Positions 1 through 64,000 of a DNA stretch of 64,000 nt are shown here, piece after piece. This DNA is from an uncultured Gammaproteobacteria bacterium. GTDB lineage: Bacteria; Patescibacteriota; Microgenomatia; Levybacterales; UBA12049. Location: positions 26,579 through 90,578 of the forward strand of contig CAYWPH010000001.1 of NCBI GenBank assembly GCA_964460145.1, written 5' to 3'. Under the pieces are notes generated by a model, which was given only the letters and a program-made list of their open reading frames with translations, made no database searches and was not told where the DNA came from. Numbering within the stretch: the first letter of the stretch is position 1; the number at the start of each line of letters is the position of its first letter. The translations under genes and the position numbers were made by a program.

Positions 1-2
1 CT

Positions 3-779
3 GTTACTTCAGTAAAAATTAGTGGCGCAAAACATAAGTTTTCAACTGTCCCTGGCCTTAAAGAAAATATTGTAGATTTTTTACTAAACATTAAAGGTCT
101 TAATTTAAGACTTTTAGACTCCAAAGAACAAAGCACGGTTAAGCTTTCAGTAAAAGGACCAAAAGAAATTACCGCAAAAGATTTAGAACTCCCAGAAGAT
201 GTAGAAGTAGTAAATAAAGATCATTATCTAGGCTACCTAAGTGATAAAAAAGCAAAACTTGATATGGAATTAACAGTTGAGAAAGGAATGGGATATGTAC
301 TCGCAGAAGAAAGAAAAATTGGAACACTTGGAGTTATGCCAATTGACTCAATCTTTACTCCAGTAAGAAGGGTTACTCCAGAAGTTTCAGCAACCCGTGT
401 TGGAAGACAAACAAACTTGGATAAATTAACACTTAAAATCTGGACAAATGGAGTTGTTAAACCAAGAGAAGCATTAGATGAAGCAGCAAGAATTTTATCA
501 GCATATTTTTCCCAAGTTTATCAACCAAAAGAAGTTGCTGCAACTGAATCTGTTAGTACTCATCCTGGAATTGCAGAAGGCGTGTTAAAATTAACAATTG
601 ATGAGTTAGATCTTCCAACAAGAATATATAACAGTTTAAGAAACGGCGGAATTGAAACAATTGGACAATTACTTGATACTCCAAGAAAAGAATTAATTTC
701 AATGAGAAACATGGGTGGAAAATCAATTAGCGCAATAGAAGAAAAGTTAAAAGAAAAAGGAATTAGCTTACAAAGCTAA
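3..779 (+). CDS. rpoA: DNA-directed RNA polymerase alpha subunit, C-terminal part (5' end lies outside the window)
   Basis: In-frame translation from position 3 continues into the listed ORF. The alpha C-terminal-domain-like sequence (GQLLDTPRKELISMRNMGGKSISAIEE) is present, and the ribosomal protein genes L17/L13/S9 follow immediately. Confidence 0.85.
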   Translation, partial: VTSVKISGAKHKFSTVPGLKENIVDFLLNIKGLNLRLLDSKEQSTVKLSVKGPKEITAKDLELPEDVEVVNKDHYLGYLSDKKAKLDMELTVEKGMGYVLAEERKIGTLGVMPIDSIFTPVRRVTPEVSATRVGRQTNLDKLTLKIWTNGVVKPREALDEAARILSAYFSQVYQPKEVAATESVSTHPGIAEGVLKLTIDELDLPTRIYNSLRNGGIETIGQLLDTPRKELISMRNMGGKSISAIEEKLKEKGISLQS

Positions 780-800
780 TTTTTTGTTAAATCTCAAAGT

Positions 801-848
801 CTTAAATCTCAAAAGCGAAACTAAAGGTTTGAGATTTAAGATTTTTTT
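801..848 (+). terminator. Rho-independent terminator/attenuator hairpin between rpoA and rplQ
   Basis: Perfect 13-bp stem CTTAAATCTCAAA (801-813) / TTTGAGATTTAAG (828-840) with a 14-nt loop, followed by the T-run ATTTTTTTAG. An upstream partial copy AAATCTCAAAG (789-799) could pair alternatively. Confidence 0.6.
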
Positions 849-854
849 AGTTTT

Positions 855-1349
855 ATGAAAAAAAGTATATTTGGTAAAAAATTAAAAAGAGATACAAATG
901 AAAGAAAGGCTTTATTTAAAAGCCTTATGACTTCGTTGGTTTTAAAAGAAAGTATAAGAACAACTGAAGCAAAAGCTAAAGCAATAAAACCAGAAATTGA
1001 TAAAATGGTAACGCATGCCAAGAAAGGAACAAATGCTTCAATGCAAAAAATCCACGGAAGTCTTTCGCATATCGCCTTAGATAAATTTATCTCAAACGTT
1101 GCGCCAAGATTTAAAGATAGAAATGGCGGTTATACAAGAATTATTAAACTTGGAGGAAGAGTTGGAGACGAAGCTAAAATGGTAATTTTGGAATGGGTTG
1201 AGAAAAGTGACGTTCCATACCAAAAGCCAGTTAAAGTAAAGAAAGAGAAAAAAACCGTAAAGACAACTTCTAAAACAAAAGCAAAAACTGTTAAGGCAAA
1301 ACCGAAAGCTTTGAAAGCTGTAAAAAAGGCAACAAAGAAATCTAAATAA
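855..1349 (+). CDS. rplQ: 50S ribosomal protein L17 with Lys/Ala-rich C-terminal extension
   Basis: L17 core (GGYTRIIKLGGRVGDEAKMVILEWVEK); the tail KKEKKTVKTTSKTKAKTVKAKPKALKAVKKATKKSK is histone-H1-like. Confidence 0.85.
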   Translation: MKKSIFGKKLKRDTNERKALFKSLMTSLVLKESIRTTEAKAKAIKPEIDKMVTHAKKGTNASMQKIHGSLSHIALDKFISNVAPRFKDRNGGYTRIIKLGGRVGDEAKMVILEWVEKSDVPYQKPVKVKKEKKTVKTTSKTKAKTVKAKPKALKAVKKATKKSK

Positions 1350-1350
1350 T

Positions 1351-1773
1351 ATGAAACAAACAAAATCAACAAAAATTAGCGAAGTAAAAAGAGATTGGCA
1401 TCTTGTCGATCTTAAAGGAAAAATACTAGGAAGAGTTGCATCGGATATAGCCTTACTTCTTATGGGAAAAAATAAACCAAATTTTGTAAGAAATTTGGAT
1501 ATGGGAGATTTTGTTGTGGTTATTAATGCGAAAGATTTTAAAGTAACAGGTAATAAAGAAAAGCTTAAAAAATATTACAGACACTCAGGTTACCCAGGCG
1601 GCTTTAAATCAGAAACTTTAGGAGATTTAAGACAAAGAAAACCGGAAGATGTTATAATCCATGCAGTTTCCGGAATGCTTCCTCAAAACAGGCTTAAAGA
1701 TAAAATGTTATCAAGATTACGTGTTTTTGGGGAAGAAGAACATACTTTTAAAGATAAATTTAATAAAGAATAA
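1351..1773 (+). CDS. rplM: 50S ribosomal protein L13
   Basis: Typical L13 N-terminus (WHLVDLKGKILGRVASDIALLLMGKNKP); gene order rplM-rpsI. Confidence 0.9.
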   Translation: MKQTKSTKISEVKRDWHLVDLKGKILGRVASDIALLLMGKNKPNFVRNLDMGDFVVVINAKDFKVTGNKEKLKKYYRHSGYPGGFKSETLGDLRQRKPEDVIIHAVSGMLPQNRLKDKMLSRLRVFGEEEHTFKDKFNKE

Positions 1774-1775
1774 AT

Positions 1776-2222
1776 ATGGTAAAAGATACTAAGAAAGATT
1801 TTATATTTACAATAGGAAGAAGAAAAGAATCAGTCGCAAGACTTAGGCTTTATACCAATTCAAATCCGGATTTAGTAATTGGTGAAGAAAAGCTTAAAAA
1901 AGGCGACGTAGTTGTCAATGGTAAAAGGGCACTAGATTATTTTAAAGGAATTGTTGCAAAAGTAAGATTTGAAGAGCCTCTTAAAATTACAAATAATTTG
2001 GGAAAATATATTTTATCTGTAAAAGTAGATGGTGGAGGACAAACAGGACAGCTTGAAGCATTTATCCATGCTCTATCTAGAGCCCTTGCAAGTCTGGATC
2101 CTAAAAATAGACAAATACTTAAAAAACAGGGTTTGCTTACAAGAGACGCAAGAGTAAGAGAAAGAAGGAAAGTTGGAATGGGTGGAAAAGCAAGAAGAAA
2201 GAGGCAATCTCCAAAGAGGTAA
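1776..2222 (+). CDS. rpsI: 30S ribosomal protein S9
   Basis: S9 C-terminal signature (GGGQTGQ...LTRDARVRERRKVGMGGKARRKRQSPKR). Confidence 0.9.
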   Translation: MVKDTKKDFIFTIGRRKESVARLRLYTNSNPDLVIGEEKLKKGDVVVNGKRALDYFKGIVAKVRFEEPLKITNNLGKYILSVKVDGGGQTGQLEAFIHALSRALASLDPKNRQILKKQGLLTRDARVRERRKVGMGGKARRKRQSPKR

Positions 2223-2226
2223 TCCT

Positions 2227-2769
2227 CTATAACATCTTCTGCTTAATGGTTTCAATAACCCAAGGAGCTAGATTTTCAAATAACCTTGATTTTTTATTTA
2301 ACAATTCCTGTTTTTTAACTAAAGAAAAACCATACGCAAAATCAAAGTTTGGAGTAGGCAGTTTTTTTACTTTACTAACTAATATTTCACAGACTTCGTG
2401 TTCTGTAAAAATGCTTTTTTTATCTTTTGCTTTGTAGTAAACAGCTCCTAAATTTTTAGGTGCATATAAAAGGTCTTTTTTTGTTATTCTCCATTCTCTT
2501 TCAAGGCATTCATATGTTGCTTCAAGTGTAGTTTGCAATTTACCATTAATATAGAGTTGGTGAGAGGATGATGTTATATCAAATACTCCATCAAAAGCAA
2601 CATGTTTTCTGTGTTGAATAATATAATAGTCTTTATAAATTAAAGCAACGGTTAATGCTTTATGGAGTATGCCTTTCCTGTGAGCTTCCCATTTTTCAAC
2701 CCTACCAATAACATTCCCTTTTTTATCAACCCTAGCTATAATTTGTTTTTGCTTATAATAACTATTCAT
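2227..2769 (-). CDS. Nudix-fold hydrolase, isopentenyl-diphosphate isomerase type 1-like
   Basis: Degenerate Nudix box (GKLQTTLEATYECLEREW). The motif FTEHEVCEIL resembles the IDI-1 NEVCPVF motif. It is divergent from the IPK gene inside an isoprenoid cluster. Confidence 0.45.
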   Translation of the reverse strand: MNSYYKQKQIIARVDKKGNVIGRVEKWEAHRKGILHKALTVALIYKDYYIIQHRKHVAFDGVFDITSSSHQLYINGKLQTTLEATYECLEREWRITKKDLLYAPKNLGAVYYKAKDKKSIFTEHEVCEILVSKVKKLPTPNFDFAYGFSLVKKQELLNKKSRLFENLAPWVIETIKQKML

Positions 2770-2850
2770 GATGGTTTGCTTTTAACTATAAGATATATTA
2801 TAATGCAAAAACCCATATAATCATAGTCCTAGCTTAATAAATATAAAATT

Positions 2851-3624
2851 ATGAAAGATGTTGTTTTAGTGAAATTAGGAGGATCAATTATTACGAACAA
2901 AAAGATTCCTTATTTCGCAAGAAAATCAGTTATAGCGCGTCTTGCAAGAGAACTTAAATCTTCAAGGGAACCAATCATTCTGGTACATGGAAGTGGTAGT
3001 TTTGGTCATACATCAGCCGTAAAATTTGGTGGCAAAAAAGGATACAAAAATGTAAAAGGAATTGCCAAAGTGGCATTTGATGCAATAACAATTAATCAGA
3101 TCGTAATGGAAATCTTAATAAAACAAGGATTACCGGTTGTCTCCTTGCGTCCTATGAGCATGATGCTTGCAAAATCAGGTAAAACTGAAGCTTTATTTCT
3201 TAAACCATTAGAAGAAGTACTTAAACAAGGACTAATACCTGTAGTTTTCGGAGATGTTATCTGGGACAAAAGCTGGAAAAGCACAATTTTTTCAGGCGAA
3301 ACTGTTTTAAGTAAAATTGCAGTTTATCTCAAAAGTAACGGTTTTAAAATAAAAAGAATAATTCAAGTAGGCGAAACTAATGGGGTATATGACCAAAATA
3401 AGAAAACAGTCCCCTTAATTACCAAAAAAAACTGGCCAAATGTTAAGCAATTTATTTTTAAATTAACTACAAATGATGTTACAGGAGGAATGTTGCATAA
3501 AATTGAAGATTCCTTGGAAATGGCTTCTAAGGGAATAGAAAGCATTTTAATAAATGGGAAACTAAAAAGAGAATTATCAAAAGCTCTTTTAGATAAAAAC
3601 GTAAAAGGAACGTTAATTAAATAA
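2851..3624 (+). CDS. ipk: Isopentenyl phosphate kinase (amino-acid kinase family)
   Basis: VKLGGSII...ILVHGSGSFGH and NDVTGGM match the IPK signatures (LKLGGS / VHGGGAFGH / DVTGGM). Confidence 0.8.
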   Translation: MKDVVLVKLGGSIITNKKIPYFARKSVIARLARELKSSREPIILVHGSGSFGHTSAVKFGGKKGYKNVKGIAKVAFDAITINQIVMEILIKQGLPVVSLRPMSMMLAKSGKTEALFLKPLEEVLKQGLIPVVFGDVIWDKSWKSTIFSGETVLSKIAVYLKSNGFKIKRIIQVGETNGVYDQNKKTVPLITKKNWPNVKQFIFKLTTNDVTGGMLHKIEDSLEMASKGIESILINGKLKRELSKALLDKNVKGTLIK

Positions 3625-3625
3625 T

Positions 3626-4279
3626 ATGTTAGAAAGATCTTTAGACCAAAAAGATACCGGGATTGCAGAGGAAGTTCTTCAAGGTGCAGGTATTGGAGAG
3701 GCAATTATTGTTGTGCATTTTGACCCAGATGCAGGCGGAGAAAGGGATGTAAATCCTAAAGTAGCAGTTGTAATAGAGAAAAAATCCAAACCATCATCTA
3801 AAAGAACTGCAGGTCAAAGATCAATTCCAATAGAAACAAGAAAAGTCGGAGAAGGCCGTGTTGATAACATAAGAGGAGGACTTGCGGAAATGTTCGATGA
3901 TGAAACTTTGGATCAAGTAAGAACAAATCTTTTTCTTGTAAGAAGTGGCTTAGGTTTTACTCTCTGTAGCGGAAATGTCGTCGGGTTATCTGCATTGGTT
4001 TATGATGGTTCTACGTCAACACCTTTTACCCCTATTAATGCAGCAGAGGTAGGTTTTGGTGGGTGGATACCTATTAATGAGTTATTACAGGTAGGGGATA
4101 TAAGGGGAATTGCTAAGGAGTTTGTATTAGCAGCAAGAGATATGGGTTTAATACAATCGGCGTTAAGAGATTTTAGATCAGATGGTTTATCTGCTCCGCT
4201 TTTTCCTGAAGGATTTTCCATAAATAGATATTATCGACAACGAGAAAGAGCTGGAGTAGATGTAAGATTTACTTTATAA
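3626..4279 (+). CDS. Hypothetical protein, Gly/Arg/Asp-rich, atypical composition
   Basis: A 217-codon open frame in an AT-rich genome cannot be chance. No motif recognised; GC is noticeably higher than the neighbours. Confidence 0.5.
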   Translation: MLERSLDQKDTGIAEEVLQGAGIGEAIIVVHFDPDAGGERDVNPKVAVVIEKKSKPSSKRTAGQRSIPIETRKVGEGRVDNIRGGLAEMFDDETLDQVRTNLFLVRSGLGFTLCSGNVVGLSALVYDGSTSTPFTPINAAEVGFGGWIPINELLQVGDIRGIAKEFVLAARDMGLIQSALRDFRSDGLSAPLFPEGFSINRYYRQRERAGVDVRFTL

Positions 4280-4281
4280 GT

Positions 4282-5337
4282 CTAACTTTGCCTTTGCTGT
4301 ATTAGTTCTATAAGTTCTAGCATTTTTTCTTTGTATTTAATTTCAATAAGGGAATTTCCAATCATTTTTTTTGCCTCATTAAAATTTTGGTCAATAATTT
4401 TCTTTCCCGCATCTATAGCGCCGGATTCTAAAAACATATTTCTTATTTCATCTTCTTTTCCCATTATGTTTTTCCCAAAAACTTCACTTAAAAACTCTTT
4501 TTGATTTTTTGTTCCATTTTGTATTACGTAATTGGTAAAAAAGGTATGTTGGTGCTGGGCAATGTCTAAGAGTGGAGTTTTTTGCGTTTTATCTTGATTT
4601 CCAACAATATCTAAAAGATCATCCTGTATCTGAAAAGCCATTCCTAAGTATGTTCCCAAAGCTTCAAACAAATCATCTTGACCGTAATTTGGGTTTGCAA
4701 GTACAGCTCCAATTTGCATTGGTCTTACAAAACTATATCTTGATGTTTTAAGTCTGGTTTTTTCCTCTATTAAATCTAGACTTGGATTATCTCTTCCTAC
4801 CAAATCCACATCAATTATTTGTCCCATAATTACCTCATCGATCATTTTATAAAAATATTGTTTTGTAATTTCAAGATTTTTAAGATTTTTATTTTCAAAA
4901 AACAGATCTGTAAGCCAGGAATAAATAACATCTCCAATAAGAATTGCTTGAGAATTTGCAATATGTTCTAAGTCACCAATTCTTTTTTCTTTTTTTAGTT
5001 TTTCAAATACAAACTCATGTATTGTTTTTTGCCCATGACGAGTTTTACCCTTATCCATAACGTCATCATGAATAAGGCAAAAATTATGGAAAAGTTCTAA
5101 GCTTACTAATATATTCATTATTTCTTTTTCATTATTTCCTCTGAAGGATTTGTAGGTTAGGTAGGTAATGTATGGCCTAATTCTTTTCCCTCCACCGGTA
5201 ATTAAGTTTTTGGAGTACAAAACAAAATCTTTTATAAAGACATCTTTTGTGTTTTGTTGAAATTCTTCTGTTTTTTTATCAACAAAGCTATTTAGTATGG
5301 GGTCGAATATCTCTTTAAACTGTTTTAGATCATGCAT
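4282..5337 (-). CDS. trans-Polyprenyl diphosphate synthase (FPP/GGPP-synthase family)
   Basis: First Asp-rich motif LIHDDVMDKGKTRHG and second Asp-rich motif FQIQDDLLDIVG. Confidence 0.8.
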   Translation of the reverse strand: MHDLKQFKEIFDPILNSFVDKKTEEFQQNTKDVFIKDFVLYSKNLITGGGKRIRPYITYLTYKSFRGNNEKEIMNILVSLELFHNFCLIHDDVMDKGKTRHGQKTIHEFVFEKLKKEKRIGDLEHIANSQAILIGDVIYSWLTDLFFENKNLKNLEITKQYFYKMIDEVIMGQIIDVDLVGRDNPSLDLIEEKTRLKTSRYSFVRPMQIGAVLANPNYGQDDLFEALGTYLGMAFQIQDDLLDIVGNQDKTQKTPLLDIAQHQHTFFTNYVIQNGTKNQKEFLSEVFGKNIMGKEDEIRNMFLESGAIDAGKKIIDQNFNEAKKMIGNSLIEIKYKEKMLELIELIQQRQS

Positions 5338-5356
5338 GTTAAATCAAAGAGTGAGA

Positions 5357-6109
5357 TTATTTACCTTGTCTTCTGCCCGTTTGATAGAAAAATTCAATTC
5401 CTTTAACTACGTCACCATTGTCCATGTCTGGAAAATACTTTTCGGGGATAAAATAAAGCACTGTATTTTTGCCATTAATCCATCCTAAATCTGATGTTCT
5501 TAATTCGGATGTTCTAATAATCAAATCTGCTGATGGAATTACTCCATTCCCGTCTCTTAAGGAATGCAACAGTTCTGAAGTTATTTCAACATTCTTGTCT
5601 AATTTTTTTGCTTTATTTAATATTCTGATCAGTTGGTCTTCTCCACCAAAATCAAGTGCAGCGCAAACTATTTGTCCTGTATTCTTACTTGTTTTTTTCT
5701 CAACGTCTATAATTTTATCTACCAATGTTTTTGGCAACCTATCTCTTCTTCCAAGATGAATAAATCTTGAGTTATTGTCCATTAGTTCGCCAACATATTT
5801 TGTTAACATAAGTTCGAAAAGACTCATAAGTCCTTTTATTTCCTTTTCATTTCTTTTCCAATTATCTGAAGAAAATCCCCAAATTCCTACTATTTTTACC
5901 GGAAGCGGTCTCATGCTTCTTAAAAGTTGAATTATTACATCAAGCCCTTTTTTATGTCCCCAAATAGTAGGTTTTCCTCTCTCTTTTGCATACCTTCTAT
6001 TTCCATCGGGAATTATGAAGATAAACTGAGGAAAGTTTTCTTTTGGAACTTTATTAAGAGCGGGAAACTCGCTGTAAATATCCGTTTTTTTACGCCTGAG
6101 TGAAATCAT
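5357..6109 (-). CDS. uppS: Undecaprenyl diphosphate synthase (cis-prenyltransferase)
   Basis: IIPDGNRRYAKERG is the DGNRRWA UPPS motif; size about 250 aa. Confidence 0.85.
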   Translation of the reverse strand: MISLRRKKTDIYSEFPALNKVPKENFPQFIFIIPDGNRRYAKERGKPTIWGHKKGLDVIIQLLRSMRPLPVKIVGIWGFSSDNWKRNEKEIKGLMSLFELMLTKYVGELMDNNSRFIHLGRRDRLPKTLVDKIIDVEKKTSKNTGQIVCAALDFGGEDQLIRILNKAKKLDKNVEITSELLHSLRDGNGVIPSADLIIRTSELRTSDLGWINGKNTVLYFIPEKYFPDMDNGDVVKGIEFFYQTGRRQGK

Positions 6110-6163
6110 AAGTAGAGTTGATTATAGCCAAAATGGCCCTAAATTGCAATTTAAATTGGATTG

Positions 6164-6234
6164 TCGGGGAGCCGGGAATTAAACCCGAACCCTACGCACC
6201 CCATGCGCAAATTCTATCGTTAAACTACTCCCCG
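6164..6234 (-). tRNA. tRNA-Pro (anticodon GGG), CCA not encoded
   Basis: The reverse complement reads CGGGGAG...CTCCCCG (7-bp acceptor stem with C1-G72, typical of Pro). Anticodon stem TGCGC/GCGTA carries the loop ATGGGGT, and the T-stem is TCGGG/CCCGG. Confidence 0.75.
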
Positions 6235-6287
6235 AAATGTTTTTTACACCTTGCATTATAACAAAAAGTTGTTACAATGAGAACGAA

Positions 6288-7370
6288 ATGGCACGTACTG
6301 CAAATCCAACCAAATCAATGCCAAATGGCCAAGCCCAAACCTCAGGAAAGCTTGAAGCAGTTAAGCTTGCGATGGAGCAAATTGAAAAACAATATGGTAG
6401 GGGATCTATCATGAGGTTTGGAGATATTGGGCAAAAACTCGATATTTCAGTTATCTCCACAGGCTGTCTTCCCTTAGATTTAGCACTAGGAGTAGGTGGA
6501 GTGCCAAGAGGCAGAATCATTGAAATTTACGGTCCAGAAGCAAGCGGCAAAACTACAGTTTGTCTTTCAATTATTGCCCAAGCTCAAAAACATGGAGGAA
6601 TCGCAGCCTTTATAGACGCAGAACACGCTCTTGATCCCTTATGGGCTGCAAGAATTGGGATAAAACTTGATGATTTATTAATTTCCCAACCAGATACAGG
6701 AGAGCAAGCTTTGGAAATTGCGGAAAGCTTAATTAGAAGTGGCGGAGTTGACGTTTTAGTAATAGATTCAGTGGCAGCCTTGGTTCCACGAGCTGAGATT
6801 GAGGGTGAAATGGGAGATGCAGTAATGGGTCTTCAGGCAAGGCTTATGTCGCAGGCTTTAAGAAAATTAACCGCTGTTATCTCCAAATCCAAAACAGTAG
6901 TTATTTTTACAAATCAGCTAAGGCAAAAAATCGGAGTAATGTTTGGAAATCCCGAAACAACAACAGGAGGACTTGCTTTAAAATTTTATTCCTCGGTTAG
7001 AATTGATATTCGGAAAATAGAAAGCTTAAAAGACGGAGATAGGGTAATTGGATCAAGGCATAGAGCAAAAATAGTTAAAAATAAAGTATCGTCTCCTTTT
7101 AGAATTGCAGAGTTTGATGTATTTGGAGACACGGGAATTTCCAGGGAGGGCGGAATAATGGACGTTGGAGTTGATATGGAAATAATTAACAAATCAGGAG
7201 CATTCTTTAGATATGGTGAATTAATGCTTGGCCAGGGAAAACAAGCATCAATTTTATATTTGAAAGAAAAACCAGATGTTGCCAAAAAAATTGTTGAGCA
7301 GATAATGACTAAAAGTAAAACCGTGCCTACTCCCGTAGAAGTCGGAGTAGAAGAAGCAAAAGAAGAATAA
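6288..7370 (+). CDS. recA: Recombinase RecA
   Basis: Walker [10 protein letters not shown] and the RecA core ([51 protein letters not shown]). The likely start is MARTANP at 6288; the longer ORF from 6237 would overlap the tRNA. Confidence 0.9.
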
Positions 7371-7380
7371 CCCTTTTTTA

Positions 7381-7857
7381 ATGGAAACTATCGAAAATCT
7401 TCTCAATAAATCCTTTAAATTCCTTTCCTATAGACCAAGAAGTGAAAAAGAAGTAAGAGATTATTTGCTCAAGAAAAAAGCTGATGATTTAACTCTTGAG
7501 AAAATTATTAAAAGACTAAAAGAGCACAATTTCATTAATGATTCAAATTTTACCAAATGGTGGATTGAACAAAGAACAAAATTTAGGCCTAAGGCAGTAA
7601 GGATAATTAAGTTAGAGTTACTTAGAAAGGGAATTGCTAAAGATTTAATAGAAGAAATATTACAAGATAAAACAGTCGAGACAGAAACCGACCTAGATAA
7701 AGCCAGAAAACTTGCAATAAAAAGAATTGAAAGATATAAAAACGAAGAACCTCAAAAAAAATATGAAAAAATGGTCAGATTTTTAGCCTCTAAAGGGTTT
7801 GATTGGGACACAGTTAAAGAAGTTATTGACCAATTAATTCCCAAAAGGTATAATTAG
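7381..7857 (+). CDS. recX: RecA regulator RecX
   Basis: About 158-aa helical repeat protein directly after recA (SYRPRSEKEVRDYLLKK). Confidence 0.75.
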   Translation: METIENLLNKSFKFLSYRPRSEKEVRDYLLKKKADDLTLEKIIKRLKEHNFINDSNFTKWWIEQRTKFRPKAVRIIKLELLRKGIAKDLIEEILQDKTVETETDLDKARKLAIKRIERYKNEEPQKKYEKMVRFLASKGFDWDTVKEVIDQLIPKRYN

Positions 7858-7972
7858 CTCTAAGCAATAGAGCAAGGGCAAAGTTGTTATATGAAAAGTA
7901 CAGAGTTTCCCTTTTCCATATTCCACTTAAAAAGAGCTTAAATAGCTCTTGCTTCTTTATTGTTTAAAAATT

Positions 7973-9241
7973 ATGGCACAAGATAATCAGGATTTAATTC
8001 AATTAGAAAAAAAACTCCTTGAAAGACAGGAGAAATTGGATAATGAAAAAGAACAGTTAGAAAAAGAAAAAGAAAAGCTTCAGAAAACAAAAGACAATCT
8101 TGAAGAGCTTTTGGAAAAAGTTTCCTCTCTTACCGCTCAAGAAGCCAAAAGAGAGCTTCTTGAGCTTATTGAGCAAAAAGAAGTAGCAACTGTTGCAAAA
8201 ATAATCAGGGAAAGAGAAGAAGAAGCTTTAAAAACCGCAGATAAAAAAGCTCAGGAAATTTTGGTTGAAAGTATGAGGCACGGGGTTTTAGACTATATAG
8301 CAGAATATACTGTTTCTGTTGTAAAGATTACGGATGAAGATGTAAAGGGAAGAATAATCGGAAAAGAAGGAAGAAATATTAGAGCTTTTGAGCAGGCAAC
8401 CGGAGTAGACGTAGACTTAGACGAAGAGGGAATTATCAGGCTTTCATCTTTTGATCAGGTAAGAAGAGAAGTTGCAAGAAGAGCTTTAGAAAAATTAATT
8501 AAAGATACAAGAATTCAGCCTTTTAGAATTGAAGAGATAGTCTCTCAGACAAAGGCAGAAGTTGAGAAAATAATGTTTGAGGAAGGTGAGCGTTTAGCTC
8601 ACGAAGCAGGGGTATATAACCTTTCAAAAGAAATATTATCAGTTTTGGGAAGATTTAAATTTAGAACCTCATATGGACAAAATCTTATCGTCCATACACT
8701 CGAAGATACAAAAATTGGAGTTCATATTGCAGCAGAAATTGGAGCTGATGTAAATATCGTAAAACTAGGGTGTCTTTTCCATGATATCGGAAAGGTAATT
8801 GAAGGAGAGGGAAGTCACGTAAATTTAGGAGTAGAGTTTTTGAAAAAACACAATATTCCAGAAGCTATTATAAACTGCGTTGCAGAGCATCATGAAGATA
8901 AACCATTTTCTTCAGTTGAGTCAGTAATTGTTCATATTGCCGATGCAATTTCTGGAGCAAGACCAGGAGCAAGATACGAAGACATAGGAGAGTATGCAAA
9001 AAGACTTACTCAAATGGAAGAAATTGCCAAAAAATTTGATGGAGTACAAGATGCCTATGCATTTGAAGCAGGAAGGGAACTTCGAGTAATTATTAACCCA
9101 GGAGCTTTAAGCGATGAAGAAACTACAGTTTTAGCAGCAAAAATAAGAGATGAAGTAAGTAAAGTCTTAGCAGTCCCGGGAGAAATAAAAGTTACAGCAA
9201 TTAGAGAATTTAGGGCAGTTTCCTCAGAGTTTTCTTCGTAA
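7973..9241 (+). CDS. rny: Ribonuclease Y (KH + HD domains); C-terminal 8 residues are encoded by repeat R1
   Basis: KH domain IIGKEGRNIRAFEQATGVDVDL and HD domain LFHDIGK; N-terminal coiled coil. The start may instead be at 7949. Confidence 0.85.
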   Translation: MAQDNQDLIQLEKKLLERQEKLDNEKEQLEKEKEKLQKTKDNLEELLEKVSSLTAQEAKRELLELIEQKEVATVAKIIREREEEALKTADKKAQEILVESMRHGVLDYIAEYTVSVVKITDEDVKGRIIGKEGRNIRAFEQATGVDVDLDEEGIIRLSSFDQVRREVARRALEKLIKDTRIQPFRIEEIVSQTKAEVEKIMFEEGERLAHEAGVYNLSKEILSVLGRFKFRTSYGQNLIVHTLEDTKIGVHIAAEIGADVNIVKLGCLFHDIGKVIEGEGSHVNLGVEFLKKHNIPEAIINCVAEHHEDKPFSSVESVIVHIADAISGARPGARYEDIGEYAKRLTQMEEIAKKFDGVQDAYAFEAGRELRVIINPGALSDEETTVLAAKIRDEVSKVLAVPGEIKVTAIREFRAVSSEFSS

Positions 9242-9263
9242 CTTTCTGTGTTATAATTTCTGC
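9219..9263 (+). promoter_or_regulatory. Direct repeat R1 carrying extended -10 promoter (TGtTATAAT, 9249-9257), 6 nt before ATG: leaderless transcript
   Basis: TTTCCTCAGAGTTTTCTTCGTAACTTTCTGTGTTATAATTTCTGC is about 80% identical to R2 (9738-9785) and R3 (10309-10350). Confidence 0.65.
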
Positions 9264-9737
9264 ATGGTTATATTTATTAACGGTTCAATAAATGCAGGAA
9301 AAACTACCGTAGCAGATATTTTAGTTAAAAAGATTCCTAATACTGCCCACGTTGATATAGATATGCTGCGATTTTTTATAACATGGATGCCACTTGATGA
9401 ATCAATTCCCATTAATTTAGAAAATGCCGCCCTAGTAATAAAAAACTTTGTAGAAAAAGGTTTAAATGTTGTGGTAACTTATCCTATTTCTCAAAAAAAC
9501 TACGAGTTTTTAATGGAGAAACTTAAAGATTTAAAGGACAAAATTTATTTTTTTACTTTAAATCCTCAAATGCAAACTATTCTTAACAGGGGAGTAATGT
9601 CGGATGCAGAAAGAGAAAGAGTAAGGTATCATTACAAAATTGAAATTAATAAACCCACGTTTGGAGTTATAATTGATAGCACGGGTAAGACTCCTGAGCA
9701 AACTGCGCAAGAGATGCTAAAATTATTAAGAAAGTAA
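9264..9737 (+). CDS. P-loop kinase, chloramphenicol-phosphotransferase-like (CPT/AAA_33 family)
   Basis: N-terminal IFINGSINAGKTT resembles the CPT IILNGGSSAGKS P-loop; size about 157 aa. Confidence 0.55.
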   Translation: MVIFINGSINAGKTTVADILVKKIPNTAHVDIDMLRFFITWMPLDESIPINLENAALVIKNFVEKGLNVVVTYPISQKNYEFLMEKLKDLKDKIYFFTLNPQMQTILNRGVMSDAERERVRYHYKIEINKPTFGVIIDSTGKTPEQTAQEMLKLLRK

Positions 9738-9785
9738 TTTCCTCAGAATTTTCCTCGTAATTTAAACTTCTGTTATAATCTTGGT
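9738..9785 (+). promoter_or_regulatory. Direct repeat R2 with extended -10 promoter (TGTTATAAT 9771-9779)
   Basis: TTTCCTCAGAATTTTCCTCGTAATTTAAACTTCTGTTATAATCTTGGT; 6 nt from -10 to ATG 9786. Confidence 0.65.
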
Positions 9786-10328
9786 ATGGATTTGACGAAA
9801 GTAATTATAAAAACAGACAGATTAAAACTTGTTCCAACTTCTTTGGTATACGCTTCTGAAATGTTTAAAGAGTTTACGGAGGAGATAACTACTTTTATGT
9901 ATCCAAAAGCTGCAAAGGAAATTAGGGAAACAGAAGATTTTGTCAGTTCCTCAATTCAAAAAATGAAAAACGGAGAAGAGCTACAAGTTGTAATTTTAAA
10001 TAAAATAACAGGAGAATTTTTAGGTCATGGAGGAATAAGCAAGTTAAAATCTGAAACACCGGAGTTAGGTATCTGGATTAAAAAGAGAGCTCACGGAAAT
10101 AAGTATGGGAGAGAGGCAGTAAAAGGATTAAAGAAATGGATAGATGATAATATCAATTATAAGTACGTAATATACCCAGTTGATAAAAGAAATACATCGA
10201 GTAGGAAAATAGCAGAATCTTTGGGTGGAGTTGTAGAAGATGAATATAAAAAAGAAAGTATGTCAGGTAATATACTTGATGAAGTTGAATATAGAGTTTA
10301 TCCTAAATCTCTCAAATTTTCCTCGTAA
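9786..10328 (+). CDS. GNAT N-acetyltransferase, RimL/RimJ-like
   Basis: N-terminal TDRLKLVP motif typical of the RimJ/RimL subfamily. The C-terminal tail KSLKFSS is encoded by repeat R3. Confidence 0.7.
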   Translation: MDLTKVIIKTDRLKLVPTSLVYASEMFKEFTEEITTFMYPKAAKEIRETEDFVSSSIQKMKNGEELQVVILNKITGEFLGHGGISKLKSETPELGIWIKKRAHGNKYGREAVKGLKKWIDDNINYKYVIYPVDKRNTSSRKIAESLGGVVEDEYKKESMSGNILDEVEYRVYPKSLKFSS

Positions 10329-10350
10329 ATACTTGTGTTATAATTTCTGC
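10309..10350 (+). promoter_or_regulatory. Direct repeat R3 with extended -10 promoter (TGTTATAAT 10336-10344)
   Basis: TCTCAAATTTTCCTCGTAAATACTTGTGTTATAATTTCTGC; 6 nt to ATG 10351. Confidence 0.65.
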
Positions 10351-10788
10351 ATGAGTAATCGTATCTGGGATCCGGAAGATAAATATAAAGCCGCAGTTAT
10401 AAAAGAATATAGTCATTGGGTTGTTGAGGTTAGCTTTAGACAGCATACTTTTGGCTGTTTTATTATTTTTGCAAAAAGAGATATAGAGAAAATTTCTGAG
10501 TTAAAAAGCGAAGAGCTTATTGAGTTAAAAGATGTAATGTCAGAAATTGAAAATGTATTAAAGACTATACCAGAGTTTAATCCCGACAGATTTAACTATC
10601 TACAAATGGGAAATGCATTGCATCATTTGCATTTTCACTTAATTCCAAGATATGAAACGCAGAGAAATTTTGATGGTAAGGAATGGAATGATGAAGCATT
10701 TGGACATCCTCCTGTTTGGAGTAAAACAGAAGTATCTAGAGACTTAGTTATAAAAATAAAAGAGACTATCCAAAAATATTTAAAATAA
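10351..10788 (+). CDS. HIT-family (histidine triad) nucleotide hydrolase
   Basis: C-terminal HHLHFHLIPR is a HxHxHxx HIT motif. The start is taken at ATG 10351, not the listed 10240, because of the promoter-ATG architecture. Confidence 0.7.
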   Translation: MSNRIWDPEDKYKAAVIKEYSHWVVEVSFRQHTFGCFIIFAKRDIEKISELKSEELIELKDVMSEIENVLKTIPEFNPDRFNYLQMGNALHHLHFHLIPRYETQRNFDGKEWNDEAFGHPPVWSKTEVSRDLVIKIKETIQKYLK

Positions 10789-10873
10789 TATTTTCTTCAA
10801 TTTTCCTCTTGACAAACATCTTAATTACATTGTATTGTAAACCTAAATCAAAAAGGCAGGGAGGTGAAATAAT

Positions 10874-11146
10874 TTGACAAAAAAAGACTTAGTAGAGTTA
10901 GTAGCAAAGAAAGGAAACTTTACCAATAAAGCAGCTAGAGATTCTGTTTCTGCATTCTTAAACGGTATTAGAGATTCGTTAAAAAGAGGAGAGAAAGTCG
11001 TAATTACCGGATTCGGAACTTTTTCTATTAGAAAAAGAGCAGCTAGGCCAGGTAGAAATCCAAAGACTGGAGAAAAAATTACTATAGAGGCAAGAAAAGC
11101 TCCTGGATTTACTCCTGGAAAAACACTTAAAAAGGCAGTAAGATAA
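10874..11146 (+). CDS. hup: DNA-binding protein HU
   Basis: HU signature (GFGTFSIRKRAARPGRNPKTGEKI). TTG start preceded by GGAGGTG, with -35 TTGACA upstream. Confidence 0.9.
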   Translation: MTKKDLVELVAKKGNFTNKAARDSVSAFLNGIRDSLKRGEKVVITGFGTFSIRKRAARPGRNPKTGEKITIEARKAPGFTPGKTLKKAVR

Positions 11147-11187
11147 AGTCCTAATTTTTAAATTAAACTTTGCTATAATTGTTTTAT

Positions 11188-12237
11188 ATGAATTTAAGAC
11201 CGAGGTTAATTTTTTTCACTGTTGTCGGTTTAATAATTTTGATTTTTCTCTATATTCAAAGGGATATCCTAACACCTTTTATATTAGCAGCAATATTTGC
11301 ATATATTTTTAATCCTCTTATAAATCTATTTTCTAAGACTCTTAAACTTCCAAGGAGTTTGTCAATAATTTTAGTTTACTTAATATTAATATTTAGCGTA
11401 GTTTACATTGGAAACTTACTTACAAGGGAATTAATACGGGAGTCTGAAAATATAAGAGGGATAATTCTTGATTACATAGCTTATTTAAAGTTAAATATAG
11501 AATCACTTCCTCCTATAATACAGCCGTACATCTCATCTTATACAGAATTGCCTAAGGTGCAAATTGGCGCCTTAGGGTTATCTGCTTTTCCTGTTTTTAC
11601 CCTTGCTCTTTCAGGTATTTTAAATTTTTTTGTTTTTATTTTTGCTACATTTTTCTTTTTAAAAGATAATGAAAAAATAACAAGTAAATTTCTGCTTTTA
11701 GTTCCTGGTAAAGAAAGAGTTGAAATAAGCACTCTTATTAGAAAAATCAATACTGTGTTATCGAAATACCTAAGAGGTCAGATAATTCTAATTATTTCTT
11801 TGGCAATAATGCTGTATGTAGGATTTAGTTTCCTTGGTATTAAAAATGCTCTTACTATTTCTATTTTATCTGCACTTGCCGGAATAGTCCCGATAATTGG
11901 CGCAATCGCAACAATAATAATTGGAACTTTTGTTATTGTATTATCCGGAGGAATTCATGCATTTAATCTTGGGGTATTGGAAACAATATTGATAGTTATT
12001 GGAATTTATTACGGCGCACAATTAATTCAGGATTATATTTTAGCTCCTTTTATTCTCGGTAAGGCTGTCAGGCTCCATCCTCTTGTTATACTTTTTGCAG
12101 CTTTAGCAGGTGGAAACATAGCCGGGATATTAGGTCTTATTTTGGCTATTCCAGTTGCTGCAACTACAAAAATTTTATTAGAGTTTATAATGGATAAGAT
12201 TAATCACAGGGATTATTTACTAAACAAAGAAGAATAA
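11188..12237 (+). CDS. AI-2E family transporter (PerM/YhhT-like)
   Basis: Eight-TM protein with the AI-2E topology and a conserved G-rich loop. Extended -10 TGCTATAAT at 11171-11179. Confidence 0.7.
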   Translation: MNLRPRLIFFTVVGLIILIFLYIQRDILTPFILAAIFAYIFNPLINLFSKTLKLPRSLSIILVYLILIFSVVYIGNLLTRELIRESENIRGIILDYIAYLKLNIESLPPIIQPYISSYTELPKVQIGALGLSAFPVFTLALSGILNFFVFIFATFFFLKDNEKITSKFLLLVPGKERVEISTLIRKINTVLSKYLRGQIILIISLAIMLYVGFSFLGIKNALTISILSALAGIVPIIGAIATIIIGTFVIVLSGGIHAFNLGVLETILIVIGIYYGAQLIQDYILAPFILGKAVRLHPLVILFAALAGGNIAGILGLILAIPVAATTKILLEFIMDKINHRDYLLNKEE

Positions 12238-12239
12238 AA

Positions 12240-12592
12240 GTTCTTTGGAAGATAGTAAGCCAGATTCTGTTTCTAAGTTGCAATCTGTCTCAAATGTGAT
12301 ATTTATTCACTTTTGGTTCCTTTTGGGAACTGCCCTCAAACTTCGATGCTAGGTAAAGCACTTTTAACGCATCTTTCGGAGGTTACAGCAGGTAGGATTG
12401 CCCGTTTCACTCCCACTCGTCTCTGTTGCTCTCAGATTATGTTAATTCATAATCTGTTCTAAAACCATATGTGGGTGAGGTTTTAGACACTAGCTATTTC
12501 TAGTCGGAACTTACGTCCCAATCCTGGCTTTACGTCTGTCTGGACTTTCCTGTCCCTAAAATTAGGAACTAGCAACTCATCTTCCAAAGAAC
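12240..12592 (-). ncRNA. rnpB: RNase P RNA (bacterial type A-like)
   Basis: On the minus strand, a P1 closing helix GTTCTTTGGAAGAT/ATCTTCCAAAGAAC brackets the element. The conserved-region-I P4 strand GGAAAGTCC lies at 12542-12550 (reverse complement). The P4 3' strand ACAGAATCTGGCTTA lies at 12254-12270 (reverse complement) and shows a compensatory CCGG->CCAG / CCGG->CTGG change. P2 and P3 hairpins are also present. Confidence 0.85.
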
Positions 12593-12618
12593 GCATGTAT
12601 TATATCAAAAAATGGCTT

Positions 12619-15522
12619 TTAAATCGAATTTAGAAGTGTTGAGCAAAGCATTTTATATTCACAATTTTTACAAAATATTGATTTTGAACATACGAAACTA
12701 CTTTGAGAGATTTCTTTAACTTTTTCTAAAATATATTGTTTAGTTTTATCTAGTTGTAATTGATTTCTTTGAGTGGAAAGTTTTGTATTTGTTTCTATGT
12801 AATGCAAAGATAGGATTAGATTTTGAGGATCAATATTAAAAGGTTTTTCTAAAATTTCTTTTGCAGCCAGAGCATAAAAACTTAACTGTTTATTGTCAAT
12901 TAAATCCTTTTGAGTTAACATATTTTGTCCGGTTTTATAATCAATTATCTCTAATTTTCCACTCTTTAGTTTATCAATTCTATCTATTCTTCCCGTAACT
13001 CTTAGATTATCAATATTGAATTGAAACGGTTTTTCTAAAGCAATCGGTAAGTTGTCTTTATTAAAATTATCTCTTAAGTATTTAAAGATATTTTTTTTGG
13101 CTTTTATTAAAGCTTTTCTCTCATGTTCTTTGCTTGAATATCCTTCGTTTATCCAGTCCAATTTAAAAAGCTTTATTGAATCTTTGATATTCATTTTTTC
13201 TCCATTGATCCAGCTTTGATAGAAATCTCTCAAAACGAGATGAATACTTGTTCCAAAACTTTGTGCCGCAGTAGGAATTGTTGGAATTTTTAAGATAAAT
13301 TTAAGTTTATAATGAAGGGGACATATTTCAAATGCTTGAATATGAGAATATGAAATATAATCTATTGGAATATTTTTAGAGCTAGCTTTTTCTTCAACCA
13401 CCTCTTTTTGTGACCATTCGATTAAAGATAATTGAGTTTCTTTATTTTTAATCTCTTTATTTAATATTTTTTCAACTTCTTTTTGGCCTAAAGCTTCATA
13501 TATAAAAGGGGAAAGTTTTCTATCCCTTTTTTCCTCACTATAATAGTTTGCTGCAGAAAAAAATAACATATCTCTTGTCCTGGTCATTCCTACATAAAAA
13601 AGTCTTCTCTCTTCTTGTAAATGATAATCTCCAGTTGGCAGTATTTCTTTAATAAGTTTTTCTGGAATTGGTATTTTTTCTCTTCTTTCTCTGGTAGGAA
13701 ATCTTTGAGAAACAAGGTTAACCAAAAATACAACAGGAAACTCAAGTCCTTTGCTTGAATGAACTGTTAAAATGTTTACTGCGTTATTTTCTGACCAGTC
13801 AGTGTCAGAAGCCAAAGGACTTTCTCCCATTTGCATTGATAAATCTATCCAGTCAACTACTTCATAAACACTTGCAGTTTTATGCTGCGTCTCATAGGTT
13901 TTTAGTTTATCAAAAAGCTTTGCAATATTTTTTGCTATTAATTCTTCTTTTAAAGTTTTATATTCCAAAATGCTTTTAATTAAGCCTGAGTCTTCCAGAA
14001 AATAATATAAAATTTGTCCTGCTGTTTGTTTTGGTATAAGTTTTAGGTGCTTTTTTATCATTTTAGTCAGTGTTTTAAATTTTTCTTTTGATTTTTTCTT
14101 AACAACTAATTCATCTATGTGTTCTAGGGTTTGAAAAAGAGAATAATTTTTTCTTTTCATAAAATTTAAAAGCACTGCTAAATCCACGGCATCAAAATCA
14201 AAAACTGACATATTTAAAACCCTGTATAAAGAACTTGTATCTTCAAAGCTATACAACACTTTAAGATAGGAGATTAAATCTTTTATTTCTTCCTGATGAA
14301 AAAGTCTTCCGGGACCTAGAAATTGATAAGGAATCTTTGCTCGTTGTAAACTTCTGGTAAAACTATCTGCATGACCATTTGCTCTTACCAGGATTGCAAA
14401 ATCTTTGTAATCATATTTTTTACCATCGTCATAAATTTGTTTAATTTTACTTACAACAGTTTCTGCTTCATCTTCAACTCTTTGTTTATAAATCAATTCT
14501 GTTTTTGCTCCTTCAATATTTCTTACAGAAATTAGCCTTTTATTTATTTTTTGTTTTATCTCGAGTCGGTCTGGATTATTGTTTTGAATAAGATTATATG
14601 ATTTATCCAATATTTCCTTTGTAGATCTATAGTTGTTAACAAGAGAAATTATTTTTGCTTTGGGAAATCTTTTTTTGAATTGGAGTATGTTGGAAATTGA
14701 ACTTCCTCTAAATCTATAAATTGATTGGTCATCATCTCCAACAACATTAATATTTTGTCTTTTACCAGCTAACAATATTACAAGTTGGTTTTGAGCAAAA
14801 TTGGTATCTTGGAATTCATCTACTAAAATATATTTAAACATTTCCTGATATTGTTTTAGAATATTTTTTCTAGTTCTAAAAAGTTTTAGAGTGTTAGAAA
14901 TTAAATCTGAAAAATCCATTACACTTTCTTTTGCTTTTAGATCTTCGTAGGTTTTAAAGGCATGGGAGAGCTCAATATATTTTTTATATTCATCCTTGTC
15001 TTTTTTAATTTCTTTATTTGTTTTTACAAATTCAATATAATCATTTGGCAAAATATCTTCATCTTTTAGTCTTGAGAAGTGTTGCAATATTGCCTCTAAA
15101 AATTTATTTGGATTACCAAGGGGACGGAAATAATTAAGTTTTAGTTTGAAAAGGTTTTCTTTTAAAAACAGAACACTTTCTGCTTCTGTCATTAATTTAT
15201 ACGATGGGTTAAGTCCGATGTGAATACTTTCAGATCTTAAAACTCGATCGCAAAAAGAATGGAAGGTTGATATCCACATTTGAGTATATCCATATGGCAT
15301 TGCCTGATCAACTCTCTCTTCCATTTCAAATGCGGCTTTTTCCGTAAAGGTTAATGCAAGAATTTGGGAAGGGTTAATATTTTTCTTTAAAACAAGATGT
15401 TTTATTCTCTCAGTTATTACAGTAGTTTTGCCGGTACCTGCTCCTGCAATAATTAGTAATGGACCATCACCAAACAAAATAGCACTTAGCTGATTTTTAT
15501 CCAAATTAATACCAGCCTTCAT
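12619..15522 (-). CDS. UvrD/PcrA-like SF1 helicase fused to a C-terminal PD-(D/E)xK nuclease with a 4-Cys Fe-S cluster (AddB/Cas4-like)
   Basis: Walker A AGAGTGKTT and motif II DEFQDTN. The C-terminus has RIDRID...EIIDYKTG plus CPLHY...FCKNCEYKMLC, a C-x2-C-x5-C pattern. Confidence 0.8.
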   Translation of the reverse strand: MKAGINLDKNQLSAILFGDGPLLIIAGAGTGKTTVITERIKHLVLKKNINPSQILALTFTEKAAFEMEERVDQAMPYGYTQMWISTFHSFCDRVLRSESIHIGLNPSYKLMTEAESVLFLKENLFKLKLNYFRPLGNPNKFLEAILQHFSRLKDEDILPNDYIEFVKTNKEIKKDKDEYKKYIELSHAFKTYEDLKAKESVMDFSDLISNTLKLFRTRKNILKQYQEMFKYILVDEFQDTNFAQNQLVILLAGKRQNINVVGDDDQSIYRFRGSSISNILQFKKRFPKAKIISLVNNYRSTKEILDKSYNLIQNNNPDRLEIKQKINKRLISVRNIEGAKTELIYKQRVEDEAETVVSKIKQIYDDGKKYDYKDFAILVRANGHADSFTRSLQRAKIPYQFLGPGRLFHQEEIKDLISYLKVLYSFEDTSSLYRVLNMSVFDFDAVDLAVLLNFMKRKNYSLFQTLEHIDELVVKKKSKEKFKTLTKMIKKHLKLIPKQTAGQILYYFLEDSGLIKSILEYKTLKEELIAKNIAKLFDKLKTYETQHKTASVYEVVDWIDLSMQMGESPLASDTDWSENNAVNILTVHSSKGLEFPVVFLVNLVSQRFPTRERREKIPIPEKLIKEILPTGDYHLQEERRLFYVGMTRTRDMLFFSAANYYSEEKRDRKLSPFIYEALGQKEVEKILNKEIKNKETQLSLIEWSQKEVVEEKASSKNIPIDYISYSHIQAFEICPLHYKLKFILKIPTIPTAAQSFGTSIHLVLRDFYQSWINGEKMNIKDSIKLFKLDWINEGYSSKEHERKALIKAKKNIFKYLRDNFNKDNLPIALEKPFQFNIDNLRVTGRIDRIDKLKSGKLEIIDYKTGQNMLTQKDLIDNKQLSFYALAAKEILEKPFNIDPQNLILSLHYIETNTKLSTQRNQLQLDKTKQYILEKVKEISQSSFVCSKSIFCKNCEYKMLCSTLLNSI

Positions 15523-15553
15523 TGAGGTATTGTATCACAAGAAAAATATTAGA

Positions 15554-15976
15554 CTATTCTACAGTAACTGATCCAACCTGGCTTACGTTGAAATGGTTAT
15601 GATATTTATATGTTCCTGCTTTTTCAAATACAACAGATACAACTTGTCCGTTTTCAAAAGACCCAAGATTTAAAAATGGCCAGAGCAAATGAGTTGGGTG
15701 TACAGCTGAGTTTACTGTTACTTTTGTACCGCTTTCATTTGTCCAGGTAACTTTATCTCCTGCTTTTATGGTAATTTCTTTTGGCTCAAAACCATTAGCT
15801 GTAACTGTAACATCTGTCGAGTTTGATTGTTCTTCCACAGCTTGCGCAGCGGTTGGATTTGGGTTGGTAACAGCAGACGTATTATTTTGAGTTGTATTTT
15901 TTGTGCTTAAGACAACTATTGCAGCAACAACTAGTACTACAACTACTCCAACAATTCCAATTAATTTAGTATTCAT
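15554..15976 (-). CDS. Secreted/anchored cupredoxin-fold domain protein (no Cys copper ligand)
   Basis: N-terminal TM region; plastocyanin-like strand pattern FEPKEITIKAGDKVTWTN...HPTH...YHNH. Confidence 0.4.
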   Translation of the reverse strand: MNTKLIGIVGVVVVLVVAAIVVLSTKNTTQNNTSAVTNPNPTAAQAVEEQSNSTDVTVTANGFEPKEITIKAGDKVTWTNESGTKVTVNSAVHPTHLLWPFLNLGSFENGQVVSVVFEKAGTYKYHNHFNVSQVGSVTVE

Positions 15977-15997
15977 AAATTTTCACCTCCTTGTCTT

Positions 15998-17020
15998 TTA
16001 ACTATTTTCTGTAATTTCTTTTTTATTATATTCTAACTTTCTTGTCAATCTCATTTTATTTCCCATACTGGTAAAACCGCTTGATACATTAGAAAATTGT
16101 GCATAAGAATTATTGATGTGTTTTCCTAAAGTTGATAAATTTTCTTCTACTTTTTCGTAATCATTTAAAACATTTCTTAAAAGAGCAAAAAGCTCTTTAG
16201 ACTTGCTTTCAATTCTTTTACCCTCAAAAGATAAAAGTATTGTTTGCAAATGCGCATAAAGAGTAGATGGAGAGACCATATAAACTCTTTGTTTTCTTGC
16301 ATAGTCTAAAACTTGAGGTAAATTAACAACCTCGTAATATACCGATTCGCTTGGAATATACATTAAAGCAAAATCCATTGTTCCCTCAGCGGGTGCGATA
16401 TATTTTTGAGAAATTGCGTCAATATGCCTTTTTAAATCTCTAATAAATTCTTTTTGAAATATTTCTTTTTCTAATGCGTCTTTTGCTTTAGACATTTTTT
16501 GAAAATTCTCCATTGGAAATTTTGAGTCAATGGATAAAATACCTGCATCAGTTTTTATGGCAGCGTCAACTTTTTCTCCAGATTTAAACGTGTATTGTAA
16601 AAAAAAGCTTTCCTTAGGAAACATCTGAGAAATAAGATCTTTTAATACTTGCTCTCCAATATTTCCACGTAGTTTTGGACTTTTTAAGAAATCTTGAAGT
16701 TCTCTCATGTTTCTTCCTATTTCACTCATTTCCCCAACCTCTCTTTCTACATCTTTTATTACCATTGCAGTTTTTTCTAATCTATCGTTTAGCTGCTTGG
16801 AATTTTCTTGTAAGGTTTTTACCATATTATTTGAAGAGGAGTTGATTGATAGTTGCATTGTTCTAAGCCACTCTAGTAAAGCTTCATCCGTTTTATTTTT
16901 TCCTGCACTTTCAAGCTTTTTATTTATAAAGAATATGAGGACACCAAAACCGATGGTAATAAAAAGAAGAATTATGAGCAGGTCTTGTTGCATATTATAT
17001 ATTTTACCATTTGTGAGCAA
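15998..17020 (-). CDS. rmuC: DNA recombination protein RmuC
   Basis: N-terminal TM plus coiled coil; RmuC core (ILSIDSKFPMENF). Confidence 0.7.
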   Translation of the reverse strand: MLTNGKIYNMQQDLLIILLFITIGFGVLIFFINKKLESAGKNKTDEALLEWLRTMQLSINSSSNNMVKTLQENSKQLNDRLEKTAMVIKDVEREVGEMSEIGRNMRELQDFLKSPKLRGNIGEQVLKDLISQMFPKESFFLQYTFKSGEKVDAAIKTDAGILSIDSKFPMENFQKMSKAKDALEKEIFQKEFIRDLKRHIDAISQKYIAPAEGTMDFALMYIPSESVYYEVVNLPQVLDYARKQRVYMVSPSTLYAHLQTILLSFEGKRIESKSKELFALLRNVLNDYEKVEENLSTLGKHINNSYAQFSNVSSGFTSMGNKMRLTRKLEYNKKEITENS

Positions 17021-17023
17021 GCT

Positions 17024-18055
17024 TTAGTTAAAGTAAAGTTCTGGATTTGCTTCTACTTTTTCCCAAGGGAGCTTTTGATAATTAAAAAATCCAGCTGTTG
17101 CAATCATTGCTGCGTTATCTGTACAAAGAGATTTTTGTGGAACAAAAACTCTAACGTCTGGTATCTGAAATTTTGTAGCCGACGTAATGCTGTCTTTAAG
17201 CGTTTTATTTGCAGCAACGCCTCCTCCCAAAAGAATTGATTTTGCACTATATTTTTTTGCTGCATTTATTGTTTTTGTAAGTAAAGTGTCAATTATTGCT
17301 TTTTGAGTAGAGGCGCAAATATTTGCGATATCCTGATCGTTTAATTTTGACATACTGCTTACTTGTCTTAAAACTGCTGTTTTTAAACCGCTAAAGCTAA
17401 AATCAAGATCATTAGAAGAAATTAAAGGACGAGGAAAATTATATTTTTTACTATCCCCTTTTGTTGCAAGATTTTCAATAATTGGTCCTGCAGGATAAGG
17501 AAGATCTAAAAGTCTTCCGATTTTGTCCAGTGCCTCTCCAGCTGCGTCGTCTCTTGTTCCACCCAGCCATTCAATTTTGCCATGTTGTTTTATTAAGACT
17601 AAATCAGTGTGTCCGCCAGAAACAACAAGAGCAATAGCGGGAAATTCTATTTCCTTTTCTTTAATCTGGCTTTCATTAATAAAATTTGCATATATATGTC
17701 CGAATAAATGATTAACAGCAATTATGGGTTTATTTAGTATAAATGCAAATACTTTTGCCGTTTCAACACCGACAAGAAGCGATCCAATAAGTCCTGGGCC
17801 AACTGTTACTGCAATTGAATCTATCTCTGAGAGTTTAACATCGGTTTTACTTAGCGACTTTTCAATTACTGGGATAATATATTTAATTTGTTCTCTGGCA
17901 GCAATTTCCGGAATTACTCCGCCGGTTTTTGTATGTAAAGATAGAGAAGTCGCAACAATATTAGAAAGTATTGTTACATTTGTATCATTTTTATTTGCTT
18001 TAATAACTGCAGCAGAGGTTTCATCGCAACTTGTTTCAATTCCTAAAATAGTCAT
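17024..18055 (-). CDS. tsaD: tRNA N6-adenosine threonylcarbamoyltransferase TsaD (Kae1/Gcp)
   Basis: MTILGIETSCDETSAAV...VSGGHT...GGGVAAN are the Kae1/TsaD signatures. Confidence 0.9.
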   Translation of the reverse strand: MTILGIETSCDETSAAVIKANKNDTNVTILSNIVATSLSLHTKTGGVIPEIAAREQIKYIIPVIEKSLSKTDVKLSEIDSIAVTVGPGLIGSLLVGVETAKVFAFILNKPIIAVNHLFGHIYANFINESQIKEKEIEFPAIALVVSGGHTDLVLIKQHGKIEWLGGTRDDAAGEALDKIGRLLDLPYPAGPIIENLATKGDSKKYNFPRPLISSNDLDFSFSGLKTAVLRQVSSMSKLNDQDIANICASTQKAIIDTLLTKTINAAKKYSAKSILLGGGVAANKTLKDSITSATKFQIPDVRVFVPQKSLCTDNAAMIATAGFFNYQKLPWEKVEANPELYFN

Positions 18056-18056
18056 T

Positions 18057-18506
18057 TTAATAATTTATTTTAACACTATCGCCTTTTTTAAAGTTATATT
18101 TATCGCTTAGCCCAGCGTTGATTTCAAAAACCATATCAGAGGGAACATTTGGTTTATATGTTTTTAGATTTTCATTTTCATTTTTAGGATAATTAACGTT
18201 TTTAAAAATTGTTGTAATTTTATTATCTCTAATAAAAATAATGTCTATAGGAAATTTCATACTTTTCATCCAAAAAGTATGGTAATCTTTATTTTCAAAA
18301 ATAAATAACATTCCAAAATCCTTTGCAATTGTTTTATATCTTGCAAGACCTAATTCTTTTTGCTTGTTAGATCTAGCAACTTCTACATTGAAAGATTTCC
18401 CTTTGATAGAAACATAAGGTTTTTGGGTATTTAAAAAAACTGTAAAAATTACTGAAGACAAAAATATGGCAATAAATAGAATGAAGGTTAAGCGTAAAAT
18501 TCTCAT
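18057..18506 (-). CDS. DUF192 family protein
   Basis: Signal/TM N-terminus and the DUF192 pattern (GLARYKTIAKDFGMLFIF...FWMKSMKFPIDIIF). Confidence 0.6.
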   Translation of the reverse strand: MRILRLTFILFIAIFLSSVIFTVFLNTQKPYVSIKGKSFNVEVARSNKQKELGLARYKTIAKDFGMLFIFENKDYHTFWMKSMKFPIDIIFIRDNKITTIFKNVNYPKNENENLKTYKPNVPSDMVFEINAGLSDKYNFKKGDSVKINY

Positions 18507-18507
18507 A

Positions 18508-18993
18508 TTAAAAATCTAGAGAAATTAGTTTTGCCAGTCTTGTTGTTGATTTATCCTCAAGTCTTTCCATAACACTTATTACCTTTGCATTTATATTTTT
18601 TGCTTGTCTTTTTTTATGAAATATTGCATTATCATTTTTAGTAACAGCAATAATATCTGGATGTATTTCTTCTACTAGATCATCATATTCCTTACTTATT
18701 TTTATTCCATTAAGAAGCACTATAAAGTCCACAAATTTTAGCGCTGATAGTATTTGAGCTCTATCATCTTGTGAGTTGATAGGTTTTTTATCTCCTTTTA
18801 ATTTTTTAACTGATTCATCGCTTTCTAAAAGTATGAAGAGATAATCTCCTTTTTGCCTTGCCTTTTCTAAAAACCTTATGTGGCCAATATGTAAAACATC
18901 AAAACAGCCTCCAGCTAAAACTATCACTTTTTTTTCTGAGTTTATCTTTTGCGCTGCATCTATTGCTTGTTGAATATCTAAAACCTTACCCAT
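18508..18993 (-). CDS. Cytidylyltransferase-like nucleotidyltransferase (RfaE/HldE domain II-like)
   Basis: GGCFDVLHIGHIRFL (HxGH) and KLKGDKKPINSQDDRAQILSALKFVDFIV resemble heptose-1-phosphate adenylyltransferase domains. Confidence 0.65.
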   Translation of the reverse strand: MGKVLDIQQAIDAAQKINSEKKVIVLAGGCFDVLHIGHIRFLEKARQKGDYLFILLESDESVKKLKGDKKPINSQDDRAQILSALKFVDFIVLLNGIKISKEYDDLVEEIHPDIIAVTKNDNAIFHKKRQAKNINAKVISVMERLEDKSTTRLAKLISLDF

Positions 18994-19000
18994 TTTATTT

Positions 19001-20446
19001 TTATTGTTTAGTGCCTCTTAAAAATACTGCCTGCCAGGATCTGTAGTTAGAAGTAAATTTATCTGAAATTATTGTTTTTCCATTTTTTGTAACAGTTCTT
19101 GTAAAGTATACATTTGCACCCCATGCCTCAAAATCAGTTTGTTGTACTTGACCAATAGGTAAGTTTGGATCGTCTTGATAAAGAGGTGCTGGTGGGGCAG
19201 ACTGATTTAATATTACCGGTTTAGATATATTAGTCACTCTTCCATCATTGGTGCCGTAGAAATAAAATTTCAAGGAGTAATTATTAAGATCAATTTCTCT
19301 TTGTACTAATATATAGTTTCCCGTATCGTTTTTAAACTTTAAATCAACACTTGGAACAAATATGGTTGCGTCAAGGCCAGGCGGAGAATCTTGTTCATAA
19401 TACCCTACTCTGTATGCATGGGCGTTTCTTTCTACAATGGGAAGTCCTGCGTCTAAGATGGCTCTGAAAAAAGTCGTGGATACTTGACATACTCCTCCTC
19501 CATCACCAAGTACTGTTCGCCCATTCTGAATGATATATGCCTGCTTATATCCTGTAAAAGCCGATATGTCGCCTAGTGCTTTATTAAAAGAAAATACTTC
19601 ACCTGGAGCGATTAAAATTCCATTAATTCTTGAGGCTGCAAGGTTTATATTAAAAACTCTCCCTGGTATTGAGTGATAAAAAGTAGATTCCCCTTTTCCT
19701 ATTAATTCTTTTATTCCAAGATTATTTGCTTTTTCTGTAGTAATATTAGGCTCAATGATAACTATGGGAATTGGGATAATTATTTCCTGAGCTTTATTAG
19801 ATGTTATTATGGTTAAGGTTTTCTCTTCTAATATCTGATTTATTTTGTCCATGCCTACTGTTTGTCCGTTTTCTGAGGGCCTGAAGGTTGTTACTCTTCC
19901 ATTTTCAAATTTAAACTGCGCATCAACAGGATCCTTATCTATTTTTTTCTTTATTGGTTCTAGATTTTGGCTTAAAATATTTCTTGAAAAAGTATAGGCT
20001 GGAGAAAGACGTATTCCCCCAAAATACGCCTGTATAATAAGGCTAACATTAGAAAAAAGATTGGTGGATTTTCCTAAAGAGAATACTTGAGTTGCCAAAA
20101 GTTCTGATTCATATCCAAAATTAATCTGTTTTGCAGAAACCGTTGCTACACCATATTCGCTGACAAATACGAATGAAGTTGTACCTATATTATTATTTTT
20201 AGCATCAAAATAAGCTTTGACGTAGTCTTGTGTCTTTCCTCCAAAGTCTTTATTTCCTATATAAATACCTGGGTAAACTTTATTGTCATATATTTTTTGA
20301 TATGCAAATAAAAGAACGCTTGTTAAAAAAAACAAAGAAAGAAACGCTCCTGTAGAAAACCAAAATAAATTTGTGGCTATTTTGCTTAGGCGCTTTAAGT
20401 ATTTGAAACGAAACTTAGTTTTAATCTTTGGATAGGATATGTTCAT
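19001..20446 (-). CDS. VanW-family protein
   Basis: N-terminal TM; GDGGGVCQVSTTFFRAILDAGLPIVERNAH is the VanW signature. Confidence 0.7.
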   Translation of the reverse strand: MNISYPKIKTKFRFKYLKRLSKIATNLFWFSTGAFLSLFFLTSVLLFAYQKIYDNKVYPGIYIGNKDFGGKTQDYVKAYFDAKNNNIGTTSFVFVSEYGVATVSAKQINFGYESELLATQVFSLGKSTNLFSNVSLIIQAYFGGIRLSPAYTFSRNILSQNLEPIKKKIDKDPVDAQFKFENGRVTTFRPSENGQTVGMDKINQILEEKTLTIITSNKAQEIIIPIPIVIIEPNITTEKANNLGIKELIGKGESTFYHSIPGRVFNINLAASRINGILIAPGEVFSFNKALGDISAFTGYKQAYIIQNGRTVLGDGGGVCQVSTTFFRAILDAGLPIVERNAHAYRVGYYEQDSPPGLDATIFVPSVDLKFKNDTGNYILVQREIDLNNYSLKFYFYGTNDGRVTNISKPVILNQSAPPAPLYQDDPNLPIGQVQQTDFEAWGANVYFTRTVTKNGKTIISDKFTSNYRSWQAVFLRGTKQ

Positions 20447-20485
20447 TGAGTAGCTTTATATATTGTATTATACTATAAAAAGTGT

Positions 20486-21979
20486 ATGGAAAACGATCAA
20501 ACGGTATTTCAAAACCCTCAAACACAAAGCTCGCCAGCGCCCAATCCTTTTGCTGGGCAAACAGCTAATCAACAGCCACAATCTTCTCCTTCGCCTCTTA
20601 TTATGCCATCTCCTCAGCCACAGCCTTCTCTTTCTCCAAAAGAGGTATTAGAGGGTGGTAATGGGAAAAAAAGGTTGCCAATTAAAAATATCCTAAGAAT
20701 TCTGATAGGCTTGGCTGTTATAGTTTTGGTAGGAGCATTTATTTTCTTTGTAGCCACAACTCTATTTGGCAACAAAAAATCAGACAGTGGTAATGCACAG
20801 CTTACATTCTGGGGTCTTTGGGAAGATAGCAAAACAATGCAGGTTATCATTGATGATTTTCAAAGACAAAATTCCAATATTAAAGTCAATTACACAAAAC
20901 AGGATATAAAACAGTATAGGGAAACTTTAACTACTAGAATTGAGAATGGAAAAGGACCAGATATTTTTCTGTTTCATAATAGCTGGTACCCTATGTTTTC
21001 CAAAGTTTTACTTCCTTTCCCAAGCGACACCATTTCTACCGATGAGTTTTTGAAGTCTTTTTATCCAGTTACGCAAAAAGATTTAGTAAAAAATGGAGCT
21101 ATATACGGCATACCCATGAATATAGACACACTGGCTATGTATGTAAACAAAGATATTTTTAGCTCAGCTGGTCTTTCCTATCCAAAAACTTGGAATGATT
21201 TTATAGATAGTTCAAGAACACTAACTGTAAAAGATGAAGAGGGTAAGATAAAAACGGCAGGAGCAGCAATGGGAACATATGACAATGTTAATCATGCTCC
21301 TGATATTTTATCTTTGCTTTTTTTGCAAAATGGAGTAGATTTTGAAAATATAGAGGGTTCCAGGGATAGATTTTTAGGTGCATTTAATTTTTATACTTCA
21401 TTTGCAACCGATGCAAATAATGTTTGGGATAATACATTAGATCCCTCGCTTCTTGCATTCTCAAAGGGAAATCTGGCGATGTATTTTGGATATTCCTGGG
21501 ACTTTTTTACAATTAAAACACTTAACCCAAGCCTTAACTTTGAAATAACAACAGTTCCTCAGCTTCCCAATCAATCCATTAATATGGCAAGTTATTGGGC
21601 AGCTGGAGTTTCGGCAAAAAGCACACATCAAAAAGAGGCGTTGAAATTCGTAAGTTTTTTGGGAAAAAAAGAAGTGGAAGAAAAAATGTATACTGAGCAA
21701 TCTAAGCAAAGAGTATTCGGAGAACCATATGCAAGAGTTGATCTTGCCGATAACCTAAAAGATAATCCCTTAGTTTATCCAATTTTGCTTCAAGCAAAAA
21801 CTGCAGAGCCTAGTGCTTTCGTTGACTCTACAAATGACAATGGATTAAATCAGGAGTTAAACACATATCTTGGAAACGCTGTAAATTCAATATATAACGG
21901 AGGCTCAGTAGACAGTGCATTTGATACTTTAAGTCAAGGAGTGTCACAGGTTTTAGGAAAATATGGACAGCAAAAGTAA
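20486..21979 (+). CDS. Extracellular solute-binding protein (ABC, family 1) with Pro/Gln-rich N-tail and TM anchor
   Basis: SBP_bac_1-like region (TFWGLWED...IFLFHNSWYPMF); P/Q/S-rich N-terminus and a single TM. Confidence 0.65.
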   Translation: MENDQTVFQNPQTQSSPAPNPFAGQTANQQPQSSPSPLIMPSPQPQPSLSPKEVLEGGNGKKRLPIKNILRILIGLAVIVLVGAFIFFVATTLFGNKKSDSGNAQLTFWGLWEDSKTMQVIIDDFQRQNSNIKVNYTKQDIKQYRETLTTRIENGKGPDIFLFHNSWYPMFSKVLLPFPSDTISTDEFLKSFYPVTQKDLVKNGAIYGIPMNIDTLAMYVNKDIFSSAGLSYPKTWNDFIDSSRTLTVKDEEGKIKTAGAAMGTYDNVNHAPDILSLLFLQNGVDFENIEGSRDRFLGAFNFYTSFATDANNVWDNTLDPSLLAFSKGNLAMYFGYSWDFFTIKTLNPSLNFEITTVPQLPNQSINMASYWAAGVSAKSTHQKEALKFVSFLGKKEVEEKMYTEQSKQRVFGEPYARVDLADNLKDNPLVYPILLQAKTAEPSAFVDSTNDNGLNQELNTYLGNAVNSIYNGGSVDSAFDTLSQGVSQVLGKYGQQK

Positions 21980-22817
21980 AAAGTTAATCTTAAATACGCT
22001 GTCTTACTTTGATTTATTCAATTACCCCCTAACCAGGGATGAAGCTTGGCAGTTTTCCGAAATAAAACAAAGCAAAGAAAGTTTTTATAAAGATTTACAA
22101 AAGCTAAATATTTCTTCTTATAAATCTTTTTATTTTCTTGAAAAAAGAAAATCTATAGTTAAAAAAAGACTAGAAAAAGAAAAAATAAGCAGTCAAAAAT
22201 TAAAAAAAGCTATAAAAATTATTAATAAATTAAGTCTTATTCCAACAGTTAATTTTATTGGTATTAGCGGAAGTTTAGCAATGAAAAACAGCAACTTGGA
22301 AGATGATATTGATATTTTTGTCATTTGCCAAAGCAATCTCGTTTGGTTTACAAGACTTATTTTGGCAGTTTATCTAAGTTTTTTAGGGGTATATAGGAAA
22401 AAACATGAAAAAAATCCAAAAGACAAGATTTGCTTAAACTTAATTATTGGAAATAAAAATACAGCGTTTTTTAAAAATAGACAAAACTTATACATTGCCC
22501 ACGAAATAGTTCAGCTTATGCCAATTTTTCAACAAGAAAATTCTTACTTTGATTTTATTAACAAAAACAACTGGATATTAAGTTTTTTACCTAACTACGA
22601 TGCTCGTATTCAAAGCTATAAAATACCTTTTTATAAAAGTAAAAAATTAATAGATAGTATTTTAATAAATATTTTGTATATCTTAAGAGTTGAAAAAATT
22701 GCAAAATTTATTCAATGGAATTACATGAAAAAAGACGTAACACTTGAAACAATTGAAGATAATTTTTTAGCATTTCATCCTGTAAATTTTGAAAAAAAGG
22801 TGAGCAAGTTTTTTTAG
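21963..22817 (+). CDS. Nucleotidyltransferase-fold protein (Pol-beta-like NTase motif)
   Basis: GISGSLAMKNSNLEDDIDIFVI fits the hG[GS]...D.D nucleotidyltransferase motif. Confidence 0.4.
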   Translation: MDSKSKKLILNTLSYFDLFNYPLTRDEAWQFSEIKQSKESFYKDLQKLNISSYKSFYFLEKRKSIVKKRLEKEKISSQKLKKAIKIINKLSLIPTVNFIGISGSLAMKNSNLEDDIDIFVICQSNLVWFTRLILAVYLSFLGVYRKKHEKNPKDKICLNLIIGNKNTAFFKNRQNLYIAHEIVQLMPIFQQENSYFDFINKNNWILSFLPNYDARIQSYKIPFYKSKKLIDSILINILYILRVEKIAKFIQWNYMKKDVTLETIEDNFLAFHPVNFEKKVSKFF

Positions 22818-22860
22818 ATTAAAAACCATAAACGTCCTCTAATTATATACTAGAGGGCAT

Positions 22861-22949
22861 TGACAAAATTTTTCATATTGGTTAATATGCATTGTACAAA
22901 TAACTGAATTTATTTATTCCCTCGAAGTATTTTTGAGGGATTTTATTTT
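22861..22949 (+). promoter_or_regulatory. greA promoter (-35 TTGACA 22861-66, -10 TAATAT 22884-89) and leader hairpin-terminator (22918-22949)
   Basis: Stem TCCCTC/GAGGGA with an 11-nt loop, followed by TTTTATTTT, lies 8 nt upstream of the greA ATG. Confidence 0.55.
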
Positions 22950-22957
22950 AAGAAAAT

Positions 22958-23431
22958 ATGGATAGTAAAACAATATACTTAACAAAAGAAGGATTAGAGC
23001 AGCTCAGGAAAGAGCATGATGAGTTAAATACTTCTAAAAGACCGCTCGTTTTAGAAAGAGTATCTCAGGCAAGAAGCATGGGTGATCTTTCAGAAAATGC
23101 AGAATATGTCGCTGCAAGAGAAGAACTTTCCTTTATTGACGGAAGATTAGGTGAGCTTGAAGAACTTATTAATCAAGCTGTATTAATTGAAGAAAACCAT
23201 CACAAGGGCGGAAATAACGTCGTGAAGCTTGGGTCTAAGGTTTTTGTAAATATAAAAGGAAAAAAAGAAGAGTTTACTGTTGTTGGGGAGTGGGAAGCAG
23301 ATCCTAAAGAGAAAAAAATTTCGCATGAGTCCCCTCTTGGAAAAGCACTTTTAGGTAAAAAGGTAGGAGAAAAAGTAGAAGTTGAAGCTCCAGCAGGAAC
23401 TGTTAGCTATACAATAGTTTCTGTTAATTAA
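22958..23431 (+). CDS. greA: Transcription elongation factor GreA
   Basis: GreA N-terminal coiled coil (LTKEGLEQLRKEHDEL...SENAEYVAAREE) and FKBP-like C-terminus. Confidence 0.9.
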   Translation: MDSKTIYLTKEGLEQLRKEHDELNTSKRPLVLERVSQARSMGDLSENAEYVAAREELSFIDGRLGELEELINQAVLIEENHHKGGNNVVKLGSKVFVNIKGKKEEFTVVGEWEADPKEKKISHESPLGKALLGKKVGEKVEVEAPAGTVSYTIVSVN

Positions 23432-23475
23432 CTCTCTATTAATAAAACTTCAAAAACTGGTACAATTTGTAAGCT

Positions 23476-24651
23476 ATGGCAAGAGTAAAAATAAGTGAAT
23501 ACAAAGCTAAACAACTTGTCTATAAACATTTAGGCTTTTCCTCTAATCTTATTTCTTTAAATCTAGATAATCCTTCTGCATTAGATAATCTAGATCCTAA
23601 AAAAAGCTATGCTATTAAGGTTGATCAGGGAGTTAAAGGAAGACTTAAAAAAGGATTAGTTGCTTTGGATAAATCATCTCAAGAGGTAAAAACTATAATT
23701 GATTCTTATAAAAAACTTGGGTTTAATTCTTTTTTAATTGAAGAGTTTGTTCCTCATGCAGGCTCTCAGGAAAAATACATATCAATAGAGAGAGTTAAAG
23801 ATGGAAAATTGATTTTATATTCCAATAAGGGTGGAATTGATATTGAAAAAAATATTGAAAACGTAAAGAAAGTGATTATTAAAGACGATAACAATCTTAA
23901 AGAGATTGCAAATTATTTAGAAGTAAGTACAGAGTTTTTGGAAAAAATAATTAATCTTTATGACGAGCTTTATTTCTCCTTTTTAGAAATTAATCCATTG
24001 GTAATTAAAGATAAAAACATATACCTTCTTGATCTTGCAGTAGAAGTTGATAGCACAGCAGAGTTTTTTGTAAATGGGCTTTGGGAAGCTGGGGATTTTG
24101 TTTCAGTAAATGCAAAAACAAAAGAAGAAGAGGAAATAATAAATCTATCAGCTAAAAGCCAAGCTGCATTTAAGCTTGATGTTCTAAATCCAAATGGGAG
24201 TATCTTCATGCTTTTATCTGGTGGAGGAGCAAGTATTGTTTTAGCAGATGAGGTGCAAACCCAAGGGTTTAGTAAGGATCTTGCAAACTATGGTGAATAT
24301 AGCGGAAATCCCAGTCAAGAGGAAACATATATTTATACAAAAAATTTATTAAGCCTACTTTTAAAATCTAAAGCAAATAAAAAAGTTTTAATAATAGGCG
24401 GAGGCGTTGCTAACTTTACGGATATAAGAATTACTTTTAAAGGAATTGTAAAAGCTCTGGAGGAAGTTAAAGATGATCTTAAAAAACAAGAAATTAAAGT
24501 TTTTGTAAGAAGAGGAGGTCCTTATCAAAGGGCAGGATTAAAAGATATGGAAACCTTTTTAGAAAAAGAAGATTTTTTGGGAAAAGTATCCGGACCAGAG
24601 ATGGTTTTAACTGACATTGTTTTATATGCATTAAATTATTTAAAAAAATGA
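23476..24651 (+). CDS. aclB: ATP-citrate lyase beta-type subunit (ATP-grasp, SucC-like)
   Basis: Matches the ACLY N-terminal half: FLIEEFVPH, LYFSFLEINPLVI, LDLAVEVDSTA, LANYGEYSGNPSQEETY, FKGIVKAL, VFVRRGGP. Confidence 0.85.
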   Translation: MARVKISEYKAKQLVYKHLGFSSNLISLNLDNPSALDNLDPKKSYAIKVDQGVKGRLKKGLVALDKSSQEVKTIIDSYKKLGFNSFLIEEFVPHAGSQEKYISIERVKDGKLILYSNKGGIDIEKNIENVKKVIIKDDNNLKEIANYLEVSTEFLEKIINLYDELYFSFLEINPLVIKDKNIYLLDLAVEVDSTAEFFVNGLWEAGDFVSVNAKTKEEEEIINLSAKSQAAFKLDVLNPNGSIFMLLSGGGASIVLADEVQTQGFSKDLANYGEYSGNPSQEETYIYTKNLLSLLLKSKANKKVLIIGGGVANFTDIRITFKGIVKALEEVKDDLKKQEIKVFVRRGGPYQRAGLKDMETFLEKEDFLGKVSGPEMVLTDIVLYALNYLKK

Positions 24652-26441
24652 TAGACATAGAAAAAATAAGAAAAAATGAGGGCAAAATAATTACGGTAGG
24701 AAGTTATCCTGCAATAATTCAATCTATTTTAGATTTTGACTATCTAGGCGGTAAAAAAACATCAACAGTTTCTGCAATTATTGCAACAGGAAGAAAATTT
24801 GAGAGATATTTTTGGGGCAAAAAGGAAATTCTTATCCCAGTATATTCTTCTGTTGACGTTATTCCAGATTCCAAAAAGAAAAATTTAACATTTTTTCTTA
24901 ATTTAACCTCAGCAAGAAGAATCTTATCTTCTACAAAAAATTTACTCGAAAGCATACCTTCGCTTTTAGGAGGCGTAATTTTTGCAGAAAATGTGCCGGA
25001 AAAACACGCAATAGAGTTATATAACCTTTCTCAAAAAACAAATAAGTTCATAATTGGTCCCGCAAGTGTAGGCATGGTTATTCCAAATGTTTTTAAACTG
25101 GGTGCAATAGGTGGAATAGATGCAAATCAGTTAGTAGATTCATCACTTTTTACCCCTGGAAACATTGCTGTATTTTCTGCATCAGGTGGTATGACAGGAG
25201 AGCTAATTAGAATAGTTGCTCAAAATAATAAAAATATTTCATTCTCTTTGTCTTTTGGCGGAGATAGATTTCCCATTACCTCACCAAAAGATGCATTTAT
25301 TGCTGCTCAAAATGATCCAGAGACAAAAGTGATTTGTTACTTTGGAGAACTTGGTGGAATTGATGAATATGAGTTAGCAGATCTTATTAAAACAAAAAAA
25401 GTAACTAAATCTGTCTTTTGTTTTATAGCAGGAAGTATTTCTGAAATTTTTGAAACTCCTCCACAATTTGGTCATGCAAAGGCAATGGCAAAAAACAGAA
25501 ATGAAAGTGCCAAAGAAAAAAAAGAAGCACTTAAAGATGTGGGAGCAATTGTTGCCGATACTTTTTCAGAGTTTGTTGAGCTTATAAGAGATCTTGACTA
25601 TGAAGATGTGAAAAGTAAACAAAATTATAGTAAAATACAAGTAGATATGGAAAATAGAAAACAAGCACTGATTGCAACAACTATATCAAGCGATGAAAAT
25701 GGCCAGGTAAAAATACTCGGAGAAGATTTATTAAGTTTTGCAAAAAATAATTCCTTTGCCTTTATTGTGGGATCTTTATTTTTAGGCAAAAAATTAAAAT
25801 CTAGAGAACTAAGTGAATTCATAGATTTTACTCTTAGATTATTGGTTGATCACGGACCTTATGTATCTGGTGCCGTAAATACAATTATTGCGTCCCGTGC
25901 CGGAAAAGATTTAGTTTCATCTCTTTCCAGCGGACTTCTTACCATAGGGCCAAGATTTGGAGGGGCTATTAATCAGGCAGCTCAAAATTGGCTTATAGGT
26001 GTATCTGAAAATAAAAATCCTGTTGAGTTTGTAGAAGAGTTTGCTAAACAAAAAATTTATATTTCAGGCATTGGACATAAGAAATATAGTTTGGATATGC
26101 CAGATCCAAGAGTTGTGGAAATACTTAAATTCTCTGAAAAACTTTCAGAAAAAAAATTTACATCTTTTGCAAAAAAAGTAGAAAAAATTACCACAGGAAA
26201 GAAAGCAAATTTAATTTTAAATATTGATGGCGCTATTGCTGCAGTTTTGTTAGATATATTATCTGAAAAAGAGGGTTATTCAAAAAGTCAGTTACAAGAA
26301 TTAATAGATACAGAATTTTTTAATGCTTTATTTGTGCTATCTCGTTCTGTTGGATTTATTGCGCACTTTTTAGACCAGAAAAGATTAGATGAAGGACTTT
26401 TCAGGCTTGATGAAGATATGGTAGCTTCGGTTGAAAAATAA
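24648..26441 (+). CDS. aclA: ATP-citrate lyase alpha-type subunit (CoA-binding/SucD-like plus citryl-CoA lyase domain)
   Basis: YFWGKKEILIPVY, catalytic His in PQFGHAKA, and the ACLY-specific segment VDHGPYVSGAVNTIIASRAGKDLVSSLSSGLLTIGPRFGGAI...GFIAHFLDQKRL. Confidence 0.85.
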   Translation: MIDIEKIRKNEGKIITVGSYPAIIQSILDFDYLGGKKTSTVSAIIATGRKFERYFWGKKEILIPVYSSVDVIPDSKKKNLTFFLNLTSARRILSSTKNLLESIPSLLGGVIFAENVPEKHAIELYNLSQKTNKFIIGPASVGMVIPNVFKLGAIGGIDANQLVDSSLFTPGNIAVFSASGGMTGELIRIVAQNNKNISFSLSFGGDRFPITSPKDAFIAAQNDPETKVICYFGELGGIDEYELADLIKTKKVTKSVFCFIAGSISEIFETPPQFGHAKAMAKNRNESAKEKKEALKDVGAIVADTFSEFVELIRDLDYEDVKSKQNYSKIQVDMENRKQALIATTISSDENGQVKILGEDLLSFAKNNSFAFIVGSLFLGKKLKSRELSEFIDFTLRLLVDHGPYVSGAVNTIIASRAGKDLVSSLSSGLLTIGPRFGGAINQAAQNWLIGVSENKNPVEFVEEFAKQKIYISGIGHKKYSLDMPDPRVVEILKFSEKLSEKKFTSFAKKVEKITTGKKANLILNIDGAIAAVLLDILSEKEGYSKSQLQELIDTEFFNALFVLSRSVGFIAHFLDQKRLDEGLFRLDEDMVASVEK

Positions 26442-26515
26442 TTCCCCAAAAATTAATATTTGATATCTCTTAAAAACAGGAGTAAAATTATCTACGCAAT
26501 TGAGGATATTAATTA

Positions 26516-27334
26516 ATGAAACATTGCGATTGTATACTTTGCCAATTTAATAATCCGAAACCCACGGCAACAGCGGTAATCATAAAAGATCAAAAACTTC
26601 TAGTTGGAAAAAGAAATCTAAAGGGAGAGCCATTTTTTGGAGAGTATGATTTTTTTGGAGGTTTTCTTCAAGAAGGCGAAAATCCGGAAGATACACTGAA
26701 ACGTGAAATAAAAGAAGAGCTTGGTGTAGATTCTGATCTTACGTTTTTGGGAACTTTTACAGGATCGTCTGATTATCAAGGTTACGGATTTCCAGTCATA
26801 ACTTTTGTATATATAACAGAACTTCTAGGTGATATTGTCTTGGATAAAAAAGAGAATTCAGAGATGGAATGGATTCCAATAAAAGAAATTAAAACTATAG
26901 CTTTTGACTCAAATCAAAAAATTTTAAAATACATAAAAGATAAGTTTGAATATGATCTAAAAACTGTAAAGAATTTAGTTTATCAGCTTGATCCAAGTGC
27001 TAATGTTAACGAACAGTCTTTATATAAAGCTATTTTAAATGGATATCTTAGTAAAGTTGAAGATAAGGGTAAGTTAGTAGGTATAGGATGGATTTTCCCG
27101 AGAAGAACACTACTTCGCAAACAAGCAGTAGTTGAGGATATGATTGTAAACGGTGATTACCGCGGACAAGGTCTCGGAGAAAAAATTCTGAGGGATTTAA
27201 TTAAATGGGCAAAAAAAGAGGGCGTTGAGGTTATTGAACTAACAACCAATCCCAAAAGGGTTGCAGCAAACTCCCTATACAAAAAAGTCGGCTTCAAGTT
27301 GCATGAAACAAATCACTATCTTCTTAAATTATAA
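26516..27334 (+). CDS. Nudix hydrolase - GNAT acetyltransferase fusion protein
   Basis: Nudix box GGFLQEGENPEDTLKREIKEELG; C-terminal GNAT motif (GDYRGQGLGEKIL...KVGFK). Confidence 0.7.
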   Translation: MKHCDCILCQFNNPKPTATAVIIKDQKLLVGKRNLKGEPFFGEYDFFGGFLQEGENPEDTLKREIKEELGVDSDLTFLGTFTGSSDYQGYGFPVITFVYITELLGDIVLDKKENSEMEWIPIKEIKTIAFDSNQKILKYIKDKFEYDLKTVKNLVYQLDPSANVNEQSLYKAILNGYLSKVEDKGKLVGIGWIFPRRTLLRKQAVVEDMIVNGDYRGQGLGEKILRDLIKWAKKEGVEVIELTTNPKRVAANSLYKKVGFKLHETNHYLLKL

Positions 27335-27380
27335 TTTATTTTTATATTCAGAAATAAACTGATATAATTACCCCCAAGTT

Positions 27381-27542
27381 TTTGACAAATAAAATATTTA
27401 GTGTTAGAATAAGCAAGTCAATGAAAAACTTAGTTATTAGTTTTGAAGATAAGTGCAAGAAGAACCTTTCAATGAGGGGTTTTGTCTTGTCGTAAATTTA
27501 GACCCAAAAGTAACGAGACGCCCCTCAGTAGAGGGGTTTTTT
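27381..27542 (+). promoter_or_regulatory. Leader-peptide attenuator A: promoter, 24-aa Lys-codon leader ORF (27421-27495), hairpin 1, intrinsic terminator (27519-27542)
   Basis: Promoter is -35 TTGACA, a 17-nt spacer and -10 TAGAAT. The ORF encodes MKNLVISFEDKCKKNLSMRGFVLS, with Lys codons at 27451-27462. GAGGGG (27474-79) can pair with either CCTT (27465-68) or the terminator arm CCCCTC (27521-26). The terminator is CCCCTC-AGTA-GAGGGG plus T6. Confidence 0.6.
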
Positions 27543-27653
27543 AATGGGAAAAACAAATATGGCAACAATAAATAGAAATGTAAAACTTATCCGTCGGGTA
27601 AAAACAGTTGATTATTTTGCAACTGTAGATTTTAGCATACTAAGGAGGTCATT

Positions 27654-28991
27654 ATGATTATTCTTAAATTTGGAGGCACATCTGTCAGTAGTACTAAAAG
27701 CCTAAAAACAATAGTAGATATTGTAAAAAGACAAAAAGATAAAAATCCTATTGTCGTAGTCTCAGCTGTTTCTGGTGTAACAGATTTATTACTATCTCTT
27801 TTTAAAAATGAAGGAAATAGAGAAACTATTCTTAAACAAATAGAAAATTTACATTCTAATTTAATAGAAGATTATTATGGAAAAGTTCCAATTGAACAAA
27901 GAGGTTATATTTTAGATTGTTTAAAAAAAGTAAACAAACTTTTAAATGGAAATGTAAATAATTTAGAACTTTGCGATGAAATTATTTCATTTGGAGAAAT
28001 TATGTCTTCATATATCATTGCAAATATATTAAATGGGTCTAATATTAATGCAAGACAAATCATTGCAACTTCATTAATTGTAACCAATGACCATTTTGGT
28101 TCTGCTGAATTTTTACCCAGTGAAACACAACAACAATCTAAAAAAATATTGATACCTCTTGTTAAAAAAGGGATAGTTCCAGTGGTTACTGGTTTTATTG
28201 GTCAAACAAAAAATGGAAAAATTACTACACTTGGAAGAGGCGGATCGGATTATACAGCAGCAATACTTGGATTTTGTCTCTCTGCTAAAGAAATTCAAAT
28301 ATGGACTGACGTAGATGGAATTTTTACTTCTGATCCTAAGCTTATCAAGCAAGCAAAAGTGATTTCAGACGTTTCATATAAAGAGGCCTCAGAGCTTGCT
28401 GCATTTGGCGCAAAAATTCTCCATCCAAGAACAATTCGCCCAGCAATTTCTTCCGGAATTCCAGTTAGAGTTCTAAATACTTTTAATCCAACTGCCAAAG
28501 GGACTATTATTAAAAATAGAGATAGACAAAAAAGTCATATTGTTGCAATAGCATCAAAAAGAAAAATTACACTTGTTACTATTTACTCAACAGATATGCT
28601 CTTGAGTAAAGGATTTTTAGTAAGAGTTTTTTCTATTTTTTCTAAATACAATATTTCAATCGATCTTGTTAGCGTTTCAGAAGTAAGTATATCAGCGTCT
28701 TTAGATAATGATGAAAATTTACAAAATGCTATAAAAGAACTGGAAAAATTTGCAACGATCACAACAACTCGGCAACTTGGAATGATATCTTTAATTGGAG
28801 AAAAAATTGTAAATGTTAAAAATATTTTAAAAGAGATTTTCTCAATTTTAGACAACTCAAACATTGAAGTAAAAATGATTTCTCTTGGCGCAACAGACAT
28901 AAATATTAGTTTAGTTTTACCATCTTTAAAAATAGATAAAAGTGTAAACTTATTACATAAAGCACTAATTAACAAAGGAGAGATTTTATGA
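27654..28991 (+). CDS. lysC: Aspartate kinase
   Basis: MIILKFGGTSV amino-acid kinase N-terminus with C-terminal ACT domains; preceded by an RBS. Confidence 0.9.
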   Translation: MIILKFGGTSVSSTKSLKTIVDIVKRQKDKNPIVVVSAVSGVTDLLLSLFKNEGNRETILKQIENLHSNLIEDYYGKVPIEQRGYILDCLKKVNKLLNGNVNNLELCDEIISFGEIMSSYIIANILNGSNINARQIIATSLIVTNDHFGSAEFLPSETQQQSKKILIPLVKKGIVPVVTGFIGQTKNGKITTLGRGGSDYTAAILGFCLSAKEIQIWTDVDGIFTSDPKLIKQAKVISDVSYKEASELAAFGAKILHPRTIRPAISSGIPVRVLNTFNPTAKGTIIKNRDRQKSHIVAIASKRKITLVTIYSTDMLLSKGFLVRVFSIFSKYNISIDLVSVSEVSISASLDNDENLQNAIKELEKFATITTTRQLGMISLIGEKIVNVKNILKEIFSILDNSNIEVKMISLGATDINISLVLPSLKIDKSVNLLHKALINKGEIL

Positions 28992-29737
28992 AAATAGGAT
29001 TGATTGGTTACGGTCACATGGGTCAGGAAATAGAAGCTTTAGTAAAAGAGCAAGGGCATTCTATTACCTCAATCAGTTTTAGAGAGAGAAGCTTAGGTTT
29101 GGATAAAGAGGGAATTAAAAATTCCGATGTGGTTATCGATTTTAGCTCACCTGAAATAATTATTTCTAATATAAAAGCTGTTATGGAGTTAAATAAACCC
29201 ATCGTTATCGGAACAACCGGTTGGTATCAAGACATTAAAAAAGTACAAAAAATTGTAAAACAATATAAAGGAAGTTTAATTTATGGACAGAATTTTTCTA
29301 TTGGCGCAAATATATTTTTCTCTATAGTCTCATATGCAGGTAGTCTTTTATCTCAATACAAAGATTATGATGTTTTTGGTATTGAAACTCACCACAGCGG
29401 TAAAAAAGACAGCCCCAGTGGTACTGCAAGAAAACTAGCTGAAATTATCATGCAAAACTTTCCTTCAAAAACAAAACTTCAATTAGAAAGACTTGATAGA
29501 AAAATACAAAAAGAAGAACTGCATTTTGTATCGGTAAGAGGAGGAAGAAATTTCGGCCGGCATGAAATTGTATTTGATAGTCCAGCTGATGAAATTGTGC
29601 TTACTCATCAGGTTTGGAGTAGAAGAGGTTTTGCACAGGGTGCTTTACTTTCCGCGCAGTTTATTTTGTCAAAAAAAGGCTTTTATAACTTCAACGATAT
29701 TTTTAATAATACAAAAAGGCGGGTGAGAACAAAATGA
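28988..29737 (+). CDS. dapB: 4-Hydroxy-tetrahydrodipicolinate reductase
   Basis: GYGHMGQ NAD-binding site and the IETHHSGKKDSPSGTA DapB signature. Confidence 0.85.
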   Translation: MKIGLIGYGHMGQEIEALVKEQGHSITSISFRERSLGLDKEGIKNSDVVIDFSSPEIIISNIKAVMELNKPIVIGTTGWYQDIKKVQKIVKQYKGSLIYGQNFSIGANIFFSIVSYAGSLLSQYKDYDVFGIETHHSGKKDSPSGTARKLAEIIMQNFPSKTKLQLERLDRKIQKEELHFVSVRGGRNFGRHEIVFDSPADEIVLTHQVWSRRGFAQGALLSAQFILSKKGFYNFNDIFNNTKRRVRTK

Positions 29738-30618
29738 AAAAATTTACAGGTGCAATAACAGCTCTTACAACACCTTTTAAAAAAGATGGGTCAATAGATA
29801 TTGAATCTTTAAAATCCTTAGTTAAATTTCAATTAAGGGAAGGTATTGACGGTATTGTTCCTTGCGGTTCAACAGGAGAGGCGGCAACTTTAAATGATGA
29901 AGAATATCAACTCGTTGTAAAAACCGTAGTTGAACAAGTTAACGGTAGAGTACCGGTAATAGCGGGTGCAGGGAGTAACGACACATTAAAAGCAGTTCAT
30001 TTTTCTTTACTTTCCAAAAAAATGGGAGCAGACGCTCTTTTACATGTTACACCATACTACAATAAACCAACTGTAAACGGTTTAGTTGCTCATTACAAAG
30101 CAATTGCTAAAGCAGTTGATATGCCTATTGTTTTATACAATGTTCCTGGAAGAACAGGATTAAATGCATCAGCGGATACAACTTTAAAAATTGCAAAAAA
30201 TGTCCCGCAGGTAGTTGCGGTAAAAGAAGCATCGGGAAATTTAACACAAATGATGGAAATTGTAAAAAAAGCTCCATCTTATTTTAGTGTTTTATCAGGA
30301 GATGATATTTTAACCTTGCCACTTATTAGCGTAGGAGGACACGGTTGTATATCTGTTGTTTCCAATGAGGTTCCAAAATTCTTTAGTCAATTAATTGCTT
30401 ATGCACTGAATGGAGACTTTAAAAAAGCAAAACAAATGCATTACAAACTACTGGATTTAATGAATGTGAACTTTATCGAAACCAATCCTCTTCCTGTTAA
30501 AGCAGCACTTTCTTTAATGGGAAAAATTGAAGAGGTATTTAGGTTGCCTTTAGTTCCAATGGAAGAGAAAAATAAACTTGTACTTAAAGATGTTTTGAGG
30601 GACTTAGATTTAATATGA
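29734..30618 (+). CDS. dapA: 4-Hydroxy-tetrahydrodipicolinate synthase
   Basis: GIVPCGSTGEAATL and the DapA/NAL family Lys region VAVKEASGN. Confidence 0.85.
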   Translation: MKKFTGAITALTTPFKKDGSIDIESLKSLVKFQLREGIDGIVPCGSTGEAATLNDEEYQLVVKTVVEQVNGRVPVIAGAGSNDTLKAVHFSLLSKKMGADALLHVTPYYNKPTVNGLVAHYKAIAKAVDMPIVLYNVPGRTGLNASADTTLKIAKNVPQVVAVKEASGNLTQMMEIVKKAPSYFSVLSGDDILTLPLISVGGHGCISVVSNEVPKFFSQLIAYALNGDFKKAKQMHYKLLDLMNVNFIETNPLPVKAALSLMGKIEEVFRLPLVPMEEKNKLVLKDVLRDLDLI

Positions 30619-31661
30619 GAAAAATATCTGTTGGAATTTTAGGAGCAACCGGAAATGTGGGACAGCGGTTTGTGCAACTTTTGGATAATCATCCGTGGTT
30701 TGAAGTTAAATATCTTTGTGCGTCTGAAAAAAGTTATGGGCAAAGGTATGGAGATATTGTAAATTGGAAAGTTTCTCCAAAAATACCTGAAAACGTAGCT
30801 AGCATGAGGCTTCGTTTATGTGTGCCTAATTTTAAAGCACGGGTTGTATTTTCTGCGCTTGATTCATTAGTTGCCGGTCCAATTGAGGAAGATTTTGCCA
30901 AAAGTGGATACATTGTTATTAGTAATTCCAAAAATCACAGAATGGATAAAGATGTTCCCCTTCTTATTCCAGAAGTAAATCCAGAGCACCTAGATTTAAT
31001 ACCAGTTCAAAGGAAAAGATTAGGAGGGAAAGGTTTTATTGTCACAAACCCAAATTGTACAACGATAGGTCTTACTATGGCGCTTAAACCATTGCAAGAT
31101 GCATTTGGAGTCAGCAAAGTCATAGTCACCACAATGCAGGCATTATCTGGAGCAGGATATCCAGGAGTCCCATCTTTAGATGCAATTGATAATGTAGTGC
31201 CATATATAGGAGATGAAGAAGAAAAAGTTGAAACAGAACCTTTAAAACTACTAGGTAGTTTAGGAAATGGGAAAATAAGCAATGCAAATATTGCAATAAG
31301 TGCACATTGTAATCGTGTTGCAGTTAGGGATGGACATTTAGAATCAGTAACGGTTGAACTAATTAAAAAAGCCGGTATTGAAGAGATTTTAAAAGTTTTT
31401 AGAGATTTTAAAAGTATTCCTCAAAAATTAAATCTTCCATCAGCCCCCCAAAATCCCATTATTGTTCGCATGGAAAATGACAGGCCCCAGCCTGTATTAG
31501 ACAGGGATATAAATAACGGAATGTCGGTAAGTATTGGAAGAGTCAGGCAGTCAAGTATTTTTGATATTAAATTTACTCTTTTGGTCCATAATACTATACG
31601 TGGTGCCGCCGGAGCAGCTATACTAAATGCAGAACTTATGAAAGCAAAAAATATTATTTAA
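30615..31661 (+). CDS. asd: Aspartate-semialdehyde dehydrogenase
   Basis: [13 protein letters not shown]-binding site; active-site region [11 protein letters not shown]; HCNRVAV. Confidence 0.85.
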
Positions 31662-31670
31662 AAAACATTA

Positions 31671-31828
31671 TTGACAATTTTAGTCCTATAATATAAAATT
31701 ACAATATTATGAATTATATCTTTAATTTAGTAAATAAAGAGACAAAAAAGAACCTCTTAACGAGGGGATTTGTCTTGTAATAAATTTAATTAATGAAACA
31801 GGATAAGCCCCTCTTCGAGGGGTTTTTT
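31671..31828 (+). promoter_or_regulatory. Leader-peptide attenuator B: promoter, 23-aa Lys-codon leader ORF (31709-31780), intrinsic terminator (31806-31828)
   Basis: Promoter is -35 TTGACA plus -10 TAAAAT. The ORF encodes MNYIFNLVNKETKKNLLTRGFVL. The CCTC/GAGGGG hairpin and the CCCCTC-TTC-GAGGGG plus T6 terminator are near-identical to attenuator A. Confidence 0.6.
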
Positions 31829-31840
31829 AGTGAAAAAAAT

Positions 31841-32857
31841 ATGAGAGAAAGGTTATCTTTTCAGTATCGGGAAAGTGAAAATGCCGACTTTATTGCATGG
31901 CAATTTAATTCTTGTGGTTCAGTATATACGGCAGCTGCCATAGACAATAATAGAGTTCTTGTTGGAGGAAGTCTTTGGCAAAGAAAATTTGTTCCGTTTT
32001 CCGATGATTCAAGAACGCAGCAGGGAGTAGTGCAAGCTGTTGGTGGTCAAGAATGGCATCCAGAAACAATAAAGTTTTCTTCGATGGTAAATTCTGTCTT
32101 GCCTTTTAGGGACAGATACATTGTTTGTTGTAAATATGGAGAACAAGCATATAGCGTTATAGGTCAAGATCTGCAAGTTCAAAAAACCGCAGATGATTCA
32201 AGAGGTAATGGTGTTTATAACGCTTTGATTACTAGCGAAGAAGAGCTTGTTTCTGCAGTTAGAAATGGCGGCTTGTCATTTCGTAATCCATTTACTCTTG
32301 ACTTAATTGATTATGTTAGCTTATCCGGAAATGTGCGTTTATGGTCAGTGGCTCAACTGCTGGAAGGCAGGTTGATTGCTGGAGATTACGCGGGTATGAT
32401 TTATATAGTTAAAGATGGGAAATTAGAATCTGTATTTAATCTTGGTAATCAGTCAAGACAAGAAGTGCCTGAATTTCAGCAAAGATTCGAGCCGTCTGTA
32501 TTTGGACTTTCAGTATCAGACGCGGGAAATGTAGCAGCTGCGGTTAGATGGGGAGGTATATACTGGTTTAATCGGGAAATGGAGCTTGAGAGGTCTTTAA
32601 TTATTCCACATGAGATATCAACTGTTGAGTATGTTCCCGAGTCAGAGGATCTTTTAATTGGAACAAGATCCGGGTCTCTTTTGCACTTAAGAGATTTAGA
32701 CAATGAAATAATGCTTACAAGATTATTATCTATAAAACCGGCTTTGCAAAATGATAACTCTATTTGGTCTATTTCTTTTGATCTAGATAAAAGGCCAATT
32801 GTTGCTTTTGCAGATGGGCAAGTAATAAAAATTAGTCAATTAGCGCAAAGAGATTAG
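31841..32857 (+). CDS. Hypothetical beta-propeller-like protein (atypical composition), first gene of the lysK operon
   Basis: About 8 repeated blade-like segments (e.g. RVLVGGSLW, YIVKDGKL, LLIGTRSGSLLHL, IVAFADGQVIKI). GC is higher than the neighbours. The listed start 31793 overlaps the terminator, so ATG 31841 is preferred. Confidence 0.5.
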   Translation: MRERLSFQYRESENADFIAWQFNSCGSVYTAAAIDNNRVLVGGSLWQRKFVPFSDDSRTQQGVVQAVGGQEWHPETIKFSSMVNSVLPFRDRYIVCCKYGEQAYSVIGQDLQVQKTADDSRGNGVYNALITSEEELVSAVRNGGLSFRNPFTLDLIDYVSLSGNVRLWSVAQLLEGRLIAGDYAGMIYIVKDGKLESVFNLGNQSRQEVPEFQQRFEPSVFGLSVSDAGNVAAAVRWGGIYWFNREMELERSLIIPHEISTVEYVPESEDLLIGTRSGSLLHLRDLDNEIMLTRLLSIKPALQNDNSIWSISFDLDKRPIVAFADGQVIKISQLAQRD

Positions 32858-32902
32858 ATTTATCTTTATTCTTTGCAAACGAATAGGTATAATAATAACA
32901 TT

Positions 32903-34429
32903 ATGTTTTGGGCAGATAAAACAGCAGACGAAATAATAAAATCGGGAAAATATAAACCATATTGGGTTGACGACATGAAAACCCCATCTGGCAGAGTTCA
33001 TGTGGGAGCTTTACGTGGAGTAGTAGTTCATGATCTTGTATACAAAGCACTTCTTAAAAAAGGAGTAAAAGCAAAATACACATATGTTTTTGAAGACCAC
33101 GACCCAATGGATGATATACCATCATATTTAGATAGGGAAAAATTTGAGCAGTATTTAGGTATGCCTCTTTTTAAAATTCCCTCCCCGGTTGAAGGATTTG
33201 AGAATTATGCGAGATATTACGCAGCAGATTTTCAAAAAGTATTCAATGCAATAGGATGTGAGCCGGAAATTATTTGGACTAAAGACTTATACACAAGCGG
33301 AAAAATTAATCCAATGATTAAAGATGTTTTGGATAACGCAGCTGAAATTAGAAAAATATATGAAGAAATGTATGATAAAAAATTGCCAGATAACTGGTAT
33401 CCGTTTCAATTGTATTGTCCAAATTGCGGTAAGGTTTCAACAACCCAAGTTTCCGATTGGGACGGAGAGCTAGTTACCTTTGAATGTCTGGTAGATAAAG
33501 TGAAATGGACAAAAGGCTGCGGGGAAAAGGGAAAAGCCTCGCCATTTAGCAGTGAGAAAGGAATTGTCGGAAAACTTGTTTGGAAAGTTGATTGGCCAGC
33601 AAAATGGAAAGCAATAGGAATAACGATTGAGGGAGCAGGAAAAGATCATATGTCCAAAGGAGGATCACATGATTTAGCAAGTCAAGTTTGCAAAAGAGTT
33701 CTGCATTACCCTATTCCTTATCCAATACCTTATGAGTGGATTTTAATTGGTGGTCGAAAAATGTCTTCTTCCAAAGGAGTGGGAATTGTAGCCTCAGACA
33801 TGCTTGAAATTCTGCCTCCAGAATTAATTCGATTTTTAATTGTAAGAATTAAAGTAAATACACAGATTAATTTTGATCCTGCAGAACCCAATACAATTGC
33901 AAATCTATTTGATGATTATCAAAAGTCGGCTGATGCATATTTCAATAAAGGAGATAGTGATCTTGCCCGAATTTTTGAACTTTCACAAATTGAAGGAAAA
34001 ATTAAACATCCTCCATCTGTTAGATTTTCACTTCTAACGCAATGGGTGCAGATGCACAATATGGAAGAAGAAATTAAAAAAAATAATTTAGGGGACTGGG
34101 TAGTATATGCAAAAAACTGGGTAGAAAAATATGCGCCTGAAAGTGAAAGATTTACTGTGCAAAAAGATACGCCATCACAAGTTAGTAAGTTGTCCAACGA
34201 ACAAAGAAAAGCTCTAAAGCAAATTGCAGATAGCCTTGATAAAAAATGGACACCCGAAGAATTGCAAACGAGAGTTTACGATATAGGAAAAAATTTAGGC
34301 TTAAACGGCAAACAAACTTTTGCGGCAATTTATCTATCTCTGCTTGGAAAAGACCATGGTCCAAAAGCGGCGTGGTTGATACTATCTTTGGAGAAAGAGT
34401 TTGTTAAAAAAAGATTTAATGAGGTCTAG
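32903..34429 (+). CDS. lysK: Class I lysyl-tRNA synthetase
   Basis: MFWADK N-terminus; HIGH-like HVGA; KMSKS motif as KMSSSKG; about 510 aa, typical of LysRS-I. Confidence 0.75.
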   Translation: MFWADKTADEIIKSGKYKPYWVDDMKTPSGRVHVGALRGVVVHDLVYKALLKKGVKAKYTYVFEDHDPMDDIPSYLDREKFEQYLGMPLFKIPSPVEGFENYARYYAADFQKVFNAIGCEPEIIWTKDLYTSGKINPMIKDVLDNAAEIRKIYEEMYDKKLPDNWYPFQLYCPNCGKVSTTQVSDWDGELVTFECLVDKVKWTKGCGEKGKASPFSSEKGIVGKLVWKVDWPAKWKAIGITIEGAGKDHMSKGGSHDLASQVCKRVLHYPIPYPIPYEWILIGGRKMSSSKGVGIVASDMLEILPPELIRFLIVRIKVNTQINFDPAEPNTIANLFDDYQKSADAYFNKGDSDLARIFELSQIEGKIKHPPSVRFSLLTQWVQMHNMEEEIKKNNLGDWVVYAKNWVEKYAPESERFTVQKDTPSQVSKLSNEQRKALKQIADSLDKKWTPEELQTRVYDIGKNLGLNGKQTFAAIYLSLLGKDHGPKAAWLILSLEKEFVKKRFNEV

Positions 34430-34611
34430 TTCTGGAATTCCTACGAGTATAATTAAATATCCTGCGTCCCCGATCATTCATTCTTTTTAGGCGTATAGTT
34501 TCTTCAAATCCCGCATGCGCTCTTTCGGGTTTTGTAGTTGCTGGATTTGTTTTCTTTTTTAATGTTTCATTATTACTCATAGCAATAAATAATACCATTT
34601 TAGCTTTTGTA

Positions 34612-34632
34612 CGGCAATGGTATACTGTTTTT
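34612..34632 (+). promoter_or_regulatory. Extended -10 promoter (TGGTATACT, 34618-34626) 6 nt upstream of ATG: leaderless
   Basis: Same -10-to-ATG spacing (6 nt) as the R1-R3 cassette promoters; no Shine-Dalgarno sequence. Confidence 0.45.
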
Positions 34633-35196
34633 ATGAAAAAGATTTTTGTAGCAACTGGAAATAAAGGTAAAGTAGGTGAAATTTCTGATATATTACAAAT
34701 TCCTCTTGAATTTGCAGATATAGAAATTGATGAAGTTCAAAGTATGGATTTGGAATATGTAGCACGACAAAAGGCAAAGGAAGCATTCAAAATACTAAAA
34801 AAACCAGTAATAGTTGATGATGTGGGTGTTTATATAGAAGCTTGGAATTCGTTTCCCGGACCTTTTGTAAAATATGCTCATGTACTTTTAGGTAATAAAA
34901 AAATTCTAGACCTTTTAAAAAATGAAAAAAACAGAAAAGTTATTGTTCAAAGTGCGGTTGCATATCACGATGGAACAAAAATCCACACATTTATAGGAAC
35001 AGTTAAAGGCACTCTTTCCTTTGAAGAAAAAGGGAAAGAAGGTTGGGGATTTGATCCAATTATTATTCCTTTTGGGGAAAAGTTAACCTTTGGAGAAATG
35101 GGCATTAAAAGAAAAAACCAAGTTTCACATAGAGCAAAAGCGCTAGATAAATTTAAAAAATTTTTAGATAGTCAAAAGCAAAAAAAAGAGATATAA
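34633..35196 (+). CDS. rdgB: Non-canonical purine NTP pyrophosphatase (RdgB/Ham1, ITPase)
   Basis: MKKIFVATGNKGKVGE and the Ham1 family signature. Confidence 0.85.
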   Translation: MKKIFVATGNKGKVGEISDILQIPLEFADIEIDEVQSMDLEYVARQKAKEAFKILKKPVIVDDVGVYIEAWNSFPGPFVKYAHVLLGNKKILDLLKNEKNRKVIVQSAVAYHDGTKIHTFIGTVKGTLSFEEKGKEGWGFDPIIIPFGEKLTFGEMGIKRKNQVSHRAKALDKFKKFLDSQKQKKEI

Positions 35197-35203
35197 TCTA
35201 CTC

Positions 35204-36427
35204 ATGCTTGATATAAAATTTATTAGAGAAAATCCAGATTTAATCTTAAAAAAGGCAAAAGATAAGGGGATAGAAGTTAATATTGAACACGTATTGGAGC
35301 TTGATAGTAAGCTTAGGGGTCTGGATACTATGGTTCAATCTCTTCGAGAAGAAAGAAATAGGACTGCAAAAGAAAAAAACATTGAAAAGGGTAAGGAAAT
35401 AAAAGTAAAGCTTGAGAAGGAGGAAAATGCATTCAATGCAATTAGAGAAGAATTAAACAGATACCTTTTACAAATTCCAAATCCTGCAAAAGACGATGTG
35501 AAGGTTGGAAAGAATGATAGCGAGAATGAAGTTTTAAGAAAAGTAGGAGACCCTACTAAATTTGATTTTACCCCCAAAGACCATCTTAACTTAGGAGAAA
35601 AACTAGATATTATTGACGTGGCTAGAGCTTCCAAGATATCAGGTGCAAGATTTTATTTTTTGAAAAATGATGGCGCTCTTTTAGAATTTGCCCTAAGACA
35701 ACTTGCTTTTGATATTCTCTTAAAAGAAGGTTTCATTCCTTTGGTTCCACCGGTTTTAATTAAAACAGAAATAATGAAAGGACTGGGATACATGGAAAAT
35801 GGTGGAGATGAGGATATGTATATTTTGGATAAGGATGATCTAGTTTTAGTTGGAACAAGTGAACAATCTATTGTTGCAATGCATAAAGATGAAGTCTTAA
35901 ATCTAAAAGATCTTCCTAAAAGATATGTAGGTTTTTCTACTTGTTTTAGAAGGGAAGCAGGGAGTTATGGAAAAGATACAAGAGGAATTTTAAGAGCTCA
36001 TCAGTTTGATAAAGTTGAAATGGTTTCTTTTACAAGCCAAGGAGAAGATGATAGAGAGCATGAATACCTTTTGTCAATTGAGGAAAAATTACTTCAGGCA
36101 TTGGGTATCCCATATCAGGTTGTAAAGATGTGTAGCGGTGATTTAGGTTATCCAGCAGCCAGAAAGTATGATCTTGAAGCCTGGATTCCTTCAGAAAATA
36201 AATATAGAGAGGTTACCTCAACATCTACAACAACAGATTTTCAAGCAAGAAGACTCAATATTAAATATCAAGATGGAAACGAAAAAAAGTATGTAAATAT
36301 TTTAAACGGTACAGCTTTTTCTACAAGACCAATTATTGCTATTTTAGAAAATTATCAAAAGGAAGATGGTTCTATAAAAGTTCCTGAGGTTTTGCAAAAA
36401 TATATGGGTAAAAGCGTAATAAAATAG
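35204..36427 (+). CDS. serS: Seryl-tRNA synthetase
   Basis: N-terminal coiled-coil arm (MLDIKFIRENPD...); class II motifs (FRREAGSYGKDTRGILRAHQFDKVE). Confidence 0.9.
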   Translation: MLDIKFIRENPDLILKKAKDKGIEVNIEHVLELDSKLRGLDTMVQSLREERNRTAKEKNIEKGKEIKVKLEKEENAFNAIREELNRYLLQIPNPAKDDVKVGKNDSENEVLRKVGDPTKFDFTPKDHLNLGEKLDIIDVARASKISGARFYFLKNDGALLEFALRQLAFDILLKEGFIPLVPPVLIKTEIMKGLGYMENGGDEDMYILDKDDLVLVGTSEQSIVAMHKDEVLNLKDLPKRYVGFSTCFRREAGSYGKDTRGILRAHQFDKVEMVSFTSQGEDDREHEYLLSIEEKLLQALGIPYQVVKMCSGDLGYPAARKYDLEAWIPSENKYREVTSTSTTTDFQARRLNIKYQDGNEKKYVNILNGTAFSTRPIIAILENYQKEDGSIKVPEVLQKYMGKSVIK

Positions 36428-36495
36428 TAATAATTAGCCTCATTAATTTTTATTGCTAAATCAACCAAAAGTCTCCATTTTGAAGCAGGGAAAAT

Positions 36496-36707
36496 TTCTT
36501 GACATTGTAATAAAAATATTACAATATAAAACTAATTAACGTTCCTCACTAATTTAGTGAACGAATTTATAAATTAAAAGGGAGGTGAATTGACAATGGC
36601 AAAGAAAAAGAAGAAGAAGAAATAGTTGGTAAGCAATTTGGAGCATTACCAATTATTACCAATTGATCAATTGGTGTCCCTCACCCTAGTGGTGAGGGAT
36701 TTTTTTT
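36496..36707 (+). promoter_or_regulatory. secA leader: promoter, RBS-driven poly-Lys mini-ORF MAKKKKKKK (36596-36625), stem-loops, intrinsic terminator (36678-36707)
   Basis: -35 TTGACA at 36496. The mini-ORF has a strong ribosome-binding site GGAGGTG 8 nt upstream and codons GCA AAG AAA AAG AAG AAG AAG AAA TAG. The terminator is CCCTCACC-CTAGT-GGTGAGGG plus T8. Upstream palindromes TTGGTAA...TTACCAA and CCAATTGATCAATTGG offer competing structures. Confidence 0.55.
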
Positions 36708-36735
36708 GAGGCTGATTTATGTTAAGATTAAATGT

Positions 36736-39435
36736 ATGTTAAATATCTTCGGAAAGCTTTTTGACTCTAATGAAAAAGAGATTAGTAAACTGAGTTCTTT
36801 AATAGAAGAGATTAATAGTTTAGAGCAAAAAGTAAAAAAACTAAAAGATGCGGATTTCCCCCAAAAAACAAAAGAATTAAAAGAAAGAGTTGAAGACGGT
36901 GAACCCCTTGAAAATATTATGGCCCAAGCTTTTGCTTTGGTCAGGGAGGCATCGGTTAGGACTTTGGGTTTAAGGCATTTTGACGTACAACTTATGGCGG
37001 CAGCCTCTTTGGCTTTCGGAAAGATAGCAGAGCAAAAAACAGGAGAAGGAAAAACTCTGTCTGCTACTCCAGCACTTTTTTTGCATGCACTAACAGGGAA
37101 AAGCGTTCACTTAGTTACCGTAAACGATTATTTGGCAAGAAGAGATGCCGGGTGGATGGGGCCTATCTTTAATTATTTGGGAATGAGTGTTTCTTCAATA
37201 ATAAGCGAGCAATCCTTTCTTTTTGACCCTAAATTTACAAATAAAGAGGCAAATGACGTCAGGCTTTTGCATTTAAAGGAAATAGAAAGAAGAGAGGCTT
37301 ATGAGGCAGACGTGGTTTATGGTATAAATTCAGAATTTGGCTTTGATTATTTAAGAGATAATATGGCTCAAGATAAAGACTCTTTGGTTCAAAGAGGATT
37401 TAATTTTGCTGTTGTTGACGAAGTTGACTCAGTACTTATTGATGAAGCAAGAACTCCGCATATTATTTCAGCGCCCGATGAAGAGCCTACCCAAAAATAT
37501 TATGAATACGCAAAGCTAGTTGATAAATTATCGTCAGACACTGACTATAAAATTGATGAGAAATTAAGAACAGCTCATTTAACTGATCATGGAATTGGAA
37601 AAGTTGAAAAGCTTTATGGACTTTCAAATATTTATGAAAAAGATTTCGATACGGTTTACCATTTAGAAGCAGCGCTTAAAGCAAGAACTCTTTTTCACAA
37701 AGAAAAAGACTATATCGTAAAAGATGGAGAGGTAATCTTAGTAGATGAATTTACGGGAAGGCTTATGATTGGAAGAAGGCTTTCTGAAGGTTTGCATCAG
37801 GCAATTGAGGCAAAAGAAGGAGTTTCGGTTCAAAGAGAGTCAAAGACACTTGCAACAGTTTCACTGCAAAACTACTTCAGAATGTACGAAAGACTTGCCG
37901 GTATGACAGGAACTGCAGTGACAGAAGCTGAAGAGTTTCACAAAATATATAAACTAGACGTTGTTGCTATTCCAACTCACAGGGACATGATTAGAAAGGA
38001 CATGGGGGATGCGATATATAAAACTTCCAGAGCCAAATACAGTGCGGTTGCTTTAGAAATTGAAAAAGCTCACAAAAAAGGCCAGCCAGTTCTAGTTGGA
38101 ACAACCTCTATTGATAAAAACGAAATAGTTAGTGAGCTTCTAAAAAGAAAAGGCATAAAACACGAAGTATTAAATGCTAAAAATCATGAAAGAGAAGCAG
38201 AGATTATTGCAAAAGCAGGAGAAAAAGGAGCAGTAACTGTTGCAACGAATATGGCTGGACGTGGAGTAGATATTATCCTAGGAGGCGATACTCCAAAGAA
38301 CACAGATGGAACAGATGATAAAAGTTCAACAGCTTGGAGTCAGTGGGAGAAAAAACATCAGGAGGTACTTGATCTTGGCGGATTATACGTAATAGGAACA
38401 GAAAGGCATGAATCAAGAAGAATAGACAACCAGTTAAGAGGAAGATCAGGAAGGCAGGGAGATCCAGGCCTTTCTCAGTTCTTTGTTGGTCTTGACGATG
38501 ATATTATGAGGCTTTTTGGGGGAGATACAATATCGGGGCTAATGACAAGATTTAATATGCCAGAAGACGTTCCTCTTTCGCATCCATTAGTTTCCCGCGC
38601 TATTGAACAAGCTCAAGTTAAAGTTGAAGGGTACAACTTTGATATCAGAAAACATTTGGTTGATTATGACGACGTTTTAAATAAACAAAGAGAAATAATT
38701 TACCAAAGAAGAAAATCAATTCTTGAAACAGATGAGAAATCTAAAGATTTAAGACAAGATCTAATTGAGAAAATTCATGCAAGTATTTCTGCAATTGTAA
38801 ACATGTATTCTGAAAGCTTTGAAGATGGAAAGTCCCCATCTGAAAAAATCGCAGAGCAATTTGCAACAATAATACCTTTTGATGAAAATTCAGTAAAGCA
38901 AATCTCTACTCAACTTGAACAACTGAAAAACTTAGAAGAGAAAACGTCTTTCTTAGTAAATATTTCCAATGATCTTTATGAAAAACGAGAAAAAGAAATG
39001 GGAGAAGATGTTATGCGCCAGTTAGAAAAATTTGTGTCTTTATCAGTTATCGATAACCTATGGGTTGATCATTTAGATGCAATAGATAATTTAAGACAGG
39101 GTATTGGACTTAGAGGATACGGACAAAAAGATCCGTTAGTTGAGTATAAAAATGAAGCATACACAATGTTTGAGAAATTAATTAATGCAATTGATGATGA
39201 AATGGTTCATAGAATCTATAAAATTCATGTTCATCAAAATCCACCTGTAGAAAATCCGCTTAATAGGCCTGGTGTTACTCAGAGTGCAGCCGGTTCTAAT
39301 ATAAATAAGGAAGTTTCAGATGATCAGAAAACTAAGGTTAAGAAAAAACTTGGCAGAAATGATCCATGCTGGTGTGGAAGAACTAAAGCAGATGGAACAC
39401 CTGTGAAATATAAAAATTGTCACTACCCGAATTAA
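36736..39435 (+). CDS. secA: Preprotein translocase ATPase SecA
   Basis: MLNIFGKLF N-terminus; DEAD motor motifs; C-terminal zinc finger CWCGRTKADG...NCH. The listed TTG start at 36706 spans the terminator, so ATG 36736 is preferred. Confidence 0.9.
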   Translation: MLNIFGKLFDSNEKEISKLSSLIEEINSLEQKVKKLKDADFPQKTKELKERVEDGEPLENIMAQAFALVREASVRTLGLRHFDVQLMAAASLAFGKIAEQKTGEGKTLSATPALFLHALTGKSVHLVTVNDYLARRDAGWMGPIFNYLGMSVSSIISEQSFLFDPKFTNKEANDVRLLHLKEIERREAYEADVVYGINSEFGFDYLRDNMAQDKDSLVQRGFNFAVVDEVDSVLIDEARTPHIISAPDEEPTQKYYEYAKLVDKLSSDTDYKIDEKLRTAHLTDHGIGKVEKLYGLSNIYEKDFDTVYHLEAALKARTLFHKEKDYIVKDGEVILVDEFTGRLMIGRRLSEGLHQAIEAKEGVSVQRESKTLATVSLQNYFRMYERLAGMTGTAVTEAEEFHKIYKLDVVAIPTHRDMIRKDMGDAIYKTSRAKYSAVALEIEKAHKKGQPVLVGTTSIDKNEIVSELLKRKGIKHEVLNAKNHEREAEIIAKAGEKGAVTVATNMAGRGVDIILGGDTPKNTDGTDDKSSTAWSQWEKKHQEVLDLGGLYVIGTERHESRRIDNQLRGRSGRQGDPGLSQFFVGLDDDIMRLFGGDTISGLMTRFNMPEDVPLSHPLVSRAIEQAQVKVEGYNFDIRKHLVDYDDVLNKQREIIYQRRKSILETDEKSKDLRQDLIEKIHASISAIVNMYSESFEDGKSPSEKIAEQFATIIPFDENSVKQISTQLEQLKNLEEKTSFLVNISNDLYEKREKEMGEDVMRQLEKFVSLSVIDNLWVDHLDAIDNLRQGIGLRGYGQKDPLVEYKNEAYTMFEKLINAIDDEMVHRIYKIHVHQNPPVENPLNRPGVTQSAAGSNINKEVSDDQKTKVKKKLGRNDPCWCGRTKADGTPVKYKNCHYPN

Positions 39436-40076
39436 ATCTTCAAATCCGAATAGATTTTTCTCATATATGGTAATAATTTTGTTTTAAGTTCATTTCTGTT
39501 ATTCATGGTTACAAGTTTTCTCGTTATTACTGAATGACAAACAGGACATAATATGCACCATTCATCTCGTTTTGTTGATTTAGGAACAATATGATGCCAT
39601 TCGCAAATACCGATTCCACACACTTCGCATTTTTGACCATATAGCCTAAGAGCCTCTCTTCTATATGTTGACCTTGTTGTTCCTTTTCTATTTTTCCATA
39701 AATTATAGTTCATCCTATAATATTTAATAACAACTTCTGTTACCCCTAATTTTTTAGCGATCTTTTTGTCAGTCATTTTACGCCAATTATATCTTATAAA
39801 AGAGCGCTCTCCTGTTTTTAGCTGATGTGTTTTTGATCTCATTCCTGCTTTATTTAACGCTTTTGACCAAGATCCGAATCTTCTCATAACTGTTCTTGGA
39901 GCTGGACCAGGAAACTTATTTAATTCTCTTGAAGTTGGTGATCTACCTAAAATCTTGTAGATACCCTTTAGATAATTTAATATATCATCGTTAGAGTAAT
40001 CTCTTTTAAATTTTTGATTTCTAGTTCGATTCAATACTTTTATTGAAGCATAAAATATAAAAAGTGTCATGGCCAA
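39432..40076 (-). CDS. Free-standing HNH homing-endonuclease-like protein
   Basis: C-terminal HNH/zinc ribbon (CEVCG...EWHHIVP...CILCPVCH); N-terminal RRFGSWSKALNKAG homing-endonuclease-associated DNA-binding module plus a helix-turn-helix. Convergent with secA, with a 4-nt overlap. Confidence 0.65.
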   Translation of the reverse strand: MAMTLFIFYASIKVLNRTRNQKFKRDYSNDDILNYLKGIYKILGRSPTSRELNKFPGPAPRTVMRRFGSWSKALNKAGMRSKTHQLKTGERSFIRYNWRKMTDKKIAKKLGVTEVVIKYYRMNYNLWKNRKGTTRSTYRREALRLYGQKCEVCGIGICEWHHIVPKSTKRDEWCILCPVCHSVITRKLVTMNNRNELKTKLLPYMRKIYSDLKI

Positions 40077-40120
40077 ATTAAAATTAATATTGACAGATAA
40101 AATTAGTCTTGTATAATTAA

Positions 40121-41593
40121 ATGGTTTTGGTCAATAAATTTATTAGGAAATACTCTTTTGAGATTGCACTATTAATTGGAACATTAATTTACTACCTCTT
40201 TTTTGTTAATAAAAATTTAGTGACTTTTGATGAGGGGTATTTTGTTCACAGTGCTGAAAGAATACTAAAGGGAGAGATACCTTATAAGGATTTTTCACTC
40301 CAGTATGGCCCAGTCTATTTTTACCTTCTGGCAATATTTTACAAAATATTCGGCACTTTTATTATTACAGGAAGATTTCTAAATTTAACATTTTGTCTTT
40401 TAATTATTGGCAGCTTACTCTATTTACTTAACTTACTTAAGATTAAGTCTAAAAAAGTAATTTTATTAGTTCTTCTTTCGGCTGTTTCTTTCGGATTCCC
40501 GCTTATAAATATTCCCAATATTATGTGGCCAACAGTACTGATTTCGATACTTCTTATAATATCTTCAATATTGTTTTTTCAAACTAAAAATACCCGTTAT
40601 TTATTTTTATTAGGAGTGCTTATTGCACTACTTTTTTCATTAAAGCAAAATTTTGCCATTGTTTATTTAATTTTCTATAACTTAATAATTATTCTTAAAG
40701 AAAAAAAAGACCTCAAAGAGGTTTTTAAAAATCTCTTAATTATAAATTTAACTTGGGGATTTTTAACTTTTTCTTGGATTTATTATTTTTTCTTAAGAGA
40801 TAATTTACAAGGATTTATTGATTATATAAATTTTAGTAAAAACTTTATTGCTTCTTATGCATTTTCTTACCCGCCGATTACAAATGTTTTTAAACCCTTT
40901 GGTTTTTTTAAGCTTATTCCATATTACTTGCCCATTGTTGTTTTAATAGTTACATTAATACTTTCTTTTAAAAAGAAAGTAGATTGGAAAATAATCTTAT
41001 TTTCCCTAAGTTCTTGTTTAGGATTTTTTGTTGCTATTTATCCTCAAAGCGATTTGCTGCATGTTTTTCCATTTTTTGGATTAATTTTAGTCTCGTTAAT
41101 TTTTTTATTTTATAAAGAAAAAATATTTAAATATATTGTAGTTTTAATTTTGCTTTCCAGTGCAATTGGTTTTTATTTAACATTTTTCCAAAACATTTAT
41201 GAGAATCATTATCTCAAGGATAACTCTGTTGTTTCCTTGCAGAGAGCAAAAGGAATATTGGTTGAAGAATCTCAGGCAACAACAATAGAATCAATAAGTG
41301 AATTTCTTAACAAGAATACAACAAGAAATGATTATGTATTATTTTACCCCTATCATCCTCTTTTTTATTTTATTTTTGAAAGAAAAAATCCTTCCAAAGA
41401 TCAAACTTATTATGTAAGAGCCTGGCGTTTTTATGATGATGATAAAATAATCTCAGAAATACGGCAAAAGAAGGCAAAATATATAATTGCTTATGGTCCG
41501 TATGTTTTTGATACTAAATTGTCTGATTTTATTATTAGTCAAGAAAAAGTCAGTAGTTTTAGATCTGTAGTGATTTTTAAAATTAAGTATTAA
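40121..41593 (+). CDS. GT-C fold membrane glycosyltransferase (PMT/ArnT-like, GT39/GT83-like)
   Basis: Ten or more TMs and an N-proximal VTFDEGYFVHSAERILKG (the DE motif loop of PMT/ArnT). Confidence 0.6.
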   Translation: MVLVNKFIRKYSFEIALLIGTLIYYLFFVNKNLVTFDEGYFVHSAERILKGEIPYKDFSLQYGPVYFYLLAIFYKIFGTFIITGRFLNLTFCLLIIGSLLYLLNLLKIKSKKVILLVLLSAVSFGFPLINIPNIMWPTVLISILLIISSILFFQTKNTRYLFLLGVLIALLFSLKQNFAIVYLIFYNLIIILKEKKDLKEVFKNLLIINLTWGFLTFSWIYYFFLRDNLQGFIDYINFSKNFIASYAFSYPPITNVFKPFGFFKLIPYYLPIVVLIVTLILSFKKKVDWKIILFSLSSCLGFFVAIYPQSDLLHVFPFFGLILVSLIFLFYKEKIFKYIVVLILLSSAIGFYLTFFQNIYENHYLKDNSVVSLQRAKGILVEESQATTIESISEFLNKNTTRNDYVLFYPYHPLFYFIFERKNPSKDQTYYVRAWRFYDDDKIISEIRQKKAKYIIAYGPYVFDTKLSDFIISQEKVSSFRSVVIFKIKY

Positions 41594-41595
41594 GT

Positions 41596-43332
41596 ATGAA
41601 ATTTATTAAAAATAATTTAAAAATCTTAGTGACTGCATTTCTTATTTTTATAATAAGTGCTATTTATATTACATATCCTCTCATATTTAATTTAGGAAGC
41701 CTTATAACCGGATATGGAGATCAATATCTTCATGTTTATGTAATGAATTGGGTAGTGCACTCTTTTTTTACAAATCCCTTAACAATTTTTGACGGAAGTA
41801 TTTATTATCCATTCCTAAACCCTATCGCTTATTCAGATATTTTTATAACCTCAAGCATATTAGGAATCATTCCTCTTTTTCTAATAGGTGAGCCGGTAGC
41901 TATTGTTAACTTTACTTTAATTTCATCAATTTTCATGGTTGGTTTTTTTACATTTCTGCTTTCCTATTATTTAACTAAGAACTTTTGGGCGTCGGTGGTA
42001 TCAGGATTACTTCTTATTTTCTCACCTGTATTTTTAGATAAAAAAACTCATATTCAGATTCTTTCTATTCAGTGGGTTCCTTTAGCAATTTTATTTTTTA
42101 TAGTCTTTACAAAAAGCTTTAAAACTCGTTATCTTTTTTTATCTTTGCTTTTTTTTCTTTTGCAATTTTATAACAGTTTTTTACCGGCTTATTTCTTAAT
42201 CTTTTTTTACGTAATTTATCTTTTGTTTATTTGGATTAAGGATAGAAAATCTTTAAAGAGAATATTTACTAAGAATAATTTGTTGATAATTGTCCTTTTA
42301 CTACTTTTAATAATTCCAATAATTAAGCCTTATTTAGACGTTGACAGAAAATACCATGCTGTAAGAGATATACGGGATGCAATCCATTTTGCTCTTCAGC
42401 CTGAAGATTTAATTTATCCAAACGAGCATACAATTCTTGAACCAATACTAAAAAATCTTTCTGATCTTCAAAGATATACAAGAACGGATGAAATCAAGAC
42501 TGGATATATTGGATTAATGTTTAGCATACTTTCTGTTTTTACATTTTTTTACTGTCTTAAAAGATTTAGAAAGATTAATATTTTACAAAAAAGCTTTTTT
42601 ACAACAGGACTCTTGGGTTTAATATTGAGCTTTGGTCCGGCTCTTCATTTTGCAAGGCAAACTATTCACAGTCCCTTTCCAATTATTTTGCCATATGCGC
42701 TCTTTTATTACATTATCCCGGGGTTTAATGGATTTAGAAATGCTGCCAGATGGGAAATGCTTTTTATATTCTGTATGGCGGTATTAATTTCTTTAATACT
42801 TCCTTTAGTTTTAAAAAACTTCAAAAAATCTTGGATTATTTATTTAATTTTAATATTAGGAATTGTTGTGGAATATAATTTTCCGATGAAGTTTTATAAA
42901 GTTTTATCTATAAATCAGTTCCCAAAAGTTTATGAGTGGATGAATACAACCCCAAAAGACTCAGTGTTTATTTTAATGCCGATTTATAACTGGAATTCTC
43001 CAAATTCAAGCATAGAACTTGAAAGACAATATTTTTATACAAAGAGTTTTCGAAAAACAGTAAATGGATATAGCGGTTTTTCTCCTGGGTCTTGGCAAAA
43101 AGACGTATTAAATCTATTTAATAATTTCCCAAGTACAGAATCTATTAATAAAATTAAGGCAATGGGGGTTGATTTTATAGTAGTTAATAAACAAGAGTAT
43201 GACAGTCTTTATAAGAATAAATATTATTTATTAGGAGATGGAAACTATGTTATTTCAGCCTTAAATAAGACTCCTAAACTTATCATAAAAGAAAAATTTG
43301 GTGATACTTTTGTTTATGGTTTTGTTGATTAG
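41596..43332 (+). CDS. Large polytopic membrane protein (GT-C/YfhO-like)
   Basis: About 13 TMs; follows a GT-C glycosyltransferase directly; no soluble catalytic motif recognised. Confidence 0.45.
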   Translation: MKFIKNNLKILVTAFLIFIISAIYITYPLIFNLGSLITGYGDQYLHVYVMNWVVHSFFTNPLTIFDGSIYYPFLNPIAYSDIFITSSILGIIPLFLIGEPVAIVNFTLISSIFMVGFFTFLLSYYLTKNFWASVVSGLLLIFSPVFLDKKTHIQILSIQWVPLAILFFIVFTKSFKTRYLFLSLLFFLLQFYNSFLPAYFLIFFYVIYLLFIWIKDRKSLKRIFTKNNLLIIVLLLLLIIPIIKPYLDVDRKYHAVRDIRDAIHFALQPEDLIYPNEHTILEPILKNLSDLQRYTRTDEIKTGYIGLMFSILSVFTFFYCLKRFRKINILQKSFFTTGLLGLILSFGPALHFARQTIHSPFPIILPYALFYYIIPGFNGFRNAARWEMLFIFCMAVLISLILPLVLKNFKKSWIIYLILILGIVVEYNFPMKFYKVLSINQFPKVYEWMNTTPKDSVFILMPIYNWNSPNSSIELERQYFYTKSFRKTVNGYSGFSPGSWQKDVLNLFNNFPSTESINKIKAMGVDFIVVNKQEYDSLYKNKYYLLGDGNYVISALNKTPKLIIKEKFGDTFVYGFVD

Positions 43333-43355
43333 CTTAAATTTGCTATGATTTATAT

Positions 43356-44225
43356 ATGCAGGGTAAAAGTATTCATTATCAAAAACTACTAAAAAAGTGG
43401 AGCGAAAAACATAAGGATCTACAAAGGCAGATTTTCGAAAAACACAAGGATGCTTTTGATTGGCTTGAGAATAATTCAAAACAATTAGTAGTTGGTTCAA
43501 TTGCCGGCATATTTATGCTTACAAACCCGATTATTCCACAAATTCCAGCTACTTTTTCTGCGGGCCTTTCTCAACAAGAACCAGTTGATAAAAGAGTTTT
43601 TCTAGTTTACGATTTAAAAAATGTTTTGCCTCCAGATGTTAGGCCGTTAACCTTAGATGAAGAGGCTAAAGTTACGGAGGTACTATCGAGAACTTTTGGT
43701 GTTAACGCAGTAGGAGAGCTATCAGGTAAAAGACTTAATTCGCAATATGGCTATATTGGCCAAGAGCAGCATTTGGCAAGATTTCCAGGAGACAATATGT
43801 TTGCTCATTTTGATAATCCAGAGGAATCTTTTGAGTTTGGAAAACATGGAATGGCTCCGGGGCTTGGCGCTTTTAGATATTTTGCTAATTCAAGGGGAGA
43901 AATGACAGAGGAAGATAATTTAAGAGAAAAATATTATATTGCAGTACAAACTTTTCTTTCCCCTGGTTTTAATGAAAACGTTAGGGAATATATGGATTTT
44001 TATAAATATAGAAAAATGCTTGTAGTAAATCCTCAAAATGGAAAAGCAGTTATAGCTGATATTGCAGACTCAGGTCCTGCTGCATGGACAGGCAAGCAAT
44101 TAGGCGGTTCGCCTGAAGTTATGAGATATTTAGAAAGAGTAGACGGTTCTCAAAGAGGGCCTGTTTTGTACTTTTTTGTAGACGATCCTGAAAATAAAGT
44201 TTCTTTGGGACCGGTTGGTTTATAA
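43356..44225 (+). CDS. Membrane-anchored RlpA-like double-psi beta-barrel (DPBB) domain protein
   Basis: The C-terminal LVVNPQNGKAVIADIADSGPAAWTGKQLGGSPEVMRYL matches the RlpA/DPBB pattern; one TM near the N-terminus. Confidence 0.5.
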   Translation: MQGKSIHYQKLLKKWSEKHKDLQRQIFEKHKDAFDWLENNSKQLVVGSIAGIFMLTNPIIPQIPATFSAGLSQQEPVDKRVFLVYDLKNVLPPDVRPLTLDEEAKVTEVLSRTFGVNAVGELSGKRLNSQYGYIGQEQHLARFPGDNMFAHFDNPEESFEFGKHGMAPGLGAFRYFANSRGEMTEEDNLREKYYIAVQTFLSPGFNENVREYMDFYKYRKMLVVNPQNGKAVIADIADSGPAAWTGKQLGGSPEVMRYLERVDGSQRGPVLYFFVDDPENKVSLGPVGL

Positions 44226-44559
44226 TACAGATATGAAGAGAAAACATTTTTATTCACATTTAGTTGAGACTACGCATATTACTCTTGAAATTGCAGAGCT
44301 TGATGTTACAAGTGGAGAAAGAGTACATCTTTTATCTTTGGTTGAGGCAAATATACATACAACTATTGTATCAAAGGTATTAGACGAGCTAGATCCTTTG
44401 GACAAGAAAAAATTCTTAAGTAATTTGTCTTTAGAAGATCATGATAAAACGTTGTCTCACCTTAAAGAAAATGTCAGTGATATAGAGGAAAAACTAAAAA
44501 AAGAGATAGATAAGGTAACTAAGGAGCTACTCGAAGATATTAAAGAAGCTAAAAGTTAA
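44215..44559 (+). CDS. Hypothetical protein
   Basis: A 114-aa ORF with no recognisable motif; acidic coiled-coil C-terminus. Confidence 0.35.
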   Translation: MVYNTDMKRKHFYSHLVETTHITLEIAELDVTSGERVHLLSLVEANIHTTIVSKVLDELDPLDKKKFLSNLSLEDHDKTLSHLKENVSDIEEKLKKEIDKVTKELLEDIKEAKS

Positions 44560-44876
44560 GATATGAAATGGCCGAATTTATTAAAATCTACTTTATTTTT
44601 TACGTCAAATTCTACTCCCTCTTTTTCAAGCATCTGTTTTTGAATACCTGGGCCTCCAAAAGCGTATCCAGATGATATTTCTCCTTTTGAATTAATAACT
44701 CTGTGACAGGGAATGTTTTTAGGATCTTTATTTGCATGCAGGGCAAATCCTACAACTCTTGGGTCAATTGATAAAAGTCTTGAAATTGCTCCATAAGTTG
44801 TAACTTTTCCCCTTGGAACCGATGCCACTAAATAGTAAACTTTATCAAACGTATTCATTTTATAAGAATATACCAA
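44556..44876 (-). CDS. Methylated-DNA-protein-cysteine methyltransferase DNA-binding domain protein (MGMT/Ogt-like)
   Basis: PCHRV active-site motif (NIPCHRVINSKGEIS); about 106 aa. Confidence 0.75.
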   Translation of the reverse strand: MVYSYKMNTFDKVYYLVASVPRGKVTTYGAISRLLSIDPRVVGFALHANKDPKNIPCHRVINSKGEISSGYAFGGPGIQKQMLEKEGVEFDVKNKVDFNKFGHFIS

Positions 44877-45628
44877 AAAATTATTGCAGCAACAATCCTA
44901 TAAATTCCAAAGGAAATAAAGCTATGATTTTGCAAAAATCTCAAAAAAAGTTTTACTACAATAACTGCTACTATAAATGATCCGATAAATCCTGTTGCCA
45001 GAATTGACCATTCATAAGTGTTAAATGAAAAATTGCTTTTTAACATATTAAGTGTAGTTGCGCCAAGCATTGTCGGGACTGCCAGTAAAAATGAAAATTC
45101 TGCAGCTGCTTTTCTTTTGGTTCCCAAAAAAAGTGCAGCAACAATCGTTGAGGCAGACCTTGATACTCCCGGAATAACGGCAATAGATTGGAAAATTCCT
45201 ATTATAAATGCATTCTTGAGAGTAATTTTTTCTATAGAATCAACATGATGATCTTTTTCTTTATACAAAAGCTCAAGGATAATGAGTAAAATTCCTCCGA
45301 TAAGTAAAGCCAAAAGAGTAATATAAAGGTTTCCTAAAAGAAATGATTTGATAAACTTAAAAAGCACAAAGCCTACAATAGCTGTTGGTATAAAGGCCGC
45401 TAAAACCCTTTTCCAAATTTCTTTGCTTTGTATAAAACTTTTAAAATATAAAGCAACAATTGAAAGTATTGCTCCAAGCTGAATGACTATTTCAAAGTCT
45501 TTTACAAAATCCGTTTGTCTTATTTTTAAAATTTCCAAGGTGAGTATCAGGTGTCCTGTTGAGGATATGGGTAAAAATTCTGTTATTCCTTCAACAATAG
45601 AAAGAATAATTGCGGCGAGATAGTCCAT
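44855..45628 (-). CDS. uppP: Undecaprenyl-diphosphatase (BacA/UppP)
   Basis: LSIVEGITEFLPISSTGHLIL signature; 8 TMs. Confidence 0.85.
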   Translation of the reverse strand: MDYLAAIILSIVEGITEFLPISSTGHLILTLEILKIRQTDFVKDFEIVIQLGAILSIVALYFKSFIQSKEIWKRVLAAFIPTAIVGFVLFKFIKSFLLGNLYITLLALLIGGILLIILELLYKEKDHHVDSIEKITLKNAFIIGIFQSIAVIPGVSRSASTIVAALFLGTKRKAAAEFSFLLAVPTMLGATTLNMLKSNFSFNTYEWSILATGFIGSFIVAVIVVKLFLRFLQNHSFISFGIYRIVAAIIFWYILIK

Positions 45629-45654
45629 AGCAATATTATATACTATTACTTTAT

Positions 45655-46074
45655 TTGCAAAGTGTGGCTAAATTACCTACAATTAACTCAATGGCAAGGA
45701 TTAAAAAAGAATCTGAGGATATTATTTGGGACAAAAAAAAGATTTTTGTAACAGTTGTTATAGCAATTCTAATTATTGCAATTGGTTTTCAATTAAAATC
45801 ATATTTGATAGCAGATCAAAATTCTCCAAAAGTGTCTGAAAAACTTAAGAAACAGGTAAAAAGTACTAATACTTCCGATTTATCAAATAATATAAGAGAG
45901 GGTATAGAAGAAAGCTTTAATAATTTAAAAAATCAAGCTCAAGGTCTTGACGTTGCAGAAATTGCCACTTCTTCTCCACAGGTGCAAAAAATCATAAATG
46001 ATTTAAAAACTCTTCAAGATTTACCTAAAAGTCAGTTAAAAAGCACTTGTGAGAGAGTTTGCAGCGGGTTGTAA
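45655..46074 (+). CDS. Hypothetical single-pass membrane protein
   Basis: One TM (VTVVIAILIIAIGF); no recognisable motifs. Confidence 0.35.
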   Translation: MQSVAKLPTINSMARIKKESEDIIWDKKKIFVTVVIAILIIAIGFQLKSYLIADQNSPKVSEKLKKQVKSTNTSDLSNNIREGIEESFNNLKNQAQGLDVAEIATSSPQVQKIINDLKTLQDLPKSQLKSTCERVCSGL

Positions 46075-47340
46075 ATGAAAGAAAAACTAAAAAAAATATT
46101 AAAAGTTTTAGGTCCTGGGTTTATAACTGGTGCTGCAGATGATGATCCTTCTGGTATTGCAGCTTATTCCCAAACAGGAGCAATGTTTGGGTATTCCCAA
46201 GCCTGGACAGCTCTTTTTTCTTTTCCTTTTATGACGGTTATTCAGGAAATTTGCGGAAGAATAGGGCTTGCTACAGGAATGGGGCTTTCAGGGATAATCA
46301 GAAAATATTATCCCAAATGGATTTTATATTCAGCAGTTTTTATTCTATTCTTTGCAAATACAATAAACATTGCAGCTGACTTAAGCGCAATGGCAGCGGC
46401 TGCACAGTTAATTATTAAGCTTCCATTTGCTTTTTGGTTAATTGTTTTAACCCTAACTACTGTTACTTTGGAAATTTTTGTTTCTTATTCCACTTACTCC
46501 CGTATTCTTAAATACTTAACGTTTTCTCTTTTTTCCTATATTATTGCCGGTTTAATAATAAAGCAGGATTGGATTAGGATACTTAAATCAACAGTTTTAC
46601 CAACAATTCATTTTTCAAAAGAATATTTGTTAAATATTGTTGCAATACTAGGTACAACTATTTCACCCTATTTATTTTTTTGGCAGGCTGACGAAGAAGT
46701 TGAAGAGGAAATAAAGAATCATAAAATTGCAAGCATGGGAAGAGGAAAGCCTCATATAACAGGAAAAGATATTAGCCAGTTAAGGCTAGATACGATTATT
46801 GGCATGTTTTTCTCAAATCTAGTAATGTTTTTTATTATCATTACAACAGCCTCAACGCTTAATTTAAACGGAATAACCAATATTGAAACCGCTGATCAGG
46901 CAGCACTTGCCCTAAGACCAATTGCTGGTGACTTTGCTTTTTTACTTTTCGCAGCTGGTATTATAGGCACTGGTCTTTTAGCTGTTCCAATACTTGCCGG
47001 AAGTGCGTCTTACGCAATCTCTGAGAGTTTTGGTCTCAAAGCGGGACTTAATAAAAAATTTTCCCAAGCTCCCACTTTTTATTTCGTTATTGCTATTGCG
47101 ACGTTACTTGGTCTTTTAATTGGATTTTTGCCATTTAAGCCATTTGAAATACTTTATTACGCTGCTATATTAAATGGTCTTTCTGCTCCAATTCTTCTTA
47201 TTTTAATCATGAAAATCTCAAACAACAAGCAAATTATGAATAATAGAACAAATCCACGAATTTCTAATATAATGGGGTGGACTATTACGGGAGTTATGGC
47301 CGTTTGTGCTATTTTTGTTGTCTTTTCTTTTTTAATTTAA
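46075..47340 (+). CDS. mntH: NRAMP-family divalent metal transporter (MntH-like)
   Basis: [32 protein letters not shown] is the Nramp signature region. Confidence 0.8.
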
Positions 47341-47341
47341 G

Positions 47342-48346
47342 ATGAATGATATTTTAGACAGAGCAAGGAAAATTTTAGAAAAAATAGATGTTGATGATAA
47401 AAAGTACTCGGCTTCTCAAATAGAAGTTGAGTCTACAAATGCGGATTTTTGGAAAAATCAAGAGCTTGCGACGTCAAAGATGAAGCAGCTTGCAAAACTT
47501 CAAGCAGATATTAACGACTATGAGTTACTTTCGGATTTAATAAAAAAACAAGATGAAAAAGGACTTTCGGATTTGGTTAAAAAACTTGAGAATCTTTTAT
47601 ATTTCTCAGATCCTTATGATAAAGGCCCCGCCATTGTTTCAATTCACTCCGGTCAGGGTGGAGTTGAGGCTATGGATTGGGCAAACATGCTTTATAGAAT
47701 GTACTGCCGGTATTTTGAAAAAAAATCATGGGCGTTTGAAGTAGTTGAAGAAAACCCCGGAGAAGAAGCTGGTATAAAAAGCGTAACAATCTCAGTTAAT
47801 GCAGGCTTTGCATATGGATATTTAAAGCATGAAGCAGGAGTTCACAGGCTAGTTAGGCAGTCTCCTTTTAATGCAGATAAACTAAGACAGACATCCTTTG
47901 CCTTAGTTGAGGTTTTACCGATTGTTGAAGAGGAAAATGAGGTTGAGTTAAAAGATGATGATCTTGAATGGGATTTTTTTAGAAGTGGTGGTCATGGTGG
48001 TCAGAATGTAAATAAAGTAGCAACTGCCGTAAGGCTAAAACACAAGCCAACCGGAATTACCATAACAGCCTCTGGAGAAAGATATCAAGGGAAAAACAGA
48101 GAATATGCTTTAAAAATGCTTCGCGCAAAGCTTTGGCTTATCTCTGAGGAAGAAAAGAAAAAGCAAGAGGAAAGTTTTAAGGGAGGATATAAAACTCCTG
48201 GCTGGGGAAATCAGATTAGATCATACGTTTTGCATCCATACAAAATGGTAAAAGATTTAAGAACCGGTTTTGAGACCTCAAATTCGGAAGCAGTTTTAGA
48301 TGGAGAAATAGACCAGTTTATAGAAGAGGAGCTGAGGCTTTCTTAA
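47342..48346 (+). CDS. prfB: Peptide chain release factor 2 (uninterrupted, no +1 frameshift site)
   Basis: GGQ motif ([11 protein letters not shown]) and SPF tripeptide (RQSPFNA), which marks RF2 rather than RF1. The reading frame is continuous. Confidence 0.8.
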
Positions 48347-48392
48347 AAGTTGCTAAAATGGCCATAATATGGTTTACTAGATGAGGAGGTGA

Positions 48393-48884
48393 ATGTTTAT
48401 TTTAATGGAAAAAGAACAATTAGATCAACAAAGCAATAATACAAATCAACCTTTAATAAAAAGCTTCGATAAAGGAAATTCTAAATCAAAATTTTCTCCT
48501 AAGATTATAGTAGCTTTAATTTTAGTAGCAATTGTCGGAGTACTTACTGGATATTTCCTTTCAGGCACTGGTGGTCAAAATCAGGCTTCGCAAAACAATG
48601 GAATCTTGAATTTATCTTCTGCACCTAAGGGTACAGTAGTTGGCTCAGATGATACAAAAACATTCAAAGACGCTGTTGAGGGAACATTAAGAGAAGGTGG
48701 AATAGAGGGTGAAGGCGCTTTTCATCTTGAGAGGCCGGGCGGAGAAAGCCAAAACGTTTACCTCACTTCATCAGTCGTAGATTTATCAAAGTTTGTCGCA
48801 AGAAAAATAAAAGTCTGGGGAGAGACACAAAAAGCTCAACGCGCTGGATGGCTTATGGATGTAGGAAGAGTTGAGGTTTTGTAA
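48393..48884 (+). CDS. Hypothetical membrane-anchored protein
   Basis: One TM (IIVALILVAIVGVLTGYF); RBS GAGGAGGTG upstream. Confidence 0.4.
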   Translation: MFILMEKEQLDQQSNNTNQPLIKSFDKGNSKSKFSPKIIVALILVAIVGVLTGYFLSGTGGQNQASQNNGILNLSSAPKGTVVGSDDTKTFKDAVEGTLREGGIEGEGAFHLERPGGESQNVYLTSSVVDLSKFVARKIKVWGETQKAQRAGWLMDVGRVEVL

Positions 48885-49695
48885 TGATAAAACTAGATAA
48901 AGTATCTAAAAAATTTGCAACAGGCACACTTGCTCTTTCCGATGTATCTCTTTTGATTGATAAAGGAGAGTTTGTTTTTTTAGTAGGCCCAACGGGTAGC
49001 GGTAAAACTACTCTTTTAGGCTTTTAATAAGGGATACTTTGCCAACTGAGGGTACTATCTTTATTAATGAATTTGATGTAATAAAGCTGTCAAAAGGAAA
49101 ACTTTCTTCCTTTAGAAAAAAGATAGGAGTAGTTTTTCAGGATTTAAAGCTTTTAGCAGATAGAACTATTTTTGAAAACGTTGTTTTACCTCTTGAAGTC
49201 TCCGGGGAAAACTCACAAAATGCAGCACAAAGAGTTGAAGAAGTTCTAAGACAAGTCGGACTTACGGAACACAGGGATAAATTTCCTATTCAGCTTTCAG
49301 GAGGGGAGTTGCAAAGAACTGCAATTGCAAGAGCTTTAATTCTTTCTCCAGAAATTCTTCTTGCAGATGAACCAACAGGAAATTTGGACGCCGCAACTTC
49401 ATGGGAAATTGTAAAATTGCTTTCAGATATCAATAAAATGGGAACCACTGTTATTATGGCAACTCATAATACTGATATTGTTAAAAGCATGAATAAAAGA
49501 GTTGTTCATTTAGATAAAGGTAGGATTGTAAAAGAAGAAAAAGGACACACGGCGGATAAAAAACATGAAGAGAAAGAGGAAAGGCAAGAAGGGGAAGAAA
49601 AACCTGAAGAGAAAGATAAAAAAGATGATAAGCCTCAAAAAAATGATAGACAAGAAAAGCAGGAAAAAGAAGATCAAAAGGAGGATAAAGAATGA
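48884..49695 (+). pseudogene. ftsE: Cell-division ABC ATPase FtsE, interrupted by a frameshift in a T4 run (49014-49017); acidic/basic C-terminal tail
   Basis: Frame 2 gives MIKLDKVSKKF...GPTGSGKTTLLGF and then stops (49025-27). Frame 1 from 49015 reads FRLLIRDTLPTEGTIF...LSGGELQR...LLADEPTGNLD. Adding one T would restore a normal FtsE. Confidence 0.6.
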
Positions 49696-50558
49696 AATTT
49701 CTTAGTACAGCCAGGAGAAATATTAGAAGATCACCTTATCAAGCACTAGCGGCAATTTTAATAATGACATTAACCTTTCTTGTAGTATCTTTTTTTACTT
49801 TTCTACTCGTAGGGTCTTCTAAAATAGTTAATTTTTTTGAATCTAAGCCCCAAGTAACTGCTTTTTTCAAAAATGATGCATCTCAAGCTGATATAAATTC
49901 TTTAGAAAATCAATTGTCCCAGAGTGGAAAGGTTGCATCAATAAAATATCTTTCTAAAGAAGATGCTTTAAATATTTATAGAGAACAGAATAAAGATGAT
50001 CCACTTTTACTTGAGCTAGTAACAGCAGACGTTTTACCGGCATCGTTTGAAATCTCCGCAATTCAGATAGAGGATTTGGGAGGAATTTCAGATATGCTAA
50101 AAAAGTCCCCGATTGTTTCTGAAGTAATTTATCAAAAAGATGTTGTTTCAGCATTAACTTCCTGGACAAACGCAATTAGAAAAATTGGAATAGCTCTCAT
50201 AGTGTTCCTTTCTTTAGTCTCGATTTTTATTATGGTTACAATAATTGGAATAAAAATATCACAAAAAAAAGAAGATATAGAAATAATGAAACTTATTGGT
50301 GCAACAAATTGGTATATCAGATGGCCTTTTATAATTGAGGGAATATTTTATGGTGTAATTGGCGCTTTAATTGGCTGGTCAATTTCAACTGCAACGCTTT
50401 TGTACGCAACTCCATTCCTAGAGTCTTTCTTAAAAGGAATTCCAATCATTCCTGTTCCTGCTATGGATTTACTTATGCTTTTAGGCTTAGAGTTATTACT
50501 GGCCACATTACTGGGAGTTATATCAAGTTTTCTTGCGGTACTTAGATATCTTAAATGA
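49692..50558 (+). CDS. ftsX: Cell-division permease FtsX
   Basis: FtsX topology: TM, large extracellular loop, three C-terminal TMs; overlaps ftsE by 4 nt. Confidence 0.8.
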   Translation: MKFLSTARRNIRRSPYQALAAILIMTLTFLVVSFFTFLLVGSSKIVNFFESKPQVTAFFKNDASQADINSLENQLSQSGKVASIKYLSKEDALNIYREQNKDDPLLLELVTADVLPASFEISAIQIEDLGGISDMLKKSPIVSEVIYQKDVVSALTSWTNAIRKIGIALIVFLSLVSIFIMVTIIGIKISQKKEDIEIMKLIGATNWYIRWPFIIEGIFYGVIGALIGWSISTATLLYATPFLESFLKGIPIIPVPAMDLLMLLGLELLLATLLGVISSFLAVLRYLK

Positions 50559-50571
50559 ATTTATATGTTCT

Positions 50572-51765
50572 ATGAATTTTTTAAAAAAAACAATAATAAT
50601 TTCAATTTTTCTTTTGGTCCTAATTTTTTCTAGGGCTTATTCTCTTGCCGAGACTCCAACCTCAACTCCTACTCCAGAAAATTCCGCAGGAAAACAAGAA
50701 TTGCAAAATAAGATTAATGATCTGCAAAATAAAATAAACGATTTACAAAACCAAGAGAAAACTTTGTCATCGCAGATTGCAGTAATGGATAATCAAGTAA
50801 AATTAACCGAATATCAAATCGCATCTACACAAGAGCAAATAACAAATATTACCCTAGACATTGATACAACTACAAAGAAAATTTCAGGCCTTGAGAAATC
50901 TCTTAATGAGTTGGTGGAAGTATTGCTTAACAGAATGGTTGCAACTTATGAAATTGGAACAATACAGCCATTACAAATTCTTCTTACGTCTTCTGATGCC
51001 TCTGATTTTTTATCAAGACTTAATTATTTAAGAAGAGCCCAAGCTCATGACAAGCAACTTATTTATCAAACACAGCAAGCAAAAGTTGATTATGCAAACC
51101 AAAAAGAGATATTTGAAGATAAAAAGAAAAAAATAGAAAGTTTGAAATCCCAGCTTGAAGCTTATACTGCGCAGCTGGAACAGGAAAAACAAGGAAAACA
51201 AAAATTGTTAGTAGAAACAAAAGGAAGTGAAGCAAATTACCAAAGCTTACTTGCTGAAGCACGGGCCGAATATTTACAGATTCAAGGAATTATTGCTGGA
51301 AAAGGAGTCGAAAGTGAAATAAAACAAGTAGGTCAAGGAGAAACTATTGCTACTATAATTTCTGGTGCTTCCTGCAACTCAACTGGCTCGCATCTACATT
51401 TTACGGTTAGTAGGAATGGTATTGCAGAAAATCCTTTTAATTTTTTAAAACCTGTTGATTATACAAACGATTCTGGAGGAGATGCTTGGAATCCATCAGG
51501 TAGTTGGGATTGGCCATTAGATCCCCCCATTGATTTTAATCAAGGATATGGAGTGACGTGGTATGTACAGAATTATCCTGTTTATACATCTCACAATGGA
51601 ATTGATATTGCAGGTTCATCGTCAAATGTCAAAGCAGTTAAGTCGGGCACATTGTTTCAAGGAAGCTATACAGGTAATGGCGGTTGTAGGCTTAAATATG
51701 TTAGGGTTCACCAGTCAGATGACGGGTTAGACACGTTTTATTTGCACGTAAATTACGTTAATTAG
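50572..51765 (+). CDS. Coiled-coil M23 peptidase (EnvC/PcsB-like partner of FtsEX)
   Basis: N-terminal coiled coil (QNKINDLQNKINDLQNQEK); C-terminal M23 motifs (CNSTGSHLHFTV, HNGIDIAG). Confidence 0.75.
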   Translation: MNFLKKTIIISIFLLVLIFSRAYSLAETPTSTPTPENSAGKQELQNKINDLQNKINDLQNQEKTLSSQIAVMDNQVKLTEYQIASTQEQITNITLDIDTTTKKISGLEKSLNELVEVLLNRMVATYEIGTIQPLQILLTSSDASDFLSRLNYLRRAQAHDKQLIYQTQQAKVDYANQKEIFEDKKKKIESLKSQLEAYTAQLEQEKQGKQKLLVETKGSEANYQSLLAEARAEYLQIQGIIAGKGVESEIKQVGQGETIATIISGASCNSTGSHLHFTVSRNGIAENPFNFLKPVDYTNDSGGDAWNPSGSWDWPLDPPIDFNQGYGVTWYVQNYPVYTSHNGIDIAGSSSNVKAVKSGTLFQGSYTGNGGCRLKYVRVHQSDDGLDTFYLHVNYVN

Positions 51766-51777
51766 AAAATTTATTTA

Positions 51778-52617
51778 ATGAAGGCAAGAATACTTTTAAT
51801 TGCTTTTGTATTATTATTTTTGACTATAATCAATGGTAGTTCAGTATCTTTTTCAGCCACTCAATCATTATCCCTGAATAACGTTCCAGTAACTGTTGAT
51901 CAATCTGGAGAGTTTGAAATTGGAATTACTCTTTCTTGTCCGAGTTGCACAACCGATTCATTTCTACGTGGAGTTTTTTATCCAAGCGGAACCAGCTATT
52001 TTGGTTACACAAAAGATAATAATGGTAATTGGAGTAATGCCGCTGGCGGAAATTGCACAACATATTTTAAAGTAGCCCAAACTGATTTAAGCAAAGAAGG
52101 AAGTTGGAGTGGTGCTTTAAGATTTAAGTCGGATAAAGATAGCCCGAACTATAACGGTCCGGGAGAGTATTTATTTAAGGTTGGAAGATATACTCCAAGT
52201 TGTAGCTCTCCTTCCATTTGGTCAACAGAGACTACTGTTGCCATCACAGGCCCTACGCCAACGTTAACACCCGTTCCTCCAACGTCAACCACCGTGCCCA
52301 CTCCAATCATAAAACCAACAGCTACGCCAACTTCTCTTCCAAGCCCTACTAAAACTCCCACCCCTAAGCCCACATCCACAAAAACTCCAAGCCCAACAGG
52401 AGCTAGTGTTTTAGGTGTTTCTCAGAAATCTATTCAGTCTGTTCTGGGAGATAGCGATGAGAAAACCAGGGAAAAAACCAAAGCTGTTGTTCCAGGAGAA
52501 AGCAAGAGTAAGACAATTGGCATATTGTTTATATTTCTTGGAGTTATTTTCCTCTCTCTTTGTGGTATAGTATTTTTCTTATCATATAGAAATTCTTTAA
52601 AAACAAATGGATCCTAA
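51778..52617 (+). CDS. Cell-surface protein with Thr/Pro-rich linker and C-terminal TM anchor
   Basis: Signal peptide; Cys-containing N-domain; PT-rich linker (PTPTLTPVPPTSTTVPTP...); C-terminal hydrophobic anchor. Confidence 0.5.
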   Translation: MKARILLIAFVLLFLTIINGSSVSFSATQSLSLNNVPVTVDQSGEFEIGITLSCPSCTTDSFLRGVFYPSGTSYFGYTKDNNGNWSNAAGGNCTTYFKVAQTDLSKEGSWSGALRFKSDKDSPNYNGPGEYLFKVGRYTPSCSSPSIWSTETTVAITGPTPTLTPVPPTSTTVPTPIIKPTATPTSLPSPTKTPTPKPTSTKTPSPTGASVLGVSQKSIQSVLGDSDEKTREKTKAVVPGESKSKTIGILFIFLGVIFLSLCGIVFFLSYRNSLKTNGS

Positions 52618-53038
52618 AATTATTAACACCCAAAATCTTAGAGAGACTCAAGAATTTGCACGTGACTTTGCAAAAAACCTTAAAGCTGGAGACGTGCTTT
52701 GTCTTTACGGTAATTTAGGAAGTGGCAAAACAAGCTTTGTGCAAGGGTTGGCAAAGGGTCTTGGAATTACAAGAAGAATAATCTCTCCAACATTTATAAT
52801 TGCAAGGCGCTATAAAATTGGTGATTTAAATTTCTACCATATTGATCTTTACAGAACTGAAACGGTTCAAGACCTGCGTAGTATCGGCATGGATGAAATT
52901 TTGGAGGATGATAAAAATATTGTTGCAATTGAATGGGCTGAAAAATTACTTGATTTAATTCCTAAAAAACGAGTTGATTTAAAATTTGAATATATAGATG
53001 AAAATAAAAGAAAAATAACCATAGAAAACCATGAATAG
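52607..53038 (+). CDS. tsaE: t6A biosynthesis ATPase TsaE (YjeE)
   Basis: LCLYGNLGSGKTSFVQGLAKGLGI P-loop, typical of TsaE. Confidence 0.8.
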   Translation: MDPKIINTQNLRETQEFARDFAKNLKAGDVLCLYGNLGSGKTSFVQGLAKGLGITRRIISPTFIIARRYKIGDLNFYHIDLYRTETVQDLRSIGMDEILEDDKNIVAIEWAEKLLDLIPKKRVDLKFEYIDENKRKITIENHE

Positions 53039-53612
53039 TAATATTAGTAAGGCAATCGAGGTTTTAAATAAAGGTGGAGTGATAATATTTCCAACCGATA
53101 CTGCATTTGGAATTGGATGCAGGATTGATAACCAAAAAGCAATTGAAAGATTATTTGAGATAAGAAAAAGACCATTTAATATGGCAACTCCTGTTTTAGT
53201 TTCTAGTTTAGAAATGGCTAAGAAATATTGGGATAGCGATACAAAGGAAGTTGAAGAAAAACTGATTAGTAAGTACTGGCCAGGCGCACTAACAATTGTT
53301 TTAAAAGCAAATAAAAATAAAGTTTTCTCTCTTGTAAGAGGTGGAGGAGATAATATTGGTATAAGAATGCCCCAAGATGATTTAATTTTAGAAGTTATAG
53401 AAAAAGCCGGGGTTCCAATTTTAGCTCCTTCAGCAAATTTACATGGTGAACAAACTCCTTACTCGAAAAATATGCTGAATAAATATATTGTTCAATCAGT
53501 TGATTTAGTATTAGATGGGGATTGTAGTTTAAAAAACGCTTCTACCGTAATCGACTGTACTCAAAAACCCTGGAAAATTTTGCGTCAAGGAGCTTTATCT
53601 ATTAATATATAG
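53031..53612 (+). CDS. tsaC: L-threonylcarbamoyladenylate synthase (YrdC/TsaC)
   Basis: GGVIIFPTDTAFGIGC YrdC signature; 193 aa. Confidence 0.8.
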   Translation: MNSNISKAIEVLNKGGVIIFPTDTAFGIGCRIDNQKAIERLFEIRKRPFNMATPVLVSSLEMAKKYWDSDTKEVEEKLISKYWPGALTIVLKANKNKVFSLVRGGGDNIGIRMPQDDLILEVIEKAGVPILAPSANLHGEQTPYSKNMLNKYIVQSVDLVLDGDCSLKNASTVIDCTQKPWKILRQGALSINI

Positions 53613-53614
53613 AT

Positions 53615-53932
53615 ATGGCAAATATTTTAATTATTGATACTTCAGATAATAAAAAAATAAGGATCGGACTAAGCATTGATGGAAAAGAAAAAATTGTAAT
53701 ATCTGATTCTAAGCATTTAAAATCTCAAGCGTGTTTGGCATTAATAGAAAAGGTTCTAAAAGGAAAAAATCTCAAACCCAAAGATATTTCCGAAATAAAG
53801 GTAAATAAAGGTCCTGGTTCGTTTACAGGGCTAAGAGTAGGAATATCAATAGCAAATGCTTTGTCAAATCTTTTGAAAATTCCTGTAAATGGTAAATTAA
53901 TTGGAGATTTGGAAGAGCCAGTATATAATTAG
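53615..53932 (+). CDS. tsaB: Minimal TsaB (YeaZ)-like protein, 105 aa
   Basis: IDTSDNKKIRIGL...VNKGPGSFTGLRVGISIANAL matches the YeaZ N-terminal half; the C-terminal half is absent. Confidence 0.6.
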   Translation: MANILIIDTSDNKKIRIGLSIDGKEKIVISDSKHLKSQACLALIEKVLKGKNLKPKDISEIKVNKGPGSFTGLRVGISIANALSNLLKIPVNGKLIGDLEEPVYN

Positions 53933-53935
53933 ATT

Positions 53936-54880
53936 ATGTTTAAGTTTTTGTATCATTTCTTTACTCCGCAAGTCTCAAATAACTATAGAGCTAGGATTTT
54001 GCACCCTAAAATTATTTCATTATTTATCATTTTCTTTTTTTCTGCCGGTGTTTTAATGTCTGTTACAAAGACTAATTTCCCCGAAGTTCTAGGTATTTCT
54101 TCTGATGTCTCGATAGATCAACTATTGGTTTTAACTAATCAAAAGAGACAGGAAAATGGACTTGGCCCTTTAAGTTTAGATGAAAGACTAAGTCAAGCTG
54201 CAATTGGCAAAGGCAATGACATGTTGTCAAAGGGATATTGGGCACATATTTCTCCTGACGGAACTACTCCTTGGCTTTTTATTAAAGGCGCAGGATATAG
54301 CTATACGTATGCGGGGGAAAATTTAGCAAGAGGTTATACAAACTCATCAGATGTCATAAATGCGTGGATGGCAAGCGACTCGCATAAGCAGAATATGCTT
54401 TCAGGAAATTATTCAAACGTTGGTTTTGCAGTTGTCACTGGGAGTTTAAACGGGGAAGAAACAGTACTTGTTGTAGAAATGCTTGGAACAACCGCTCTTG
54501 CAGCTACTCCAGCTAAGCCAGAGGAAAAAAGTATAGCGGAAGTTGCTCAAGCTTCAACAAATGAATCGGCTGGTCAAGTCCCTGTTGTTAATGCACAAAA
54601 TAAAGAGAAAGAGTTTCTAGTAGAAACGAAAGAAAGTAAACCACAAACTATTGTCAAACAGCCAAAGCCTCAGGTAAAACCTCTTATTAATGCTGAGACT
54701 TTTTCTTCTAATATTGCAAGAATTGCCATAACAATCTTTATGTTTGTCTTTATACTGGATATGATAATAATTGAAAGAAAAAAGATTTTAAGATTTGTAG
54801 GACACAACTTAGATCACGTTATGTTCCTAGGTCTTATTCTTGCACTTATCTTAGTTTTACTTAAAGGATATATAATTTGA
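53936..54880 (+). CDS. Membrane-anchored CAP (SCP/PR-1/YkwD-like) domain protein
   Basis: CAP domain motifs (GYWAHISPDG...GENLARGY...HKQNML...NVGFAV) between an N-terminal TM and C-terminal TMs. Confidence 0.7.
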   Translation: MFKFLYHFFTPQVSNNYRARILHPKIISLFIIFFFSAGVLMSVTKTNFPEVLGISSDVSIDQLLVLTNQKRQENGLGPLSLDERLSQAAIGKGNDMLSKGYWAHISPDGTTPWLFIKGAGYSYTYAGENLARGYTNSSDVINAWMASDSHKQNMLSGNYSNVGFAVVTGSLNGEETVLVVEMLGTTALAATPAKPEEKSIAEVAQASTNESAGQVPVVNAQNKEKEFLVETKESKPQTIVKQPKPQVKPLINAETFSSNIARIAITIFMFVFILDMIIIERKKILRFVGHNLDHVMFLGLILALILVLLKGYII

Positions 54881-55146
54881 TGATTAAAAAACTCTTAAAA
54901 CATTTAAATTATTATTTACTGCTTTTGATAATTTTCACTACAGGTGTTATTACAACTGTTTTTGCTTCTCCAAATGCAAATTTACAGGTGGCAATAATTG
55001 CCACAACAGTAGTTTTATATGTTTTCTGGGGGATTTTACATCACAAGATTAATCACGAATTGACGAGAAAAATAACAATTGAATATTTATTAATAGGTCT
55101 TCTTGGTCTTTCTATAATATTTTTCATATTCATGGGAGGAATTTAA
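54877..55146 (+). CDS. Small two-TM membrane protein
   Basis: An 89-aa protein with two hydrophobic helices, translationally coupled to neighbours. Confidence 0.35.
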   Translation: MMIKKLLKHLNYYLLLLIIFTTGVITTVFASPNANLQVAIIATTVVLYVFWGILHHKINHELTRKITIEYLLIGLLGLSIIFFIFMGGI

Positions 55147-56031
55147 ATGCTTATCTCAATCGTTACCTTAAACTACAAAAAAGAAAATTTAACAGTTTTT
55201 TGCATGGAGTCTTTATACCAGCAGTTTAAAGAAGAATTTGAAAAAGACTCAGTAGAGCTTATTATTGTGGATAATGCTTCCGGAGGGGATAGTGTAAAGT
55301 TAATACAAAATGAAATTTTAAAGAAAAAATATAAAAATATTAAATTAATTGAAAGTGATGAAAATGGTGGCTTTGGCAAAGGTTGTAATCTTGGAGCAGG
55401 TCAAGCCAAAGGAGACTACATATTATTCTTAAACAACGACACTGTTGTAAAAGATGCGGGAATTTTGAAAATGGCAAAGTATTTAGACGATAATCCAAAT
55501 GTTTCTATTTTGGGAGGACAGCTTCGAAATGTTGATGGATCACTCCAGGCAAGCGCTGGAAGTTTTTATACACTTTTTAAAGCAGTAATGCTTTTAACTG
55601 GTATGCAAAAACTTGGACTGCTTGATAAAAGCCCTAGGCAAATTAGCCGTGTTGATTGGGTAAAGGGTGGTTTACTTATGATAAAAAAAGATGTATTTGA
55701 AAAACTAAAAGGATTTGACGAGAAAATTTTTATGTATACGGAAGATATGGAGCTTTGTTACAGGGCAAAACTTAAGGGATTTCAAACTTTCTTTTTTCCC
55801 TTTACCTATGTTTTACACGCAGAACACGGTAGTACAAACAGAACCTTTGCAATCGTTAATATTTATAAAAACCTATTATATTTTTATAAAAAACACAGAA
55901 GCTTCGTTGAGTATCTGATATTAAAAACATTATTGTTATCAAAGGCTTATTTGCTTATTTTCCTAGGGGCAATAACCAATAATCAATATTTAAGGCAAAC
56001 TTATAGACAAGCTTTAGAGGGGATTAAATAA
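55147..56031 (+). CDS. Family 2 glycosyltransferase
   Basis: ISIVTLNYKK...ELIIVDNASGG...DxD-like motif. Confidence 0.75.
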   Translation: MLISIVTLNYKKENLTVFCMESLYQQFKEEFEKDSVELIIVDNASGGDSVKLIQNEILKKKYKNIKLIESDENGGFGKGCNLGAGQAKGDYILFLNNDTVVKDAGILKMAKYLDDNPNVSILGGQLRNVDGSLQASAGSFYTLFKAVMLLTGMQKLGLLDKSPRQISRVDWVKGGLLMIKKDVFEKLKGFDEKIFMYTEDMELCYRAKLKGFQTFFFPFTYVLHAEHGSTNRTFAIVNIYKNLLYFYKKHRSFVEYLILKTLLLSKAYLLIFLGAITNNQYLRQTYRQALEGIK

Positions 56032-56975
56032 TGTCAAAAAATCCAAACATTGATTTATCAATAATAATTTTAACTTATAATACCAAAGATATTACGGCTG
56101 CTGCGGTACTTTCTATCGAAGAAAATTACAAAGATGAAGTTTCATCTGGGCAATATGAAGTAATTGTAGCTGATAACAAATCAACAGATGGAACGTTTGA
56201 GTTTTTTCAGGAATATAAAAAGAAAACAAAAATAAAAGCTTTTCATATTGTTGACAATGGCGGAAATCTTGGTTTTTCAAAAGGAAATAATAAAGGAGTT
56301 CCATATGCTACAGGAAAATATATTTTGTTTCTAAATCCGGATACTATTGTTTATAAAGATACCCTAAATTACATGCTAGATTTTTTAGATAGCCACAGGC
56401 AGGTTGGTGCTGCATCATGTAAATTGATTAATAAAGATGGCCAAATAGATTTTAATTGCCACAGAGGTTTTCCTACTCCTTGGAATGCATTTTGTTATTT
56501 TTCAGGCTTGCAAAGACTTTTTCCAAAAAGCAAAATATTTGCGGGTTACACAAAAGGGTGGGAAGATTTAGATACTACGCATGAAGTAGACGCAGTAGAG
56601 GGAGCTTTTATGATCATGCTAAGAAGCGTTGGTGAAAAAGTCGGCTGGTGGGATGAAGATTATTTTTTTTACGGTGAAGATTTGCAATTTTGCTACGATA
56701 TTAAAAAACTTGGATACAAAATATACTATATTGGAGAAAAAAGCATTATGCACATAGGTGGCGCATCAAGTGGAATTAAGAAAAAATCAGAAGGAATTAC
56801 GACTGTAAACATTGAAACAAAAAAGAGATTACAAAAAGCCCGGTTTAACGCAATGAGGATATTTTATAGAAAAAATTATAGAAATAAGTACCCATTTTTA
56901 GTTTACTTTCTTATTGATAAGGCAATTGCTTTTTTAGAAAATAGAACTCTTGCCAAGCTAAGAGTAGCTGACTAA
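56031..56975 (+). CDS. Family 2 glycosyltransferase
   Basis: LSIIILTYNTKD...VIVADNKSTDGT. Confidence 0.75.
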   Translation: MSKNPNIDLSIIILTYNTKDITAAAVLSIEENYKDEVSSGQYEVIVADNKSTDGTFEFFQEYKKKTKIKAFHIVDNGGNLGFSKGNNKGVPYATGKYILFLNPDTIVYKDTLNYMLDFLDSHRQVGAASCKLINKDGQIDFNCHRGFPTPWNAFCYFSGLQRLFPKSKIFAGYTKGWEDLDTTHEVDAVEGAFMIMLRSVGEKVGWWDEDYFFYGEDLQFCYDIKKLGYKIYYIGEKSIMHIGGASSGIKKKSEGITTVNIETKKRLQKARFNAMRIFYRKNYRNKYPFLVYFLIDKAIAFLENRTLAKLRVAD

Positions 56976-56977
56976 TT

Positions 56978-57610
56978 TTATCCTTCGTTTAGCCAGGGAA
57001 ATTTTGAAAAATCCACGTCTTTTCCAAACTTTTCTTTAAGGGTTGGATAGCTTTCATCTTTTTTACTTACGATTGGGTTTTCAACTGGCCATCCTCCAAA
57101 TTGTTTTGTAAGAACTGGATCATTATATAAAACAGCTGGAGTTGGTTTTCCCTCAAAATATCCGGTTATCATATACATATATTCAGCGTCTTCATTTCCT
57201 AAAGCGCAGAATGAATTTCCCATTCCAAGTGGTAAATACAAAGTGTTTCTATCATTTTCTCCAAGAGGTATTTTTATAGCTTTTCCAAAACTGGGAGAAT
57301 CAGTTCTAAAATCAACAATTACAGCAATAGCTTGTCCTTTTATTACATAAATGATTTTTTCCCAAGGTTCTGAATGAAATCCTCTAATAACATTAGGGTG
57401 GGAGTTTGAGTGATTCCATTGTGTAACGTTAATCTTTTTCCCTAAAACTTTTTCTAAATCTCTTAATTCAACTACTTCTCTAAAAAATCCTCTATCATCT
57501 TCAAAAGTGTCTCTTTTATAAATTAAAAGACCAGGTATTTCAGTAGTTTGGATCATTGGGGGAAAATCTGGGTCATTTGGAGAAAGTGCAAGTTTATATG
57601 GATTATCCAT
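56978..57610 (-). CDS. rmlC: RmlC-like cupin (dTDP-4-dehydrorhamnose 3,5-epimerase family)
   Basis: FEDDRGFFREV and NVIRGFHSEP match the RmlC motifs; the start is probably MDNPYK (the listed ORF extends to 57673). Confidence 0.65.
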   Translation of the reverse strand: MDNPYKLALSPNDPDFPPMIQTTEIPGLLIYKRDTFEDDRGFFREVVELRDLEKVLGKKINVTQWNHSNSHPNVIRGFHSEPWEKIIYVIKGQAIAVIVDFRTDSPSFGKAIKIPLGENDRNTLYLPLGMGNSFCALGNEDAEYMYMITGYFEGKPTPAVLYNDPVLTKQFGGWPVENPIVSKKDESYPTLKEKFGKDVDFSKFPWLNEG

Positions 57611-57675
57611 AAAAGCAATATAGCACAAGTTGGGTTGTTTTGACAAACAATTAATGCTAATATTAAAAAGCAAAT

Positions 57676-58701
57676 ATGAGGCTTTTAGTAACTGGTGGAG
57701 CAGGATTTATAGGCTCCCATTTCATTCTTTATTGGATGAAAAACTACCCCGAAGATAAGATTGTAAACATTGACAAGCTAACTTATGCTGCAAATATTGT
57801 AAATCTTAAAGCTGTTGAGGATAACCCAAATTATTCTCTTGAACATGCAGACATATGTGATCCCCAAAAGGTTGATAAAGTAATGAAAGATACAGATATC
57901 GTTGTCCACTTTGCAGCTGAAACACACGTAGACCGCTCCATTATGAATCCTTTGCCTTTTATTCAATCAAATTTTGTAGGAACCTATGTGCTTTTACAAG
58001 CAGCTAAAAAATACAATGTTAAAAGGTTTCATCATATCTCAACTGATGAAGTATTTGGAAGCATTCCTTTAGACGACCCTTCCCGATTTAATGAAGAGAC
58101 AAAATACGATCCTTCAAGTCCATATTCTGCAACTAAAGCTGCTGCAGACCATTTAGTTAGAGCATATCACCATACATACGGACTCCCAATTACAATCAGC
58201 AATTGTTCCAATAACTATGGTCCCGCAATGTATCCGGAAAAATTAATTCCAATTGCAATAACAAATCTGTTAGAAGATAAACCAGTGCCACTGCATGGAG
58301 ATGGAAGAAATATTAGAGACTGGCTCTATGTTGAAGATCATGTAAGAGCAATTGAGCTAATCCTGCAAAAAGGAAAAATTGGAGAAACGTATTTAGTAGG
58401 CGGAATGAATAAGGGTATTTCAAATTTAGAAGTAGTTCAAAAAATATTAAAAATAATGGGAAAATCAGAGGATTATATTAAATTTGTTAAAGATAGAGCT
58501 GGAAATGATAAAAAATATGACGTTGATTGGACAAAGATCAATAAAGAGCTTGGATGGAAGCCACTTCACAATTTTGATGAATGGCTTAAAAAAACAATTG
58601 ATTGGTATGTAGAAAACAGAAGTTGGTGGGAACAGGTAAAAGCTAAAGACTATAAAGATATCCTTCATAATAATTTGGGAGGAAATATTGACCAGCTGTG
58701 A
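57676..58701 (+). CDS. rmlB: dTDP-glucose 4,6-dehydratase
   Basis: MRLLVTGGAGFIGSHF...; YSATKAA catalytic YxxxK; typical RmlB length. Confidence 0.85.
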   Translation: MRLLVTGGAGFIGSHFILYWMKNYPEDKIVNIDKLTYAANIVNLKAVEDNPNYSLEHADICDPQKVDKVMKDTDIVVHFAAETHVDRSIMNPLPFIQSNFVGTYVLLQAAKKYNVKRFHHISTDEVFGSIPLDDPSRFNEETKYDPSSPYSATKAAADHLVRAYHHTYGLPITISNCSNNYGPAMYPEKLIPIAITNLLEDKPVPLHGDGRNIRDWLYVEDHVRAIELILQKGKIGETYLVGGMNKGISNLEVVQKILKIMGKSEDYIKFVKDRAGNDKKYDVDWTKINKELGWKPLHNFDEWLKKTIDWYVENRSWWEQVKAKDYKDILHNNLGGNIDQL

Positions 58702-59567
58702 AGATTTTAGGAACAGGTTTAAATGGTTTAATTGGCTCAAGAATTGTTGAGCTCAATAAAGATAAACATACTTTTCAAAATATAAGTCGGTCAACAGGCG
58801 TTGATATTACTGATTATTCTCAAGTTTTAAATACAATTTCTTCCTCAGATGCGAAAGTTGTATTCCACGCAGCAGCATATACTAACGTAAAAGGTGCACA
58901 AAAAGAAAAGGATCTTAAAGAAAAAAGCGAGTCTTGGAAAATAAATGTAATTGGTACTCAAAATGTTGCAAAAGCTTGTAGTCAAACAGGAAAAAAATTA
59001 ATTCACATTTCAACAGATATGGTAGTAGGTGGAGATGATATGCCTGAAGGTGGATTTAAGGAAGACACAGTTCCAAATCCATTAAGCTTTTATGCTGTTA
59101 CAAAGTCAGAAGCAGAAAAAGTAGTGCAAAGTCTTTCAACTCCCTGGGTAATTATGAGAACAGCCTATCCCTACAGAGCTTCGTTTGAAAAACCGGATTT
59201 TGTGAGGTTTTTTAAAGACTTAATATCTAGTGGCAAATCGATTTCCGTATTAACTGATAGGCTTATTTCCCCAACCTTTATTGATGATCTTGCGGTAGTA
59301 TTAGATGTTTTAGTAGAGAAAAACGCATCAGGAATTTATCACAGCGTTGGAAGCCAAATAGTCAGCGTATATGACGCAGTAATATTAGTTGCAAAGGCTT
59401 ATAATTTAGACACTGGGTTAGTTGGTAAAACAACAAGAAAAGAGTTTCTTATCGGCCTTCCACCAGAGCCCTTTTCATCAGCCTTGAACAATGATAAAAT
59501 TAGGGAGCTTGGTGTAGAAATGCACACTTTTGAACAAGGTCTAGAGATTATTAAAACACAAATATGA
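58698..59567 (+). CDS. rmlD: dTDP-4-dehydrorhamnose reductase
   Basis: ILGTGLNGLIGSRI...YAVTKSEAEK; RmlD-like, about 289 aa. Confidence 0.75.
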   Translation: MKILGTGLNGLIGSRIVELNKDKHTFQNISRSTGVDITDYSQVLNTISSSDAKVVFHAAAYTNVKGAQKEKDLKEKSESWKINVIGTQNVAKACSQTGKKLIHISTDMVVGGDDMPEGGFKEDTVPNPLSFYAVTKSEAEKVVQSLSTPWVIMRTAYPYRASFEKPDFVRFFKDLISSGKSISVLTDRLISPTFIDDLAVVLDVLVEKNASGIYHSVGSQIVSVYDAVILVAKAYNLDTGLVGKTTRKEFLIGLPPEPFSSALNNDKIRELGVEMHTFEQGLEIIKTQI

Positions 59568-60856
59568 CAATAACTTTTATTGGACACGGATATGTTGGAC
59601 TGGTTACCGCAGCAGTTTTTGCAGATTTAGGTAATACTGTTTGGGTAATCGGACATACAGAAGGGAAAATTAACAATCTTAAAAAAGGAATAATTCCAAT
59701 TTATGAGCCTGGGCTTTCTGAAGTAGTGCAAAGAAACGTTGCCGCCGGAAGGCTTTTATTTACAATGGATTATGATCAGGCAATTCCAGCCTCAAAAGTA
59801 GTTTTTATTGCAGTTGGTACTCCTTCTAAAGAAAGCGGTGAAGCGGATTTATCAGTTGTTTTTGAAGTTGCAGAGAAACTTGGAAAGCATTTAGACGGTT
59901 ACAGCGTAGTCGTAACCAAAAGTACAGTTCCTGTTGGCACTTATAAAAAAACTAGAGAAATTATTGAAAAAGTAAAACCGGAAAGGTCGGAGTTTGATTT
60001 AGCTTCAGTCCCTGAATTTTTAAGAGAAGGTCAGGCTATTTCTGACACTCTGCATCCTGACAGAATCGTAATCGGAACTGACAGCCAAAAAGCTCAAGAT
60101 CTTCTTATTGAACTGCATGAACCAATTGACGGTAATTATGTTTTATCAAATATTGAAACAGCAGAGATGATCAAATATGCAGCAAATGCTTTTCTTGCTA
60201 CAAAAATATCTTTCTCAAATGCAATCGCAAAACTCAGTGAATTATCCAATGCTGACGGGCTAAAAGTATTAGAAGGAATTGGTCTTGATAAAAGAATTGG
60301 AAATCAGTTTTTGTCTCCTGGTGCAGGTTACGGCGGAAGTTGTTTTCCAAAAGACGTTAAGGCATTAATTTCTATTGCCAAGTCTTACGGTTATGATTTT
60401 TCTCTTCTTAAAGATGTAGATAATGTCAATCAAGATGCAATGGATGATATTGTAAGAAAAGCAAAGAAACTTTTAGGAGATAAAATAAATGGCGCAACAA
60501 TTGCAATACTTGGTTTATCGTTTAAGCCAAATACCGATGACATGCGAGACGCTCCTTCAATACCTATCATTAACAGCCTTTTAAAGGCAGGAGCAAAGAT
60601 TAAGGCATATGATCCGGTTGCAATGCAAAACGCAAAGAAGATTTTTTCAGGTATTGAATTTAGTGAAGACTCTTACTCGGCAGCAAGAGATGCAGATCTT
60701 CTAATAGTTATTACAGAATGGAATGAATTCAAGCAATTAGATCTGTCAAAAATAAAAGCAGTTATGAGAAATCCGGTAATTTTAGATGGAAGAAATATAT
60801 ATAACTCTGGGGAAGTTAAAAGACTTGAATTTACATATCAGGGCGTAGGTAGATAA
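59564..60856 (+). CDS. ugd: UDP-glucose 6-dehydrogenase (nucleotide-sugar dehydrogenase family)
   Basis: ITFIGHGYVGLVTAAVFADLGN...GGSCFPKD catalytic Cys. Confidence 0.85.
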   Translation: MTITFIGHGYVGLVTAAVFADLGNTVWVIGHTEGKINNLKKGIIPIYEPGLSEVVQRNVAAGRLLFTMDYDQAIPASKVVFIAVGTPSKESGEADLSVVFEVAEKLGKHLDGYSVVVTKSTVPVGTYKKTREIIEKVKPERSEFDLASVPEFLREGQAISDTLHPDRIVIGTDSQKAQDLLIELHEPIDGNYVLSNIETAEMIKYAANAFLATKISFSNAIAKLSELSNADGLKVLEGIGLDKRIGNQFLSPGAGYGGSCFPKDVKALISIAKSYGYDFSLLKDVDNVNQDAMDDIVRKAKKLLGDKINGATIAILGLSFKPNTDDMRDAPSIPIINSLLKAGAKIKAYDPVAMQNAKKIFSGIEFSEDSYSAARDADLLIVITEWNEFKQLDLSKIKAVMRNPVILDGRNIYNSGEVKRLEFTYQGVGR

Positions 60857-61815
60857 TGAATAAAAAAATTCTTATTACTGGTATTTTTGGATTTGCAGGA
60901 AACTATCTTGCACGTTTTCTTCTTACCCAAAAAGACGTTAAGGTTTTAGGTACATATCGCAGTCAAAAAAGTAAAGATCTTCTTTCAGACACTGCCTCTG
61001 ATCTTGAGCTTTATCAGCTTGACTTAATGGACTACGAAAAAGTAGTAGAAGTATTAGAAAAATCTAAACCTGATGAAATTTACCATCTTGCTGCTTTGGC
61101 TTCTGCTGCAGCGAGTTTTGAAAGCCCGGGTTTGGTAATAACCAATAATATAATTTCTCAACTAAATCTTTTTGAGGCAGTGAGACTAAATAAGTTAAGT
61201 CCCAAAATAATGATAATTTCATCCGCTGAGATTTATGGAATAGTGGATCCAAATGATCTTCCTGTGGATGAAGATACTGTGCTTAAACCTGCAAGTCCGT
61301 ATGCTGTATCAAAAATAGCTCAGGATTATATGGGACTGCAATATCATATTTCCTACAATTTAAACGTAATTAGAGCAAGGCCTTTTAATCATATCGGTCC
61401 GGGGCAAACAGATCAGTTTGCAACCAGCTCGTTTGCTAAAAAAATAGCTGAAATAGAAAAAGGTAAAAGAGAACCAATATTAACAGCTGGAAACTTAGAT
61501 GCTAAAAGAGATTTTACAGATGTAAGAGATATGGTAAAAGCTTATGTTTTGCTTATGGAAAAAGGAATTGCAGGAGAAGTTTATAATATTGGATCTGGTA
61601 AATCATATAAAATGTCTGAGGTTTTAGATATTCTTCTTTCATACTCAGATGCAAAAATTAAAGTTGAAGTAGATCCAGCTCTTCTTCGCCCAAGCGATAA
61701 CCCTGAGCTTTTATGTGACAATAATAAAATTAAAGATTTAACAGGATGGGCTCCTGAAATACCAATTGAGAAAACTCTAAAAGAAATACTTGAGTATTGG
61801 AGAAAAAACGTTTAA
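60856..61815 (+). CDS. GDP-4-dehydro-6-deoxy-D-mannose reductase-like short-chain dehydrogenase (Rmd-like)
   Basis: ILITGIFGFAGNYL...YAVSKIAQD; resembles the Rmd pattern and sits next to gmd. Confidence 0.6.
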   Translation: MNKKILITGIFGFAGNYLARFLLTQKDVKVLGTYRSQKSKDLLSDTASDLELYQLDLMDYEKVVEVLEKSKPDEIYHLAALASAAASFESPGLVITNNIISQLNLFEAVRLNKLSPKIMIISSAEIYGIVDPNDLPVDEDTVLKPASPYAVSKIAQDYMGLQYHISYNLNVIRARPFNHIGPGQTDQFATSSFAKKIAEIEKGKREPILTAGNLDAKRDFTDVRDMVKAYVLLMEKGIAGEVYNIGSGKSYKMSEVLDILLSYSDAKIKVEVDPALLRPSDNPELLCDNNKIKDLTGWAPEIPIEKTLKEILEYWRKNV

Positions 61816-62826
61816 TTAATGGATTTTAAAGCGTTCAAGGTCAGCTTCTACCATTATTTTCATTAGTTCTTCAAATGATGTCTTTGGTTCCCAGCCTAAT
61901 TCTTTTTTCGCAAGTGAGTAGTCTCCTCTTAATTCAGTAATCTCAGTTGGTCTAAGCAGCTTTTCATTTGAGATTACATGATCTTCCCAATTTAAGCCAA
62001 CATGTTCAAATGCAATTTTACATGCATCTTTCACAGAGTATGTTGTGTTTGTTCCGATAACATAATCTTTGGGCTTTGAATTTTGCAGCATAAGCCACAT
62101 AGCTTCAACGTAATCTTTAGCATATCCCCAGTCCCTTTTTGAGTCTAAGTTTCCCAAATGCAATTTACCCTTTGCATCAATCAATGGTTCTCCGAGCTCA
62201 TTTAAGGGAGGATTTTTAACGCCATTTTTTATACAAGCAGCAGCTACTGAAATCTTTCTCGTTACAAAATGCAAGCTTCTCCTTGGGCTTTCGTGGTTAA
62301 AAAGAATACCCCCACAGGCAAACATTCCATAAGATTCTCTGTAGCAGCGCGTCATCATATAAGCATAAGTTTTTGCAATTCCGTAAGGGTTGTTAGCGTC
62401 ACAAGGGGTTTTTTCTGTTGCGGATTCTGCTTCAATATTTCCATAAATTTCCCTACTAGTTGCCTGGTAAAATTTTGCTTGAGAAGCAAAATGTCTTACA
62501 GTCTCCATTGCTCTTACTGGTCCTAAAGCTGTTACCTCACCGGTATAAAAAGGATGAGTCCAGCTGTCTGCAGGAATACTTTGGGCTGCTATGTTGTATA
62601 CCTCATCGGGTTTGCTTTTTCGTACAGCGTTTGCAATACTTTCAATGTCAATTAAATCAGCAGCTTCAATCTTAATTTTTCCGTAGAGGTGAGTAATGTT
62701 TTCTTGATAAAAGTTTGTGGTATGCCTGATAGTTCCTGTTACCTCATAGCCTTTATCTAATAAAAGTTCTGCAAGATATGAGCCGTCTTGTGAAGAAACC
62801 CCGATAATAAGTGCTTTTTTAGCCAT
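61816..62826 (-). CDS. gmd: GDP-mannose 4,6-dehydratase
   Basis: ALIIGVSSQDGSYLAELLLDKGYEV...PDEVYNIAAQS matches the Gmd N-terminus. Confidence 0.85.
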   Translation of the reverse strand: MAKKALIIGVSSQDGSYLAELLLDKGYEVTGTIRHTTNFYQENITHLYGKIKIEAADLIDIESIANAVRKSKPDEVYNIAAQSIPADSWTHPFYTGEVTALGPVRAMETVRHFASQAKFYQATSREIYGNIEAESATEKTPCDANNPYGIAKTYAYMMTRCYRESYGMFACGGILFNHESPRRSLHFVTRKISVAAACIKNGVKNPPLNELGEPLIDAKGKLHLGNLDSKRDWGYAKDYVEAMWLMLQNSKPKDYVIGTNTTYSVKDACKIAFEHVGLNWEDHVISNEKLLRPTEITELRGDYSLAKKELGWEPKTSFEELMKIMVEADLERFKIH

Positions 62827-62904
62827 AGATAGATTAAATATTACTTTATCAAAAACTCATCCTTTTCACAATAGCAATTTTAAGCTACAATTGAGATTGA
62901 AAAT

Positions 62905-63858
62905 ATGGATACGTGTTTGGTCGCAGGAGGCGCTGGATTTATCGGTACACATCTTTGCAAACGCCTTCTTAATAAAAACCTAAAAGTCATCTGCGTAGAT
63001 AATTTCGTTAGCAGTGCTCCTAAAAATATTGACAAGCTAAAAGAAAATAACAATTTTAGCTTTATAGAGCATGACGTGATAAAACCTTTGCCACAAGATT
63101 TAAAAGCTGATTTTGTTTTTAACCTTGCTTCACCTGCTTCTCCTAATCATCACAGCAAAATCAGCTATCATGCACTTGCCTTGGAAACCATGCTTGTTAA
63201 TACAACCGGAACATTTGAGCTGTTAAAATTTGCTCAAAAAAATAATGCTAAATTTTTATTTACTTCAACCTCTGAAGTATACGGAGACCCCCTAGAACAT
63301 CCCCAGAACGAAGAGTATAGAGGAAATGTCTCAACAACCGGTCCCCGCTCTGTCTATGACGAATCAAAAAGATTTGGTGAGACAATCACGGCATATTTTG
63401 TAAGAAACAATGGCGTTGATGCAAGAATTGCTAGAATTTTTAATACTTACGGCCCAGGCATGATGAGAGAAGACAAAAGAATGATAGTTGAGTTTATAAC
63501 ACAGGCGTTGGAAGGGAAACCGATAACAGTTTTTGGCGATGGAAATCAAACAAGATCTTTATGTTTCGTAGAAGATTTGGTTGAGGGACTAATTGAGTTA
63601 ATGTTTAATCCTGATACGAAGGCAGAGGTGGTAAATTTAGGATCTGAAGATGAGCACAGTGTTTTAGAATATGCAAATCTTGTTAAAAAATTAACTAATT
63701 CAGATTCAGAAATAGTACTTTCTGAAAGCTTGCCGGTTGACGATCCCCATAAAAGAAAACCAGATATTGCAAAAGCAAAAAGGCTTTTAAATTGGTACCC
63801 AAAAATTGGCCTAGAAGAAGGATTACTGCAAACAATAGAATATTTCAAGAGTTTATGA
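62905..63858 (+). CDS. uxs: UDP-glucuronate decarboxylase (UDP-xylose synthase)
   Basis: TSTSEVYGDPLEHPQNEEYRGNV...RIARIFNTYGPGM match the UXS motifs. Confidence 0.8.
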   Translation: MDTCLVAGGAGFIGTHLCKRLLNKNLKVICVDNFVSSAPKNIDKLKENNNFSFIEHDVIKPLPQDLKADFVFNLASPASPNHHSKISYHALALETMLVNTTGTFELLKFAQKNNAKFLFTSTSEVYGDPLEHPQNEEYRGNVSTTGPRSVYDESKRFGETITAYFVRNNGVDARIARIFNTYGPGMMREDKRMIVEFITQALEGKPITVFGDGNQTRSLCFVEDLVEGLIELMFNPDTKAEVVNLGSEDEHSVLEYANLVKKLTNSDSEIVLSESLPVDDPHKRKPDIAKAKRLLNWYPKIGLEEGLLQTIEYFKSL

Positions 63859-63873
63859 TTTAATTAGTTATAC

Positions 63874-64000
63874 GATGAATGTAGTTATTGTTATTCCCAC
63901 ATATAATGAAGAAGGTAATATCGAGCGTCTAATAGAAATCTTAGAAAACGATATTTTCCCCAAAATCAAAAATCACAGAATGTCTATTTTAGTTGCTGAT
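63874..64000 (+). CDS. GT2 polyprenol-phosphate sugar synthase-like protein (dolichyl-phosphate mannose synthase family), 3' end outside the window
   Basis: MNVVIVIPTYNEEGNIERL is the typical DPM1/ArnC N-terminus. Confidence 0.6.

Follow-up and report, generated by a model that had tools for sequence, protein, structure and literature searches.

The junction between rny (RNase Y) and hup (HU) in a clade of Levyibacteriota is probably an additive hotspot for accessory genes, at which single-gene modules are spread by homologous or short-homology recombination between copies of the rny tail. Judged from the sequences compared, the slot is a real, recombination-prone cassette hotspot, because close relatives carry zero to four genes in it. 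We analysed a 64-kb stretch (the window) of a groundwater Levyibacteriota (CPR) genome, in which three small accessory genes lie between the two housekeeping genes: a P-loop kinase-like gene (kin), a GNAT acetyltransferase gene and a HIT hydrolase gene. Gene calls and Pfam searches reproduced this content and its coordinates as they had first been described in an earlier note on this DNA (Table 1).

Table 1. Features of the rny-hup region, in positions of the window.
Feature	Position	Strand	Remarks
rny (RNase Y)	7973-9241	+	Pfam RNase_Y_N, KH and HD domains
A1 (proximal repeat copy)	9219-9241	+	Last 7 codons of rny, VSSEFSS*
R1	9219-9263	+	rny tail TTTCCTCAGAGTTTTCTTC (9219-9237), GTAA (9238-9241), then TGTGTTATAAT-TTCTGC
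kin cassette	9238-9756	+	Promoter, kin gene, distal tail copy TTTCCTCAGAATTTTCCTC (9738-9756)
kin (P-loop kinase-like gene)	9264-9737	+	CPT score 20.9 bits, Pfam cut-off 22
R2	9738-9785	+	Tail copy, GTAA, TTTAAACTTC, TGTTATAAT-CTTGGT, then GNAT ATG
GNAT cassette	9757-10324	+	Promoter, GNAT gene; ORF runs into tail copy A3 TCTCTCAAATTTTCCTC (10308-10324)
GNAT gene	9786-10328	+	Acetyltransf_3 (PF13302), E = 1.2e-17
R3	10309-10350	+	Tail copy, GTAA (GNAT stop 10326-10328), ATACT, TGTGTTATAAT-TTCTGC, then HIT ATG
HIT cassette	10325-10808	+	Promoter, HIT gene, distal degenerate tail copy ATTTTCTTCAATTTTCCTC (10790-10808)
HIT gene	10351-10788	+	HIT family, E = 3.3e-7
R4	10790-10838	+	Displaced ancestral rny tail fused to hup promoter
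hup (HU)	10874-11146	+	TTG start; strong GGGAGGTGA Shine-Dalgarno; conserved right flank of hotspot

Each cassette gene is preceded by a unit of about 45 bp, TTTCCTCAGARTTTTCYTC-GTAA-N7-10-TGTTATAAT-N6-ATG, and the copies R1 to R3 were found where they had been placed before. A repeat search paired R1 with R3 over 37 nt (86% identity) and with R2 over 26 nt (88%), and the final 20 nt up to the ATG in R3 are identical to those in R1. The 23-mer TTTCCTCAGAATTTTCCTCGTAA had 2 matches at no more than 3 mismatches, compared with 0 in 100 shuffles. Of the window ORFs that span 100 aa or more, rny alone has a tail that recurs downstream with no more than 2 mismatches; even a limit of 5 mismatches was reached by just 2% of random 22-mers. 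In R1, GTAA finishes a Ser codon and supplies the stop TAA, and the -10 box (9252-9257) stands 6 nt ahead of the ATG at 9264. The claims that TGTTATAAT lies exactly 6 nt ahead of every cassette ATG and that the repeat gives the preceding gene its end both held: N6 is kept across independent cassettes, and rny (...SSEFSS*) and the GNAT gene (...SLKFSS*) both read into the repeat, stop included. The GNAT belongs to a 525-member Patescibacteria family. Members elsewhere have the C-terminus ...RIYPxx, and those confirmed beside hup end in ...KSS* or ...KFSS* (L011, L133 and the window) or ...KSP* (L130), running into the tail remnant. An Rfam search of the whole window gave no matches.

We recovered 80 orthologous rny loci. 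The gene order recA-recX-rny-[x]-hup is kept in 80 genomes, and rny is directly followed by hup in about 60 of the 80 Levyibacteriota genomes. In relatives with an empty site (L008, L010, L074, L111-117, L119, L121-124 and L129), rny ends in ...GAATTTTCCTCTTGA, with its stop codon TGA inside the hup -35 box TTGACA. This identifies the repeat's left half as the rny 3' tail. The comparison of these loci shows that the overlap of the rny end with the hup promoter is the ancestral state. Homology of the R1 region with insertion-free relatives ends at 9237/9241. Before hup, the partial fourth copy (10791-10814) is present as reported, and is explained as the displaced rny tail fused to the hup promoter: with -35 TTGACA (10809-14), an 18-nt spacer and -10 TATTGT (10833-38), R4 matches the intact rny/hup junction of the empty-site genomes. 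In a MAFFT alignment of the cassette promoters with the hup promoter, the signal was too weak to claim homology.

Employing relatives on metagenome contigs, which can be chimeric (the window genome was read over 64 kb), we compared what lies exactly between ...TTTTCCTC and TTGACA. Besides the empty site, we found HIT only (L118, L126-128), kin only (L135), GNAT only (L133), a CYTH gene (L007), kin2-GNAT, where kin2 is another kinase (L011), kin-GNAT... (L125), kin-GNAT-HIT (the window, L001-6 and L093) and a four-gene array of DUF2268, 2-hydroxyacid dehydrogenase, kin2 and GNAT genes (L130). This polymorphism in presence and content bears out the proposal that cassettes vary in an array at a single conserved junction, as opposed to a regulatory coincidence; the contents differ among related loci instead of showing an invariant arrangement. 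The pair L118/L119 gives a clean comparison of a filled with an empty site. Their upstream sequences are 98.6% identical and their downstream sequences 100%, and the sole difference is a 486-bp HIT cassette flanked by the 10-bp direct repeat AATTTTCCTC.

The repeat is a copy of the local rny tail and changes along with it. L130 has a divergent rny tail, CGCCACCGAATTCCCTTC, and an exact 18-nt copy of it follows the first cassette, and 0 of 300 null 30-mers reached as much; L041 has a suggestive 11-nt copy of its own rny tail. Applied to all insert-bearing loci, this longest-exact-match test was decisive for L130 alone, suggestive for L041 and uninformative in AT-rich sequence. By the same test, the tail copy is absent from the rny-hup insertions of more distant lineages (L012, L013, L052, L054, L056, L061, L068, L072 and L076-80), which means that the site is fed by more than one process. 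Hybrid alleles have their breakpoints inside the repeats. L126 carries the left part of R1 and the shared 20-nt promoter immediately before HIT, and in L002, kin and GNAT of the window type (2 differences in 1.1 kb) are joined to a HIT allele of the L126 type (37 differences), with the switch falling within R3. In L125, the cassettes are 98-100% identical to those of the window at the nucleotide level, and rny is about 90% identical to that of the window and about 100% to that of the empty-site locus L121.

The TATAAT-N6-ATG spacing was exact at 11 junctions from different cassettes and lineages, with differing spacer sequences, and the same design was seen at about 10 of the 63 gene starts in the window. 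Cassette genes have no Shine-Dalgarno sequence before them; hup has one. Leaderless mRNAs transcribed from extended -10 promoters occur in Actinobacteria, Deinococcus and others. The cassette promoters resemble these in having TGnTATAAT 6 nt upstream of ATG and no Shine-Dalgarno sequence, and differ in that we infer the leaderless mode at the Levyibacteriota locus from sequence. The design looks like a genome-wide habit consistent with leaderless mRNAs, and the cassette mRNAs are probably leaderless, with transcription starting at the ATGs. A literature search found no description of leaderless mRNAs in Levyibacteriota.

We propose that the hotspot works as follows. In the empty, ancestral state, rny ends in ...GAA TTT TCC TCT TGA, with the TGA within the -35 box. 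Each module would enter exactly at the junction defined above, its first bases (RTAA) re-creating the stop for rny or the preceding cassette gene. It would bring its own extended -10 promoter 6 nt ahead of the ATG, with a leaderless mRNA as the probable product, and its distal end, a copy of the rny tail, would keep the hup -35 box preceded by its native sequence. The 10-23-bp direct repeats and the similar promoters would then serve as portable homology, and recombination among repeats and with alleles from related strains could stack, delete and swap cassettes. The favoured machinery would be RecA-type or short-homology recombination following DNA uptake. Natural competence has been demonstrated in CPR bacteria, and horizontal gene transfer takes place mostly among Patescibacteria (PMC10633639, PMC12455944). 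Recombination between tail copies seems to be the most economical mechanism, but it gives no account of how the first insertion duplicates the tail, and 10-23 bp is short for RecA-dependent integration. Moreover, a site-specific enzyme would also yield exact reuse of one junction, and the co-orientation and RTAA starts of all close-clade cassettes could be explained by selection or by site-specificity.

A dedicated, trans-encoded recombinase that takes the rny tail (...GAATTTTCCTC) as its att site and moves circular single-gene cassettes would account for the same junction in independent cassettes and lineages, for the direct repeats flanking every cassette, for tandem arrays of varying length made of co-oriented single-gene cassettes, and for filled and empty sites differing by precisely one cassette and one repeat. 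Nevertheless, we consider it unlikely. Crude regular-expression searches found no tyrosine-recombinase box-II (HxLRH ... LGHxxxxTxxY) in window ORFs of at least 120 aa or in ORFs of at least 150 aa from about 110 related loci (some 4-6 kb on each side of rny), and gene calls of L111-L133 contained no recombinase Pfam family, Phage_integrase included. Neither inverted repeats nor hairpins were evident when R1-R3 were folded as DNA on both strands (-0.1 to -3.9 kcal/mol, z-scores of +0.6 to -1.9). The repeats vary in length from 10 to 23 bp, with a sequence that tracks the local rny tail, as in L130. Other copies of the core, GAATTYYCCTYC, are not enriched in the 64-kb window. A metagenome scan for the full junction pattern, TTTTCYTCGTAA-N6-13-TGTTATAAT, found it just in the window's own species (L093 and L099, three copies each), along with 22 other matches in unrelated contexts, which rules out the 45-bp unit as a widespread mobile junction. 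Similarly, we think it doubtful that the locus is an undescribed, integron-like gene-capture platform of CPR bacteria, with the rny tail as att site and cassettes of about 0.5 kb that each hold a single gene, come with a leaderless promoter of their own and restore the rny stop, run by an unrecognised trans-acting recombinase or by host recombination alone.

Two further readings concern the variation itself. That the units are regulatory modules of a fixed operon, duplicated for expression and with no role in mobility, fits the common gene order in all 8-10 contigs of the window's species (97.8-99.8% identity), the lack of a terminator between rny and hup, and the good extended -10 promoter in the right half of the repeat. 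It is already contradicted by the allele series and highly improbable: sister lineages at 91-97% RNase Y identity carry different genes at this junction, the repeat's left half is demonstrably rny coding tail and not a regulatory motif, and the hybrid alleles break within repeats. It is extremely improbable that the variation stems from chimeric metagenome contigs, mis-joined through the repeats. Repeats and co-occurring strains do make a classic mis-join situation, and the L125 and L002 contigs are short; however, the same arrangements turn up again in assemblies made independently from several sources (NCBI MAGs, JGI, ENA and Logan), the HIT-only allele comes from three samples (3 contigs) and many contigs have an empty site, the rny tail of L125 matches neither L121 nor the window, and the repeats, at 45 bp or less, are below the k = 141 given in several contig names.

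The hotspot resembles integron arrays, including CALINs, the attC clusters without an integrase, in its tandem, co-oriented, mostly single-gene cassettes, which lie at a single chromosomal site with a short element recurring between them, and in the variable number and content of cassettes among close relatives. It differs in several respects. No intI or other integrase-like ORF turned up in the window or the roughly 110 related loci. The repeats are unlike attC sites, having neither a hairpin nor R''/R' cores (RYYYAAC/GTTRRRY is absent from R2 and R3). Each cassette has its own TGnTATAAT-N6-ATG and does not depend on a common Pc, and the source of the repeat is the local upstream gene, with which it co-varies. 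On these grounds the integron analogy drawn in the earlier note is not supported; the searches described above found no recombinase around the locus, and in the metagenome contigs scanned the 45-bp junction occurred just in the window's own species. The slot is also like additive flexible genomic islands (as defined in PMC5217437) in lying at a fixed position between core genes, in gain and loss among related strains, and in cassettes that are more alike between strains than the flanking genes. It is unlike them in that its modules are tiny (about 0.5 kb, one gene and its own promoter) and its repeats copy the last codons of a protein gene, not the 3' end of a tRNA. Searches around the locus found neither an integrase nor any other gene of mobile elements, and the host, a CPR bacterium, has a reduced genome. 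Integrative elements directed to a tRNA, tmRNA or protein gene likewise leave direct repeats of the gene's 3' end, restore that end with incoming DNA (here RTAA, the rny stop) and accrete in tandem at one site. In contrast, the cassettes of the rny slot encode kin, GNAT, HIT, CYTH and similar proteins with no integrase, are single genes with variable repeats of 10-23 bp, and have a duplication that also preserves an overlapping downstream promoter.

We rejected a dif/IMEX target, which a loose resemblance of TTTCCTCAGAAT...GTAA to Firmicutes dif had suggested. A chromosomal dif site is an 11-6-11 imperfect palindrome at the terminus, where GC skew switches; here, GC skew tracks the gene strand, with no replichore switch at 9-11 kb, and in comparison with B. 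subtilis dif the unit has its arms in direct instead of inverted orientation. A scan of viral contigs for the tail core gave 10 DNA matches in unrelated coding contexts, none of them beside rny, hup or a cassette gene by tblastn; the one viral locus inspected in detail (L136) is a phage head module. A scan for the HIT protein gave no match, and the viral-contig scans provided no evidence of a phage attP. A literature search for an rny-linked integration site or integron-like arrays in Patescibacteria returned nothing relevant.

The three genes had also been read as a functional resistance or self-protection island, with GNAT and HIT acting against aminoacyl-nucleotide antibiotics and the kinase against chloramphenicol. 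Resistance to microcin C is an established effect of MccE/RimL-type GNATs and of MccH-type HIT hydrolases (PMC7157772), the GNAT of the window falls in Acetyltransf_3, the same Pfam family as RimL and MccE, the best NCBIfam match of the kinase is the Gar/GrdA gentamicin-resistance family, and kin2 is translationally coupled to GNAT in L011 and L130. However, the MccH clade requires ExxxxxHxHxK, in which the third His is replaced by Lys and an upstream Glu is present (PMC7157772); the HIT protein reads ...QMGNALHHLHFHLIP, and its canonical motif HLHFHLI (HxHxH) keeps the third His of the triad, with Met six residues ahead of the first triad His. The kinase scored 31.5 bits against the Gar/GrdA cut-off of 170, and its best PDB match had E = 0.063. 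Its description as CPT-like holds as a resemblance, at a level that misses the gathering score of PF07931. The GNAT matched no NCBIfam model, and its PDB matches at E of 1e-3 or less are two uncharacterised GNATs, with neither MccE nor RimL among them. GNAT, HIT and kin each occur alone in relatives (L133, L118 and L135, respectively), so that the cassettes are independent, and PADLOC gave no relevant match. The resistance island is unsupported and, in our judgement, very unlikely. We infer no more than generic functions for the three proteins: kinase-like, acetyltransferase, and nucleotide hydrolase or transferase. Experiments should come before they are labelled a resistance island. The variable cassette hotspot stands; neither an integron nor an antibiotic-resistance island is demonstrated.

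CPR bacteria (Patescibacteria) have tiny genomes, and how they gain accessory genes is poorly known. The rny-hup locus shows this at the level of sequence: a single junction, at which the end of one gene overlaps the promoter of the next, repeatedly takes single-gene, self-promoted modules, which strains can then add, drop or swap by means of the duplicated gene tail. The outcome is integron-like, apparently without the integron machinery. The locus may be used as a marker of strain-level variation in groundwater Levyibacteriota, as a source of naturally occurring alleles, both empty and filled, on which recombination mechanisms can be tested, and as comparative evidence that leaderless expression may be common in the phylum.

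The recA-recX-rny-hup gene order is conserved throughout the phylum, with hup (HU protein) directly after rny (RNase Y) in ~60 of 80 species representatives; near-identical contigs and all 80 orthologous loci bear the name Candidatus Levyibacteriota (CPR/Patescibacteria). In the window (33% GC), the rny|hup junction is occupied by three genes: kin (P-loop kinase-like), a GNAT acetyltransferase gene and a HIT hydrolase gene. Public gene calls start HIT within the 3' end of the GNAT (window 10240-10788, 169 aa; L001 2419-2928). The 145-aa and 149-aa orthologs in the related loci L126 and L118, together with the TATAAT-N6-ATG unit, point to the shorter, non-overlapping start at 10351.

Features of the window and of related loci (L numbers); identities are RNase Y identities to the window unless stated otherwise
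Feature	Locus	Position	Remark
recA	window	6237-7370	
recX	window	7381-7857	
rny	window	7973-9241	
R1, R2, R3	window	9219-9263, 9738-9785, 10309-10350	~45-bp repeat units
kin	window	9264-9737	P-loop protein, 157 aa
GNAT	window	9786-10328	180 aa; Pfam Acetyltransf_3
HIT	window	10351-10788	145 aa
hup	window	10874-11146	
AI-2E-type permease	window	after hup	
Other starts with -10 box near ATG	window	35204; 53936; 11188	
Helicase, likewise	window	12619-15522	start 15522-
ORF, likewise	window	44855-45628	minus strand
Slot empty	L008, L111-117, L119, L121-124, L129		91-94%
Slot: HIT only	L126-128; L118		97%; 91%
Slot: kin-GNAT-...	L125		94%
Slot: CYTH-domain gene	L007		94%
Slot: kin-GNAT-HIT	L001-6, L093		window species (97.8-99.8% nt); 98-100%
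Slot: kin only	L135		kin ortholog at 66%
Slot: GNAT only	L133		~79%
Slot: AAA_33 kinase (kin2) translationally coupled to GNAT	L011		77%
Slot: DUF2268, 2-hydroxyacid dehydrogenase, kin2, GNAT	L130		~78%
uppS-recA: HNH_repeat gene	L111/L113/L120	2344-2841 / 1349-1846	
uppS-recA: GNAT + ornithine cyclodeaminase-like gene	L116/L117	189-1609 / 1707-3127	
uppS-recA: 167-aa ORF	L129	1678-2181	
GC-rich inverted-end element	L130	4590-4665	
GC-rich inverted-end element	L135	~960-1090, ~1170-1245	
GC-rich inverted-end element	L016, L051, L069, L086	rny-hup spacers	

The repeats that the earlier note had placed before each of these genes were borne out at their positions. R1 and R3 aligned over 37 nt at 86% identity, including 20 identical bases (TGTGTTATAATTTCTGCATG), and R1 and R2 over 26 nt at 88%. 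The 23-mer TTTCCTCAGAATTTTCCTCGTAA gave 2 matches at <=3 mismatches versus 0 in 100 shuffles, and among the 3' tails of all window ORFs that of rny alone had a close downstream copy. In the closest insertion-free relatives (slot empty), rny ends with ...GTTTCC(A/T)CAGA(A/G)TTTTCCTCTTGA, its TGA stop lying within the hup -35 box TTGACA. Because these relatives end rny with that tail, the left half of the repeat (TTTCCTCAGARTTTTCYTC) is the rny coding tail, V-S-S-E-F-S-S. Of the ~60 directly adjacent rny-hup junctions inspected, nearly all keep the hup promoter, TTGACA-N18-TATTGT. What had been called a partial fourth copy (10790-10814) is the displaced original rny tail, still attached to the -35 box of hup. 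The window and L007/L008 cease to be homologous at 9237-9241 and align again from 10791-10799; the inserted block is therefore 9238-10808.

Other lineages carry copies of their own tails. In L130, where rny ends with GTCGCCACCGAATTCCCTTCCTAA, an exact 18-nt tail copy, CGCCACCGAATTCCCTTC, plus ATAA comes after the first cassette (0 of 300 control 30-mers equalled this match), and next to it stands the promoter of the following gene, TTGACA-N17-TATTAT-N6-ATG; in L041, a 1.6-kb insert is flanked by 11 nt copied from that locus's rny tail. Members of the GNAT family usually end ...EYRIYP plus 0-2 residues. The GNATs confirmed directly upstream of hup read into a tail remnant, ending ...KSS* or ...KFSS* in L011, L133 and the window and ...KSP* in L130; in L011 and L133 the stop is the TGA within TTGACA. 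On this evidence, the repeat is derived from the local rny tail, not imported.

Comparison of the rny-hup interval across relatives, proposed earlier as a test of variability, gave a positive result: slot content differs even among close relatives. The cleanest pair, L119 (empty) and L118 (HIT), shares 98.6% identity over 2.3 kb upstream and 100% downstream and differs by a 486-bp HIT cassette between ...GAATTTTCCTC and TTGACA, bordered by a 10-bp direct repeat (AATTTTCCTC).

Cassette anatomy was read from the alignment of the repeat units. Each cassette begins with RTAA, which finishes a Ser codon and supplies the TAA stop for rny or GNAT, so that the unit does end the preceding gene as had been claimed; there follow a TGnTATAAT box, 6 nt, the ATG, a single gene and a tail copy finishing ...TTTTCCTC. 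The 6-nt distance from the -10 box to the ATG, also reported earlier, is exact in all three window cassettes, and TATAAT-N6-ATG recurs at 8 further cassette junctions in other lineages, with unlike spacer sequences (L011, L072, L079, L118, L130 twice, L133 and L135). At ~10 of 63 window gene starts, the ATG has a -10 hexamer 5-8 nt ahead of it, in most cases exactly 6; one of these starts is that of a helicase whose orthologous gene calls carry UvrD-helicase Pfam families. Because the design recurs at these starts, the right half of the unit is an ordinary promoter type of this genome. Shine-Dalgarno sequences are absent from the cassette genes, hup has GGGAGGTGA, and strong ones were seen in few window genes. 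The cassette mRNAs are likely leaderless. No terminator was found between rny and hup, and therefore read-through transcription is also possible. The hup promoter and leader (window 10809-10873, ~60 related loci) are highly conserved phylum-wide, far above the surrounding intergenic DNA; downstream of TTGACA-N18-TATTGT come TAAnCTAAT, GGAGGTGA and, in most cases, a TTG start.

Several alleles carry breakpoints within the repeats. In L126, rny runs ...TTTTCTTC|ATAACTTTCTGTGTTATAATTTCTGC immediately before HIT, so that the 20-nt promoter common to R1 and R3 links the left part of R1 with the gene found behind R3 in the window. Precisely this arrangement is expected from crossing-over between R1 and R3. 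L002 has the three-cassette array, with kin and GNAT of the window type (2 differences in 1.1 kb) and HIT of the L126 type (37 differences, 10346-10764); one type gives way to the other within R3. L125 is ~100% identical to the empty-site L121 upstream and through rny until the last ~70 nt; its rny is ~90% identical to that of the window and its cassettes are 98-100% identical. The L125 tail copy before GNAT (TTTCTTCCGAATTTTCCTCGTAA) matches the rny tail of L133, a GNAT-only lineage (TTTCTTCGGAATTTTCCTCGTAA), at 22/23 positions and its own tail at 19/23, the pattern that stacking a "rny tail-GNAT" allele behind kin would leave. Taken together, the alleles L126, L002 and L125 show that cassettes are gained, lost and exchanged as modules with breakpoints inside the repeats. 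SNP runs alternate with identical tracts near the slot in L093 (window 7813-8611), L126 and L002, and this strong clustering indicates frequent homologous recombination among co-occurring strains.

The idea of a resistance island was unsupported: kin, GNAT and HIT occur independently in relatives, which argues against a concerted module; single cassette genes could still have detoxifying roles. The kinase, described earlier as CPT-like, keeps that resemblance just below the Pfam threshold (20.9 bits vs 22), and its Gar/GrdA score is far below cut-off. Outside its own species, where P0241 on the L125 contig is 99% identical, the closest relative is in L135 (66% identity) and the remainder are at 53-64%, those with a named source being from Parcubacteria, Gracilibacteria and other CPR groups; kin looks horizontally acquired. 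The GNAT belongs to a 525-member Patescibacteria family and gave no specific match to RimL or MccE. The best PDB matches of HIT are uncharacterised HIT proteins. Microcin-C-hydrolysing MccH enzymes carry the signature ExxxxxHxHxK (PMC7157772), a signature that HIT fails: the third histidine persists in its motif, HLHFHLI, and the upstream Glu is absent. PADLOC returned nothing relevant.

Other variable or repeated elements were seen nearby. uppS (prenyltransferase) and recA bound a second variable slot, which is unoccupied in the window (6110-6236). Several Levyibacteriota carry, in the hup 5' UTR or the rny-hup spacer, a GC-rich ~70-80-nt element with inverted ends (CCGCC...TTACCGTTCGCCTTTTCAGAACTATCCGTTCACGGCTCACGGAGCG...GGCGG) that is conspicuous against ~33% GC. 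The window's rny-hup interval lacks this element, which may be MITE-like or a structured RNA. In L135 (~405-435), the stretch from rny to the kin promoter holds a perfect 26-nt palindrome (CCCCAAGTATACATGTATACTTGGGG), a candidate terminator-like or protein-binding site that the window lacks. In a distant Levyibacteriota genome (L081 1740-1880), ~4 tandem copies of a ~42-nt unit (CTCGCTAAGCTTCGTAATTCTTGCGCTACGCTAAAGAACCA) adjoin an N run in the spacer between rny and hup.

How would such a slot be worked? An insertion there would have to duplicate the overlap of rny tail and hup promoter if both genes are to stay functional. The duplicated tails and similar promoters would then act as short homologies, between which RecA-type or short-homology recombination among relatives' alleles could stack, delete and swap cassettes. 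The very exact junction would also suit a site-specific recombinase acting in trans, a less likely but still serious rival. Neither the window nor the flanks of ~110 related loci (~4-6 kb per side) yielded an integrase-like ORF. RecA-type or short-homology recombination, once a first tail duplication exists, is the somewhat more probable account. We favour it because, besides the missing integrase, no folding of the repeats was found, the repeats measure 10 to 23 bp, there is no enrichment of their core in the rest of the window, a metagenome collection scan found no full junction outside the window's species, and viral-contig scans found none in a meaningful phage context. Natural competence, demonstrated in CPR bacteria (PMC10633639), and horizontal transfer mainly among Patescibacteria (PMC12455944) are in keeping with it.

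The closest known concept is the additive flexible genomic island, or core-gene-flanked hotspot (PMC5217437); integron arrays, and elements that insert at the 3' end of a gene and rebuild it, are formally similar. Unlike these, the rny|hup cassettes are ~0.5-kb single genes, each with its own promoter; the repeats consist of the last codons of a protein gene, which overlap the next promoter; no recombinase is visible; and the locus belongs to a CPR bacterium. The searchable literature yielded no description of such a locus. Distant lineages carry rny|hup insertions in either orientation without tail copies (including HAD, SPFH, ASCH, a Kelch-repeat protein, and deaminase + AAA_28). The intergenic site is thus a general hotspot, and what distinguishes the window's clade is the tail-bounded cassette format; leaderless initiation, as predicted for the cassettes, may be common in the phylum.

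Follow-up and report, generated by a model that had tools for sequence, protein, structure and literature searches.

An RNase P RNA gene of a Levybacteria-type CPR bacterium in which a pseudoknot with an inserted hairpin probably replaces P12

What is encoded between two protein genes of a bacterial contig when the open reading frames leave the interval unexplained? We asked this of a region at positions 12240-12592 of a 64,000-nucleotide stretch of DNA (the window), which is flanked by an AI-2E transporter gene (11179-12237, plus strand) and by a gene for a UvrD helicase fused to a PD-(D/E)XK nuclease (12619-15522, minus strand). An earlier reading of the same DNA (the original prediction) placed an RNase P RNA gene here on the minus strand, and pointed out that the open reading frames do not account for it; only one ORF that reaches 40 aa falls inside the gene, a TTG ORF of 49 aa that runs antisense to it. 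RNase P is the enzyme that removes the 5' leaders of pre-tRNAs, and rnpB encodes its catalytic RNA subunit, the protein subunit being RnpA. From comparative sequence analysis, we conclude with considerable confidence that 12240-12592 (minus strand) is the rnpB of a Levybacteria-type CPR bacterium, and that its P12 hairpin is probably replaced by a pseudoknot with the loop of an inserted hairpin, hereafter hairpin X. As an RNase P RNA, the gene is an ordinary essential gene that is divergent in its lineage.

The gene measures 353 nt from the first to the last base of P1, and its end lies 2 nt from the stop codon (12235-12237) of the AI-2E transporter gene, with which it is convergent. The GC enrichment that had been noted for the region is real: GC content is 0.405-0.425 in two 200-nt intervals wholly inside the gene, compared with 0.23-0.27 in helicase-gene intervals just upstream and 0.25-0.36 on the transporter side. 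A permissive covariance-model scan of 12100-12750 against 4227 families returns a single full-length match, to bacterial RNase P class A (RF00010), which runs from 12588 to 12240 on the minus strand and covers model positions 1-367 (54.8 bits, E = 4.7e-16), and thus bears out the original prediction. An nhmmer profile of relatives matches 12588-12237 with 299 bits, and the RNA folds with a z-score of -6.5, with 0 of 100 shuffles folding as well. The gathering score of RF00010 is 100, so that the 54.8 bits of the window RNA fall below the curated cut-off, and an Rfam scan of the whole window at default gathering thresholds gives no match. It is because of this score that rnpB is unannotated here and missed by pipelines. 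The sub-threshold score had been overlooked in the original prediction, as had the non-canonical specificity domain described below.

A sub-threshold score is also what would be expected of a different structured RNA with no more than short motifs in common with RNase P, e.g. another ribozyme, a riboswitch, a tmRNA, or a group I or group II intron, and nothing beyond the score speaks for such an RNA. We consider this reading extremely improbable. Among the 4227 families only RNase P is significant and all other matches have E > 2, so that no tmRNA or intron model competes for the region; ARAGORN finds no tmRNA in it, and the RNase P model is matched end to end.

To which organism does this gene belong, and do its relatives carry the same RNA? 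An exact-sequence lookup of the window helicase found no matching record, and homologs were used; these share 61-97% identity and are named Candidatus Levybacteria, Levyibacteriota or Patescibacteria. Judging by these homologs, the DNA comes from a Candidatus Levybacteria-type host (Microgenomates, CPR). Three full-length relative loci have the same layout, i.e. the helicase, a gap of 320-390 nt, and then the AI-2E transporter. A helicase-alignment scan of species-representative genomes yielded 80 loci from Microgenomates and outgroups, and a full-length homologous RNA adjoins the same helicase in 27 sources (the window and 26 relatives), usually with the AI-2E transporter on the opposite side. 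Nine of the relatives were scored against Rfam, and all nine fall below the cut-offs (34.8-95.4 bits). For one of these nine, the best match is the archaeal RNase P model.

Further sequences were collected from metagenomes with the pattern CAGARACGA-N(6-9)-TGAAACG-N(3-4)-AATCC, which has at least 120 matching stretches. The metagenome matches listed, together with the genome loci, give 112 unique full-length RNAs, and the specificity domain was aligned for 110 sequences, of which 84 come from the pattern (matches listed). The pattern required a short P12 site and so biases the collection toward the pseudoknot form; the bases that pair in the pseudoknot were left free (N).

The secondary structure was written by hand on a 26-sequence genome-derived alignment, because RNAalifold cannot represent pseudoknots and mispaired invariant stretches (e.g. 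GGA with UCC, columns 56-58/313-315 of this alignment). In the hand-built structure, 89.7% of the cells are paired (n = 26), compared with 37-43% when the partners are slid by 1-3 columns, and 76 of its 102 pairs have changes on both sides. Specifically, helices P1-P11, P15 and P16 of the relatives, as well as the P4 and P6 pseudoknots, show compensatory changes, and the specificity domain is 95.4% paired across 109 sequences. That helices are kept through compensatory changes in more than 100 relatives implies purifying selection on the structure. The aligned sequences are related to one another, and the shuffle controls reported below ignore phylogeny. MAFFT also sets a few loops one column out of register (e.g. 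in L127 and L090), which slightly lowers the column counts; an alignment-free pairing test was added for this reason.

The catalytic domain, as read from the sequence, is type A-like because of its helices, i.e. P1-P5, a P4 with a bulged U, the P6 pseudoknot, P15/P16, and a P18-like hairpin, all of them on the minus strand. The perfect 14-bp P1 that had been said to close the region is present (GUUCUUUGGAAGAU at 12579-12592, paired with AUCUUCCAAAGAAC at 12240-12253), and 11 of its 14 pairs are changed on both sides in relatives. P2 and the P3 hairpin, also part of the original prediction, were both found and both covary in relatives: P2 (GAGUUGC at 12572-12578 with GCAACUU at 12275-12281) is 92% paired with 6/6 counted pairs changed on both sides, while P3 (12552-12569) is 95.5% paired, again with 6/6 pairs changed on both sides, and appears in the MFE fold. 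As such, the three enclosing helices of a bacterial RNase P RNA all covary.

P4 is formed by CR-I (AGGAAAGUCCAGA, 12539-12551), with a bulged U at 12544, and CR-V (ACAGAAUCUGGCUUA, 12256-12270). Both of the P4 strands named in the original prediction, GGAAAGUCC and ACAGAAUCUGGCUUA, are in place; the CR-I motif GGAAAGUCC reads from 12550 to 12542, and it is this motif, together with ACAGAAnCnGGCUUA of CR-V and the bulged U, that identifies the P4 of bacterial RNase P. The helix is 100% paired in the 26 sequences, and pairs 65-579 and 66-578 each have one compensatory change. The pair A12541-U12262 takes the place of the usual G-C, and the view that this is a compensatory substitution is correct: at this position 25 relatives have A-U and one (L054) has G-C, and the neighboring pair changes once from G-C to A-U (L031). 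The stretch GAAAGUCC is invariant in 110 sequences (genome-derived and metagenome matches listed).

The 5' strand of P6 (GUAAAGC, 12527-12533) lies in J5/7 and forms a pseudoknot with GCUUUAC (12353-12359) in the P16/17 loop. Five of its seven pairs are changed on both sides in the 26-sequence alignment, and in 88 of 110 RNAs the loop contains 6 nt or more of Watson-Crick complement to the strand of the same RNA, compared with about 16% between RNAs with different strands. Covariation identifies P15 (CCUC/GAGG) and P16 (GAUGC/GCAUC) within 12334-12382, an interval that also includes the J15/16 internal loop and the loop in which the P6 3' strand lies; P15 is 100% paired with 3/4 pairs compensatory, and P16 is 96-99% paired. 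P17 is not distinct, and the P6 strand is carried by the P16 loop.

The GGU motif is absent from the P15/16 internal loop of the window RNA, where the 3' side reads GAAGUUU, and it occurs in 4 of 94 relatives. In type A RNase P RNAs, the GGU motif of this loop pairs with the 3'-CCA of the tRNA. The single tRNA gene of the window, a tRNA-Pro (6163-6234, minus strand), does not encode its 3'-CCA. From the missing GGU we predict that the enzyme would not pair with the tRNA 3'-CCA, the argument from the encoded CCA being that of one tRNA gene. Downstream of P16, the MFE fold contains a P18-like hairpin (GUUCC-CAAAA-GGAAC, 12316-12330) and a second hairpin after it (GUGA-AUAAAUA-UCAC, 12296-12310). 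By eye, the stems of both differ among relatives yet stay complementary; their column count is poor (47.6% paired) owing to the alignment, and both hairpins are missing in L003, L035, L043, L054 and L055.

Is the RNA the product of a gene of its own? It begins 26 nt downstream of the helicase stop codon and on the same strand, and a scanner for consensus promoters and terminators reports neither a full sigma-70 promoter nor an intrinsic terminator for rnpB. Along with the sub-threshold Rfam score, this is what one would see if the region were a structured part of the helicase mRNA (its 3' UTR or terminator region), or else an rnpB pseudogene in decay. However, an extended -10 element, TGaTATAAT, can be read by eye at 12599-12607 on the minus strand; P1 starts with G12592, 7 nt past the end of the element, and the predicted transcription start would fall at about that base. 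The scanner is silent on this box because a good -35 is absent. We then checked the element by its conservation, and nearly all of the 27 sources have a -10-like box (TATAAT, TAAAAT or TAGAAT, often with TG before it) 5-8 nt upstream of P1, i.e. at a fixed distance from it. The RNA and the helicase are on opposite strands in six relatives (L018, L035, L041, L043, L050 and L055), which indicates an own gene that is not tied to the helicase mRNA, and every universal conserved region is intact, against the pseudogene. We therefore regard a 3' UTR or a pseudogene as very unlikely, and treat the RNA in what follows as the product of an independent rnpB.

The specificity domain begins in the usual manner. 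The 5' strand of P7 (12523-12525) is 98.8% paired, the P8 hairpin with its GUAA loop (12506-12519) 99.3%, the P9 hairpin with its GAAA loop (12494-12503) 96.5%, and the 5' strand of P10 (UAG, 12490-12492) 89.3%; all pairs of P7-P9 have compensatory changes, as does one of the three in P10. Two extra hairpins then follow before P11. Hairpin X (12458-12487), at the position of P10.1, has an 8-bp stem (UCUAAAAC/GUUUUAGA) and a 14-nt loop (CUCACCCACAUAUG); it is found both by covariation and in the MFE fold, and 8/8 of its stem pairs are changed on both sides in 109 distinct sequences, including the metagenome matches listed. Hairpin Y (12433-12456), identified by covariation, has a 9-bp stem and a conserved loop, AAUUAA (AAUUrA), with 8 of 9 pairs changed on both sides and 98.9% pairing in 109 distinct sequences.

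We considered whether hairpins X and Y could be transposed forms of P13 and P14, and rejected this, given that L055 and L014 have both X and Y plus a hairpin at the canonical P13/P14 site. A recurring mini-hairpin was likewise rejected as a genome-wide repeat, with 19 copies inside RNase P genes compared with 3 in 1.4 Mb outside.

Beyond the extra hairpins, the 5' strand of P11 (GAGC, 12428-12431) is 99.3% paired with two compensatory pairs, and it is followed by J11/12 (CR-II; AACAGAGACGA, within 12417-12431). J12/13 (CR-III; AGUGAAACG) and the 3' strands of P11 (with an AA bulge), P10, P7 and P5 then occupy 12386-12411. The sequences expected of CR-II and CR-III, i.e. ACAGArA in J11/12 and GUGAAA in J12/13, closed by P11, are present at 12403-12427. 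CAGA.ACGA is invariant in the 110-sequence set, but it was fixed by the metagenome search pattern, and the same applies to UGAAACG and AAUCC; both regions are conserved in the 26 pattern-independent sequences. In bacterial RNase P, J11/12 and J12/13 recognize the elbow formed by the T and D loops of the tRNA, and by analogy we infer that those of the window RNA are its tRNA elbow recognition sequences.

It is between these two elements that the RNA departs from expectation. Among the helices of RNase P RNA, P12 is considered to be one of the most conserved. In the window RNA, only 7 nt (GUGGGAG) separate J11/12 from J12/13, so that there is no P12 hairpin, and J12/13 is followed after 1 nt by the P11 3' strand, so that P13 and P14 are absent as well; the covariance-model alignment deletes all three. 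How, then, is the recognition module closed?

We find that the strand GUGGG at the P12 site (12412-12416) is complementary to CCCAC in the loop of hairpin X (12471-12475). The GUGGG strand enters and leaves this helix at opposite ends, unlike the strand of a hairpin. In the 26 genome-derived sequences, the pairing is 99.2% complete with 5/5 pairs compensatory, and drops to 7-65% when slid; 0 of 500 shuffles reach its paired fraction, its number of compensatory pairs or its covariation score, in a control that ignores phylogeny. The larger set of 109 distinct sequences, including the metagenome matches listed, gives the same picture: the pairing is 97.9% complete, 5/5 pairs are compensatory, and sliding leaves 2-64% paired (41.6% for one column). 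The number of double-change cells in these 109 sequences is 79, compared with 19 +/- 3 in shuffles that again ignore phylogeny. Overall, the pseudoknot is as well supported as the canonical helices of this alignment.

The alignment-free test leads to the same result. In 101 of 109 RNAs, the exact Watson-Crick complement of the RNA's own 5-nt strand is found in its own loop, always 10-12 nt from the 3' end of the loop and in 18 sequence versions, including GUGAG/CUCAC, GUAGG/CCUAC, GCGGG/CCCGC, AUAGG/CCUAU, GUCGA/UCGAC and ACUGG/CCAGU. By comparison, the rate of exact complements is 2.4% when a strand is tested on loops from RNAs whose strand differs, and 1.5% on shuffled loops. No version can be present without having arisen at least once, so that, on any tree, the 18 versions require 17 or more compensated changes. 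Of the eight exceptions, five are one G·U pair or one mismatch off. The test counts Watson-Crick pairs only, as allowing G·U diverts it to a U-rich UUUAC just upstream of the true site. One other partner for GUGGG was tried, namely the CCUACC of the P10 and P7 3' strands, and was rejected: it is nearly invariant (CCUACC, CCCACC, CCUCCC) and does not track the changes of the strand.

The main alternative is a simple loss of P12, such as has been published for two CPR genomes, with the complementarity between GUGGG and the loop of hairpin X reflecting shared ancestry or chance rather than a functional helix. Several observations lend it some weight, i.e. the 'missing P12' RNAs were drawn with no replacement proposed (Lui, Nielsen and Arkin 2021; PMC8172020), one relative (L187) has neither the P12 hairpin nor the pairing, so that at least one lineage can do without the pairing, and the helix is short and G/C-rich, with the two commonest versions making up 69 of the 101 exact matches. 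Ancestry or chance would hardly produce 18 versions that are exactly complementary and keep one fixed place in the loop (null rates, 1.5-2.4%), nor 5/5 compensatory pairs that lose their fit (41.6%) when moved by one column, nor support on par with canonical helices in the same alignment, and the search pattern had left the paired bases unconstrained. On balance, plain deletion is unlikely, and these comparisons indicate that the 5-bp GUGGG-CCCAC pseudoknot stands in for the P12 hairpin. We propose that it would close and stiffen the J11/12-J12/13 tRNA-recognition module, the usual role of P12 braced by P13/P14; that the 5-bp pseudoknot is geometrically equivalent to P12 is a conjecture.

Variant relatives suggest how this arrangement may have arisen. 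A normal P12 hairpin is seen in L055 and L014, along with another hairpin downstream of J12/13; L007 has the P12 hairpin but not the additional one, and L187 has neither the P12 hairpin nor the pseudoknot pairing. In all four of these RNAs, i.e. those without the pseudoknot, hairpin X is capped by a GAAA tetraloop. We therefore speculate that hairpin X may originally have docked via its tetraloop, plausibly on P12, and that this loop-helix docking contact could have been converted to Watson-Crick pairing as P12 was lost. An origin of the pseudoknot from a GAAA-tetraloop tertiary contact is thus suggested by four sequences. The broader proposal—that Levybacteria-type Microgenomates have a distinct class of RNase P RNA, with a type A catalytic domain, a double hairpin at the P10.1 position, and a tetraloop-derived pseudoknot that replaces P12—is one that we favor only slightly. 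If true, it would represent a natural, phylogenetically traceable conversion of a tertiary contact into a helix, and would merit its own covariance model.

How much of this is new? The gene class, its sub-threshold behavior and its P12-less look are already published (PMC8172020). We found no description of the extra hairpins or of their pairing with the P12 site in the open-access literature, including PMC8172020, the P finder study (PMC7191817), and a 2026 survey of 337 bacterial RNase P RNAs (PMC12974513). As such, the pseudoknot and inserted hairpin in place of P12 appear to be an undescribed variant that is well supported and common in the clade.

These findings have a practical side, given that rnpB serves as a marker of genome completeness. 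Standard Rfam-based annotation misses it across the clade, with the window RNA and 9/9 relatives tested below threshold, and a lineage-specific model from the 112 sequences would fix this. They also bear on structure and its evolution. P12 would not merely have been lost, as relatives keep the presumed intermediates (P12 with a GAAA-capped hairpin X, the pseudoknot, and neither), and the RNA offers a compact natural system for the scaffolding of the tRNA-elbow recognition module and for the interconversion of tertiary contacts and helices.

Compared with known RNase P RNAs, the window RNA is closest in its core to type A (RF00010; E. coli M1 RNA), with which it shares P1-P5, the bulged-U P4, CR-I to CR-V, the P6 pseudoknot and P15/P16, as well as the P7-P10 junction, GNRA-looped P8 and P9, the AA-bulged P11, J11/12, J12/13, and a P18-like hairpin. 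By contrast with type A, it lacks the P12 hairpin and P13/P14, and its P15/16 loop is without GGU; it carries hairpins X and Y between P10 and P11 and an extra hairpin after P18, and its P4 has an A-U pair rather than G-C. Thus, of the features that define type A, the P6 pseudoknot and P16 are present, while the RNA deviates in P12, in P13/P14, in having an insertion where type A has no P10.1, and in the GGU.

The insertion at the P10.1 position is reminiscent of types B and C. In type B RNAs, L12 docks on P10.1, whereas the contact in the window RNA is a Watson-Crick pairing with a single strand. By published class definitions, both type B (RF00011, Bacillus) and type C (Chloroflexi) carry P10.1, and type C is defined by P6/P16/P17 together with P10.1 and P15.2 (PMC7191817). 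The window RNA resembles both, by position, in having a helix inserted between P10 and P11 and in lacking P13/P14. It differs in having two hairpins rather than one, in the absence of P5.1, P15.1 and P15.2, and in that types B and C retain the P12 hairpin. Specifically, type B is excluded by a J5/7 of 8 nt, hence with no P5.1, and by the presence of P6 and P16, so that the resemblance to type B is limited to the insertion at the P10.1 position. Set against the published definition of type C, the RNA shares P6/P16 and an insertion at the P10.1 site; no P15.2-like helix was seen, and the lineage is different.

RNase P RNAs without P12 occur elsewhere. We know of no compensating pseudoknot reported for Mycoplasma fermentans or for type T. 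Both Mycoplasma fermentans and the type T RNA of Thermoproteaceae (RF02357) are P12-less, and thereby show that function is possible without a P12 hairpin (PMC8172020), and type T loses most of the specificity domain (PMC7191817). Unlike the window RNA, these represent plain deletions, in unrelated lineages.

The closest counterparts are found among CPR bacteria. Lui, Nielsen and Arkin (2021) found that 10 of 35 circularized CPR genomes seemed to have no RNase P RNA until thresholds were lowered, that many such RNAs are without P13, P14, P16 and P17, and that the UGG motif is missing in 23 of 35 (PMC8172020). Two closely related genomes, of which at least one is from Microgenomatia, "appear to be missing P12 ... 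highly unusual"; the P12-less forms are those of SRX3307784_bin_224 and of the Microgenomatia genome ERX2165959_bin_53 (PMC8172020). The word "pseudoknot" has 0 occurrences in that paper, which describes neither the two extra hairpins nor a pairing between them and the P12 site. The window RNA differs from the examples drawn there in that it retains P18. It otherwise resembles them in every feature that sets the P12-less CPR RNAs apart, i.e. a CPR host (of class Microgenomatia, as for ERX2165959_bin_53), a score below the cut-off, the absence of P12, P13 and P14, and a missing UGG/GGU, and the two are almost certainly the same RNA class.

A mini-hairpin of near-identical copies, (C)CCCGAU-UUAA/UAAA-AUCGGG(G), recurs within the RNase P RNAs of the relatives, with 23 occurrences in 18 of the 112 unique full-length sequences. 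The carriers, given by the handles of their loci, are L164, L189, L185, L151, L111, L109, L094, L052, L204, L018, L085, L043, L143, L165, L153, L118, L162, and L187, while the window's own RNase P RNA lacks the mini-hairpin. Copies are located at no fewer than 6 sites (at least the P3 tip, the P9 tip, the loop of hairpin X between P10 and P11, the P16/17 region, P18, and J2/4), and both loop versions, UUAA and UAAA, which are mutual reverse complements, are found.

The mini-hairpin has 19 copies within RNase P genes (44 kb), compared with 3 in the remaining 1.4 Mb of fetched DNA. Given this concentration, we read it as a probable modular RNA element, perhaps a protein-binding or docking module, and not as a genomic repeat. 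Two copies beyond RNase P genes, at L091:11497 and L189:4961, share common flanks (GUCAA...UCAA). We find no match to any Rfam family at these two sites, and the mini-hairpins there might be parts of another, unrecognised structured RNA.

In the RNase P RNAs of the relatives, the distance between the P4 strands ranges from 253 to 384 nt within a single clade. Some relatives (L023, L013, L049, L052, L041, L008, L010, and L007; columns 505–565 of alignment A2) carry a hairpin of 25–60 nt between the P2 and P4 3' strands, in a P19-like position. In L052, L061, and L145, it is the tip of P9 that is greatly extended.

Elsewhere in the window, ARAGORN identifies a tRNA-Pro(GGG) at 6163–6234 (minus strand), although scanning the full window at Rfam gathering thresholds yielded no tRNA. 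No 3'-CCA is encoded in this gene, in which CAA comes after the discriminator A. The ORFs of a GNAT acetyltransferase (9786–10328, plus strand) and a HIT-family protein (10240–10788, plus strand) overlap by 89 nt, and the true start of the latter is probably downstream of the listed one at 10240.

Helicases and RNase P RNAs of the Levybacteria/Microgenomates type occur in many species-representative genomes whose records bear the title 'uncultured Gammaproteobacteria bacterium', and in one titled 'Candidatus Methylomirabilota'. Such MAG records appear to be mislabelled.

Within the helicase ORFs of relatives, we also find sub-threshold matches (44–56 bits, compared with a gathering score of 65.2) to Rfam RF03531, n00280, described as a 'C. 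difficile sRNA included into helicase gene'. These lie at L001:4886–4976, L055:4352–4452, L003:4855–4954, L007:4406–4504, L010:4376–4469, and L091:6017–6111, and most likely reflect coding sequence that is conserved among UvrD-type helicases, not an sRNA.

Follow-up and report, generated by a model that had tools for sequence, protein, structure and literature searches.

How the lysC-dapB-dapA-asd operon (27654-31661, plus strand, as for all features given here) might be regulated is the question raised by the window, the whole 64,000-nucleotide stretch of DNA that was analysed. The identity of the four genes, first read from the sequence alone, agrees with Pfam. Bacterial lysine genes are mostly considered to be under the control of L-box riboswitches, T-boxes or protein regulators. 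The first-pass annotation had claimed that neither of these two RNA classes is present ahead of lysC, and this was borne out: searches of the window and of 19 related loci gave no L-box (RF00168) or T-box (RF00230) match that reached the gathering threshold, and none even at E <= 10 around the leader described below (leader 1) and a paralogous one in the window (leader 2). No other Rfam 15 family reached its gathering threshold in either leader, and none was found in the 19 related loci. From its sequence, we consider instead that the region upstream of the operon is very probably a ribosome-mediated (leader-peptide) transcription attenuator, sensing the supply of charged tRNA-Lys.

The promoter, the 24-amino-acid ORF with Lys codons, the terminator and the antiterminator pairing that had been described for leader 1 were all found in their places. 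The promoter (27382-27410) consists of TTGACA (27382-27387), a 17-nt spacer and TAGAAT (27405-27410) with an extended -10 TG upstream, and has 11 of 12 consensus matches. It was the top promoter-like site in a scan of 26400-28400, and comparison of related loci showed that it is kept in homologous leaders. Leader ORF 1 (27421-27495; MKNLVISFEDKCKKNLSMRGFVLS) begins with an ATG at 27421, 10 nt downstream of the -10 hexamer and without a Shine-Dalgarno sequence, and has 24 codons followed by TAA (27493-27495). It contains the Lys codon cluster AAG TGC AAG AAG (27451-27462, with Lys at 27451-27453 and 27457-27462), and 11 nt separate the end of the last Lys codon from region 2.

Folding energies indicate that region 2 (GAGGGGTTTTGTCTTGT, 27474-27490) has two alternative partners, regions 1 and 3. 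Hairpin 1 had initially been drawn as CCTT:GAGG. Region 1 (GCAAGAAGAACCTTTC, 27455-27470) does pair with GAGGGG, but the resulting 1:2 anti-antiterminator is a helix of 16 bp (-15.3 kcal/mol) that takes in the AAG AAG codons themselves. In the 2:3 antiterminator (-17.7 kcal/mol, z = -3.2), the same GAGGGG (27474-27479) pairs with CCCCTC in region 3 (ACGAGACGCCCCTC, 27513-27526), the last 7 nt of which are also the 5' arm of the terminator. This intrinsic terminator (3:4; 27520-27542) has the form GCCCCTC-AGTA-GAGGGGT (27520-27537) followed by T6 (27537-27542), with an energy of -12.9 kcal/mol and z = -5.3 relative to dinucleotide shuffles. Taken whole, leader 1 has a folding z of -3.7 by the same comparison.

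The ORF and terminator of the leader as first annotated stood, but the approximately 110 nt from terminator 1 to lysC are a relic ORF (27559-27657) and not plain leader. The first 7 codons of dapL (MATINRN) are fused in frame to approximately the last 25 codons of lysA, and the relic stop codon overlaps the lysC ATG (ATGA). We call it a relic on the basis of three related loci (L163, L164 and L165) in which an intact dapL-lysA lies between the leader and lysC. The promoter scan of the window found no plus-strand promoter-like site between terminator 1 and lysC, and in relatives the first gene begins approximately 15-45 nt past the terminator; expression of the downstream genes therefore appears to require readthrough.

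The arrangement is not confined to leader 1. We found 15 instances (13 distinct sequences) in the window and in 12 related metagenomic loci, with LysC 55-96% identical, and all of them stand ahead of lysine genes. The 13 sequences come from one narrow clade and are mutually non-independent. Their upstream neighbours vary (NUDIX-GNAT, LysM, an aminotransferase, an AMP-binding enzyme, MurB), and the leader is retained next to a different upstream gene in L161, L164, L166, L168 and L169. A scan for a Lys-cluster ORF followed by a terminator, on both strands of 167 related loci and the window, gave the family members, two apparently chance matches inside genes and one unclear match in L053. An ORF encoding MAKKKKKKK upstream of secA was not counted as an attenuator because its terminator forms whatever the ribosome mask. 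The lys operons of L084-L096 (LysC 45-56% identical) were set aside, as their upstream regions are non-homologous, some with unrelated long inverted repeats. A search of the genome collection with the LysC alignment showed only distant phyla among the matches listed.

These comparisons bear on the reading that the leader is an independent small unit, either an sRNA or a gene for a 24-aa peptide, with a constitutive terminator. In that case lysine would not be sensed, and the lys genes would depend on a leaky readthrough of fixed extent or on some other promoter. A strong promoter and a strong terminator approximately 125 nt apart are indeed typical sRNA gene anatomy, and lysK, which lies behind leader 2, has its own -10-like element. 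However, the leader always accompanies lysine genes whatever its upstream neighbours, the first structural gene in relatives follows the terminator closely, the window scan shows no plus-strand promoter-like site between terminator 1 and lysC, and the peptide outside the Lys cluster is not conserved. Moreover, the leader has an antiterminator that is mutually exclusive with the terminator and stronger than it, and that is conserved and co-evolving. We therefore regard an independent unit as quite improbable.

Across the family the leader ORFs have 16-24 codons and the ATG is invariant (13/13 sequences). No lineage has a stop codon in frame 0 between the ATG and the Lys cluster; in most cases the other frames contain 2-4 stops, and L168 and L083 have one such frame without any. 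The distances from ATG to cluster are 24, 27, 30 and 54 nt, each a multiple of 3, and the per-lineage probabilities of an open frame, estimated by shuffling, multiply to 0.002. The Lys cluster (KxKK, KKxKK or KKK, with synonymous variation between AAA and AAG) is the sole conserved feature of the peptide, and 3-4 Lys codons lie within 4-5 codons in all 15 instances. Peptides as divergent as MICIVISTKKSKKPLS, MKSVTLISKKSKKPLA, MKIAVLSSRTANNVNGVNKKKGLS and MKTFNLVSKKAKKNLSQRGFVLA surround a kept ATG, an open frame and an in-frame cluster, so the Lys codons and mini-ORF of the first-pass annotation persist in homologous leaders. The spacing is kept as well, with 10-12 nt separating the last Lys codon and region 2 (GAGGG) in all 15 instances, and the leader stop codon either abuts or overlaps GAGGG or sits 19-22 nt into region 2.

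The Lys cluster alone is not significant, since at this genome's Lys frequency approximately 6.6% of random 23-codon peptides hold at least 3 Lys within 5 codons; the significance comes from the whole arrangement being conserved in 13 distinct sequences. That chance rate is what would make plausible a coincidence between a chance ORF in AT-rich DNA and an ordinary terminator belonging to the upstream NUDIX-GNAT gene. Yet a promoter sits between the upstream gene and the terminator, the leader is kept at the five loci where the upstream gene differs, and the 13 distinct copies include a paralogue within the window. Coincidence, to which we give hardly any credence, is effectively refuted by these conservation data.

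None of the leader ORFs across the family has a Shine-Dalgarno sequence, and their ATG lies 9-14 nt after the -10 hexamer. Many genes in the window are apparently leaderless: they, too, lack a Shine-Dalgarno sequence, and a TATAAT-like -10 hexamer precedes their ATG by 6 nt. Compared with these 6 nt, the greater distance in the leaders implies that initiation would take place on a 5' UTR of 3-8 nt.

The competing helices are also found throughout the family. Their energies range from -11.5 to -16.6 kcal/mol for 1:2, from -13.5 to -21 kcal/mol for 2:3 and from -7.3 to -11.7 kcal/mol for 3:4, and in all instances the terminator is a GC-rich stem followed by T5-T7. The proposal that a ribosome at the Lys codons favours the antiterminator was upheld by folding with the ribosome footprint masked. 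With the A site on Lys, the antiterminator alone forms in 12 of 13 leaders; the exception is L169, where masking at the last Lys does not yield a clean antiterminator. A mask that places the stop codon in the A site gives the terminator in all 13. When no ribosome is present, the minimum-energy fold is 1:2 plus the terminator in 8 of 13 leaders; in that of the other 5, a 1b:4 helix encloses the antiterminator, which leaves the untranslated state ambiguous. In the full-length minimum-energy fold, the Lys codons pair with the 3' arm of the terminator and the U-tract, and 2:3 is nested within this helix. Such a fold is thermodynamically possible; we treated it as kinetically irrelevant to termination because the U-tract is then still in the RNA:DNA hybrid.

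It had been suggested that related genomes might show co-variation preserving both alternative helices. The helices do persist with changed sequences: the distal strands of 2:3 vary by lineage and are still complementary (GUCUUG/CGAGAC, UUGUCUUG/CAGGAUAA, UUUGUCUU/AAGACAAA, UCCUU/AAGGA, CUCUUU/AAAGAG and AUUUCUUU/AAAGAAAU). In a duplex test of 2:3, strands paired with their own partners had a mean of -6.7 kcal/mol versus -4.7 kcal/mol for cross pairings, and none of 20000 permutations was as good. Paired cells made up 81% of the alignment for 2:3, against 51-62% with the partner slid, and 89.6% for 1:2, against 48-67%. Formal covariation on a sequence-based MAFFT alignment was nevertheless modest for 2:3 (33 of 500 shuffles reached the observed score) and not above shuffles for 1:2 (219 of 500). 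Overall, the attenuation reading is supported by both comparative and thermodynamic evidence.

Part of this conservation might be explained by the RNA alone. AAG accounts for 17 of the 25 codons in Lys clusters and for 16% of Lys codons genome-wide, where it is the rare Lys codon, and we count this preference in favour of attenuation. As the purine-rich codons form a strand of the 1:2 helix, a constraint on RNA structure could account, in part or as a whole, for the AAG bias and for AAGAAG being conserved; some conserved Lys codons fall outside this helix. One can thus conceive of a translation-independent RNA switch, in which a small ligand, tRNA-Lys or an RNA-binding protein sets a platform made of the purine tract and GAGGGG/CCCCTC/GAGGGG, the ORF being incidental. 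Such a switch would fit the absence of a Shine-Dalgarno sequence, the use of the Lys codons as a pairing strand, and the fact that the most conserved nucleotides (GAGGGGTTTTGTCTTG) are kept even where they are untranslated, in L166 and L167, which have a stop codon before them. On the other hand, there is no candidate aptamer, given that only approximately 25-55 nt lie upstream of the Lys cluster and that these lack both sequence conservation and a consistent structure. Across indels, the ATG, the frame, the reading frame of the Lys codons and the placement of the stop are all kept, and the leader resembles neither L-box nor T-box nor any riboswitch in Rfam. In an informal look, no gene for an RNA-binding regulator was noticed consistently beside the leaders, whose upstream neighbours differ. 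We find a switch of this kind quite unlikely.

A more radical version is, in our estimation, a little less probable still. It would make the leader a new and very compact Microgenomates-specific RNA switch responsive to lysine or tRNA-Lys, or a site at which an unknown RNA-binding regulator acts, with the purine tract and the triple GAGGGG/CCCCTC/GAGGGG as the sensor and the ORF as a by-product. A milder form, included in the same low estimate, is attenuation through an obligatory near-leaderless 70S initiation. If that were true, the first ribosome would load once the 5' end leaves the polymerase, dispensing with the Shine-Dalgarno-led initiation of classical enterobacterial leaders.

Returning to leader-peptide attenuation, the mechanism that we propose would operate as follows. 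Transcription would start approximately 3-5 nt upstream of the leader ATG, and a ribosome would initiate on the near-leaderless RNA and trail the polymerase. When Lys-tRNA-Lys is plentiful, the ribosome would pass the Lys cluster and reach the stop codon; because this lies at or inside region 2, region 2 (GAGGGG and a U-rich tract) would be covered, leaving region 3 (CCCCTC) to pair with region 4 (GAGGGG followed by U6), with termination at approximately 27542. When Lys-tRNA-Lys is scarce, the ribosome would stall with a Lys codon in the A site, covering region 1 with its leading edge just short of region 2. The 2:3 antiterminator could then form and the polymerase would enter lysC-dapB-dapA-asd, or dapL-lysA-lysC and the genes that follow in relatives. 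If the leader is not translated at all, region 1 (the Lys codons and CCUUU) would be expected to pair with region 2, and the terminator would form. The same logic would apply at leader 2 to a WD40-like gene and a class I lysyl-tRNA synthetase gene.

Leader 2, located at 31671-31829 ahead of these two genes, was found with nhmmer (E = 3e-13, and E = 4e-17 using a larger alignment) and has an identical copy in L082. Its promoter (31671-31699) consists of TTGACA, a 17-nt spacer and TAAAAT, again with 11 of 12 consensus matches, and leader ORF 2 (31709-31780; MNYIFNLVNKETKKNLLTRGFVL) has 23 codons plus TAA, with Lys codons at 31736-31738 and 31745-31750. The antiterminator (2:3; 31762-31813) pairs GAGGGG-A-TTTGTCTTGT with ACAGGATAAG-CCCCTC at -19.7 kcal/mol (z = -4.6); this partner strand is unlike that of leader 1 and complementarity is kept. 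The terminator (31807-31828) is GCCCCTC-TTC-GAGGGGT followed by T6, at -11.7 kcal/mol (z = -3.5). The presence of a paralogous leader in the neighbourhood of a lysyl-tRNA synthetase fits the sensing of charged tRNA-Lys.

The first gene behind leader 2 (31841-32857) encodes a WD40-like 7-bladed beta-propeller of 338 aa. No Pfam or NCBIfam family was found for it and just 5 homologues were found; its AlphaFold model has a pLDDT of 89 and its best Foldseek matches are WD40 proteins. The class I lysyl-tRNA synthetase gene, lysK (32904-34429; TIGR00467, E = 1e-113), lies 46 nt downstream of the propeller gene and has a TATAAT of its own 9 nt upstream of its ATG. Leader 2 may therefore govern lysK to a greater or lesser degree, as a promoter of its own seems to precede lysK. 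In L171, a distant homologue of the WD40-like gene (41% identical), again followed by lysK, was considered and rejected as a family member, having a plain terminator before the gene and no leader ORF.

Several known systems are comparable. L-box and T-box elements occupy the same niche, a 5' leader with a terminator before lysC, dap or lysK genes, and T-box leaders sense the same physiological signal as proposed here, that is, tRNA charging; the leader here is nevertheless too short, and too unstructured upstream of the terminator, for either aptamer. The resemblance is closer to classical attenuators (E. coli trpL, hisL, leuL, thrL, ilvL and pheL; Trp_leader, His_leader, Leu_leader, Thr_leader and Phe_leader in Rfam). 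Shared with these are a promoter-proximal mini-ORF, cognate codons clustered in region 1, three competing helices (1:2, 2:3 and 3:4) ending in an intrinsic terminator, a stop codon positioned for the terminating ribosome to mask region 2, and downstream genes for synthesis of the cognate amino acid. The differences are the lysine specificity, the absence of sequence or covariance-model homology, an ORF without a Shine-Dalgarno sequence that starts a few nt from the predicted transcription start, and a Levybacteria-like CPR/Patescibacteria host. Phe_leader (RF01859), whose gathering score is 55, reached 19 and 18 bits, and Bacteroid-trp (RF01692), whose gathering score is 49, reached 21.4 bits; this resemblance is one of architecture only.

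In E. coli, pheST is an aminoacyl-tRNA synthetase operon controlled by leader-peptide attenuation. Leader 2 likewise precedes a unit with the cognate synthetase (class I LysRS) and would respond to the charging of that enzyme's own tRNA; here, in contrast, a WD40-like gene lies between leader and lysK, and lysK apparently has its own promoter. Lysine codons in the short leader peptide of the Thermus thermophilus lysine (alpha-aminoadipate) cluster reportedly control a terminator before lysine biosynthesis genes in a similar manner. That cluster belongs to the alpha-aminoadipate pathway, compared with diaminopimelate/DapL here, and to another phylum, and sequence homology is not expected. Leader-peptide attenuation being classic, and a lysine leader being reported for Thermus thermophilus, complete novelty cannot be claimed. 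In Deinococcus deserti, leaderless leader peptides precede amino-acid biosynthesis and tRNA synthetase genes; they are translated from RNAs that begin on the start codon or 1 nt away from it and have no Shine-Dalgarno sequence, and attenuation was predicted (PMC4007540). Lysine is absent from the main text of that paper, the phylum is again another one, and the 0-1 nt of 5' UTR described there contrast with the approximately 3-8 nt predicted here.

The proposed mechanism is textbook leader-peptide attenuation, and no principle is overturned. What sets it apart is lysine specificity, for which Rfam 15 gave no match; full-text literature searches turned up no leader peptide with lysine codons described for the Candidate Phyla Radiation or upstream of a diaminopimelate-pathway operon. 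A covariance model or a new Rfam family could be started from the 13 sequences, and such a model would improve the annotation of CPR genomes and flag genes of the lysine regulon such as the WD40-like protein. The leaders are also a putative compact lysine-responsive part for synthetic biology. For the organism itself, these results suggest that a Levybacteria-like lineage that has kept lysine biosynthesis gauges the charging of tRNA-Lys by the simplest ribosome-based sensor, and that the device has been duplicated beside its lysyl-tRNA synthetase.

Upstream of lysC, dapB, dapA and asd, the sequence matches the parts list given for a lysine attenuator in the first-pass annotation. The promoter of this leader (leader 1) lies at 27382-27410 on the forward strand, with TTGACA, a 17-nt spacer, TAGAAT and an upstream TG (11 of 12 consensus positions), and it ranks top among promoter-like sites in the 2 kb scanned. 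It is followed on the same strand by a 24-codon ORF, MKNLVISFEDKCKKNLSMRGFVLS (ATG 27421 to TAA 27493-95), containing the Lys codons AAG TGC AAG AAG (27451-27462), and by a strong intrinsic terminator, GCCCCTC-AGTA-GAGGGGT plus T6 (27520-27542; -12.9 kcal/mol, z = -5.3 versus dinucleotide shuffles). The complete leader was more stably folded than 200 out of 200 shuffles (z = -3.7). A second promoter-like site (27341-27368; TTTATA, 16-nt spacer, TATAAT with TG) precedes the main one by about 40 nt and is not retained in more distant leaders. Directly upstream of the leader, a 272-aa protein that fuses a NUDIX hydrolase with a GNAT acetyltransferase is encoded (26516-27334).

The window has a G+C content of about 32% and is placed in the CPR/Patescibacteria by the names of its LysC relatives: the 90%-identity clusters of two of them, P0009 and P0008 (76-79% identity), contain proteins named Candidatus Levybacteria, and a partial match, 88% identical, is named Microgenomates group bacterium. 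Two adjoining genes with ATP-citrate lyase/synthase domains (23476-26441; Citrate_bind, Citrate_synth_N, Ligase_CoA, Citrate_synt), unexpected in a reduced Patescibacteria genome, are kept upstream in the related metagenomic loci L161, L162, L165 and L166.

Related loci (LysC 55-96% identical) were gathered by a metagenome scan and exact-protein look-ups, and leader homologues were detected by nhmmer and a regular-expression scan. The leader is present in 12 related loci and twice in the window, for 15 instances, 13 of them distinct. It could have been taken for the terminator of the gene before it; this was ruled out, as the unit is directly upstream of lysine genes in every instance while its 5' neighbour varies (NUDIX-GNAT, LysM, aminotransferase, AMP-binding enzyme or MurB). 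At L164, L165, L083, L168 and L169 the leader precedes an operon with dapL and lysA, in either order, ahead of lysC. These two genes have been lost by in-frame deletion from the window and the relatives closest to it, leaving a 32-codon relic ORF (27559-27657, forward strand) in which MATINRN, the first 7 dapL codons, is joined in frame to IRRVKTVDYFATVDFSILRRSL from the last ~25 lysA codons, and whose stop overlaps the lysC ATG. This is the trace of a ~2.4-kb deletion relative to L163, L164 and L165, and Pfam and NCBIfam scans of window ORFs detected neither dapL nor lysA. The constant position before lysine genes, the variable 5' neighbours and the dapL-lysA history argue for the leader as an ancestral regulatory region at the 5' end of the lysine operon. 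In lys operons further removed (LysC ~50% identical), the sequence upstream is unrelated (L085 ~1780-2040; L087, L088 and L091 ~1620-1880); it carries long repeats, inverted or alternative (CCCGTTAGAGGC ... GCCTCTAACGGG), and may be a different regulatory RNA.

The Lys codons and mini-ORF are maintained in the homologous leaders, even as the remaining peptide diverges (MKNLIINFEKKFKKNSF, MKTFNLVSKKAKKNLSQRGFVLA, MKIAVLSSRTANNVNGVNKKKGLS, MKSVTLISKKSKKPLA and MICIVISTKKSKKPLS, for example). The ATG is invariant, 9-14 nt past the -10 hexamer, and the frame is open from there to a constant cluster of 3-4 Lys codons within 4-5 codons, in which AAA and AAG interchange; the two other frames are mostly interrupted, by 2-4 stops. 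The cluster lies 24, 27, 30 or 54 nt from the ATG, which indicates that indels preserved the frame. A constant 10-12 nt separate the last Lys codon from GAGGG. The stop codon takes one of two places, next to or overlapping GAGGG, or 19-22 nt inside region 2. Under shuffling, the product of per-lineage probabilities for the open frame is 0.002, a value that exaggerates the significance, since the lineages are only partly independent. Among Lys codons, AAG accounts for 16% in window genes versus 17 of 25 in the clusters; this bias and the conservation of the Lys codons, in a sample of 13 sequences from one clade, are confounded with RNA structure because the purine Lys codons double as a pairing strand. 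Some conserved Lys codons fall outside helix 1:2.

Three competing helices are found in every lineage: 1:2, the anti-antiterminator (-11.5 to -16.6 kcal/mol); 2:3, the antiterminator (-13.5 to -21 kcal/mol); and 3:4, the terminator (-7.3 to -11.7 kcal/mol). The CCTT:GAGG pairing proposed earlier exists, not as a small separate hairpin but as the tip of the longer helix 1:2, where the Lys codons and CCUYU pair with GAGGGG and a U-rich tract. The distal strands of 2:3 vary between lineages with complementarity retained; own-partner duplexes average -6.7 versus -4.7 kcal/mol for cross-lineage ones, a result equalled in 0 of 20000 permutations. When the leaders are aligned by sequence, the share of paired cells is 81% for 2:3 and 90% for 1:2, compared to 48-67% with partners slid. 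Both alternative helices and the Lys codons are kept in relatives. Strict covariation is modest, the observed score being reached by 33 (2:3) and 219 (1:2) of 500 shuffles.

All 13 leaders were then refolded, as far as region 4, with the nucleotides under a ribosome masked. When the last Lys codon occupied the A site, 12 of 13 formed the antiterminator alone, as the first-pass annotation had anticipated, and L169 was ambiguous; when the stop codon occupied it, the terminator formed in all 13. Without a ribosome, the minimum-energy fold was 1:2 plus terminator in eight leaders, and in the other five 2:3 was nested within a helix formed by CCUYU and region 4. In these models the leaders behave as a classical four-region attenuator. 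Elsewhere in the window, a region with its own promoter and a structured 5' UTR (36500-36705) has a strong SD (GGGAGGTG) before a 9-codon ORF, MAKKKKKKK (36596-36625), and a strong terminator (36676-36700) directly upstream of secA (36706); it is not an obvious attenuator, as the terminator forms under every ribosome mask.

Apart from a clear initiation signal, the leaders have every computationally testable defining feature of leader-peptide attenuators. An SD is absent from the ORF, whose predicted 5' UTR is ~3-8 nt, so that efficient initiation on a short SD-less RNA would have to be assumed. An SD-like motif is present in 16 of 65 long window ORFs and absent from 49, and in many window genes a hexamer resembling TATAAT or TACAAT precedes the ATG by exactly 6 nt (for example starts at 9264, 34633, 35204 and 53936 on the forward strand, and ORFs 12619..15522 and 44855..45628 on the reverse strand), which suggests that leaderless mRNAs may be common in this CPR genome. 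These genes offer a precedent for the leader ORF, although their ATG spacing is 6 nt versus 9-14 nt in the leaders. Another is Deinococcus deserti, in which amino-acid and synthetase genes are described as preceded by leaderless leader peptides (PMC4007540).

In predicted working the lysine leaders resemble the trp, his, leu, thr and phe leaders. An Rfam scan of the 64-kb window gave no family at threshold; Phe_leader showed a sub-threshold resemblance at leader 1 (19 bits versus 55), and neither L-box nor T-box matched around it even at E <= 10, bearing out their exclusion in the first reading. The lysine leaders are outside all existing Rfam leader families, L-box and T-box. Full-text searches aimed at a lysine-codon leader peptide brought up none for CPR bacteria or for an operon of the DAP pathway; one was reportedly described in J Biol Chem in 2005 for the alpha-aminoadipate cluster of Thermus thermophilus.

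The paralogous leader 2 (31671-31829; nhmmer E = 3e-13, or 4e-17 with a larger alignment) has a TTGACA, 17-nt spacer, TAAAAT promoter (11/12 consensus), the ORF MNYIFNLVNKETKKNLLTRGFVL (31709-31780), region 2 GAGGGGATTTGTCTTG and the terminator GCCCCTC-TTC-GAGGGGT plus T6. It precedes a 338-aa gene (31841-32857) and, 46 nt further on, the class I lysyl-tRNA synthetase gene lysK, whose true start is ATG 32904, and resembles the pheST leader in predicted working. The 338-aa protein belongs to no Pfam or NCBIfam family, has only 5 homologues among 5.8 billion sequences, and is confidently modelled as a 7-bladed WD40-like beta-propeller (pLDDT 89); in two lineages, 41% identical, its gene directly precedes class I lysK (window 31841-32857; L171 955-1980). 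At L166 and L167 lysK directly follows asd, ~40 nt downstream, behind its own TATAAT-like hexamer. At L163 a truncated class I lysK relic (MFWADGATDKIIN, then a stop) after asd (5545-5700) precedes a class II-type synthetase gene (tRNA_anti-codon and tRNA-synt_2 domains), suggesting that the class I enzyme may have been replaced; L169 likewise has a class II-type gene after asd.

These results provide good support for a previously unannotated family of lysine-specific leader-peptide attenuators in Levybacteria-like CPR bacteria, with two copies in the window, and attenuation through the leader peptide is quite probably how they work. Located ahead of the lysine biosynthesis genes and also of the LysRS neighbourhood, they sit where a sensor of tRNA-Lys charging would be expected.
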